Source of the DNA: Basidiobolus meristosporus CBS 931.73
Lineage: Eukaryota > Fungi > Basidiobolomycota
Length of the DNA stretch: 38,506 bases
Direction of reading: 5' to 3'
NCBI GenBank assembly: GCA_002104905.1
Contig: MCFE01000763.1
Location: forward strand, 1 to 38,506
Shown here: positions 1 through 38,506 of the stretch, piece after piece
Layout of the letters: each line of letters starts with the position of its first letter
Position numbering within the stretch: position 1 is the stretch's first letter
Translations under genes and position numbers: made by a program
The notes under the pieces: generated by a model
Told to the model about the DNA's origin: nothing
The model's input: the letters and a program-made list of their open reading frames with translations, nothing else
The model's database searches: none

Positions 1-34
1 ACTTTCAAGTTGTTCAAGTCTCTAAAGTGTTGCG

Positions 35-702
35 TCAGCTGTGGGCTAAGTATTGGCATTGTAGGTGCAGTGACAAGCTGAGATGATAGATCCAGATTGA
101 GGATGCAATCACTGCAACGGTAGGAAGAAAACTGAAAGCAATGTCAGTACATCTAACACTGCAGGTTTGTTTATTCATTTCGATGAAGCCTTGTTGGATG
201 AGGAATAGATGTACGGTAACACTACGCATCCTCAATATTTCAGTGTCTGCGTTCATATGCTAAGCAAACTCCACACTTTCTGATGAATCATCGTGTAGAT
301 CTTCTGTGCTACTCCATCATAAGATGAGCTATAGAAAATTGAGTTGGTAATCTCCAGAATAACGGTGTCAAACACTTTTCTTCCGGTTTGAGCGTTTTCT
401 TTGGAGCATCTGCTTACCCATTGGCCATAGTTATTGAGATGGGATTGTGGTATACCGCATTTTATGCAAAGTTGTGTGCCCACTTAAACATTCAGTTATG
501 AATTTTGATTTTAAAGATCAGAAAACTGTAATCGTAATCAGACAAGTATGTCATTTTGCAATCAAAATTTTAAGCGTTTTTCAAAGTGATTTTGTAGCAA
601 TATAAATTGATGTTTTGATTTGATTTTTGAATGATAGTCGGATAACAAGCTGTCAGAATGTGCAAACCGTCCTTTGGTGTACTGGGAATGCACAATATAC
701 AT
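35..702 (-). pseudogene. Decayed ORF family E, copy 1 (unknown product)
   Basis: 1-480 is homologous to about 11340-11730 (shared peptide relics such as KENAQTGRKVFDTVILEI / KENAQSGRRVFDTVILEI). A minus-strand TATAAAT at 729-736 precedes ATG 702 (MYIVHSQYxKGRFAHSDSLL), and this start recurs at 12833 and 26969. Multiple stops and frameshifts. Confidence 0.3.
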
Positions 703-1290
703 AATCCTGTAAAGTACAGATGCTCTCTATTTATAGGAAAAAATTTGTTAGAAATTTTCTCGCATTTCGTTGCCTAATCCCATAACATTGAAATCGACGA
801 AAATAACAGTATTATATATACTACTCCGGACTAGAGCAAATGACTATGAAATAACCAACTACGTAAGAACAGTGCCATTCCTGTGTGCACGCTTCAAGCC
901 TTTGCTTGAGAAATCGTAGTACGAGTCGTTTTGCGTCTCACGAATAAGACAATCGTATGTTGACTTAAACGGCAATTTAACTCCCAAAATCGATACATTT
1001 ATTTTAAAGTTCCATGAGTAAGTATGTAAACATTGAACATGGCTTTACTGACATCCCAAAGTATCTTCAAATGCGGTTGTTGATACACGACGCTGTTTGG
1101 ACTTCTCTCTTGCCACCAACCAAATGTGGAGTGCTCCTATTCCTTTGGTGTCTGTCGATTTTTTTTGGACCGGTACACTGTGTCTGCCATGGATTGATAG
1201 TGAGAGTAGGGTAGTCGTGCAAAGAATGCTTATTTGTTTTGCCTACCCAATATCCTCAGTTTAGGTTGATTTATCTGATAGGCGCAATTG
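480..1290. repeat. Triplicated block R1 between genes A and E (other copies about 12415-13520 and 26780-27645)
   Basis: Long near-identical stretches by eye, e.g. gaaataaccaactacgtaagaacagtgccattcctg at about 849, 13005 and 27137. Confidence 0.9.
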
Positions 1291-1298
1291 TCAGCACA

Positions 1299-1732
1299 CT
1301 AATTGTATTGAACATTTTGTTCGGTCTCTGCTACATCTTGGGTGGACTACATCAGAACGTAGGGATACGAAGAGCTATTGTCCGGGTGTTTCGCTCCCTT
1401 TTGCTTGGCGTATTTCAGTGCGTTGGCCCCACCCTCCGGTTCGAGACTGGGTCCTGCTTGATACTTGACATTGAAGCCTTTATTGCTGTTGGCATTAGCA
1501 ATGTTCAGGTTATTGTGCTTTCTGGTCACCGTGGTCAAATCTGGCACAATAACGGGGATTGAGCATTGGACGACTTAACAATAGGCAAAACTCGAACGTT
1601 TTGGTAGCAACCATTCGCATACTAAACACATGGTAAACTGCGATAATGAACCCTTCTATACTCGCGAGTGAATGGAAAGTAACCGCCGATTGCGGCAAGG
1701 TCTAGAATCACTGCTACGGTAAAAGAGCGCAT
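1299..1732 (-). pseudogene. Secreted family A, copy A1 (pseudogene)
   Basis: Homologous to 3450-3947. Deletion in the signal peptide, and in-frame TAG stops at PCV* and VLM* where A2 has CAG. Confidence 0.85.
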
Positions 1733-2059
1733 GTGAAGTGAATAACGTATTTGTGGGCTGGTATATAGGCTTGGCTGGACAAATTGCTATTTCATATCTC
1801 ACCTTTCGTTGACATATCAGGTCATTACTCACACTATCGCTTTATATCACCTTCTCGATCCCACTCTTGATTTAGCCTGGGTGTTGCTATTTCTTAAAAA
1901 TGATCCTTATGCCTAGCTGGTGATTCTCGTAAGTGAGACAGTGCATACACGAAATAGTAATCAGCATTTAATGTCAACCAGATGCTTTATAGTATAAAGC
2001 TAGAAGTAGATACTGAAGAAAGGGAAAGGCGACGTTGGCGATAGTGATGCTTAGATGTT

Positions 2060-2634
2060 CTTGCCGCAACAGTCCGAGTCCTTGGTACGTGTCTGATATT
2101 CGGAGCCACTACAACATGACTTAAGCGTTAGTAAGAGTGACCGAATGATACTTATATGCTGCCCTTGTATATTGTTGATGTAACAACGCTTTGTGCTGCA
2201 TATCCAATACTATACGAGATAATCCCTACTCAACCATGCCACTAAATTCCTTGAAAGTTACTGTTTCCGCACTTGCTCCTCTCCCTTTTTGCTGGGTAAC
2301 CCCACAGACTAGGCTTAAGTTCTCCCGGCTTTTTCTGTCTTCTAAAAGCGATCCAGGGCGACAAAAATACGTCAATCCCATCAGTTGCATCATGAACACG
2401 CTTTGCCACGCTTCCACTCTGTGTACCTAGGATTTAAGAAAGCTCCTGGATCATCCTCACGCATTCTGCGAACCTTACTTCCTGTCCAGAATGAAGATGG
2501 AAATTCTTCACTACACGCCTTTACGTTTTTAATAGCTCTACATACTCGGGGGCTGCCGTAGTATTGGGTCGGTTGCGTTCAAGAGGAGCGGCAGAAGAGG
2601 ATGCAAGTATCAAAGCACTGGCTAAGAGGATATC
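2060..2634 (-). pseudogene. Cys-rich secreted family C, copy C1 (pseudogene)
   Basis: Homologous to 28951-29445 and 14858-15531. Start codon deleted, CGCxxGYCW segment deleted, last exon partly deleted. Retains a TACTAAC branch point in the second intron. Confidence 0.8.
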
Positions 2635-2997
2635 TTGAGTAGACACTCCTCTACAGCCTTTATATTCGTTATTATATCTTCTTGGTTTGTAAGTCACACA
2701 ACATGCAACTTTAATATTAATCACGCTTGGGAAGAACCCAGAAATGGTTTAAACAGTCTAGTTCATCCGGTATAAAGTAGTACTTTTCTTGGATTGGATT
2801 CATTACTAAGCCATATCTCTTACATTTGTGCATCGATAACAACAGTGTCTTGAACGACCATTACTCACTACTCAGTATCATCTAGACAATTACGACAAAA
2901 CAATAGGAAAAGATACTTTATGATGCTTGCTTCGAGCGAAGGTAGTACTTCAAGAATATTTGCTTTCAAACTCTTTCGTAATGACCAAGTACAAGCT

Positions 2998-3079
2998 GGT
3001 GAGGTGGCCGAGTGGTCTAAGGCGCTGCGTTCAGGTCGCAGTCTCTTCGGAGGCGTGGGTTCGAACCCCACCCTCATCA
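2998..3079 (+). tRNA. tRNA-Leu-CAG: tRNA-Leu (anticodon CAG), class II with long variable arm
   Basis: Acceptor stem GGTGAGG/CCTCATC, D arm GCC..GGC, anticodon arm CTGCG-TTCAGGT-CGCAG, T arm GTGGG-TTCGAAC-CCCAC, discriminator A, downstream TTTT terminator. Confidence 0.97.
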
Positions 3080-3449
3080 TCTATTTTACTCTTAGCTTGC
3101 ACAAAAATGATAAGAGGAAATATCACCATGCTAACAGTCACTGGGCAGTCTGTCAATCTCGAATCTTTGTGTTACCAAAGTCAATCCGGTAACCCTGCCA
3201 GACATTCTCTCTAATATCAACCTTTTCGGTGGAGGGCAGCATCACTAAGGACTGAGGGTGAGTATGTTAGTACGTAAGTGGATATCTAATATTAATGCCC
3301 GCAGCTCTGATCATGATACAGGTGTGTGCAAGTAAAAAGCTAATCACAAGCAACAACAAGTGTAAGAATGTCATTTGAATTTTATTGATTGAAAATTTTC
3401 AGTTGTAGCGTGGTGATGACTACCTACATCTTCAGCTCATGTCATCGCA

Positions 3450-3947
3450 CTAATTGTATTGAACGTTTTGCTCTGGACAATCTTCTACGCATTGCATCTC
3501 TGCCACAGGGGTTGTGTATTGTATATCTTGGGTGGGCTGCATCAGGACGTAGGGAGAGAAAGAACTATCTTCCAAGTGTTCCGCTCCCTTTTGCTTAGCA
3601 TATTCTAATGCATTGGCCCTACCCTCCAGTTCGAGACTGGGCCCTGCTTGATACTTGACATTGAAGCCTTTGTTGCTGTTGGCGTTAGCAATGTTCAGGT
3701 TATCGTGCTTTCTGGTCACCGTGGTGAAAACCTGGCGCAATAACGGGGATTCGACATTCGTCGTCTTAACGACAGGCAAAACTCGAGCGTTTTGGTAGCA
3801 ACCGCTCGCATACTGTGCACATGGTAAGCTGCGATAATGAACCCCTCTATACTCGCGAGTACATGGAGAAGAACAGCCGATTGGGGCAGCAACAGCAACT
3901 TGAAGAGCGGCAAGGCTTAGAATCACTGCTACGGTAGTAGAGCGCAT
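3450..3947 (-). CDS. Secreted protein family A, copy A2 (165 aa, unknown function)
   Basis: Signal-peptide-like N-terminus MRSTTVAVILSLAALQVAVA-AP, Cys motifs CSSPC and PCAQYASGCYQ, upstream TATA-like sequence, three degenerate paralogs in the window. Confidence 0.75.
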   Translation of the reverse strand: MRSTTVAVILSLAALQVAVAAPIGCSSPCTREYRGVHYRSLPCAQYASGCYQNARVLPVVKTTNVESPLLRQVFTTVTRKHDNLNIANANSNKGFNVKYQAGPSLELEGRANALEYAKQKGAEHLEDSSFSPYVLMQPTQDIQYTTPVAEMQCVEDCPEQNVQYN

Positions 3948-4321
3948 GCTGAAGAATAGCTGAGAAATAAGCTAGTTGCATAGGCCGCTATATAGCATGG
4001 GAGGCTATATAATAAGGTTAAGTCGAGGGCATAAAGTGAGTCTTGTAAGATTGCGCATGTTTTCCATTCTGTTATTGACTTTATCGAGGAAGCCTGTAAC
4101 ATATAAAACACATGCACTGGAATGACAGCCTCTGTATATATTTATATGGTTCTATCACCGCTGCCCATACTTCTCTTCAATACTCACAATGACATTGTGT
4201 ACAACGATAAGTGCCACTGTTTCTGTGTGTGCATATCAGAAAATTCTTGAGTACTTGTACATCATCAGCATACCGAGTAATATGTTGCTCATTTTATTTC
4301 GTAAGTTTACTTTTACTAGAC

Positions 4322-4867
4322 TTAATGTCTGTTTCCACTGAAATATCTAACTTTGAAGTGGCGACGAGCAGATCTCTTATACTTCTTGTACCCACCTCTA
4401 AGCGCACGCGCTGCTGGCTGAGTGATGATAATTTGTGGCTGTTGCTGCTTGGGCTGGTACAGGGTTTGATCAATGACCTGCGCTTGGTCGAACTGGTTTG
4501 AGTTGGACAAGGCATTGGCTTTACTGGAGGAATGGCCATTGATTTTGTCCAGCAAGGCTTGGGATGGTTGAAGATTGGAAATATCGAACCCTTGCAACCC
4601 AGAGAATCCTGGCTGCTCACCCGAAGTCTCGCTTGTCTGCATTGGCTCACTCATCTCCGAATCATCCCCCTCCTCAGTTGATGGCTGGTATTCTTGACTG
4701 GGGGCCGAAGTGTCCTGATAACAAGCACCCTGTTGTTCGACGCATGGCTCATTGGTGAAGGCTACCTGGGAGTCACCGAGTGGGGTAGCGGAGATTGCTT
4801 GCAGTGAAGCGATGGCGGAAGCTAGCAAGAGGAAGGAAAGCTGCATGACTGGCTGGTGGAGTCTCAT
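4322..4867 (-). CDS. Secreted Q/S/E-rich protein family B, copy B1 (181 aa; true start may be Met8 at 4846)
   Basis: Signal peptide MQLSFLLLASAIASLQAISA-TP, PCVEQQGACYQ motif, acidic middle, basic C-terminus. Nearly identical intact paralog at 28159-28710. TATAAA at about 4882-4887 is very close to Met1, which favours Met8. Confidence 0.8.
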   Translation of the reverse strand: MRLHQPVMQLSFLLLASAIASLQAISATPLGDSQVAFTNEPCVEQQGACYQDTSAPSQEYQPSTEEGDDSEMSEPMQTSETSGEQPGFSGLQGFDISNLQPSQALLDKINGHSSSKANALSNSNQFDQAQVIDQTLYQPKQQQPQIIITQPAARALRGGYKKYKRSARRHFKVRYFSGNRH

Positions 4868-6179
4868 GCGAATTTTGACGATTTATATCACCTCGATCCC
4901 ACTCAATTAGGCTTCGTTCATAGCACTAGCTTTATGCGAGCTAGATTGATTTAACCTTTGCTACTTTACCTCTTCGTACAGCTACACAGTATAGGTGCAC
5001 TTCAAAGTGTGAAGAATGAGGGCGATCTGGTCAATGATATCCTTAATATCGTTCAAAATTCTCTCAGTTTTTGCAATAACTATCCGTGTTAGTAAGGACT
5101 TCGGTAATTTTTTACTAATGAGCTTGAGGGTTACCGTCGAGAAAGTCCAAGGTCATTGCGGTCAATTTCAATGGGTTTGGTACTCCTTTGTATCAGTGTA
5201 GTACTGTAAGCTTAACATGCACTTTTGGTATTGTTATTCCATCTTTAAGGCAAGTATCTCTTACGATAGTCCTGTCATTGCCTGGAAGGTATTGTCCTTT
5301 GGTAGTGCTGTTTTCTTGCTATACACATGCTTAAATATATTGCTGATCTGACCCTGCCGCAACTGGAGAGCAGCAACCACAGTCAAGCTTTGGGGCAGGC
5401 TTATTAAATTAACCAGTTATTACAAGAACCTAGGGTTGTTGCTGATTGGTGAACGATACGACTGTCATGGGGTGTACAGCACAGTACAGGCGAGAATAAA
5501 TTGGTTAGTTTTTTGCCAAGAGTTGGGGATATTGAGTGGATAGTGCTTGGGATAGTTGAGGCTGCCTTGGAATTTCTTGTTGTAGTACACGCGTTTTCAA
5601 TTAGTTATTTGTCAAGAAACAAGCCAATTGTGCCTGTTCACTTTATTTGTGTTACGCTTTATCTATGCTGCTACCATCGATAGCTTGGATGGCGATGCTT
5701 TCTTGCAAGACACATGCACTTATCTATTGCAAACTTTACCCTGCCACAGATGGAGTACAGCGTCGGATTAAGAGCTCAGCCACCGACTACCACGGTCATT
5801 CTTTTGGGCAGGTTGATTACATAACCTGTTATTTCAAGAACAGACTCATTGCTGATTGGTGCAAATCCTTGTCACCAATGACCGGCATGGTGCATAGAGA
5901 CGGTGCCGGCAAGAAGGAAATATTCATGGATGTGTTTAGCTAGTACTGGTTTCCTCAGGTAATGTTGCAGATTTGGCCTCAACTGTAACCATTCATGATT
6001 TCTGGATCATTTCTCCAAGCTTGGCCTAAGACTCAGCACTTTAGGTGGGAAGCCGCTATACTTAGTAGAAAAGGGCACATGAAGCAGCCAACACTAAGCC
6101 ACCACCTGGATAAGGTGATATAAAGCAGCAGGTGTGGGCTTGTCAGTCTCAAGACTTATTGCACTCCACTTTCTCAGCC

Positions 6180-6398
6180 ATGGTATCCGATCAAGAAGCC
6201 CGTTTGTATTCTGCCGATGTCAGAGAAGAAATTGCCAGAGCCAAGAGAGCTAACAACGGGAACTACGCCTCAGTCACAGTCAAAGGGATTCGCTGGACTT
6301 GGAGAGGACCCGGAACTGGCGAGCTGTCCTTCAAGCAGATCCTCGAAGGAAGAAAGGGGACCGCCTGCGTGGATAGCCAGACATGGGTAATCTCGTAG
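6180..6398 (+). CDS. Orphan small protein, 72 aa (MVSDQEARLYSADVREE...)
   Basis: TATAAAG at 6119-6125, gccATGG start context, GC-richer protein-like sequence than its flanks. No family recognised. A GTAATC donor at the 3' end may indicate a further exon. Confidence 0.5.
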   Translation: MVSDQEARLYSADVREEIARAKRANNGNYASVTVKGIRWTWRGPGTGELSFKQILEGRKGTACVDSQTWVIS

Positions 6399-7058
6399 GG
6401 TTTGGTTGGTGCCTATGTAGCCGGTGGACTCTTGGAGATGTTGCTGTTATGGATATTTAGCTGAAGCATTGTGAAATAAATGAGTTCAAATCCGCGTTCC
6501 TTTGACCCAGCTGTATTATGCTCATTGCACTGTGAGCATCTAACATATGTGTGAACTGCTACTTTGATTGTTAAGTGTTTTGATCAGATATACGTGTACA
6601 ACTGCCGTGTACAGGCATCCGTTCCAGCAATCAGTATCGTGTTGCACGCTCCGCACTTCTGAAGACAATCCTTTTCTGTTGCGGTCAATATGATATGGCA
6701 CCCCTGAGGTCTTTGCTTTTGCCTTAGTAGCGTTGGCTTCCTTTAGAAAAGGCTTTGTTTAATTTCTGTTACCAAACAACCTAGAACTCAACGTATATCC
6801 TAAATAACCTTGAGACCGTTAAGCATCTATCAGCCGGACGCCACTTTGAATCTGCAACAGCTATTGCGCTGATCTATGTAAGTGCTGAAGAAATCAACGT
6901 GTTTCTAAGCAGGAAAAATAGATTATCTAGAACTCTTATTTTGAGTACTCCTGCAGCCATATAGGTATTTTGCTAGATTTGTTTTACCCTATATCACGCA
7001 AATACTGTCTATTGGCAGTTTATGTATTTGGGAGCTTGCCTGTAGTCTAAGTGATCCT

Positions 7059-7107
7059 AATAGGGTGAATAGGGTGAGTAGGGTGAATAGGGTGAATAGG
7101 GTGAATA
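7059..7107 (+). repeat. Interstitial telomere-like tandem repeat (AATAGGGTG) x5
   Basis: Five 9-bp units with one variant (AGTAGGGTG), each containing TAGGGT in the same orientation as the terminal telomere. Confidence 0.9.
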
Positions 7108-7496
7108 ACCTTTCACAAGATTTGGTAATATGCTATCATGAAATTCACACACAAGTATTACTGTTGGAAGCACTAGTCTAGGTTGATGATTCTATAAACA
7201 GAATAGGAAGCATCAAACAGAAGCACTAAGACTAATTAGTGATTATAATGGGATCCCAGGCCCTGATCTTATGGGAATAAATAGTCACATACATCTACTA
7301 GTGGATTTATACTTATTGTCCAGCATCCACCAGAGGTTTTTGACAGAGTAGCACTTTTATTTATACTGTTGTAAATGATGTGTAGCATGTATGGTTAGAA
7401 TACCCCAACATACACTGTTTACTTCTTTATCCAGCTACTTTGTATACTTGCATTATTTCTAGCATTCAACATTGAACGTAATAGATTTATTAATCA

Positions 7497-7694
7497 TCAG
7501 ATACAGCATCTTTGGCCAGACTTGCATCCAGTGTCCCAGAACACGGATCTCCAACCGGTGGGGCAGCTACCGGAAACGCACAAGGAGCCTCTTGAGTTCC
7601 CTTGGGCTTGGCACGAGAGAGCATCTACGGAGCCGGAACTGGAGCTGGCCACAAGGAAGGCGACCATCAAGGAGACTGCAAATTTCTTCATCAT
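7497..7694 (-). CDS. Secreted defensin-like peptide D1 (65 aa; six Cys, C-x10-C-x4-C-x12-C-x5-CC)
   Basis: Signal peptide MMKKFAVSLMVAFLVASSSSGSVDA, then LSCQAQGNSRGSLCVSGSCPTGWRSVFWDTGCKSGQRCCI. TATATA about 55 nt upstream. Three tandem copies. Confidence 0.85.
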   Translation of the reverse strand: MMKKFAVSLMVAFLVASSSSGSVDALSCQAQGNSRGSLCVSGSCPTGWRSVFWDTGCKSGQRCCI

Positions 7695-7833
7695 TGTTTT
7701 GATTGAGAGATTAGTGTGTGAATGATGTCTAGCAGCAAGGTTAGCTCAATATATAGGCGTCATTTCCCCATTGTTGCACATACTTTTGTCAATAGTCGCT
7801 GTGGCTAGCTCTACGAATGGTTGTACAAGAGAA

Positions 7834-7895
7834 GAAGGTTACCTGGGTAATGTAAACCAGCTCAGAAGGTTACCTTGGTAATGTAAACCAGTTCC
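7834..7895. promoter_or_regulatory. 31-bp tandem duplicated element with TTACC-NN-GGTAA dyad upstream of D genes
   Basis: gaaggttacctgggtaatgtaaaccag occurs x2 here, x1 at about 9130-9157 and x2 at about 10404-10461, where the first unit is the perfect palindrome TTACCCGGGTAA. Regulatory role is inferred from position only. Confidence 0.4.
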
Positions 7896-8794
7896 AGGAA
7901 ATTATATGTATTGATGGCCAACATCAAAAGAGCAGTAGCATTGAAATGGTATTTCTCGTATGGCATAGTGTCACCTCTTTATTCAAACATATAAATGATG
8001 CGGCAATAATATGCAAAATCAAAGGTAGCAATCCTTGAACTGGGCTGCTCATCACATTTTGTGCCACACAGCTTTTGCCGTGCAATACACTCATCTACGA
8101 AGAATGTTCTAAATGCAGTACCACACGGCTGAAAGTAAGCCTTCCCTGTTATTTTCAAGTGTAGAACTACTTTGCCGATAGTTCAATAGATAATTCATTA
8201 GGTAGATACAATATCTTTGGTGTCCCGGAATACCAACCTTTGACCAATACCTGAAGGGCGCAAGTAGAGAGTGTCAACACAGCTGGCCTCAATAATGGCA
8301 GGTAAGGAGAGTTGTAACCTGTAAAGTAAACAAGTACTCTTGAAGCATGTGCAATATAGGTCATTACGTACACTGCTAATTATCCTTCCTCTGTGCAAAG
8401 CACTCACTCAGCGGTTGTTGTGGCTAGGCAGTCTGTAACAATGGAATATGTAAACCAGCTCTATACACGAATAACAATGTAATGGTTACATTCACTCTAC
8501 TTATTGACAGTTATAGCAATCATGATATGCAGACATTGTTGCTTATACAATGTAAATGATATAGAGCACTGTGGCGAACAACAGTTCAATAGATGGTTCC
8601 CAATACAGTTGCACATATTAAGCCCCAAAGATGAGACCAGCATATTTTGCTACACTATTGACTCCCATTATACTGCTATATAGTTGCTGCTTGCTTCTTA
8701 AGCACTAATCTCCGTATATTACAATACGGCTTGTCTCTAGCATCTGCATTGTCATGTGTACGTTCCACATTGAACGTATTGGATTTATTGATTA

Positions 8795-8990
8795 TCAGAT
8801 ACAGCATCTCTGGCCGGACTTGCATCCGGTATCCCAGAATACTGATCTCCAACCGGTGGGGCAGCTACCGGAAACGCACAAGGAGCCTCTTGAGTTCCCT
8901 TGGGCTTGGCACGAGAGAGCATCTACGGAGCGGACTGGAGCTGGCCACAAGGAAGGCGACCATCAGGGAGACTGCAAACTTCTTCATCAT
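8795..8990 (-). pseudogene. Defensin-like peptide D2, frameshifted in the signal region
   Basis: Mature-peptide coding sequence is intact and encodes the same 40 aa. 2 nt are missing (agccggaact becomes agcggact) near 8930-8937. Confidence 0.75.
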
Positions 8991-10066
8991 TGTTTTGATT
9001 GAGAGCTTAGTGTGTGAATGATGTCTAGCAGCAGGGTTGGCTCAATATATAGGCGTCATTTCCACATTGTTGTACATACTTTTGTCAATAGTTGCTGTGG
9101 CTAGCTCTACGAATGATTGTACATGAGAAGAAGGCTACCTGGGTAATGTAAACCAGTTCCACAGAGCTGCAGCATTGAGATGATGTTAATACACAAAAAC
9201 AAATTGGCAATCCATGAACCGGGTTGCTCATCAGACATGCTATTGTGTAGTGGTAGTCCTACACCAATAAAGCATCTTTGGCCTCTAACTGGAAAGTAAA
9301 TCAAGACCTCAAGATGCATAGACAATCTCGATAATTACGTTTACTGTAACATGTACATTCCATGACTGTTGTGGCTAAGCAGTCTGTGACAACGGAATGA
9401 GTGTGGATACATTGATTACAGTCAAATCTACCATTTGAGACTTAAAGCGGTAATGATATTCAATCGAGATATGCAAAGTCCTAGGTAACACTGTCGCTTA
9501 TAAAGTATAAATGAATCTTGATTTTTAGCTAGATGCTGCTATTTGCAATAACACGCAAGTATTGATACAACTTTAGTGTTTGTAACGACTTGCATTGATT
9601 TTGCTACAAGTAAATATAGATATGAGATTGCTGTCCCACTTGGGAATTGAAATATGTTGTATTCTTTACAACGACTTAGCCGATAATTCATTAGATAATT
9701 TATTAGGTAGATACAACATCTTTGGTGTTCCGGAATATCAAACTTTGACTTATGCCTGAAAGGCGCAAGTAGAGAGTGTCAACACAACTGGCCTCCATAA
9801 TGGCAGGTAAGGAAAGTTGTAATATGTAAGGTAAGCAAGTCCTCTTGACGCATGAGCAATATAGGACATCATGTACACTGTTACTTATCCTTCCTCTGTG
9901 CAAAACACTCTCTCACATAAAGAGGAGGCAAACATATTTTGCTACACTTTGGCTATATAGTTGCTGCTTGCTTCTTAAGCGTCAATCTCCGAATACTCTG
10001 TCCTGTTTCTAGCATCTGCATTATTGTGTGTAAATTCAACATTGAACATATTGGATTTATTAACTA

Positions 10067-10264
10067 TCAGATACAGCATCTTTGGCCAGACTTGCATCCA
10101 GTATCCCAGAACACGGATCTCCAACCGGTGGGGCAGCTACCGGAAACGCACAAGGAGCCTCTTGAGTTCCCTTGGGCTTGGCACGAGAGAGCATCTACGG
10201 AGCCGGAACTGGAGCTGGCCACAAGGAAGGCGACCATCAAGGAGACTGCAAGTTTCTTCATCAT
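10067..10264 (-). CDS. Secreted defensin-like peptide D3 (65 aa)
   Basis: Identical to D1 except F5L in the signal peptide. Same TATA and promoter. Confidence 0.85.
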   Translation of the reverse strand: MMKKLAVSLMVAFLVASSSSGSVDALSCQAQGNSRGSLCVSGSCPTGWRSVFWDTGCKSGQRCCI

Positions 10265-11339
10265 TGTTTTGATTGAGAGCTTAGTGTGTGAATGATGTCT
10301 AGCAGCAAGGTGAGCTCAATATATAGGCGTCATTTCCCCATTGTTGCACATACTTTTGTCAATAGTCGCTGTGGCTAGCTCTACAAATGGTTGTGCAAGA
10401 GAAGAAAGTTACCCGGGTAATGTAAACCAGCTCAGAAGGCTACCTGGGTAATGTAAACCAGTTCCACAAAGCTGCAGCATTATGGCATAGTGATACAGAG
10501 TTAATGTGGTATTAATACACAAAATCAAAATCCATAAACCGGGTTGCTCATCAGATATGCTATTGTGTAGGGGTAGTTCTACACCAATAAGGCATCTTTG
10601 GTCTCTAACGGGAAAGTAAATCAGGACCTCGAGATGCATAGACAATGTTGATAATTACGTTTACTGTAGCATGTACATTCTATGGCTGTTGTGGCTAAGC
10701 AGTCTGTAACAATGGAATGAGAGTGAATACCGTTTGAGACTTAAAGCGGTAATGATATTCAATCAACATATGCAGGTAACACTGTCGCTTATAAAGTATA
10801 AATGATATATAACATTGTTGCACATGGTCTGCGATAAACACTAGCTAGAGAACCCCAAAAATACCGATGAATCTTGATTTTAAATCTAGATGCCGCTATT
10901 TGCAATAACACGCAAGTGTTTGTTGGATGACTCTTTGATTTTCGTCATTCCACATACAAGTAAATATAGATATGACTAAGTGGTATGCAATGGCTTTGTG
11001 GATAAGAAGCTTACTACTTTCCATTCATTAAAGTGGTGAAGTTTATCCGCAGCTTACATTAATAAGACTTTACCCGTGGAAATACACACTGAAGATTAAG
11101 ATATTTACCATCTGGGCACTAACTGCCTGATCCTCTTTCCCTCATATCCCGACATGTGCTTGTGCATACAAGTGCGTTGTTAGACTTGGTATTGCCACTA
11201 TTGCCCTACTTAGAGTTGAACCAAGAGTACTGGTGAAATGAGCAAAGTGCCATTTAATGAATCAATAAGTGCTGCGCATTGTCCTTGTCAAGCCACAACA
11301 AAATATTCGGTTAGGCCATCAATCCATTCAAGTTGTTCA

Positions 11340-11730
11340 TGTCTCTAGAGCGGGTTAAGTCTTGGCATAGTGGTGGGCTGAGATGATAGACCCGAATCGA
11401 GGCTACATTCACTGCGTTGGTGGCAAGAAAACTGAGTATGTAACACCGCAGGTTTGTTCATTCATTTCAATGAAGCCTTTTTGGATGAGAAATAGAAGTA
11501 CGATAACAGCCATGCATCCTCAATACTTCGGTGTATGCGTTGGTATGCCAGCCAAACTCCGCACTTTCCATTGTAAGATGAGCTATGAGGAATCAAGTCG
11601 GCAATCTCCAGAATAACCGTGTCAAACACTCTTCTTCCGGATTGAGCGTTTTCTTTGGCGCATTTGTCTACCCATAGACCATGGTTACTGAGATGTGAGT
11701 GTAATATACAACAATGCAAGGCATATTTTA
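11340..11730 (-). pseudogene. Decayed ORF family E, copy 2 (3' part)
   Basis: Homologous to 1-480. Separated from its 5' part by a roughly 0.7-kb insertion. Confidence 0.3.
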
Positions 11731-12413
11731 AGAGAACACGTACGCTTTTGGACCTGACTTACCGGAGTAAGGACTTCACCTTTGAAACAGTGTCTGTGGT
11801 ACTAGGGGATCGAGCTAGAAGCGAGATAAATAGATTGATGATTACAATGCCTCTCTGTACCCCCCCCACTGGCCCTATGCCCCAGCACAGATAGCTATTG
11901 CCCGAAATCATTACGCAGGAGTGTCACCATACAGTCATTCCTGAGGTATGTGAGTGTGGTATGGGTCTACTAAGGAACAGTAAAGGTAGCTTAAAGCGAT
12001 GGTAATGAATATTAAAGCATTGTAATAAATAATCTCAATCCCATAACTCTTAGCCCCTTCATTCTATCTTTCGCTAAATTTGGATTTTCGAACAATTGAG
12101 CAGTTGGGTAGAGTGGCGTCTATCTGTAGCTCAAGCTTCTGGAGAACTGGTTGGGTGAAGGCTTGAGTAGTGGGTCCCTGCTGATGATTTCGATCCATGT
12201 CGAGGGCGTTGTCCTCTGGAGCCTAGTGTTGACATTGGCATCTTCAAGTAATTGCGAGATGGCAAGGTTATTAAAGACTTGGGGAACGCGTGAGGCTGGC
12301 AACAGAGCAACGAAAACCAAGCGCACTGGAGCAGTCAGAGGTTGGCAAGTCTGAGTGGATGGTCACCAGTAGCCGCTACAATAAAGTTCGACTACCGACT
12401 TACTCTTTTCCGT
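11731..12413. mobile_element. Unclassified insertion of about 0.7 kb, absent from copy 1
   Basis: Sequence that is contiguous at about 455-465 in copy 1 is split here. TATTTT occurs at both borders (possible target-site duplication). No clear terminal inverted repeats or transposase. Confidence 0.4.
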
Positions 12414-13520
12414 ATTTTTATGCAAAGTTGTGTGCCCGCTTAAACATTCAGTTATGAATTTGATTTTAATGATCAGAAAACTGTAATCGTAATCAAACAA
12501 GTATGTCATTTTGCAAACAAAATTTTAAGTATTTTTCTTTTCTTTGCTTGCTGATTTTCAATATGAATATGTAGCGAGAGAGATTGGTATTTTGTTTTGA
12601 TTTTTGAATGATAATTGGGTAACAACAAGCTGTCAGAATGTGCAGACCGTCCTCGCCAGGCTGTTGGAATAATCAACCGGCAAGTTCATCAACTGAACAG
12701 GTCCTAAGGTCCCGAAAGACCGATCGGCCACTGTTCACACTTCCCTTTACGGACAGCGCACTACATGTCATCTACCAGCTTGGTATTAGTGTCTTTGGTT
12801 GGGAAACAAAGACTGGGAATGTACTATATACATAATCCTGTAAAGTACAGTCGTAACGATACCAAACGACAGATGCTCCCTATTTATAGGAGAAAAATCG
12901 AGAAACAATTTTCTACTCATTTCGTGGACAAATCCCATAATATTGAAATCGACGAAAATAACTAGTATTATATAATCTGTTCTGAAATGCAAACATTGAC
13001 TATGAAATTACCAACTACGTAAGAACAGTGCCATTCCTGAGTGCACGCCTCAAGCCCTTGCTTGAGAAATCGTAGGTATGAGTCGTTTTGCGTCTCACGA
13101 ATAATACAATCGTATGTTGACTTGAACCATAAATCACATTTCCGGCATTTTGACCCCAAATATCGGCTCAATTATTTACAGTTCGTATAGAATGAGTAGA
13201 CAAACGTTGAAAATGGCGTTCAAACAGTTCTCCAAAAGCGGTAGTTGATGCACAACGCTGATTGAGTTTCTCTATCCGGCTATATTGCATGCACTATTTC
13301 ACCCTTGCCACCAACCAAATGTAAAGCGTCCCCGTTTCTCCGGTGTGTGTCGTTGTGAGGTATTGTAAAATGTCGATTCTTCTTGGACTAGTACACTGTG
13401 TCTACCGTGGATTGATAGTCTATGATACTGTGAGAATAGGGTAGTTGTGCAAAGAGGGCTTATTTGTTTTGCCTACTCAATATTCTCAGTTTAGATTGAT
13501 TTATCTGTTAGGCGCAATTG

Positions 13521-13982
13521 TCAGCACAATGAGTGTATTGAATATTTTGTTCTTTCACGCATTGTCTCTATTACTGGGGTTGTGTACTGTACATCTTGGG
13601 TGGGCTGCATCAGAACGTAGGGAGAGAAAGAACTGTGGTCCTTTTGCTTGGCATATTCTAATGCGTTGCCCCGACCCTCCAGCTCAAGAATGGGCCCTGA
13701 CTTGACACTGAAGCCTTTCTTTCGACTGGCATTAGCAATGTTCAGGCTATCATGCTTTCGGGTCACGGTAGTGAAAACCTGACGCAATAACGGGGATTGG
13801 ACATTGGGCGTCTTAAAGACAGATAAAACTCGAACGTTTTGGTAGTAATCGGTCGCATACTGTACACATGGTAAACTGCGATAATGAACCCTTCTATACT
13901 CGCGAGTGCATGGAGAAGAACAGCCGATTGGGGCAGCAACGGCAACTTGATTCGCGGCAAGGCCTACAGTAATAAAGCGCAT
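13521..13982 (-). pseudogene. Secreted family A, copy A3 (open 153-aa frame but degenerate)
   Basis: Hydrophobic signal core shortened (MRFITVGLAANQ), the second Cys of PCx6CYQ changed to Tyr, and the C-terminus frameshifted relative to A2. Confidence 0.65.
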
Positions 13983-14146
13983 GTGGAGCGAATAACGTAT
14001 TTGTGGGCTGTTGTATAGCATACAACATGGGTTAGCTGGGAAAATTGCTATTATATATTTCATGGATTAATCAGGTCATTACTCACACAATTATTATACT
14101 TTTCGAGTACCATCGGTATTTTGCATTCCCTTCACTGGTTATTTTT

Positions 14147-14657
14147 TCAATTTTCTTCCATTATTTTGTGGAACTCACGATGATTTTCTGGAGTATCTTT
14201 GAAGTGGCGACGAGCAGAGCTAAAATACTTCTTGTACCCACCTCTACTGCTGGCTGAGTGATGATAATTTGTAGAGGGTTTGATCAATGACTTGCGCCTG
14301 ATCGAACTGATTTGAGTTGGACAAGGCATTGGCTTTACTGGCAGAATGGCCATTGATGTTGTCCAGTAAGGCATGGGATGGTTGTAAATTTGAAATGTCA
14401 AACCCTTGCAACCCGAAGTCTGGCTCGTTTGCATTGGCCCACTCATCTCCGAATCATCCACCTCCTCAGTTGACGGCTGGTGTTCTTGACTGGGGGGCTA
14501 AGTGTCCTGAAAATAAGCACCCAGTTGTTCGACGCATGGCTCATTGGTTGAGGCTACCTGGGAGCCACCAAGTGGGGTAGCGGAGATTGCTTGCAGTGAA
14601 GCGATGGCGGAAACTAGCAACAGGAAGGAAGGCTGCATGACTGATTGGTGAAGTCAT
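14147..14657 (-). pseudogene. Secreted family B, copy B2 (pseudogene)
   Basis: 2-nt deletion after Met1, CYQ changed to YFQ, in-frame TAG at QDT*, several internal deletions. Confidence 0.85.
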
Positions 14658-14857
14658 GCGGACTCTCTCGATCCCACACAATTAGCTTTATGCGAGCTAG
14701 ATTGATTTAACCTGAGTGCCTCGCCGTTTGCTACTTCTCAAAAAATGTGAGACAGTGCATACACGAAATAGTAATCAGCATTTAATTTCAACCAAGTGCT
14801 TTATAGTATAAAGCTAGCAGTAGACAATGAGAATGTAGACATTGGGAAGAGTGATGC

Positions 14858-15531
14858 TTAAAAGAGGGCACAGTAGTTCTTGGCGCAATTAGTGTTGTCA
14901 AAAACGCAGTCCGAGTCCTTGGTGCATGTCTGATATTCGGAGCCACTGCAAAAAGACTTTAGCGTCAGTAAGAATGCAAACTTACTAAATGATACCTATA
15001 TGCTACCTTTGGATATTGTTGATGTAACACCACTCTGGTGCACTTTGCTACATATCCAATGCCAAACGAGATAATCGCTACTACTCCATGGCACTGAATA
15101 CCTTGTAAGTTACTGTTTCTGTACAGAAAACTCCATGGCAACTTACCCTTCTCCAGCAGTAGCCTTTGTTACAGCCGCAGATATCCTTGCCGCCTTTTTG
15201 CTTAGTAATCCCACAGACGAGGTTTGAGCTTTTTGCTGTCTGCTCAAAGCGATCCAGGGCATCAAAAAATACGTCAAGAGCACGCTTTGCCACACTATTG
15301 CTCGGTGCTCCCAGGCTTTGAGTAAACTCCTGGATCATCTTCACACATTCCGCGAACCTTACTTCCTTACCAGCGGGAATGGCCTTGAGTGAGGATGGAA
15401 ATTCTTCACTACATGCCTTTACGTTTTTATATAGCTCCACATACTCGGGGGTTGCCGTAATACTGGGCTGGTCACGGTCGAGAGGAGCGGCAAAAGAGGA
15501 TGCCGGCTAAGAGGATATTTCTGAAAAGCAT
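14858..15531 (-). pseudogene. Cys-rich secreted family C, copy C2 (three exons, two frameshifts)
   Basis: Introns 15094-15146 (GTAAGT..CAG) and 14946-15006 (GTAGCA..TACTGAC..CAG). Exon 3 encodes GSEYQTCTKDSDCVFDNTNCAKNYCALF*. Frameshifting deletions in the signal peptide (14 nt) and exon 2 (8 nt) relative to C3. Confidence 0.8.
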
Positions 15532-15670
15532 TTTGTCGTTAAGTGTTTCTTGAATGGTCACTCCTCTTTGGGCTTTATATTCGTATATGTGTATCTTCTT
15601 AGTTCCCACGACTATCAATCACTAAGTTTCAGGTCATACAACATGCAGGTACTGGCGACTGTATATTAAA

Positions 15671-15712
15671 TTGGTAATCCACCTTTGGTAATCCACCTTT
15701 GGTAATCCACCT
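15671..15712. repeat. 14-bp tandem repeat (TTGGTAATCCACCT) x3 upstream of C2
   Basis: Three direct units. Two units, one degenerate, at about 29597-29625 upstream of C3. Confidence 0.85.
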
Positions 15713-16459
15713 GGAGGTTTAGTCTTTCAAGCGAAATACGCATGATTTGTCATATTTTTGTATTTCAGGTACATGCAACTGAATGACTACAATATCGTCA
15801 AGAAAAGTCACCCAATTATGAGTAATCGGATTATTATTTGCATTGATCCAAGCTGAAGGCTCCCTTTTGTTACATACAGATTATATTTTTCCACTTGAGC
15901 AAGTGTTCATATTTTTCCAGATAGACTTCGATACATTTGATGTTGAACAACTAGCTGATATTGAGCTAAGATTCTTTTCGAACAACTAGCGGATATTGCT
16001 TTGCTTTTTTGAGGATGGTTCTTGTTTGCACCCATAATTGCAATAATCCTTTGATTGGTCGTAAAGCTGGTTCAGTCGTTGATATACAATCTTCTACGCA
16101 TCTACGCGGAGCTTTCCCGATTTATTAAACCTTCTCAATCCCATTCAATTAGGCTTCGTTCATAGCATTATGCAAGATAGATTGATTTAACCCGGTTGGC
16201 TTAGAGTACTGGTGTGAATAAATTTATTTGTTGTTTGTCAAGAGTCGACAATATACAGGGATTAGTTGAGGCTACCTTGGACTTTCTTGTTGCAATATAC
16301 GCACTTTTGATTAGTTATATGTGTTCGGCATTGACTGTGCCAATACACTCGAAAACCTGGATTCCCACAATTGATTTATCAGTGTAGCTTGCCTGAATGA
16401 AGGTTTGATATGCGAGCCCATTGGTACCCATGTTCCATCACTAAGCAGGAAGGCGCCAC

Positions 16460-16710
16460 ACTTCAAGTCATTGAATAAATGACTGCCATGCATAGCTTCT
16501 CCCCATAAAATAAGTTTATACGGCAAATGTAGCATATCCTCCTGATGCAGAGGTATCAGCCTCATCCAAGATAGCTAGATTTAAGTCCTTCACTCTGTGG
16601 TTGAGACCTTCATTCTTGCTTTGGTTGGCGGCATTGAAAGTCAGGGTAATGAAGTCAATCTTGGCCAATTTCTTGATGTAAAGGCCCGCAGTATGTTCCT
16701 TCACTCCTTG
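16460..16710 (-). pseudogene. Alpha/beta hydrolase relic 1
   Basis: ORF-track peptide KEHTAGLYIKKLAKIDFITLTFNAANQ...SASGGYAT aligns to [27 protein letters not shown]...CASGGYAT of 31502-32425. Confidence 0.85.
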
Positions 16711-16949
16711 TTCAGGAATGCATTTTAGACTGTCTTAGGGAGGCAAGGGCACTGCATTGGTACCGCTTCACTGGGGTCACTTGAGTTGAGTGAGCACTTA
16801 GAGGTCAACATTTGGCATTTACCATTACCATGATGAGGCAATGAACCTATTAAAAGATTTTTTGACTCTGTTAATCAGTTCTAACTATATATGAATAATT
16901 AAGTTTTGACAGTGATAATGCTTATGATTCAGGTACACAGCATTTTCTT

Positions 16950-18330
16950 CACCATCATCTCTCTGCCTCAACCAGAAATTTGCTAGACCAGAAGCTTGGG
17001 AGCTTATATAGTCAAGATTGGACTGAACCAAAAGGCAGTAGAAGAGAATAGGATATGGTAATATCAAAAACCAAATGGAGGGCTGGGTGTACTATATAGG
17101 TGGTTCTTGATTAGATCACTGAAGCTGGGGTTTTACTCCTGACAAAGTATATTGGGCTCAGAGCTCCATACATATTATATTGTGTCTTCTAATGTATGCT
17201 CAAGACAATAAACCAGATACGCAAGCACACAAAACTATTGTTTACAGCAAATACATTATGTGGTAAATTTTGTAATTACACGTAATCATCCATCCAACAT
17301 GATTGCCTAGATTATAGACTACAGGTCAGGCTCTGACAAAGTTCCTTATTGGGGTTTACCTGGAATGGCTCCTCCCAAAAGTACAGGCACTTAGGAAATG
17401 AAATATCTTAAAGCAGCTAATACAGCCTCAAACTTTGCACACATACTCTAGGGACATTCCTAAGCATATTCTATGTGCTTGTCTTACAAAGAGTATACAA
17501 AGAGTACAAATACTACTTTTACTTGAACAAGTCATTAAGTGAATACCCAATAATACACTTACTCTCTCAGTAAATGCAAATATCACCAAGACTCCTACAA
17601 CAAACTGATAGCTTGTATCAAAACTGCTCACATAAAGTTTAGCTGCCTTTTTCTACTACATGAGCCATTCCTTCAACACTTTCAGAGGATATTACCAATA
17701 CCTAGCAGCCTTTTATCATTACTCATAAAGGCTAGCCCATCTATATTATGGTGAATCCAATGTATCCTTGAGAATCTTGATGGTGCACAAGGTGTGCATA
17801 CACATGCAACCTGGTGAATTAGGCATATTGTATTCAGAGTTGGGCTCCTTCAGGATGCTGAGCACTCCTTGATTGTATATAACATTGCAATGAATGAGAT
17901 GCTTTAGTTCCAGTGCATGTTGGAAATGCTCTTCAATATGGTATTATTTATGATAGACATAAATAACTTTTAGTCAGCATACACACATATTCTGATCAAA
18001 CTATAAATAGTCATCAATATATACCAACAGCAGTACAACTGTATTGCTTAGTCATGGATCAATAGTTTCAATTTAAGATGCAAGTATTCAGTGAAGAGGA
18101 AAGCTACTATGCCACTTTAGCTACACAATAACACTTTGGTAAATAGAACCAATATTTGAAGCAAAACATATACACCAGTATGAACTTGGGAATTACAAGC
18201 TGACTCCTTGATGTGGCCTAGAGGTGCTATATATGGGTGCATAGGCCAGATGAGAACTGCTGGAAATCCTGCCTTCCAAGCTCTCTTTATATGCATGTAG
18301 TGGTAGATTTGAATGTGCATTCACAATGTT
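16950..18330 (-). mobile_element. Heavily decayed Ty3/gypsy-type LTR retrotransposon pol relic
   Basis: In the expected order on the minus strand: YHYMHIKRAWKAGF (cf. YHxxRIxxGDEWKTAF), VYIDD at 18010-18024, EEHFQH, DKRLLGI..LKEW (RNase H-like), then a weak integrase-like relic. Many stops, strong CpG depletion, no LTRs identified. Confidence 0.6.
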
Positions 18331-18489
18331 GATATCTTAGCTGTGCTTGCTGCCTTCATTCTTGTGTGTGATTGGTATGGAACTCAGTTGTTTACTGACT
18401 TATGAAAGGAGCAAAAGCTGGCTAATAACACACAGTAACATGAAGCCATATTGAAGTGCATTGTTCTATGTAATACTCAACAATGGTTC

Positions 18490-18885
18490 TTAATGACTTC
18501 GAAGCACATGAGGCTGGCATGTTAGAATATAACCACCAAGCAAATCTCTTACATTCATGATGGGTAGATAGAGGGTCTAATTGATGACCTATGCTTTGTC
18601 AAACTACTTAGGGTTCAGTAATGCATTGGCCTCACTGGAAAAGCAGCCTTTAAAAATGCCGATTCTTTGCAACTTTACTTTTTAGAATTCAATCTCTCAA
18701 ATCTAAGTCGCCTTCATTGTCAGTCAATGATAGGTCTTTGTTGTTGGAAGCCAGTGCCTCCTGATAACAAGCTCCCAACTGCTCAGCACATAGGTTGTTG
18801 ATGTGAGATACCTGAGATTGACAAAGATGTGATTACCGCAACAAGCAAGAGGAAGGAAAGCTGCGTGACTGGAATGGCGGAATCC
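18490..18885 (-). pseudogene. Diverged family B relic
   Basis: PVTQLSFLLLVAVITSL and, after a frameshift, EQLGACYQE match the B signal peptide and EQQGACYQD. Nucleotide similarity continues to about 18490. Confidence 0.75.
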
Positions 18886-19096
18886 CTCAGAAAGTTGCCG
18901 TACTTCCATTACTTTCTCTACGCCACTCAAGTTACCATTTATTTATTTGTGACATTAACTTCATGCTAGTCGAGCAACAGATATCATATATCGCATAAAA
19001 TTAGTTTCAGTCATCCATTGGTCAATTGTACGTAGCCATGTAACAGAGCCTGCTTAAATAATGCGGAGGAAAAGGCCTTGATGTCTAAAACTATGA

Positions 19097-19435
19097 GGTG
19101 GCGGCGCTGGCAATGGAAATAGCGGTAGCAGTGGTGATAATAGGAATGGTAGTTGTGGTAGTGGTGCTTTTGATACTGGTAACAGTAGCGGCGGTAGTGA
19201 TGGTGGGAGCGGAGGGGTTAGCAATGGTGGCAATAACGGAAATGGGGCTGGAAGCTGTGATTTTGAAGGTATTGGCAATGGCGGTGTTAATGAGAGCGGA
19301 GACGGCAGGGATGATTGTGTTATATTAAGAGCCAGGGCCATGTGGGATCATGCAAACTCGCTCTCCAAAACAGTGGGACTTGCCATGAAAGCAACAGATG
19401 GCTTCCGTTATGCTCAATGTTTGCACACTGCCTAA
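19097..19435 (+). pseudogene. Start-less Gly/Ser/Asn-rich reading frame
   Basis: Frame GGGAGNGNSGSSGDNRNGSCGSG...GRDDCVILRARAMWDH... is open for 112 codons but is directly preceded by TGA (19094-19096). The listed Val-rich and Pro-rich ORFs here are its shadow frames. Confidence 0.45.
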
Positions 19436-20229
19436 ACTTTGGATGTGTGATAAGCACCATTGGCTACATCGCTATCCTCAATGGCCTTTTGGCTGAAGGG
19501 GCTTGTCCAGACACCACCTCCCTAGAGAACCATGCGGGATTACAAACAGGAAAGCCATCACATGGATTCTTCATCTCTGTGGTGTTGTTCTCTTGCACAA
19601 TTGGCGTGGAAGCAAGTGCGCGGATGTGGTCAAGAGTAATCCCAATGGCCTTATCTATAGTGGAAGTAGCAAGCAAGAAAAATATATTTCTACATGCTTC
19701 AGCCAGTAGACAGGCCAGGCAAGATAAAATGATCAACAGTGACACTCTCCAAGTAGTGAAATTCAGAGAACTATAGTTGGCAAACTCAAAAGTCTGACAA
19801 ACAGGCTCCTTAAGATAAACGCACGCTGCAAGTGTGAGAGTATGTTGTGCTTTACACCACAACTGGTCATATCCATGGACTCCAAACACTGCTAACTAAT
19901 CAATCATAATGATAGCATTGATGATGTCTTGTGGCTCCTTTGCTAGAGTCATCTCTATAAAATCCTTTAGAAAGCCTGGGAAAAGTCTTTAACTTTCACA
20001 GTTTCTCAGCTCTCCGAAAACACATGACATTTCCGCTAGTCCTCTCTGCATTGTAGAAAATGCAAAAGTACAACGCGGCAACAAGAAGCCAGAGGATTTT
20101 TTTTGGTACTCCATAGCATCCAATAGTTTTACCATCACCAGATGCATGAAGTACCAATGTAGACAGTATTGAGAGTTAATTAAGGAATTTATTGAATGCC
20201 TATCTACTTCTATACACAGATATTGCCCT

Positions 20230-20958
20230 TTAGAGGCTCGAGAACACCTTGATGGCATCCTCAGCGGTGGATCGTGCGCTTGCTGGGTTAGCTCCAGTGA
20301 CAACTCGGCCGTCAGTTTGTGTAAAATCGGCAAACGGAGTGGGGGGTGCCACATACTCGGCTCCAACAGCGGCCGCTCCTTCTTCGATTGTAGCCACATT
20401 GGCTGATTTGATAATATCAAGCAGGCTAAGCATCACCTCACCCTCCGTGGTGAACCCGGTGACCTTCTTGCCAGCAATGATGGATTTGCCTGTGGTGCTG
20501 TCAACGATGCCTGGGAGAATGGCTGGTCCATGACACACAGCTGAAACAACACCTCCACGCTTGTATATGTCCTCGGCAATATGCTGTAGGCCACGAGCCG
20601 TAGGGTAATCCCACAAGGTCGCGTGCCCGGCAGAGGCAAAGAATAGGCCATAGTCAGCAGGGTTGAGGTCCGACGCCTTGCGAAGATGTGAGTTCAGTTT
20701 GACATTGAATGGATGTGAAGGGTCGTTCAGCACCTTTTGATCATCCTCGGAGAGAAAGTCTTTCGACAAGGAGTGCTCATCGACTCCGTAGGTACCAGTC
20801 TCGGAGGCGAAGTCAACCTCGAACCCGGCCTCAACAAGCGCTTCGTAAGGATGCAATGCTTCCGTATAGAAAAGTCCAGTCTTACTACCATTGGCGTAGA
20901 AGGGCTCGTTATAGCTGGTGATGGCTAGTAGTGCTCTGCGTGGAAGGTTGGCTGGCAT
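20230..20958 (-). CDS. HSP31: DJ-1/PfpI family glutathione-independent glyoxalase / Hsp31-like chaperone, copy 1
   Basis: Motifs TGLFYTEALHPY, FFASAGHATLWDYP, AVCHGPA (nucleophile Cys-His), VTGFTTEGE and VVTGANPASA match yeast Hsp31. TATA about 45 nt upstream. Intronless, 242 aa. Confidence 0.95.
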   Translation of the reverse strand: MPANLPRRALLAITSYNEPFYANGSKTGLFYTEALHPYEALVEAGFEVDFASETGTYGVDEHSLSKDFLSEDDQKVLNDPSHPFNVKLNSHLRKASDLNPADYGLFFASAGHATLWDYPTARGLQHIAEDIYKRGGVVSAVCHGPAILPGIVDSTTGKSIIAGKKVTGFTTEGEVMLSLLDIIKSANVATIEEGAAAVGAEYVAPPTPFADFTQTDGRVVTGANPASARSTAEDAIKVFSSL

Positions 20959-22674
20959 TGTAATTTAGTTCTGAATACCAAACCAGGTTCATCGAGTCAC
21001 GTTATATAATGGGCTCGTGAAACTGGATGACAAATTGATCGAAATTTCTGGCAAATGATCATTTTTTTTTGATGATGATCACTTATCAAGTAGTGAGATA
21101 CTGACCATTTTTGGTTAGAACTACGATGGCTTTCATGGTGTGTTATGTAATATACATCAAGCAGCGGGGGATAGACATGACCGCCTATGCTTTGATTATC
21201 TTTACGTTCTAGTTACGAATCTAATTTTGGGCTGAGTGTCTTCGGCGAGATGAAGGATTCAAATACGTTGCTTCCGTGGCTTTAGAAAGTCACTTATCGA
21301 GGTACAGTGCTTCGTTTACTGTCAGACTAGTTAGATTTCAGCTTACATGTACGTTACCTGTCGTCTGGCTATTTACGTAGCTAAATATTCATGAAGCCGT
21401 ATAGACTGCCACTTGGAAGAATCGAATCGTGATTGAGCACGCAAAATTTTATTGACACGTGACGCAATCACGGAGGTATTACAAAAGCTGGAACAGGTAA
21501 TGCTGAGGATGTCAGATCTGAGATAATACCACATTTCACTCAGTGCTTAGACCCACAGAGTCAATTCCCAACCGGGTAGGTTTCATGTAGCGATCCACTA
21601 GCTTGGATCAGCTTGTGGGTCTTTCCTCCAATAAGATACAACCTCTTGGGCTTTTGGCAAACTCGATTCCATACGTAATTCAAGATGTGATAGAAACATC
21701 TTCGTCGACTTCAACAACGCAGTGATTCTCACGTAAAGAAGGAAATCCCTTCGAACATTCCAAAATTCTGCCAAGTCTGCCAACCAATCTTGTATAAGCG
21801 GTACTTTATCCCGATTGCATACGAAATCCGAACCCAGTGCTTATGCCGGGGATGAGCAACTGCAGGAGGAGTTGTAGAAGTTTTCGGAAAAGTTGGTGAA
21901 AGCGAAGGTTTCTGTATAAAAGATGTAAACAAGCCAATTAATCATTAAAATATTGATGGAGTAACTACCATAGATGTGTAATAGCGTAATTCCTCAGAGT
22001 TATGAGCCACTAATTGACTTCTGACATCCTTGGTACCTGAACAAAGCAGGCCTGTCTATCAATCTGTTGATGATATTATTCTTATCTTCCACAGGGAACA
22101 CATTCCATACAACTTGCATGCATGCATACATAACTCTTGTCTTGGCTAAGGTTGCAAACATGGGAAAATAGCGGAATATGAAATGCATGTTTCAATGTTA
22201 CAGCGCTTGATATTTTATAGGTCGAAATTACCACTATCCCCGGAGTATATATCACTCAATTATTACCACTGTACTTGACCAAGTAGGCAGCATTGTCAAG
22301 GAGTATCAAACTGTAGATCTTTGTGTGTGTTTTCATTTTTGTGATTAGGGTTGTTGCTCCATAACAAAACCGCCATGATCTCAACTTGGACTATGCAAAG
22401 AAACACACACATATTACCCTGTCTCACTGGAAGATAAAGTAAGCAAAGATTTCAATTTCCTTTTTCCATCAAACTTAAACTTCATACCAGCCTAATCTCG
22501 GGACCAAGTAGGCAGATTAGGACGTAAATGTTGTAGTTGAGGCTAGAAAGGTTGAAAGCCATATACTACTGATGTAGTTTCTTAACTAATGTACATAGTG
22601 AAGGGTCATTCTACGATAGCAGGTAGGAAAGGTTAGATAATTCATAAGAGCCAAGTACTGGATTGAGTGGCACT

Positions 22675-22810
22675 AATACCTAATGCATCAATCCTCTGGA
22701 AGTTGACCTCGTCTAAGGTGGTGAGGTAGGATACGGCACTTTTGAGGTTCTTCAAGATATCTTGGGAGGCCTTCACTCTAACCCTGATAGGCGGCATCAA
22801 AAGTATGAGA
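22675..22810 (-). pseudogene. Alpha/beta hydrolase relic 2
   Basis: gacctcgtctaaggtggtgaggtaggatacggcacttttga...ttcaagatatcttgggaggccttcactct matches about 32120-32240. Confidence 0.8.
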
Positions 22811-23674
22811 TAATATCATTTTGTTCGGTAAGAAGTATGAACATTGACACTCAATCCCCATCACTAGATATGACTGTACTCGCTCTAGTTACTATCCTCA
22901 AGTTTTGGTTAAATGCATACCGTTCCACATACTCTGCATTGGTTGGACTTCAAAACATTCACCATAATGATTTCCCGTACTGTAAGAACTGCCAGTGAAA
23001 AGCCTTACATGGCCAACTGAATCCGAAAGATACACCTCGTAGTCTCCCTTGGAAGGCAATCTTCACAACCTTCTTCAGCATGCTGACACAGTAGCACAAA
23101 AGCCAAACCAGTATTTTACCCGATATCCAGTGGATTGCTAGGTAGGATGCAATTGTGAACAACAAACATATTGTCAGCCGCAATCCCGTATACAAACCGT
23201 GCCGATAAAAATCATTCTTAGCATTATGTTGATGCCGAGTATTCTTCAACATGCAACTAGTCATGCCGTGGCTTTTTAGCTTCTGCTTCAAATTAAGTAA
23301 CGAGAAAACGAATAAAGATTGTCATTCCTGAGTCTGAGCATATCGAGGGTTTGTTTATTGTCAATAAATAAGTGGGGAATGATAATATTTGAAAAGTCCA
23401 TTGATATGAGGCACAGATACGTGAATAGTTAGGTCTGCTAGATATATCTATCAAACTATTCAGTTTTGAAATTGTTACTGAACAGGAGTAGCAATCTGTG
23501 GAGCTTTCATGGTTAGGGCAAACAAAGCTATGGCCCCCAATGGTAGTACTTAAGGTTAGTTCACCTACCAATACAATGACTATGTACGTTGTATTTGCTT
23601 ATTTTATTTGCATAGAAGGTTGTTGCTCTCTTTACAATGAACAAGGATTACATATTATACACATGGACAGCCTC

Positions 23675-24403
23675 TCAAAGACTTGAGAACACTTTGATAG
23701 CATTCACCGCAGTAGATTTGGCACTTGCAGGGTTAGCGCCAGTGACCACACGACCATCAGTCTGAGTAAAGTCGGCAAAAGGAGTAGGGGGTGCCACATA
23801 CTCTGCCCCGACCGCCGCTGCTCCTTCCTCGATTGTAGCCACATTGGCCGATTTGATCAGCTCAAGCAGATTTAGCATTTCCTCACCCTCAGTGGTGAAC
23901 CCAGTAACCTTTTTGCCAGCAATGATGGACTTACCAGTGGTACTATCCATGATACCTGGGAGAATGGCGGGTCCATGACATACAGCCGAAACCACACCCC
24001 CGCGCTTATAAATGTCTTCAGCAATATGCTGCAGGTGACGAGCTGTAGGATAATCCCACAGGGTTGCGTGGCCAGCAGAGGCAAAGAACAGCCCGTAGTC
24101 AGCAGGGTTGAGATCTTCCGCCTTGTAAAGCTGCGAGTTCAGTTTGACATTGAATGGATGTGAAGGGTCGGCCAGCACCTTTTGATCATCTTCGGACAGG
24201 AAATCCTTAGAGAGGGAGTGCTCATCCACTCCGTAGGTACCAGTCTCGGACGCAAAGTCGACCTCAAACCCGGCCTCAACAAGCGCTTCGTAAGGATGCA
24301 ATGCTTCGGTGTAAAACAGTCCGGTTTTACTGCCGTTGGCGTAGAAGGGCTCGTTATAGCTGGTGATGGCTAGTAGTGCTCTGCGTGGAAGGTTGGCTGG
24401 CAT
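23675..24403 (-). CDS. HSP31: DJ-1/PfpI family Hsp31-like glyoxalase, copy 2
   Basis: Same motifs as copy 1, intact 242 aa. Confidence 0.95.
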   Translation of the reverse strand: MPANLPRRALLAITSYNEPFYANGSKTGLFYTEALHPYEALVEAGFEVDFASETGTYGVDEHSLSKDFLSEDDQKVLADPSHPFNVKLNSQLYKAEDLNPADYGLFFASAGHATLWDYPTARHLQHIAEDIYKRGGVVSAVCHGPAILPGIMDSTTGKSIIAGKKVTGFTTEGEEMLNLLELIKSANVATIEEGAAAVGAEYVAPPTPFADFTQTDGRVVTGANPASAKSTAVNAIKVFSSL

Positions 24404-25301
24404 TGTAATTTAGTTCTGAATACCAAACCAGGTTCATCGAGTCACGTTATATAATGGGCTCGTGAAACTGGATGACAAATTGATCGAAATTTCTGGCAAA
24501 TGATCATTTTTTTTGATGATGATCACTTATCAAGTAGTTGAGATACTGACCATTTTTGGTTAGAACTACGATGGCTTTCATGGTGTGTTATGTAATGCAC
24601 ATCAAGCAGCGGAGTTAGACATGACCGCCTATGCTTTGATTATCTTTACGTTCTAGTTACGAATCTACTTTTGGGCTGAGTGGCTTCGGGGAGATGAAGG
24701 ATTCAAATACGTTGCTTCCGTGGCTTTAGAAAGTCACTTATCGAGGTACAGTGCTTCGTTTACTGTCAGACTAGTTAGATTTCAGCTTACATGCTAAATG
24801 TACGTTACCTGTCGTCTAGCTATTTACGTAGCTAAATATTCGTGAAGCCGTATAGACTGCCACTTGGAAGAATCGAATCGTGATTGAGCACGCAAAATTT
24901 TATTGACACGTGACGCAATCACGGAGGTAATGTGAGATAATACTGATTCGTCCGGCGCTTGCATTGTTTGTAAGTATAGATGAACTGATTCCATATCGAC
25001 ATTGACTGCCAATGTCATTAACCGGCGTGACACTGCAAGTCACTATACCTGCTAGTAGTTCACGCTTGGACGATTATCGCATAATTTTGGTTAAATAGCA
25101 CTCACTCCACTTACGCTGAGTATTCAACCATGGTATTATTAACTACGTTAGTCTTGAAAGTTACATTGTGTGTGGTGTACAGGGTATTGGGTCATGGATG
25201 TTGGTTATCGTTAAGATAACTGTCGTTTGCTATTGCTTCAGTGCATGTGGGATTTCATTTGCTGTTTATTGATTATCTATATGTTGGTGCTAGTCTTTAC
25301 T

Positions 25302-25990
25302 TCAGCACTGGCTCCTCTCAAGATGGGTGTTGGGAGGGTTAATCACACTACATAGTGGTGAAACATATCCATCTGCTGGCTTGGGAGACAAAGCCAAGGT
25401 ACTGAGGATTCCGTTGCTTAGCATATTGGTAGTTGCTGGGACAATCAATCCATCTGAGCTAGGATTTGATAGGCTTCGGTAGACACACACACGCTCTCCA
25501 CGGCAGTTAGCCTCACTGAAGAAGCAGAAAGTATTCTCAGCGAAAGGACTGAAATTCATGACTCCCACATTGGGCTTGGGCGATATGTTGTAGCATTGGT
25601 TGATCTTTGGATAATACAACTGATAGGTAGATCCATAGGCGCCATCCTCTCCGTTACAATAGCCCATGACTCCGTTGGGAATGGAGTTAGGGGACACAGA
25701 GGTCTCGCTATCATCAACCTGGTAGTTAGTTTCGTTCATTGGATACTCCCAGTCAAGTCTGCTTCGGAGGAAAGCACGGCCGAATACCAAGTGGGATAGT
25801 TCATACTATTGATCAGGCATTGATGTGTTACACTTGTGAATGGCAGGTTAGGCGGAAACTCCTCCACAATAGGGGAGTATGTCAAGGGAGGAAGTAGTCC
25901 GTTTGTGCCAATCTTAGGGTCCAGAGGCTTGCTTGTTACAGAGGCGGCAAGTACACCCAGAATAGCGAGGTCAGTTATACGGAAAAGCAT
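25302..25990 (-). CDS. Secreted Cys-containing protein of unknown family, split by a frameshift or an intron
   Basis: TATAAAA at 26022-26028. Signal peptide MLFRITDLAILGVLAASVTS-KP (25736-25990) overlaps a second frame (25302-25790) with protein-like QCYNI...FCFFSEANCRG. A 113-nt GTAACA..CTAAC..CAG intron would join them in frame. Confidence 0.55.
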
Positions 25991-26085
25991 TGTTATGGCA
26001 GCATACCATGCTACGTTTCTCTTTTATATTGGTTCCCCAAACCTCAGTTACTAGTAGGAAAATTTTTGGAAGAATTGTCTATCTC

Positions 26086-26162
26086 AAAGTATTCCAAAGA
26101 GAAGGTTTAGTGCTGGTAATTGCCTATCAGAAAGTGTTCCAAAGAGAAGGCTTAGTACTGGT
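26086..26162. repeat. 45-bp-period direct duplication upstream of the 25990 gene
   Basis: aaagtattccaaagagaaggtttagtgctggt at 26086 and aaagtgttccaaagagaaggcttagtactggt at 26131. Confidence 0.85.
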
Positions 26163-26710
26163 GGAAGCTTGTCTGATAGCGGAATCTGATTGCGCTCGAA
26201 GTCTTGAGTTCGATTTTCCTGGGTTTTTTCTTTGAGTCGAGCAAGTTTATCCGAGGGAACATAGCGGCTGGAGTAATATGGTAATTACCAACTAGTAGCA
26301 GCAATAACTTTCCAGTGTTTTGGCTTCCAGATCCATACACCAATTACAAAACTTCTCTGGTTAATGCGATTTCGCCCCCGCAACATTCGCCAAGATGGAA
26401 AGTGCCGGAATTAAGTTACGAGTAGTTCCTGCTTATAGTAATGTCTTGTGTAGCTAAATCAATTTACCTCAATATGGAGATATCCTACACTTAGCACACA
26501 CCGGTTTGGCTATTTATGGTTGGATGGTGTCAATACGAAAAATAAGGCAACAGGGATGAAGGAATGGGGGTAGTAAAAAACTCTGAAAGAGATTTACTGA
26601 TTTATATGGTCAGTTATTGCAACTAAGCTGCTACCTTCATTGAGATGAAAGGATGTGGATATTGGTGTCACTATATTAGTTGACGAGGTTAGTAGGAATA
26701 TAGTAAATAG

Positions 26711-26742
<32 letters not shown>
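26711..26742. repeat. (TA)n microsatellite
   Basis: Run of TA dinucleotides just left of the third segmental copy. Confidence 0.95.
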
Positions 26743-27645
26743 ATAGAATTCATCTAATAATTATCTATCACTGAAAAATGCCATCTTGCAAACAAAATCT
26801 TAAGCATTTTTCTTTTCATTGCTTGCTGATTTATAATGTGAATTTGTAGCAATATAGATTGATATTTTGATTGGTATTTTGATTTGATTTTTCAATGATA
26901 GTTGGGTAACAACAAGCTGTCAGAATGTGCAAACCGTCCTTTAGCGTACTGGGAATGTACTATATACATAATCCTGTAAAGTACAGTCGTAACGATACCG
27001 AGCTGCAGATGCTTCCTATTTATAGGGGAAAAAATCGAAAAAATTTTCCCTTATTTCGTGGCCAAATCCCACAATATTAGAAGAGACAAAAAAATCTGTA
27101 TTATATATACTGCTCCGTACTGGAAACATTGACTATGAAATAACCAACTACGTAAGAACAGTGCCATTCCTGTGTGCACGCATCAAGCCCTTGCTTGAGA
27201 AGTCGTAGTATGAGTCGTTTTGCGTCTCACGAATACTACAATCGTATTTCGGCTTAGACCAAAAATCATGTTTACGGCAATTTAACTCCCAATATCGATA
27301 CACTTATTTTACAGTTCGATGCAGCAACTACACAAACATTTAAAATGGCGTTTACAAAGGCTCACTGACATCCCAAAGTAGGGACCTACCGATTCTCCAA
27401 TACGGTAGTTGATACATAACGCTGATTGAACTGTTGCATGCACTATTTCACCCTTGCTACCAACCAAATGTGAAGTGTCCCTGTTCCTTCGATGTCTGTC
27501 GTTGTAGGTTATCAATTCTTTTTGGACTGGTGCACTGTGTCTACCATGGATTGATAGTCTGTGAGACTGTGAGAGTAGGGTAGTCGCGCAAGGAGGGTTT
27601 ATTTGTTTTGCCTACTCAATATTCTCTGTTTAGGTTGATTTATCT

Positions 27646-27935
27646 GTATTTTGTCACGAGGCCTTTAGTGCCGTTGGCATTAGTAATGTTCAGGTTATCG
27701 TGCTTTCTGATCACGGTGGTGAAAGCCTGGCGCAATAACGGGGATTGGACATTGGGCGTCTTAACGACAGGTAAAGCTCGAGTGTTTTGGTAGTAATCGG
27801 CTGCATACTGTGCACATGGTGAGATGCGATAATGAGCCCTTCTATACTCGCGAGTGCGTGGAAAAGAACAGGGGCAGCAACGGCTACATGATTTGTGGCA
27901 AGGCCTGGAATCACTGCTACGGTAACAAAGCGCAT
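27646..27935 (-). pseudogene. Secreted family A, copy A4 (pseudogene)
   Basis: Frameshift after MRFVTVAVIPGLATNHVAVAAP, and a large deletion of the C-terminal coding region. Confidence 0.85.
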
Positions 27936-28158
27936 GTGGAGAAACAGTTGAATAATGAATTTGTGTACTGGGTAAATTCCTATTATGTATAGCATAGCTC
28001 ACCTTTCCTTGACTAATCAGGTCATTACTCATACCCTCAGTATTTTACAAACGTTTCCATAGTTTCTTATTTTTTCAATTTCCTTCCATTATTTTGTGGA
28101 GCTCATCATGACTAAACCTGATATGTGTAGTTACATGGCTTTTGTCTTTATTCTATTG

Positions 28159-28710
28159 CTAATCTGAGTATTTGTTTCCACTGAAATATCTAACTTTGAA
28201 GTGGCGACGAGCAGATCTCTTATACTTCTTGTACCCACCTCTAAGCGCACGCGCTGCTGGCTGAGTGATGATAATTTGTGGCTGTTGCTGCTTGGGCTGG
28301 TACAAGGTTTGATCAATGACTTGCGCTTGGTCGAATTGGTTTGAGTTGGACAAGGCATTGGCTTTACTGGAGGAATGGCCATTGATTTTGTCCAGCAAGG
28401 CTTGGGATGGTTGAAGATTGGAAATATCGAACCCTTGCAACCCAGAGAATCCTGGCTGCTCACCCGAAGTCTCGCTTGTCTGCATTGGAGCACTCATCTC
28501 TGAATCATCCCCCTCCTCAGTTGACGGCTGGTATTCTTGACTGGGGGCCGAGGTGTCCTGATAACAAGCACCCTGTTGTTCGACGCATGGCTCATTGGTG
28601 AAGGCTACCTGGGAGTCACCGAGTGGGGTAGCGGAGATTGCTTGCAACGAAGCGATGGCGGAAACTAGCAAGAGGAAGGAAAGCTGCATGACTGGCTGGT
28701 GGAGTCTCAT
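28159..28710 (-). CDS. Secreted family B, copy B3 (183 aa)
   Basis: Nearly identical to B1, differing by two substitutions and the last few residues. Confidence 0.8.
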   Translation of the reverse strand: MRLHQPVMQLSFLLLVSAIASLQAISATPLGDSQVAFTNEPCVEQQGACYQDTSAPSQEYQPSTEEGDDSEMSAPMQTSETSGEQPGFSGLQGFDISNLQPSQALLDKINGHSSSKANALSNSNQFDQAQVIDQTLYQPKQQQPQIIITQPAARALRGGYKKYKRSARRHFKVRYFSGNKYSD

Positions 28711-28777
28711 GCGAACTTCCCCGATTTATATCACCTTCTCGATCCCACTCTATTAGGCTTCGTTCATAGCACTAGCT

Positions 28778-29445
28778 TTATGCAACATAGATTGATTTAG
28801 CCTGGTTGCCTCGCCAGTTGCTACTTAAAACATGACCCCAAACCTTATGCCTAGCTAGTGATTCTCGTAAGTGAGACAGTGCATATACGAAACACCACTC
28901 TAGTGCACTTTGCGGGGGCGCTGCATATCCAATACCAAACGAGATAATCCCTACTCCACCATGGCACTGAATACCTTGTAAGTTACTGTTTCTGTACAGG
29001 AAATATCATGCCAACTTACTCTTCTCCAGCAGTAACCTTTGTTACAGCCGCAAATATCCTTACCACCTTTTTGCTTAGTCACCCCACAGACTAGATTTGA
29101 GTTCTCCCAGCTTTTTGCTGTCTTCTCGAAGCGATCCCGGGCATCGAAAAATACGTCAACCCCATTAGTTGCATCAAGAGCACGCTTTACCACGCTATTG
29201 CTAGGTGTTACCAGGCTTTGAGTAAACTCCTGGATCATCTTCACGCATTCCGCGAACCTTACTTCCTTACCAGCGGGAATTGTCTTCAGTGAAGATAAAA
29301 ATTCTTCGCTACACGCCTTTACGTTTTTAAATAGCTCCACATGCTCGGGGGTTGCCGTAATACTGGGCTGGTTGCGGTCAAGAGGAGCGGCAAAAGAGGA
29401 TGCAAGCATCAAAGTACTGACTAAGAGGATATTTCTGAAAAGCAT
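28778..29445 (-). CDS. Cys-rich secreted family C, copy C3 (exons 1-2 intact, exon 3 deleted; possibly non-functional)
   Basis: TATAAA at 29488-29493, signal peptide MLFRNILLVSTLMLASSFA-AP, dibasic KR site. Intron 28967-29019 (GTAAGT..CAG, 53 nt) restores GYCWRR-CHGG...EWC. A deletion of about 260 bp relative to C2 removes exon 3, so the frame runs into unrelated sequence to TAA at 28778. Confidence 0.65.
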
Positions 29446-30267
29446 TTTGTTATTAGATGTTTCTTGAATGGATACTCCTCTTTGGGCTTTATATTCGTTT
29501 ATGTGTAGTCCCGGCCAACCTTCTTAGTTCCCACGACTGCCAATCACTAAGTTTGTAAGTCATACAACATGCAGGTACTGGCGACGTTATATTAAATTGG
29601 AAATCCCCTTTGGTAATCCACCTGGATGTTTAGTCTGTCAAGACTGTGTGCTCGAAATACGCTTGATTTGTAATCTTTTTATATCTTGGGTTTATGCACC
29701 TGACTGTTGCCGATATCGTAGAGAAAAGTCATCCAATTATGAGCAACCATAACGCATTCTTGGATTATGTATATAGTATATGTTCAAACACTGCTTTGAT
29801 ATTGTGTAATTATTTGCATTAGTTCAAGCTGAAGGCTCACTTTTGTTAATCAATGAGCAATCGATCGTAAAGCTGGTTAAAGAGGTTCTGTCATTGATAT
29901 ATATAATGCCGTAGTACCTTTTTTAGCAATGAAGGCCTTGAACCACTTGAGGTCACTATGGGTCATTAGCATGTACACAAATATAGATAATTTATCCGAG
30001 TAATCATTATGTGCTGAGCATAGTTCCAAGAAACTATAAGGTCCTTTCTCTCTTCAAGCACCATGACTGGGTAGGGAGTAGCGATGAATGGGGGGGTAAG
30101 GGAAAGCTTCATGATTGATTTGGTGCAAAGTAAGATTAGGATGACCAACATAAATGAGTCAGATCACGTTCCAAAACTGAAAACAGTCTAGTTTATCCGG
30201 TACAAAGTAGCATTTTTCGCGAGTTGAATTCATCACTGAGCAATGTCTCCTAGATTTGTACACAGCA

Positions 30268-30797
30268 GTAGATTCGACTGGGTAGTATGAGAATATCTTT
30301 CAAGATGTTAGGATGGTGACGTGTAGAGATATACTCAGGGTAATAATCGTTTCTACCGCTCTTCCCAATTCTAACTTCATTATTTATTTTTTGCTTCGTA
30401 TTTTTAACTTATTGTGAGTAAATGTGATTTGTCTTTTTTTTGGGCTACTGAAATGTCTTTGTACGCGTTGATGTATGTTTACTCCTTAGTTTGTAGCAAC
30501 AAGTGTTACGTACTTAAAGAGTAATGTTCTTTAGAGAGTACAAAACTAGATAACGTGTGTGTTATCTTGTAGATTCGACAGGATAGTGTAAGAATATCTC
30601 TTAAAAGATTAGGATGGTGACTTTGTAGAAATATATTCAAGCTAATATTCGTTTCTACTACGCTTTTCTGCGTATAACCCCAAAAATTCCTTTTTATTTG
30701 ATTGCTTGTTTGGTATTTATACCTTATTGTGAGTCTGGTGATTTGTCTTTGATTTGCTTTTCCCTGGCTACTAAGTCGTCTTTGTATGCGTTGATGT
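30268..30797. repeat. Diverged roughly 300-bp-period tandem duplication upstream of the second tRNA
   Basis: tagattcgac...gagaatatct...taggatggtgac...cgtttctac...cttattgtgagt...tttgta(c/t)gcgttgatgt occurs twice (about 30268-30478 and 30568-30797). Confidence 0.75.
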
Positions 30798-30845
30798 CAC
30801 TTAACATCGAGTGACTCTTTACTCTGTAACACAAACACATTAGCA

Positions 30846-30927
30846 GGTGAGATGGCCGAGTGGTCAAAGGCGCTGCGTTCAGGTCGCAGTCTCTCTGGAG
30901 GCGTGGGTTCGAACCCCACTCTCATCA
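30846..30927 (+). tRNA. tRNA-Leu-CAG: tRNA-Leu (anticodon CAG), second copy
   Basis: Full cloverleaf, acceptor stem GGTGAGA/TCTCATC, TTTTT terminator just downstream. Confidence 0.97.
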
Positions 30928-31501
30928 GCAATATTTTTCTTGTTGCACAAACACTGGTTGCTTTAATTTTACTGGATGCAATGAAAGAGTTGGTATACTC
31001 TCTTGGTTCAAGTAATAATCACTAATTTGATAATTCATCATTGATTGCCCTACTACTTAGACTACTCACCACTCATTCATCGTTGGTGACCCTACTGCTT
31101 GTTATTACTCTGGCAGATTCGGAATATAGATATTACTCCACCAGTTTATGAGGTAAATATATACATACATACATAGAACATGCAAGCTATAGACTGTCAG
31201 TCTACTTATGTCAATCTTTACGGCGCAAGGTCAGATGCATTGTTTCGCTGGCTTGCATGGACATCCGAGAAAATCGAAGCAAAAAGTAAAGTCTCCGTGA
31301 TTTTCTTCAGCAATCGAGGAGATTGATAGTAACTTCATTAGAATTATAACGACTCCTAACATAAAGCGCGCGCACACAGCGCTGGTTTATTAGCATACAT
31401 GTATGCCTGAATCGCTTTCGCTACCATCCAACTAGTGCGAATCAACCTCCGTAAATAAAGATATTACACTTGTTTATTAATGATTGATATGTACATTGAT
31501 C

Positions 31502-32425
31502 TTAACAGTCAACCAAATATTGTGTAAAATATTGGTTAAGCTTTTCCGCAATTGGGTTGACATACTTCAGTACGTCGTAAAGATCCACGTGTGAGGCCCC
31601 CTCAACGAGGAACAGCTCCTTTGGCTCTTTGGCCTTCTCAATAGTCTTTTCACTGAAATACTTGGTGTCAGCATCTGTCCCCGCAATCAGCAAGACTGGA
31701 CGTGGGGAAATCAAGTGCACATAGTCGAATGCAGAGAACTGCACCAACTTGTCCATGCTTCTGAAGACATATGAGTTTGTGCTGCGAGGGTGCTGGGCGC
31801 GGGGTGTGCAGTAGTAGTCATAAGCTTCCGCAAAGAGACTGCGAGGTGGCAGGGCTGCAGCATCTTCTGCAGTCTTTGGGACCCAGTTGGTCATGTATGG
31901 CTCTTCACCCTTGGCCTCTCTTGTGCGTTGTCTTGCCGACTCCTGCAGACCTTTTTGCAGGTCTTCGAATGAAAGACTACCATTCAGACCTTCTCTCCAC
32001 AATTCACCAACATCGGCTGAGCTGATCCCAGCAACAGCCTTGATGCGTACATCAGTCTGTGCTGCACAGGTTGCGTATCCTCCTGAGGCGCAGATGCCTA
32101 GTGCACCGATTCTCTCGGGATCAACCTCGTCCAAAGTGGTGAGGTAGGATATGGCACTTTTGATGTCCTCCACCCTCTGGTTGGGATCTTCAAGATACCT
32201 GGGGAGACCTTCACTCTCACCCTGGTAGGCAGCATCGAAAGTCAGGGCAATAAACCCAAGCTCAACCAGTTTCTCGGCGTAAAGGCCTGAGGTTTGTTCC
32301 TTTACACCACCACCGGGATGGCTAACGACAACAGCGGCCTGCTTTTTGGGCTGAGTATCCTTGGGGAGATAAAGGTTACCAGCAATCTTGATTCCTTGAC
32401 TTTGAAAAGTTACTTGGCGAGGCAT
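31502..32425 (-). CDS. Alpha/beta hydrolase, COG1073 / YcjY-like family (307 aa)
   Basis: Motifs VVVSHPGGGVKEQ, FDAAYQGESEG, nucleophile elbow GICASGG (Cys), SPRPVLLIAG..DADT and GASHVDLYD (catalytic His). Intronless. TATATAAA at about 32475-32482. Confidence 0.9.
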   Translation of the reverse strand: MPRQVTFQSQGIKIAGNLYLPKDTQPKKQAAVVVSHPGGGVKEQTSGLYAEKLVELGFIALTFDAAYQGESEGLPRYLEDPNQRVEDIKSAISYLTTLDEVDPERIGALGICASGGYATCAAQTDVRIKAVAGISSADVGELWREGLNGSLSFEDLQKGLQESARQRTREAKGEEPYMTNWVPKTAEDAAALPPRSLFAEAYDYYCTPRAQHPRSTNSYVFRSMDKLVQFSAFDYVHLISPRPVLLIAGTDADTKYFSEKTIEKAKEPKELFLVEGASHVDLYDVLKYVNPIAEKLNQYFTQYLVDC

Positions 32426-32527
32426 GTTTGGAGATATGGTGATATTTTACTGTTAGATCAGTTAGAATCCAGCCTTTATATAGAGACCTGATGCTTACTT
32501 GAGAGGAATTATCCAAATATCCCGAAA

Positions 32528-32810
32528 GCCGTGTGGTCTGCCACTTGGATTTTCTAAGAATCCAAATCGTAAAAAATTTGATCGCTCGTGATGTAATCAT
32601 GGAGATATTGCTTGGTGGAACAGTAAATACTGCGGATGTCAGATCTGAGATAATGCCCAATTTGGCGGACTGAATTTCTTCTGGCGATTGCATTGTTGGT
32701 AGGAGGGATGGATGAACCGGCTTCATATCAACATTGACTACCAAATGCCGTAAATGGGCGTGACACAGCACACTACTGTACTTGGTAGTAGCTTACGCTT
32801 GGACTGTTAT
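32528..32810. promoter_or_regulatory. Upstream block shared between the hydrolase and HSP31 genes
   Basis: Homologous to about 24846-25080, 21396-21530 and 35018-35040 (gccgt..tctgccacttgga, gatgtcagatctgagataat, acattgact..gcgtgacac..tagtag..acgcttggac). Confidence 0.6.
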
Positions 32811-33507
32811 CCAAGAGCTTCAGTTAAATAAACATCGTTCCATTTGAGCCGAATATTCAACCGTACTGCGCAATCACGTTACCTTTCAAACAAATATCAG
32901 GTTAAGTCAGAGATCAATGCTACTGCTTTGGAATTTGACCTTTTGCGCTTGGGCCATGGTAAATATAGATTAAATATTTGTACTGCACACCGAAAATCGT
33001 GTACCATTTCGATTGATTCCCAATTTATCGAAGCTGAGAACACGATCGAAAACCCCAGTCTATATCCCAATTACCCGGTAAATGACAATCAACAACTCAA
33101 CCGCAGTTTTTCGATCAGTCATCCGAATTCCAGATAGGCGGCCAATCAATGATAAGCAGCAGAGTGTCAATTGCTAGTGTAATTCTCGCCAACCCAGCAA
33201 TCCACTAGCCATTGAACATACCATGTAGACTCCATATATGCATATATCTCACATCAATCCATGATTGTTGAGACAGATAGAGTGGTGCTAGAAGCAAAGA
33301 TCATTGGTGCTAATAGCCATGTTTATTGAAGGGGCTTGTCCAGTGAAGAAGGTGTAAATCATGGTGGCTTCCTTATCTCAAATAATCCCACATATACAGA
33401 GATTGTATATAAAGTGACGGCTTAAGAGTATACATCTATTTCGCCCAACTTAACGCACAGTTCTCGATTGTCAGCGACAATATTGATGATTAATATGTAC
33501 ATTTGCC

Positions 33508-33655
33508 TTACCAGTCAACCAAATATTGTGTAAAGTATTGGTTAAGTTTTTCCGCAATAGGTTTACATACTTGAGTACGTCGTAAAGATTTACGTATTAA
33601 GCTCCCTCAAGGAGGAGCAGCTCTTTTGGCTCTTTGACCTTCTCAAGAGTCTTTC
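33508..33655 (-). pseudogene. Alpha/beta hydrolase relic 3 (3' end only)
   Basis: Matches 31502-31650, including the stop codon and some 3' flank. Confidence 0.9.
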
Positions 33656-33870
33656 AAACATAGAAAAATAGCGGAATAAGAAATGCATGTTTCAATGTTA
33701 CAACGCTTGATATTCCATTGGCCCTATCAAGTTATAGCCACTAGTAGAAGTATTACAAGACACACCTAACTATATACACTGACTATACAGGTTATAGCAA
33801 CTCATTTTATTGCCATCATTACTCTCTTGATAATTAACGAGGATTACATATTTTACACATGGATAGACTC

Positions 33871-34599
33871 CTAAAGACTTGAGAACACTTTGATAGCATC
33901 CACGGCGGTGGATTTAGCACTTGCAGGGTTAGCTCCAGTAACTACCCGGCCATCAGTCTGGGTAAAGTCGGCAAATGGAGTAGGGGGTGCCACATACTCT
34001 GCTCCGACCGCCGCTGCCCCTTCCTCAATTGTGGCTACATTGGCCGATTTGATCAGCTCAAGTAAATTTAGCATTTCCTCACCCTCAGTGGTGAACCCAG
34101 TAACCTTTTTGCCAGCAATGATGGACTTACCAGTGGTACTGTCCATGATTCCTGGGAGAATGGCGGGTCCGTGACATACAGCTGAAACCACACCCCCGCG
34201 CTTATAAATGTCTTCAGCAATATGCTGCAGGTGACGAGCTGTAGGATAATCCCAAAGGGTTGCGTGGCCAGCAGAGGCAAAGAACAGTCCATAGTCAGCA
34301 GGGTTAAGATCTTCTGCCTTGTAAAGATGTGTGTTCAGCTTGACATTGAAAGGGTGTGAAGGGTTAGCCAGCACCTTTTGATCTTCTTCGGAGAGGAAAT
34401 CCTTGGACAGTGAGTGTTCATCCACTCCGTAGGTACCAGTCTCGGAGGCAAAATCGACCTCAAACCCGGCCTCAACAAGCGCTTCGTAAGGATGCAATGC
34501 TTCAGTGTAAAAGAGTCCAGTTTTACTGCCGTTAGCGTAAAATGGCTCGTTATAGCTGGTGATGGCAAGTAGTGCTCTGCGTGGAAGGTTGACTTGCAT
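33871..34599 (-). CDS. HSP31: DJ-1/PfpI family Hsp31-like glyoxalase, copy 3
   Basis: Same motifs, intact 242 aa. Confidence 0.95.
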   Translation of the reverse strand: MQVNLPRRALLAITSYNEPFYANGSKTGLFYTEALHPYEALVEAGFEVDFASETGTYGVDEHSLSKDFLSEEDQKVLANPSHPFNVKLNTHLYKAEDLNPADYGLFFASAGHATLWDYPTARHLQHIAEDIYKRGGVVSAVCHGPAILPGIMDSTTGKSIIAGKKVTGFTTEGEEMLNLLELIKSANVATIEEGAAAVGAEYVAPPTPFADFTQTDGRVVTGANPASAKSTAVDAIKVFSSL

Positions 34600-35717
34600 T
34601 GTAATTTAGTTCTGAATACCAAACCAGGTTCATTGAGTCACGTTATATAATGGGCTCGTGTAACTAGATGACAAATTGATCGAAATTTCTGGCAATGGAT
34701 CATATTTTTTTTGATCACTTATTGAGATACCAACCATTTTTGGTTAGAACTACGATGGCTTTTGTGGTGTATTATGTAATATGCATCAAACGGCGGGGAT
34801 AGACATAACCGTCTATGCTTTGATTGTCTGTACGCGCTAGTTGCGATTTGCTTTTTGGGTTGAGTATCTTCGGGGAAATAAAGGTTTCAGACTACCTTGC
34901 TTCCGTGTCATTGGAAAGCCACTTGACATACTTCTTTTACTGTCAGACTAGTCAGATTTCAGCTTATATGTACATTACTTGTCGTCTGGCTATTAACGTA
35001 GCTAAATATTTGTGAACCCGTGTAGTCTGCCACTTGGAAAAATTAACTTGATTTTCTCACCGGTTGCTACTTTCATAACTTCAATGCCTCGCTATTTATT
35101 AAACATTATCTCGTTAGTCTTTAGGTGGTAACTAGCAAGATGATAAGCCGATATTTCTCTCAGCCAGATTTGCCACCTTCTTGGGTTCATTTCACCATTG
35201 TTTTGGACACATTAGAAGCAGTTTTGGCTTCAATTCACCTACCAAAGCTATAGTGTGATAGTCTAACAACAGGTACTGGCAGCAGGGGGGAGGAGGTTAG
35301 GAATTCGAAAGACGCATTAGCTAAGCACCGGTGCTAAACAGGACCAGGAAACCGAGCTTGAGGTGATAATGGGTTATCAAGCAAAAATTCCAAAGCTAAT
35401 TAACATTTTGGGTATTTGGCTGCTGAGGTATTCATGGGCTTGCAACAATTGAAAGACTGAGAGTGAAGTTCCAAACTAATAGTGAATCGCAACCACCGCT
35501 GAATATACTTATTCTTCCCATGCATGCAATCATTTTCATAAGCCCTAAAAATCGCTGTGCAGTAAGAAGTAAATAAAGAACGTTTAACTGCAACCTTTTT
35601 CATAATCCCTTGCCATCCCAAATATAGTGGCACCTGGATCAATTTATAAATAGGTATATGGTCAGGTTCTGATAGAAGCGCTGCCACTTGTCGAGGGTCA
35701 ACGTTACTAATACTAGG

Positions 35718-35800
35718 CTTAATGTCTATTTCCACCGAGATACCTAACTTTGAGGTGCACATCTCTTCTACTGCTTGTACCCCCTGAGTGATGATGATTT
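35718..35800 (-). pseudogene. Short relic of the family B 3' end
   Basis: cttaatgtctatttccaccgagatacctaactttgaggtg matches cttaatgtctgtttccactgaaatatctaactttgaagtg at 4321-4360. Confidence 0.65.
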
Positions 35801-36324
35801 AAGTTAGCCTTTACCGTGTGAACAGTGATCGCAATTTGGTCAATTGTATCCTTGATATCATTCTAAACAATAAAACTTTGTGCAATGGGGTGTTGCTCTC
35901 CTTTCGTATCTTTGTTATCTCGTAAAATAGTTCTATCAGCTGTCCTTGAGTAACGCTTAGTTGTTGGACACCCGCTCTTTTATATTGTGTTTTCAAAGTT
36001 CAGCCATATTCTACCTGCGATCACAAGAAATTGGTAAACACAAGATATTTATTTATTGTTTGCCGAGAATTGGGATATTGATTAGATAATACTTAGATTA
36101 ATTAAGCCTGCCTCGGACTTCGTTCTTGCCATGGTTAGTTACTTTACTTATGTTGTGCGTTAACTACGCTACTACAATTAGTAACCTGGGAGCCACAACA
36201 AATGCATACGGATATATTATAGTCTGTAGATTTCTCCAGAATGTCACTTAACAATGGCGTAGTGACTACTTAAGCCAACTCCAAGGCTTCTGTTGGTGCC
36301 TGTCCGCTTTGTATTTGCAATTTG

Positions 36325-36560
36325 TGCCTCGAATGAAAGACTGCCATTCATACCTTCTCTCCACAACTCGCCAACATCTGCCTTAATGCGAACAAGTGGC
36401 ATATCCTCCTGAAGCACAGATACCCGGCACTCCAACCCTCTCATGGTCAGCCTCATCCAGGGTGGTGAGATAGGACACGGTACTGTTGAAGTCCCTGACT
36501 CTCTGACTAGGGTCTTCCAGGTATCTGGGAAGGCCTTCACTCTCGAAAGTAAGGGTGATC
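36325..36560 (-). pseudogene. Alpha/beta hydrolase relic 4
   Basis: cgaatgaaagactgccattcataccttctctccacaa...gggtcttccaggtatctgggaaggccttcactctc matches about 31965-32250 with deletions. Peptide ADVGELWREGMNGSLSFE is visible. Confidence 0.85.
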
Positions 36561-36756
36561 TCAGTAATGAAAGGAATTATTCAAATATGCTGGACAATTG
36601 GTAAGCCAGAATGAAGTTTGGCTGAGGGTTTGATGTGGAGTTTACATATATATATCCCCTAATAACGAGCTTATTTAATTCACGCATACGTTTATACCTA
36701 TGAGCAATGCTTTGAGCGGCGTACAAAGACAATTGATGTATGGTCATGGCGGCATC

Positions 36757-36999
36757 CTAGCCCTGAAAGCTGTAGCTCCATTTTCGGTTGATTGACTGAA
36801 AGCTTCCGTTGTAGCTCTTGCGCTTTCCAGATTTCACCTCCTGCCACAACTTGTTGAGCTCGTCAATGCTGGCATAAGGAGAGCCTGCATTAGTGTTTTC
36901 CCAAATCGTCCAGCTTGCTCCATTGAACTTGCTCCCCAATTCTTGCAGCTTCCCGGAGTTGACCAAGCCCAAAATATAATCCTGACTGAAGTAGACCAT
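36757..36999 (-). CDS. Orphan small protein, 80 aa (MVYFSQDYILGLVNSGKLQELG...KWSYSFQG)
   Basis: TATAAAT at 37040-37046, caacaATGG start context, protein-like composition. No family recognised. Confidence 0.55.
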   Translation of the reverse strand: MVYFSQDYILGLVNSGKLQELGSKFNGASWTIWENTNAGSPYASIDELNKLWQEVKSGKRKSYNGSFQSINRKWSYSFQG

Positions 37000-37554
37000 T
37001 GTTGGTGGATTTTTATGGTGATGTTGGCCAACTTCAGGCATTTATATGGAGGAACCTTACCCCAGGAGGTTTTGCAGAGCATGTGCCAAAAAATGTTAGA
37101 ACAGAGGAGCAGTAAAATGGCTCCAAGGCACCAAATTGGTATACCTCAAGTGCAGATTAACTCTAATATCCATCTTACATTGGAATCATCAGTCACACAA
37201 GTGGTTTATGTTGTGCATCAACATTTAAAACTTAGCCAATTTTACTCCATTTGAAAATCTAGTACCCTAACTGATTTTCCCTAACCCAAACATAACAAAT
37301 CCCAGTTACAGTTTATTTTATCCCACCTCAGAATCTATTTTTAGCTATCACACCTGATCTATTTTCAAATGGTCATTACGTTATCAACCTATCTGCCAAG
37401 CCTTCCCAGGTGATTAGTCATCTGAGATCTATCCAACCACTGTGCAGTTGCCAAGACATCCGTTGATTGATGATGTAATTTTCATTTATCTTATGCACCT
37501 ATGAACACCCAAATTGATTTCAATCAATCCAGTCCCTTGGCGCTCACTAATTCA

Positions 37555-37790
37555 ACTTGGGTTAGGGGGGGGGGAGACAGTCACCAACAGGTGAAATCTT
37601 TATTTCAGTTGAAACAAAGAAGCCAGCGCTACTGTTGTAGCTTTGATACAAGAGTGTGTAGCTGAGGGGAATTTGTAGGTAAGTTAATAAGAAGTGATGA
37701 TAGCTCTTCAGTGCTCAAGACACTGTTCAGTGGGAAGGGGGGTAGGGGTAGGGGAGGAAAGTCACCAAGTGGTGAAATCTTTATTTACTT
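37555..37790 (+). repeat. Telomere-associated G-tract repeats (two copies of G-run plus gtcaccaa..ggtgaaatctttattt)
   Basis: Copies at about 37561-37606 and 37737-37786, each preceded by poly-G or GGGGTAGGGG runs. Confidence 0.75.
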
Positions 37791-37829
37791 ATGACAAGTA
37801 TCCAAAGAAGCCATGTTAATCTGAAGTAA

Positions 37830-37960
37830 TTCCTAGAAAGCTAGGTCTGAGAGATATCTTCCTGGTAAGCCAGGTCTAAGAGTTGAGAAGCTGAGTGGTA
37901 CTGTATTTCCTAGTAAGCTAGGTCTGAGAGAGGTTTCCTGGAAAGCCAGGCCTGAGAAGT
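37830..37960. repeat. Four palindromic units CCTRG-WAAG-CYAGG in a two-tier repeat
   Basis: Units at 37832-37845, 37861-37874, 37909-37922 and 37937-37950, with a higher-order period of 76-77 bp. Confidence 0.9.
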
Positions 37961-38256
37961 GAGAATCTGAGTACATCTGAGGTGAGTTGTACTGATTTGC
38001 GGTAGCTTGTTTGTGGCCAGAATGGCCAGTAGGCTGGGGGAACTGAGGGGTATTTCTGGGCGATCACTGGCCAAATTTACTAGGCAAATCTGACCAATTA
38101 GCATTTCAAGGATTTCAGCCAATCAGAGCCTTTACTTTGCCCGATGATTGATCAAGCCATCTCCCAATGAGCACACATCAATTTATTGATCAAATTTTGT
38201 TGGATCCAGGATTTGAACCCACAACCATGGGTATGGAAGGGTTAGGGATAACCACA

Positions 38257-38506
38257 AGGGTAGGGTTAGGGTTAGGGTTAGGGTTAGGGTTAGGGTTAGG
38301 GTTAGGGTTAGGGTTAGGGTTAGGGTTAGGTTAGGGTTAGGGTTAGGGTTAGGGTTAGGTTAGGGTTAGGGTTAGGGTTAGGGTTAGGGTTAGGGTTAGG
38401 GTTAGGGTTAGGGTTAGGTTAGGGTTAGGGTTAGGGTTAGGGTTAGGGTTAGGGTTAGGGTTAGGGTTAGGGTTAGGGTTAGGGTTAGGGTTAGGGTTAG
38501 GGTTAG
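38257..38506 (+). repeat. Telomere (TTAGGG)n
   Basis: Continuous TTAGGG array to the end of the window with the G-rich strand running toward the end. Three TTAGG variant units. Confidence 0.99.

Follow-up and report, generated by a model that had tools for sequence, protein, structure and literature searches.

A conserved, probably secreted six-cysteine peptide family of fungi and hexapods with a predicted beta-defensin-like fold

Gene copies in Basidiobolus meristosporus

The window we analysed is the whole 38506-bp contig of Basidiobolus meristosporus CBS 931.73 that carries ORX79905.1. The species is an early-diverging, gut-dwelling fungus. Three copies of a short gene lie in tandem in the window, with the following features:

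7497..7694, minus strand: copy 1, an intact 65-codon open reading frame; residues 1-25 are the signal peptide, residues 26-65 the mature six-cysteine peptide, and the stop codon is at 7497-7499
7500..7619, minus strand: 40-residue mature peptide encoded by copy 1, used as query in every search and fold prediction
8795..8990, minus strand: copy 2, with the identical mature peptide in frame; as assembled, two bases short in the signal-peptide region
10067..10264, minus strand: copy 3, an intact 65-codon open reading frame with F5L in the signal peptide and a single synonymous difference within the mature part
7748..7755, 9044-9051 and 10318-10325, minus strand: TATA-like box of copies 1-3, putatively functional, about 60 nt 5' of the ATG
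7486..7491, minus strand: AATAAA, putatively functional, right behind the stop codon

The repeat units carrying the three copies are all on the minus strand at spacings of 1298 and 1272 bp, and a 30-nt core has three exact matches in the window against zero expected by chance. An alignment of the three copies shows that the TATA-like box and the AATAAA are common to all of them. As the original prediction had stated, translation gives the same mature 40-mer in 3/3 window copies; in the mature part, copy 2 differs from copy 1 by six synonymous and no non-synonymous codon changes. The accompanying claim of three signal-peptide-plus-40-aa copies was partly confirmed, as was the observation as a whole: the mature peptide is present in all three copies, and the signal-peptide region of copy 2 is frameshifted. 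The two bases missing from copy 2 as assembled leave its ATG in a different frame from the mature peptide, so that only two of the three window copies are intact genes. Each of the two bases was lost from a two-base run, and the gap may thus be a fault of the assembly. TTAGGG repeats fill the contig end from about 38260 onwards, about 28 kb from the array, which bears out the proposed fungal subtelomere. The array region is rich in segmental duplications.

The precursor consists of a 25-residue signal peptide and the 40-mer and nothing more. Its signal peptide reads MMKK, then 12 hydrophobic residues, then SSSSGSVDA; by rule, given V and A at positions -3 and -1, it would probably be cut after ...VDA, releasing the 40-residue peptide for secretion. 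The mature peptide of copy 1 has the predicted spacing C-x10-C-x4-C-x12-C-x5-CC, the CP-x-G turn, two Trp and a positive charge (net charge +3, pI 8.7). It ends in CC-I, and its expected oxidised monoisotopic mass is 4217.8 Da. The JGI model ORX79905.1 (P0003) spans copy 3. The JGI models P0001-P0003 and P0031, in which the final "CI-stop" is spliced out and tails are added, were rejected because nearly all homologues end at CC-[IV] and the added tails are non-conserved and vary among the copies.

In total, 11 gene copies are distributed across four Basidiobolus contigs, and two of the 11 are frameshifted. Variant sites in the mature part number 8 synonymous and 5 non-synonymous, against 27 synonymous and 93 non-synonymous sites available, corresponding to a dN/dS of ~0.2. 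The gene has probably been amplified within duplicated chromosome-end regions, reaching at least 11 copies on these 4 contigs. Such amplification together with purifying selection fits a need for dosage.

A family across fungal phyla and hexapods

We searched 1.84 billion proteins with a cut-off of E ≤ 1e-3 for cluster representatives. This recovered 21 cluster representatives, to which a profile search added 5. Family members show 50-78% identity over the domain and come from Basidiomycota, Ascomycota, Mortierellomycotina, sciarid fungus gnats and one springtail. The family spans at least four fungal phyla plus fungus-feeding hexapods and so far has no family name; outside Basidiobolus, the databases call the homologues only "uncharacterized". 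The original prediction had missed the frameshift of copy 2, the wide fungal spread and the hexapod members. In P0006 (from Ranatra, 1298 aa; 17 short stretches), P0016 and P0022 (bacterial), only parts of the query align, and we set these three aside as chance or repeat matches.

Family members follow the signature C-x(10-13)-C-x(4-7)-C-P-x(11-13)-C-x(5-14)-C-C-[IV]. The six cysteines and the proline following Cys3 show little or no variation, and the terminal CC is invariant family-wide. The loop between Cys3 and Cys4 is almost invariant (CP-x-G-[WYF]-R-S-V-F-[WY]-D-x-G-C), and three aromatic positions of the peptide are conserved. The C-terminus coincides with CC-[IV] or lies no more than a few residues away in all of the ~27 members examined, and ascomycete members carry a KR site immediately N-terminal of the domain; together, this ending and the adjoining KR site point to the ~40-residue domain as the conserved product. 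Individual members carry net charges between -4 and +6. A conservation of 50-78% across phyla is unlike that of typical, fast-evolving antimicrobial peptides.

Gene architecture varies. In P0026, P0021 and P0007, the domain is the C-terminal module of a larger secreted protein. The early-diverging fungus Benniella has a 7-copy array within 20 kb that was built independently, and Pleurotus eryngii has a single copy amid housekeeping genes. The sciarid genes and the P0005 locus share a 64-66 nt phase 1 intron in an Asp codon, 4-7 residues before Cys1, and the genes of Basidiobolus, Benniella and Pleurotus are intronless. Phase-1 introns behind signal peptides are common in general. No gene context was obtained for the P0032 contig. 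The domain tree, for which several input rows were partial or gapped, leaves 15 of its 20 inner branches open.

Known families gave no sequence link. Neither the 40-mer nor the precursors matched Pfam, even at E ≤ 10, and no family member reached the Pfam thresholds. When the Defensin_beta and Defensin_big profiles were compared with 21 members, the best value was a non-significant E of 1.5 (Defensin_beta, one member). A phmmer search of PDB sequences returned chance matches alone (HECTD1 and a glucanase), and the family profile found nothing among PDB sequences.

Predicted fold, proposed role and rival readings

AlphaFold2 modelled the peptide with a pLDDT of 78 from the single sequence and of 86.9 with the family alignment, for which all five models scored ≥ 81. 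The alignment-based model has a helix at residues 3-6 plus strands. We compared the models with 48161 chain representatives (VIA, cut-off Z ≥ 2), and all 18 matches in a first run and 25 of 26 in a second were defensins or defensin-like; the 25 comprise beta-, big- and alpha-defensins, defensin-like toxins and inhibitors. Among them are AvBD11 (with an rmsd of 2.2 over 34 residues at the best Z, 3.3), AvBD3 (Z 3.2), crocodile CpoBD13 (Z 3.0), hBD2 (Z 3.0), an oyster big defensin (Z 2.6) and crotamine (Z 2.4). Foldseek placed tau-AnmTx Ueq 12-1 and hBD1 on top (TM 0.55-0.61), a fold search of the ESM Atlas led to beta-defensin clusters (TM 0.56-0.65), and the nearest cluster in a language-model search was Defensin_beta. 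All fold-match scores are weak in absolute terms and of no formal significance, the best being a Foldseek E of 0.25 and a Z of 3.3; such values are normal for a chain this short. AlphaFold2 may have been steered by the cysteine pattern alone. CS-alpha-beta, knottin and CBM1 folds were absent from the Foldseek (E ≤ 10) and VIA (Z ≥ 2) lists obtained with the predicted models, except for one knottin entry in the Foldseek list, a squash inhibitor with a TM of 0.15.

The peptide is therefore predicted to have a beta-defensin-like fold. Two AlphaFold2 models and two aligners converge almost exclusively on defensin-type structures, so the trans-defensin-like fold of the original prediction stands as a prediction, and the beta-defensin, big-defensin and crotamine-like folds it named are all among the matches. 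As a whole, the earlier interpretation is partly supported.

On balance, our favoured reading is a new, probably secreted family with a predicted beta-defensin-like fold and a likely extracellular role in defence or competition. Three disulfides would probably lock a short N-terminal helical turn onto a small antiparallel beta-sheet; ordered superposition on defensins suggests the pairing C1-C5, C2-C4, C3-C6. Once outside the cell, the peptide would most likely serve as a defence or competition agent, with a putative antimicrobial or defensive role. It may bind a conserved target via the almost invariant Cys3-Cys4 loop rather than through bulk positive charge; the family-wide range from negative to positive charge argues against a generic cationic mode of membrane attack. 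Counting against the favoured reading are the long first loop, this spread of charge, the high conservation between phyla, the weak fold scores and the failure of any profile to link the family to Defensin_beta or Defensin_big.

The same features bear on other roles. An anti-predator or anti-competitor agent (a toxin or an enzyme inhibitor) built on a defensin-like scaffold, with animals such as fungivores or gut hosts as its targets instead of microbes, would have parallels in sea-anemone defensin-like toxins, in helianthamide, which inhibits alpha-amylase, and in the tick carboxypeptidase inhibitor. The structural matches do include tau-AnmTx Ueq 12-1, Hact-4, ATX Ia, helianthamide, TCI and crotamine, and the conserved aromatic-Arg loop and variable net charge fit a specific protein target; however, none of the sequence motifs of those inhibitors was found, and fungus gnats and a springtail have genes of their own for the same peptide, which would be odd for an anti-fungivore toxin. 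We regard this role as unlikely. Conservation across phyla is unusually high and centres on one invariant loop, and the single Pleurotus eryngii copy sits among housekeeping genes, features that would suit a secreted signal (pheromone-like or a developmental cue) with a conserved receptor. The presence in hexapods, the tandem amplification in Basidiobolus and Benniella and the fusions to secreted domains fit an effector better, and signalling seems very improbable to us.

In UniProt, the five Basidiobolus gene models carry the automatic name "CBM1 domain-containing protein", which would make the peptide a stand-alone, divergent fungal CBM1 whose aromatic residues bind cellulose or chitin. Its small size, many disulfides and three conserved aromatic positions agree with this, as does its place as a C-terminal module in three larger proteins. 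Nevertheless, Pfam CBM_1 has no match at E ≤ 10 in any of 21 members, the PROSITE PS00562 pattern, in the form used here, matches no family member, neither fold search returned a CBM1 structure, and the non-Basidiobolus homologues carry no such label. We consider the CBM1 (PF00734) label unsupported by profile, pattern and predicted fold, and the reading has little chance of being right. Least probable is that the reading frames arose as a side product of a subtelomeric repeat and lack any function. The two frameshifted copies and the many segmental duplications of the region would fit that origin, yet the mature part evolves under constraint (dN/dS ~0.2), the TATA-like box and AATAAA are conserved, and six-cysteine homologues in four fungal phyla and in hexapods already contradict it.

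Returning to the favoured defence or competition peptide, we see a minor chance that its family is truly homologous to the big and beta-defensins of animals, with a scaffold that either predates the animal-fungus split or crossed kingdoms by gene transfer. Homology would overturn the picture of fungi having cis-defensins only, and a transfer could have gone either way, from fungus to hexapod or from hexapod to fungus. A conserved fungal beta-defensin-like fold, if real, would give fungi a second defensin-type scaffold and provide a concrete test case for convergent versus common origin of defensin folds. It would also provide a likely instance of peptide genes passing between fungi and the hexapods feeding on them. 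At 40 residues and 4.2 kDa, the peptide is easily synthesised and its structure and activity are directly testable, and its sources include the culturable fungi Basidiobolus and Pleurotus.

Comparison with known defensins and related peptides

Vertebrate beta-defensins (PF00711; hBD1, hBD2, AvBD3, AvBD11, CpoBD13) are the best structural matches, with Z 2.8-3.3, TM 0.55-0.61 and 18-30% identity over 33-34 aligned residues; in the AvBD11 superposition, 18% identity over 34 residues amounts to about six residues. Both groups combine a signal peptide with a peptide of ~40 residues, and they have in common six cysteines, a central C-x4-C followed by Pro, a G-x-C leading up to Cys4 and CC as the last cysteine pair. 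The Basidiobolus spacing is 10-4-12-5-0, and the six-cysteine framework with a central C-x(3-5)-C and terminal CC is present in it; across the family, the C2-C3 loop has 4-7 residues. The first loop has 10-13 residues in the new family versus ~6 in beta-defensins, and the third 12-14 versus ~9. Classic beta-defensin loop lengths are about C-x4-8-C-x3-5-C-x9-13-C-x4-7-CC, a pattern to which no family member conforms because of the long first loop. Unlike beta-defensins, the family is not consistently positive in charge, is highly conserved rather than fast evolving, and occurs in fungi.

The C-terminal domain of the big defensin Cg-BigDef1 (PDB 6qbk), an invertebrate relative of the defensin fold, matches our predicted model with Z 2.6 and an rmsd of 2.1-2.6 over 32-35 residues and likewise ends in CC. 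The hydrophobic N-terminal domain that is the hallmark of big defensins is absent from the Basidiobolus precursor. The sea-anemone peptide tau-AnmTx Ueq 12-1 (PDB 5lah) is the top Foldseek match of both models (TM 0.58), with 36% identity over 33 columns at a non-significant E of 0.25-0.75. Ueq 12-1 has 45 residues in its PDB entry and is thus longer, with more than six cysteines. For beta- and big defensins, a phase-1 intron directly 5' of the cysteine-rich exon has been described (PMC7203481); the animal members of the family have an intron of this phase there, the Basidiobolus, Benniella and Pleurotus genes have none.

CBM1 modules resemble the family in being small, disulfide-bonded and fungal with aromatic residues, and the family domain sometimes sits at the C-terminus of larger proteins. 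The fungal CS-alpha-beta (cis-) defensins plectasin, copsin and micasin are likewise secreted, disulfide-rich and of similar size; they are thought to be directed against competitors, and copsin paralogues show tandem duplication (PMC6461984). Their scaffold is a different one: the Basidiobolus peptide lacks the CxxxC ... CxC framework and combines C-x4-C with a terminal CC. Trans-defensins (alpha-, beta-, theta- and big) are described as an animal scaffold and fungal defensins as all cis (CS-alpha-beta), in agreement with the original prediction that the fold would lie in a lineage where it is not the norm (PMC8877149, PMC5234102).

Peptide gene copies near a chromosome end

One small gene occurs three times on the minus strand between 7.4 and 10.4 kb, with repeat-unit spacings of 1298 and 1272 bp. 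Its 30-nt core has three exact occurrences, against 0 expected by chance. The genes and their neighbors are listed below.

Features of the window
7497-7694, minus strand: peptide gene copy 1, intact 65-codon ORF
7500-7619, minus strand: mature 40-mer, residues 26-65, by translation
8795-8990, minus strand: copy 2, same 40-mer, 2 bases short in the signal-peptide part as assembled
10067-10264, minus strand: copy 3, intact 65-codon ORF
3450-3947, 13521-14063 and 27640-28032: genes of a small secreted-protein block with three occurrences, without Pfam domains
4322-4867, 14147-14655 and 28159-28710: further genes of the same block, without Pfam domains
15081-15440 and 28951-29445: further members of the block, without Pfam domains
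20230-20958, 23675-24403 and 33871-34599: three DJ-1/PfpI (Hsp31-like) paralogues, 242 aa
31502-32425: alpha/beta-hydrolase gene (dienelactone hydrolase / S15-like), 307 aa
36244-36540: apparent decayed fragment of a second hydrolase copy, closer to the telomere
2997-3081 and 30846-30927: two tRNA-Leu(CAG) genes
~38200-38230: tRNA T-arm-like stretch just inside the TTAGGG repeats, within the contig end 38199-38506, read from the sequence

Precursor residues 1-25 comprise MMKK, 12 hydrophobic residues and SSSSGSVDA, which puts V at -3 and A at -1; by rule, this is the layout expected of a secretion signal. The 40-mer has the spacing C-x10-C-x4-C-x12-C-x5-CC, two Trp, a net charge of +3 and a pI of 8.7, so that the translation bears out the Cys spacing, Trp content and positive charge of the original prediction. 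The prediction of three copies of a signal peptide plus a 40-aa peptide stands for the 40-mer, which all three encode, but not entirely for the precursor: the ATG of copy 2 is out of frame because two bases are missing from its signal-peptide part. As both fall in two-base runs, this frameshift may be an assembly error. The mature peptide is invariant in the three copies, as claimed, and the mature part of copy 2 differs from that of copy 1 by 6 synonymous and 0 non-synonymous codon changes. A TATA-like box ~60 nt upstream and an AATAAA right past the stop are kept in 3 out of 3 copies.

Two repeat pieces between the peptide genes (8162-8410 and 9667-9915), 88% identical to each other, have ends similar to parts of the peptide gene, its 3′ end included. 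Judging from this similarity, both may be decayed copies of that gene. P0031, a gene model on another contig, joins a similar piece to a peptide gene by splicing; the two pieces are probably non-coding, since many amino-acid changes separate them in the frame of P0031.

The 38506-bp window is a whole contig of assembly GCA_002104905.1 of Basidiobolus meristosporus CBS 931.73 and ends in TTAGGG repeats (from ~38260, with occasional TTAGG units). This places the array ~28 kb from a telomere and confirms the proposed fungal subtelomere. The region is made up of segmental duplications whose cargo includes other small secreted-protein genes, the three DJ-1/PfpI genes and one hydrolase. The DJ-1/PfpI trio recalls the subtelomeric HSP31-family genes of yeast. 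The same secreted-protein block adjoins peptide arrays on contigs MCFE01000283 and MCFE01000651, and its 165-aa protein gave a sub-threshold match to mussel Myticin-prepro (E 0.006).

Paralogues, gene models and selection

The 90% cluster contains four gene models on four contigs, and P0031 is a fifth on another contig. We counted 11 copies in the window and three fetched loci: 8 are fully intact, 1 lacks the first of two ATGs, and 2 carry frameshifts, one in window copy 2 and the other, at another position, in the middle copy of the paralogous locus L001. Variant sites in the mature part number 8 out of 27 available synonymous sites and 5 out of 93 non-synonymous sites. Together with a mean pairwise dN/dS of 0.20, these counts indicate that the peptide is under purifying selection.

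In the JGI models P0001-P0003 and P0031, a predicted intron takes out the last C-I-stop and adds tails that are unlike between copies; the tail of P0003 (ORX79905.1) matches copy 3, and P0004 is a fusion of two copies. Almost all homologues found end in CC-I or CC-V, and a few extend 2-14 residues further. We therefore rejected the spliced 3′ ends and, from this comparison, regard the unspliced 65-residue reading as the conserved one.

A family in fungi and hexapods

We searched the 40-mer against 1.84 billion cluster representatives using phmmer and obtained 21 matches at E ≤ 1e-3. A profile search, suggested with the original prediction, added five proteins.

Named sources of family members
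Basidiomycota: Leucoagaricus sp., Pleurotus eryngii, P. djamor, Coprinopsis sp.
Ascomycota: Pseudocercospora musae, Septoria linicola, Thermomyces dupontii, Aspergillus sclerotialis
Mortierellomycotina: Benniella sp.
Sciarid fungus gnats: Bradysia odoriphaga, Pseudolycoriella hygida
Springtail: Orchesella dallaii

Single-domain members are 45-78% identical to the Basidiobolus domain. Cys2-Cys6 and the Pro that follows Cys3 do not vary, only one member lacks Cys1, and the loop CP-x-G-[WYF]-R-S-V-F-[WY]-D-x-G-C is near-invariant. Annotations of the members go no further than hypothetical or uncharacterised. Given that no member scored above any threshold in a Pfam scan, the family is apparently undescribed. 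The papers searched, a set thin in subscription journals, contained no account of it among fungal, Basidiobolus or sciarid defensins of the trans-, beta- or big type.

The domain occurs three times in tandem in P0007 (136 aa) and C-terminally in the larger proteins P0021 and P0026, an arrangement indicating that it behaves as an autonomous module. P0026 (metagenomic, 330 aa, secreted) has three GLKAD-x-GKY-x-ARC repeats before the domain and no Pfam match. Ascomycete members have a KR site directly before the domain. Benniella sp. carries seven gene copies within 20 kb in both orientations (JAWHKU010000004.1, ~1.869-1.896 Mb; loci L005/L006), encoding 78-81 aa. Five out of seven share one protein sequence, which points to independent recent amplification or gene conversion. 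The Pleurotus eryngii gene is single and surrounded by housekeeping genes.

Each sciarid gene, located on a scaffold of 2.8 or 193 Mb, is interrupted in phase 1 by one 64-66-nt GT-AG intron, which falls in the Asp codon of the conserved motif D-A-[LI]-S-C. P0005, at 78% identity the nearest relative of the Basidiobolus peptide, comes from Logan assemblies of one project (SRR34115440, -462, -466 and -526; L008-L011), and its genome is probably dipteran-like. Its locus has an unannotated candidate intron matching the sciarid introns in position, phase and length; exon 1 (64 nt) and this intron (66 nt) equal in length those of Bradysia odoriphaga. The Basidiobolus, Benniella and Pleurotus genes are intronless, and the Thermomyces gene has two introns, both within the signal peptide. 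Big defensins have been tied to beta-defensins by a phase-1 intron lying immediately ahead of the Cys domain (PMC7203481). Phase-1 introns are generally frequent after signal peptides.

Early-diverging fungi and sciarids have the cleavage-site motif VDA-LSCQ in common. This motif and the patchy distribution suggest that the gene has passed between fungi and hexapods that feed on them, and the broad fungal range favors a fungal source. A tree of the 41-column domain alignment, an imperfect input, gave no clear branching order. Ancient common descent with animal defensins is a less probable reading.

Predicted fold, possible action and family assignment

AlphaFold2 modeled the peptide with a pLDDT of 78 from the single sequence and 86.9 with a 21-sequence family alignment (5 out of 5 models ≥ 81). 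The alignment-based model predicts a short helix (residues 3-6) followed by strands. We ran the fold search suggested with the original prediction. Foldseek against the PDB placed tau-AnmTx Ueq 12-1 and hBD1 on top (TM 0.55-0.61), followed almost only by beta- and alpha-defensins and anemone toxins. VIA-align, a Foldseek-free search of 48161 representatives, returned 18 chains for the single-sequence model and 26 for the alignment model at Z ≥ 2. These were beta-, big- and alpha-defensins, crotamine, helianthamide, tick carboxypeptidase inhibitor (TCI), platypus DLP and anemone peptides, with a plant receptor Cys-rich module as the sole exception; the best match was AvBD11 (Z 3.3, rmsd 2.2, 34 residues). 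The ESM Atlas fold search gave Defensin_beta clusters (TM 0.56-0.65) among mixed rows, and the closest language-model cluster was Defensin_beta, with a weak score of 0.75. Although the scores are individually weak, as is usual for 40 residues, the weight for this predicted fold is in the near-pure lists. A beta-defensin disulfide pairing is inferred from the ordered superposition on defensins. We note that AlphaFold2 may have been steered by the Cys pattern alone.

A knottin fold or a known non-defensin module had been named as outcomes that would count against the prediction. Neither Foldseek nor VIA-align matched the predicted model to any CBM1 or CS-alpha-beta structure, and the sole knottin listed was a squash inhibitor at TM 0.15. 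UniProt labels the Basidiobolus models "CBM1 domain-containing protein", a name that presumably stems from a PROSITE profile. We rejected this label because no family member matches Pfam CBM_1 at E ≤ 10 or a PROSITE-type CBM1 pattern, the fold searches gave no CBM1, and homologues of other species do not carry it.

Basidiobolus lives in amphibian and reptile guts and dung and in litter. Cutting of the signal peptide would set free a compact, disulfide-locked 4.2-kDa peptide outside the cell, whose almost invariant aromatic/Arg-rich surface loop would bind a conserved target. We favor such binding over unspecific cationic membrane attack, since the net charge in the family ranges from -4 to +6 while the loop hardly varies. 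By analogy, the target could be microbial, for which defensins are the precedent, or, like the targets of the anemone toxins, helianthamide and TCI on the same scaffold, an enzyme or channel. At least 11 copies and purifying selection suggest that amplification brings a dosage benefit.

The candidate trans-defensin-like family of the original prediction is partly supported by the predicted beta-defensin-like fold, but no defensin profile reaches threshold. The supportable assignment is a new family whose predicted fold is beta-defensin-like (trans-defensin-type). We do not place it in Pfam Defensin_beta or the big defensins because no profile scores high enough, the first loop exceeds the classic one in length, and the Basidiobolus precursor lacks the N-terminal domain of big defensins. 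In the papers searched, fungal defensins are described as cis-defensins only and trans-defensins from animals (PMC8877149, PMC5234102), which agrees with the earlier view that Basidiobolus belongs to a lineage where the trans-defensin fold is not the norm.

Follow-up and report, generated by a model that had tools for sequence, protein, structure and literature searches.

Three minus-strand copies of one gene lie in a subtelomeric scaffold of Basidiobolus meristosporus CBS 931.73, and all three are most probably pseudogenes. They belong to an expanded gene family, here called family C, that probably encodes a secreted prepro-protein, seen so far in Basidiobolus only, and whose cysteine-rich domain appears from sequence to belong, as a divergent member, to the Tha p 2-like family. 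That family probably spans the processionary-moth setae allergen together with proteins of springtail, bdelloid rotifer, and unidentified soil or moss eukaryotes. We assign these statements, taken jointly as one explanation, a probability of about 0.8. The window, meaning the whole stretch of DNA analysed (38.5 kb), is the entire scaffold, and the copies C1 (2020-2646), C2 (14858-15531), and C3 (28778-29445) were the only matches when intact family C proteins were compared with it by tblastn. The gene is hidden within this window only; intact copies exist elsewhere in the genome.

Intact genes and the encoded precursor

A sequence-only reading of the window had proposed a three-exon gene for a secreted protein with ten cysteines, a signal peptide, and a pro-region with a KR site, which could be reconstructed solely by piecing together three differently broken copies. 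The need to combine copies holds for the window and fails genome-wide. At least four intact copies are present elsewhere in B. meristosporus, with P0003, P0043, L004, and L005 as the named intact paralogues; P0003 and P0043 are already correctly annotated in GenBank as 205-aa hypothetical proteins, and the intactness of L004 and L005 was established by translating their exons one by one. A search for an intact orthologue with the predicted structure had been set beforehand as the refutation test, and it found P0011 and locus L002 in B. ranarum, both introns lying at the same positions and phases. These paralogues and orthologues bear out the three-exon model as well as the ten cysteines, signal peptide, and KR-ending propeptide, and the spliced consensus proposed earlier differs from the natural intact P0003 by one residue (V/I) over its whole length.

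The same exon/intron structure was found in seven other loci of the two species, a recurrence that, judged by sequence comparison, is far beyond chance. We conclude that the three-exon family C gene is real, its splice junctions being predicted from comparative evidence. The introns themselves are just 59-66% identical between the species, with indels, although their positions and phases are conserved. Comparison of B. meristosporus with B. ranarum gave dN/dS values of 0.18 (exon 1) and 0.03 (exon 2); in exon 3 dN was 0.16 with saturated synonymous sites, and all three exons summed gave about 0.12. The intact copies of family C are under purifying selection.

The precursor consists of a signal peptide (residues 1-22), a 69-aa propeptide that contains two cysteines and ends in KR, and a 114-aa mature part of 12.5 kDa. 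The mature part carries ten cysteines; in it a conserved helix precedes a small beta-rich domain, the Cys domain, which is interrupted by two short introns at sites that B. meristosporus shares with B. ranarum. By inspection, the signal peptide combines a basic residue with a hydrophobic core some 16 residues long and the sequence SFA|AP; the region occurs in both species. Identity between the species climbs along the protein, from 43% in the signal peptide to 59% in the propeptide, 71% in the helix, and 77% in the Cys domain, and all Basidiobolus sequences long enough to include the KR have it unchanged. We infer that the product is secreted and then cleaved after KR, a kexin (Kex2-type) site.

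The Tha p 2-like family and a possible tie to IDI-2

A phmmer search of P0003 against 1.84 billion representatives returned eight proteins, seven of which are from Basidiobolus by name or by genome match. The eighth, P0018 (E 9e-4), is the sole match from outside Basidiobolus, and among its relatives are 'Allergen Tha p 2 [Folsomia candida]' and proteins of Adineta ricciae. Alignment of a Basidiobolus profile with the Tha p 2-like family by hhalign gave a probability of 97.7% (E 2.4e-12), and BLASTP of P0003 against the Folsomia 'Allergen Tha p 2' (P0025) gave an E of 5e-7 for the pair. A resemblance to Tha p 2 that the sequence-only reading had suggested is upheld by these matches. The link runs through the depositors' name for the Folsomia proteins, which are the only named member of a family without a Pfam model or a solved structure.

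In an alignment of 25 sequences (A7), eight cysteine columns (C2-C7, C9, and C10), two glycine columns, and two tryptophan columns are invariant, and P0003 and P0011 keep all twelve. When a family HMM built without Basidiobolus was run against 4684 six-frame fragments, the top 24 matches were all pieces of family C exons. The exons are collinear on this model, exon 1 matching positions 5-25, exon 2 positions 25-37, and exon 3 positions 36-63.

Thaumetopoea pityocampa and T. processionea bear urticating setae in which Tha p 2 is a major IgE-binding allergen. The protein has 13 kDa and 115 aa (PMC7345192) and is predicted to form a long helix and a three-stranded antiparallel sheet, with a bond between C1 and C8 (PMC11335235). 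The eighth cysteine of the family is absent in Basidiobolus, and therefore this bond cannot form there; an extra cysteine lies 12 residues upstream (LVC). The C1-C8 pair is not family-defining, because it is also missing or altered in P0026, L011, L016, L017, and L022. From the alignment and the published Tha p 2 model (PMC11335235), the Basidiobolus domain would have five disulfides, namely four conserved family pairs and a lineage-specific N-terminal pair that replaces the C1-C8 bond.

The fungal gene family is now tied, by way of the Folsomia proteins, to a clinically relevant allergen. To judge from titles and abstracts, none of the papers found to mention Tha p 2 appears to concern fungi, and those consulted treat the protein in processionary moths only.

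The AlphaFold model of the Basidiobolus domain had a pLDDT of 47.8 and was unusable, and no solved structure was found to resemble a domain model. Predicted models and features point to ascomycete proteins, and it is possible, at rather less than even odds, that the domain belongs with IDI-2 and victoriocin and that family C encodes a kexin-processed antifungal preprotoxin. Such a placement is compatible with the Tha p 2 kinship if all belong to one superfamily. Victoriocin comes from Helminthosporium victoriae, and IDI-2 is induced in heterokaryon incompatibility in Podospora. The prepro architecture of victoriocin, with a KR site, is reportedly the same as that of family C. IDI-2 is a small secreted protein homologous to victoriocin (PMC3689799), which is a broad-spectrum antifungal protein (PMC3597494).

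In ESM Atlas features, whole P0003 scored 0.90 and 0.89 against two IDI-2 clusters, with 172 and 165 shared features; this score vanishes when residues 108-205 are used alone. The Atlas's own model of P0003 aligns residues 131-205 to an Idi-2 cluster with a TM of 0.48 by query, and the same cluster is the best Atlas match for a separate AlphaFold model of P0018 (pLDDT 67), with a TM of 0.56 by query over 54 residues (rmsd 2.5 A) that cover the whole Cys domain. A TM near 0.5 over 54-59 residues of a small disulfide-rich domain is weak, and both sides of the comparison are predicted models. Furthermore, no ascomycete protein came up at E <= 1e-3 in the phmmer search of P0003, and a word search with P0018 returned none named IDI-2. 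We treat the resemblance, which comes from predicted models, as a lead only. The broader proposal that moth Tha p 2, its springtail, rotifer, and soil homologues, the Basidiobolus proteins, and IDI-2/victoriocin form one superfamily of disulfide-rich, secreted toxins used in defence, spread patchily over several kingdoms via horizontal transfer among soil organisms, is rather unlikely. If true, it would supply a testable function for the moth allergen and make the Basidiobolus proteins antimicrobial or anti-animal agents.

An expressible fungal member and the possible antifungal-toxin link would offer an experimental way into the function of the Tha p 2-like domain. As to role, we would guess at an extracellular defence or competition protein that binds a target on the surface of another organism; an effector or toxin function, as proposed in the sequence-only reading, is putative.

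The three window copies and their annotation

The features of the window are as follows, the partner gene copies having been located by tblastn.

2020-2646, minus strand: C1, the most decayed copy; no ATG; 83.5% identity to intact L001
About 3498-4867: partner gene copy
About 13521-14653: partner gene copy
14858-14945, minus strand: C2 exon 3, intact; 28 codons plus stop, four cysteines
14946-15006, minus strand: C2 intron 2; 61 nt, GTAGCA..TACTGAC..CAG, phase 2
15007-15093, minus strand: C2 exon 2; 8-nt deletion at about 15049 giving a frameshift
15094-15146, minus strand: C2 intron 1; 53 nt, GTAAGT..CAG
15147-15531, minus strand: C2 exon 1, broken; frameshift, then stop, in the signal peptide
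27640-28710, minus strand: partner gene copy, directly downstream of C3
28778-28888, minus strand: C3 out-of-family tail; read to a TAA stop in JGI model P0001 (204 aa)
28889-28966, minus strand: C3 exon 2 remnant (CHGG..EWC); in frame from 28966 (CHGGVGIISFGIGY..EWC)
28967-29019, minus strand: C3 intron 1; 53 nt, GTAAGT (from 29019)..CAG, phase 0
29020-29445, minus strand: C3 exon 1; 142 intact codons from the ATG at 29445, ending ..GYCWRR
38266-38506, plus strand: telomere repeat (TTAGGG)n; scaffold end

Each family C copy is accompanied by a copy of the same downstream partner gene. Families B and A of the sequence-only reading correspond to two portions of that single gene, and both fall inside one called gene adjoining intact family C (L001:2028-3318, 348 aa; L004:4975-6159; L005:2866-4077). 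The exon and intron coordinates proposed previously were all confirmed on the minus strand, each copy is broken in the way described, and the lesions of C1, C2, and C3 leave no complete copy in the window. C1 lies outside 14858-29445, the range of the earlier note.

C1 has lost a 39-nt block, which takes out the CGC..CW motif, and carries at least ten further indels, among them 14-, 16-, and 18-nt deletions and several of 1 nt; its branch site reads TACTAAC. C2 is 96.1% identical to the intact paralogue L001. The frameshift and stop in its signal peptide follow from a 23-nt deletion at about 15505, and exon 1 has also lost 18 nt (about 15278) and 9 nt (about 15229), both in frame. The 23-, 18-, and 9-nt deletions are common to C2, L006, and L007, and the 8-nt deletion in exon 2 is also in L007. 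Because it is common to L006 and L007, the signal-peptide lesion is old, and C2 probably belongs to a lineage whose inactivation preceded its duplication. The locus illustrates how duplication in a subtelomere produces further copies of already dead genes. Intron 2 of C2 has the same position and phase in L001, L004, L005, and L002 of B. ranarum, and the translation of exon 3 is 100% identical to residues 177-205 of P0003 and aligns with HMM positions 36-63 of the Tha p 2-like family.

C3 exon 1 encodes the signal peptide, the KR-ending propeptide, the helix, and cysteines one to five of the mature part; its translation is identical to residues 1-142 of P0001 and shows 85.5% identity to intact P0003. 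An intron lies at the position of C3 intron 1 in intact L001 and in L002 of B. ranarum as well; the profile of the Tha p 2-like family, whose member L008 is intronless, is continuous across the junction. The mechanical 164-aa ORF at 28951-29445 is a read-through of this intron. Homology to the other family C copies does not extend past about 28889, so C3 lacks the 3' part of exon 2 together with intron 2 and exon 3; the tail beyond this point matches a region downstream of the 3' UTR in C1. C3 has lost its 3' third.

It is very improbable that the window copies are functional as annotated, with P0001 (C3, 204 aa) and P0007 (C2, 106 aa) as real shorter products. Both are open JGI gene models, and C3 has kept exon 1 intact, along with a signal peptide, and has upstream a TATA-like region conserved with an intact copy. 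However, the tail of C3 stands in place of the 3' part of exon 2, intron 2, and exon 3, so that four of the eight family-invariant cysteines are absent from P0001, and the last 37 residues of this model are unrelated sequence. P0007 starts at an internal Met without a signal peptide, depends on an acceptor that is not conserved and leaves out the start of exon 2, and comes from a copy whose signal-peptide frameshift and stop recur in L006 and L007. There is a slight chance that P0001 is the source of a truncated product.

That the N-terminal half is a pectinesterase-inhibitor-like helical domain, and the protein an enzyme inhibitor, is hardly credible: P0001 bears the automatic UniProt name 'Pectinesterase inhibitor domain-containing protein' in UniRef, and the propeptide carries two cysteines and had struck the earlier reader as helical, but Pfam scans of exon 1, P0001, P0003, and P0011 found no family even at E <= 10, the close paralogues P0003, P0043, and P0002 lack this name, and the conserved KR between the N-terminal region and the best-conserved part fits a propeptide better. 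Pfam matches of exon 3 to Squash inhibitor and EB module, at 15.4 and 14.8 bits, fell below the cut-offs of 22 and 24.3 and were rejected; the whole-protein scan had a match to neither.

Several gene models at family C loci are in error, and the genome annotation is corrected here. Exon 2 is skipped in two of the four intact B. meristosporus copies (models P0002 and P0004), and in two or more B. ranarum models (among them P0005 and P0006) read-through of intron 1 removes all or most of the cysteine-rich domain. P0013, a partial model, ends just after the KR site, and P0010, P0012, and P0014 are chimeric models containing family C debris.

Comparison with known systems

Tha p 2 and the Basidiobolus protein are both small and secreted, of 13 kDa and, for the mature part, 12.5 kDa, and each has ten cysteines. 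The models built here show a helix and, after it, a three-stranded sheet, in line with the prediction for Tha p 2. The Tha p 2-like family and Basidiobolus have in common the motif GC-x-x-G-x-CW-x-x-C, followed by WCY and then C-x-x-D-x-D-C. Basidiobolus differs from that family by a 69-aa propeptide with KR at its end and by 13 residues inserted into the loop that follows the fourth cysteine. It also has two introns inside the domain, whereas L008, the one other member seen as a called gene, is intronless.

IDI-2 of Podospora anserina, victoriocin of Helminthosporium victoriae, and the Basidiobolus proteins are all small, secreted, cysteine-rich fungal proteins. The IDI-2 clusters are ascomycete proteins of 147-148 aa, and no sequence similarity between them and Basidiobolus was detected in the searches run. 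Among predicted structures, the Idi-2 cluster is the best match for the Basidiobolus protein and for a canonical Tha p 2-like protein alike. Kexin-processed fungal killer preprotoxins have the same order of signal peptide, propeptide, dibasic site, and disulfide-rich mature protein as family C, an analogy of architecture only.

Broken copies and the intact three-exon gene

When the window is compared with itself, a cassette of about 3 kb occurs three times (about 600-2700, 12800-15800 and 26800-29750), and each cassette bears one copy of family C on the minus strand. A tblastn search with intact family proteins found no fourth copy in the window.

2020-2646, minus strand, family C copy C1
14858-15531, minus strand, family C copy C2
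28778-29445, minus strand, family C copy C3

Lesions were scored relative to an intact paralogue. Exon 1 of C3 retains 142 intact codons, the last ones reading ..GYCWRR and ending at 29020, and is followed directly by GTAAGT and a 53-nt intron that closes with CAG at 28967, after which the frame resumes as CHGG..EWC. Homology to the intact paralogue is gone from about 28889, so C3 has lost everything from late exon 2 onward, intron 2 and exon 3 included. C2, which is 96.1% identical to the paralogue, has the same first intron (15146-15094), a second intron of 61 nt (15006-14946, GTAGCA..TACTGAC..CAG) and an intact exon 3 (14945-14858). Its signal peptide carries a 23-nt deletion that leads to a frameshift and then a stop, exon 2 an 8-nt frameshifting deletion, and two further deletions, of 18 and 9 nt, are in frame. 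C1 is 83.5% identical, lacks the ATG, and has at least 10 indels besides a 39-nt loss that takes out the CGC..CW block. On re-reading of the C3 and C2 exons and introns, every coordinate of the sequence-only reading proved correct.

The 23-, 18- and 9-nt deletions are common to C2 and two dead paralogues, L006 and L007; the 8-nt deletion is found in C2 and L007, and L006 and L007 both lack 17 nt where intron 2 begins. These shared lesions show that the lineage was already dead by the time its copies reached at least three places.

Four lines of evidence show that the three-exon gene is real. With C3 exon 1 as query, a word-based protein search retrieved P0003 (K493DRAFT_297314), a B. meristosporus protein of 205 aa, and the protein previously pieced together from the broken copies matches its C-terminal half except for one V/I. 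A further correct model of 205 aa is P0043 (K493DRAFT_366880). The P0003 gene, at L001:1083-1814, lies on a 201-kb contig, 1 kb short of its end, with another eroded family C paralogue 5 kb away (L001:6493-7105); its introns of 53 and 61 nt, the second containing TACTAAC, are positioned as in the window copies. Two more B. meristosporus loci, L004 and L005, each show three open exons when every exon is translated separately. The B. ranarum orthologue P0011, also 205 aa and correctly modelled, is 67% identical to the B. meristosporus protein and keeps 12 of 12 cysteines and the KR site, while a second B. ranarum locus, L002, read exon by exon, has introns of 59 and 66 nt with positions and phases unchanged. 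Intron sequence, which also differs by indels, is 59-66% identical between L001 and L002; dN/dS is 0.18 for exon 1, 0.03 for exon 2 and 0.12 summed over exons, and exon 3 has a dN of 0.16 with dS saturated. The intronless gene of P0018, a homologue from another organism, encodes a protein that is continuous across both family C junctions. The structure that had been proposed is borne out by the intact paralogues, the B. ranarum orthologues and this intronless homologue. The lack of any intact orthologue had been named as grounds for rejecting it; P0003, P0043 and P0011, the full-length proteins used throughout, are intact, natural database entries. Because intact copies are annotated elsewhere, the gene is hidden, as had been claimed, within this window but not in the genome.

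Several public models of the family are wrong.

L004:4001-4732, B. meristosporus, JGI model P0002, exon 2 of an apparently intact gene skipped
L005:1875-2606, B. meristosporus, JGI model P0004, exon 2 of an apparently intact gene skipped
L002:2624-3369, B. ranarum, NCBI model P0005, intron 1 read through and most of the Cys domain lost
L003:3001-3459, B. ranarum, model P0006, intron 1 read through and most of the Cys domain lost

At L003, exon 2 was not recognisable in the last 350 nt before the contig end. On other B. meristosporus scaffolds, P0010 and P0012 are chimeric models that join family C debris to the downstream partner gene, and P0014 joins such debris to a kinase-like protein; these chimeras imply that further dead copies are scattered in the genome. 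P0001 and P0007, JGI proteins of strain CBS 931.73, are both encoded in the window, which makes up a whole scaffold of 38,506 bp. P0001 (28778-29445, the truncated copy) is named by UniProt as a pectinesterase inhibitor domain-containing protein, a name that the intact paralogues do not carry and that Pfam did not reproduce.

Precursor form and subtelomeric setting

In P0003 the signal peptide comprises residues 1-22, ending SFA before AP, and is followed by an acidic propeptide of 69 aa that has 2 cysteines and ends in ..AKR (90-91). The mature part has 114 aa, 12.5 kDa, a pI of 5.2 and ten cysteines. The arrangement expected earlier, a ten-cysteine domain behind a signal peptide, a pro-region and a KR site, is thus seen in a natural protein, and its KR and cysteines recur in P0011. 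Identity between B. meristosporus and B. ranarum rises from 43% in the signal peptide through 59% in the propeptide and 71% in the segment after KR to 77% in the Cys domain, as would be expected if the precursor is processed, and KR is invariant in all Basidiobolus sequences that extend to the site. Judged from these sequence features, the precursor would be secreted and cleaved. P0003 residues 133-142 and 195-202 (..C-G-C-N-K-G-Y-C.. and ..C-A-K-N-Y-C..) form a possible internal echo, which may be chance and which gives rise to a weak BLASTP sub-alignment and to misplacement of an exon 3 fragment by MAFFT.

The sequences formerly called families B and A belong together as parts of a single partner gene, with a signal peptide, a Q/S/P/E-rich region and KR/RR sites; it has no Pfam match.

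27640-28710, minus strand, partner gene in the window
13521-14653, minus strand, partner gene in the window
3498-4867, minus strand, partner gene in the window
L001:2028-3318, partner gene at an intact locus
L004:4975-6159, partner gene at an intact locus
L005:2866-4077, partner gene at an intact locus
38266-38506, telomere repeat (TTAGGG)n, right end of the scaffold

In all loci examined the partner gene follows family C on the same strand after 200-260 bp, and the two have been duplicated as a unit. One partner copy, at 4325-4867, is not directly preceded by a family C copy. Since the telomere repeat ends the scaffold, the window is a chromosome end and its whole content is subtelomeric. A DJ-1/PfpI-family gene (Pfam E 3e-8) is also present three times, at 20230-20958, 23675-24403 and about 33872-35043, with 84-90% DNA identity; the first two copies are open 242-aa ORFs.

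Relation to Tha p 2-like proteins

Pfam and NCBIfam searches matched no family to any family C exon, to the whole proteins or to the Tha p 2-like proteins, and a PDB sequence search with the family C protein gave no match. Squash and EB were rejected for exon 3, the Pfam matches being sub-threshold. An exhaustive phmmer search with P0003 alone against 1.84 billion representatives (E <= 1e-3) returned 8 proteins, of which 7 belong to Basidiobolus, judged by their names or because they match this genome. The remaining one, P0018, is 133 aa long, comes from the assembly of a public run (Logan ERR10899946) and covers P0003 residues 125-191 with an E of 9e-4. Its gene (L008:6001-6402) lies on a gene-dense eukaryotic contig where each called gene is a single ORF, the fibrillarin resembles its human and yeast counterparts about equally, and the neighbouring genes include no named cluster mates. 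A word search with P0018 found 12 relatives, including three paralogues labelled 'Allergen Tha p 2 [Folsomia candida]' and proteins of Adineta ricciae, and a metagenome scan added 14 Tha p 2-like loci (L009-L022). The genes of L008 and L009-L022 lie on low-GC eukaryotic contigs from environmental samples; many in this set have the long helical N-terminal region of the rotifer type, and L014, L019 and L021 contain in-frame stops.

Compared profile to profile, the Basidiobolus and Tha p 2-like families match with 97.7% probability (E 2.4e-12), and in a 25-sequence alignment the invariant columns (8 Cys, 2 Gly and 2 Trp) are all kept in Basidiobolus. A family HMM built without Basidiobolus sequences was run against the window and seven Basidiobolus loci, translated in six frames into 4684 fragments; all of its top 24 hits were family C exons, mapping collinearly (exon 1 end to 5-25, exon 2 to 25-37, exon 3 to 36-63), which supports both the homology and the splice model independently. 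The likeness to Tha p 2 proposed earlier is upheld by these comparisons, by way of the Folsomia proteins to which their depositors gave that name.

Fold, possible function and comparison with Tha p 2

For the Basidiobolus mature part, AlphaFold reached a pLDDT of 47.8, too low for the model to enter any fold search. The P0018 model (pLDDT 67, core 76-82) shows a three-stranded sheet; among solved structures it had 0 Foldseek matches in the PDB and a best VIA-align Z of 2.2. Its best ESM Atlas match was the Idi-2 cluster of 135 ascomycete proteins (TM 0.56 by query, 54 residues, rmsd 2.5 A, whole Cys domain covered), the Atlas's own P0003 model also had this cluster as its best structural hit, and the top feature matches of whole P0003 were two IDI-2 clusters (0.90 and 0.89). 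The feature score vanishes, however, when residues 108-205 are taken alone, all structures compared are predictions of a short domain, and no sequence similarity to IDI-2 was detectable by phmmer with P0003 or by word search with P0018. Kinship of the family C domain with the ascomycete IDI-2/victoriocin proteins is a tentative lead, somewhat less likely than not. In Podospora, incompatibility induces IDI-2, a small secreted protein and a reported homologue of the antifungal protein victoriocin from Helminthosporium victoriae (PMC3689799, PMC3597494).

Our best guess, at a probability of roughly 0.4, is that the family C protein may be an extracellular defence or competition protein, given its predicted secretion, its prepro form and its compact disulfide-rich domain, as well as its expansion in copy number within a subtelomere that also carries other secreted cysteine-rich families, and the possible link to IDI-2/victoriocin. 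What is known of Tha p 2 is limited to its being part of urticating setae and binding IgE (PMC13532929).

Tha p 2 has been described as a protein of 13 kDa and 115 aa with ten cysteines, a long helix and a three-stranded sheet, which fits the family that matches Basidiobolus (PMC7345192, PMC11335235). In the published model C1 is paired with C8 (PMC11335235), and the alignment shows P0026, a family member, and the metagenome loci L016 and L017 to be without both, a joint absence that fits such a pair. The family's eighth cysteine is missing in Basidiobolus, which has an extra cysteine 12 residues upstream of the first. A local N-terminal bond, predicted to pair the cysteines of LVC and DIC, may here replace C1-C8, with the other four bonds kept. 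Basidiobolus is further set apart from the Tha p 2-like family by a 13-residue insertion after the fourth cysteine, a long propeptide and two introns.
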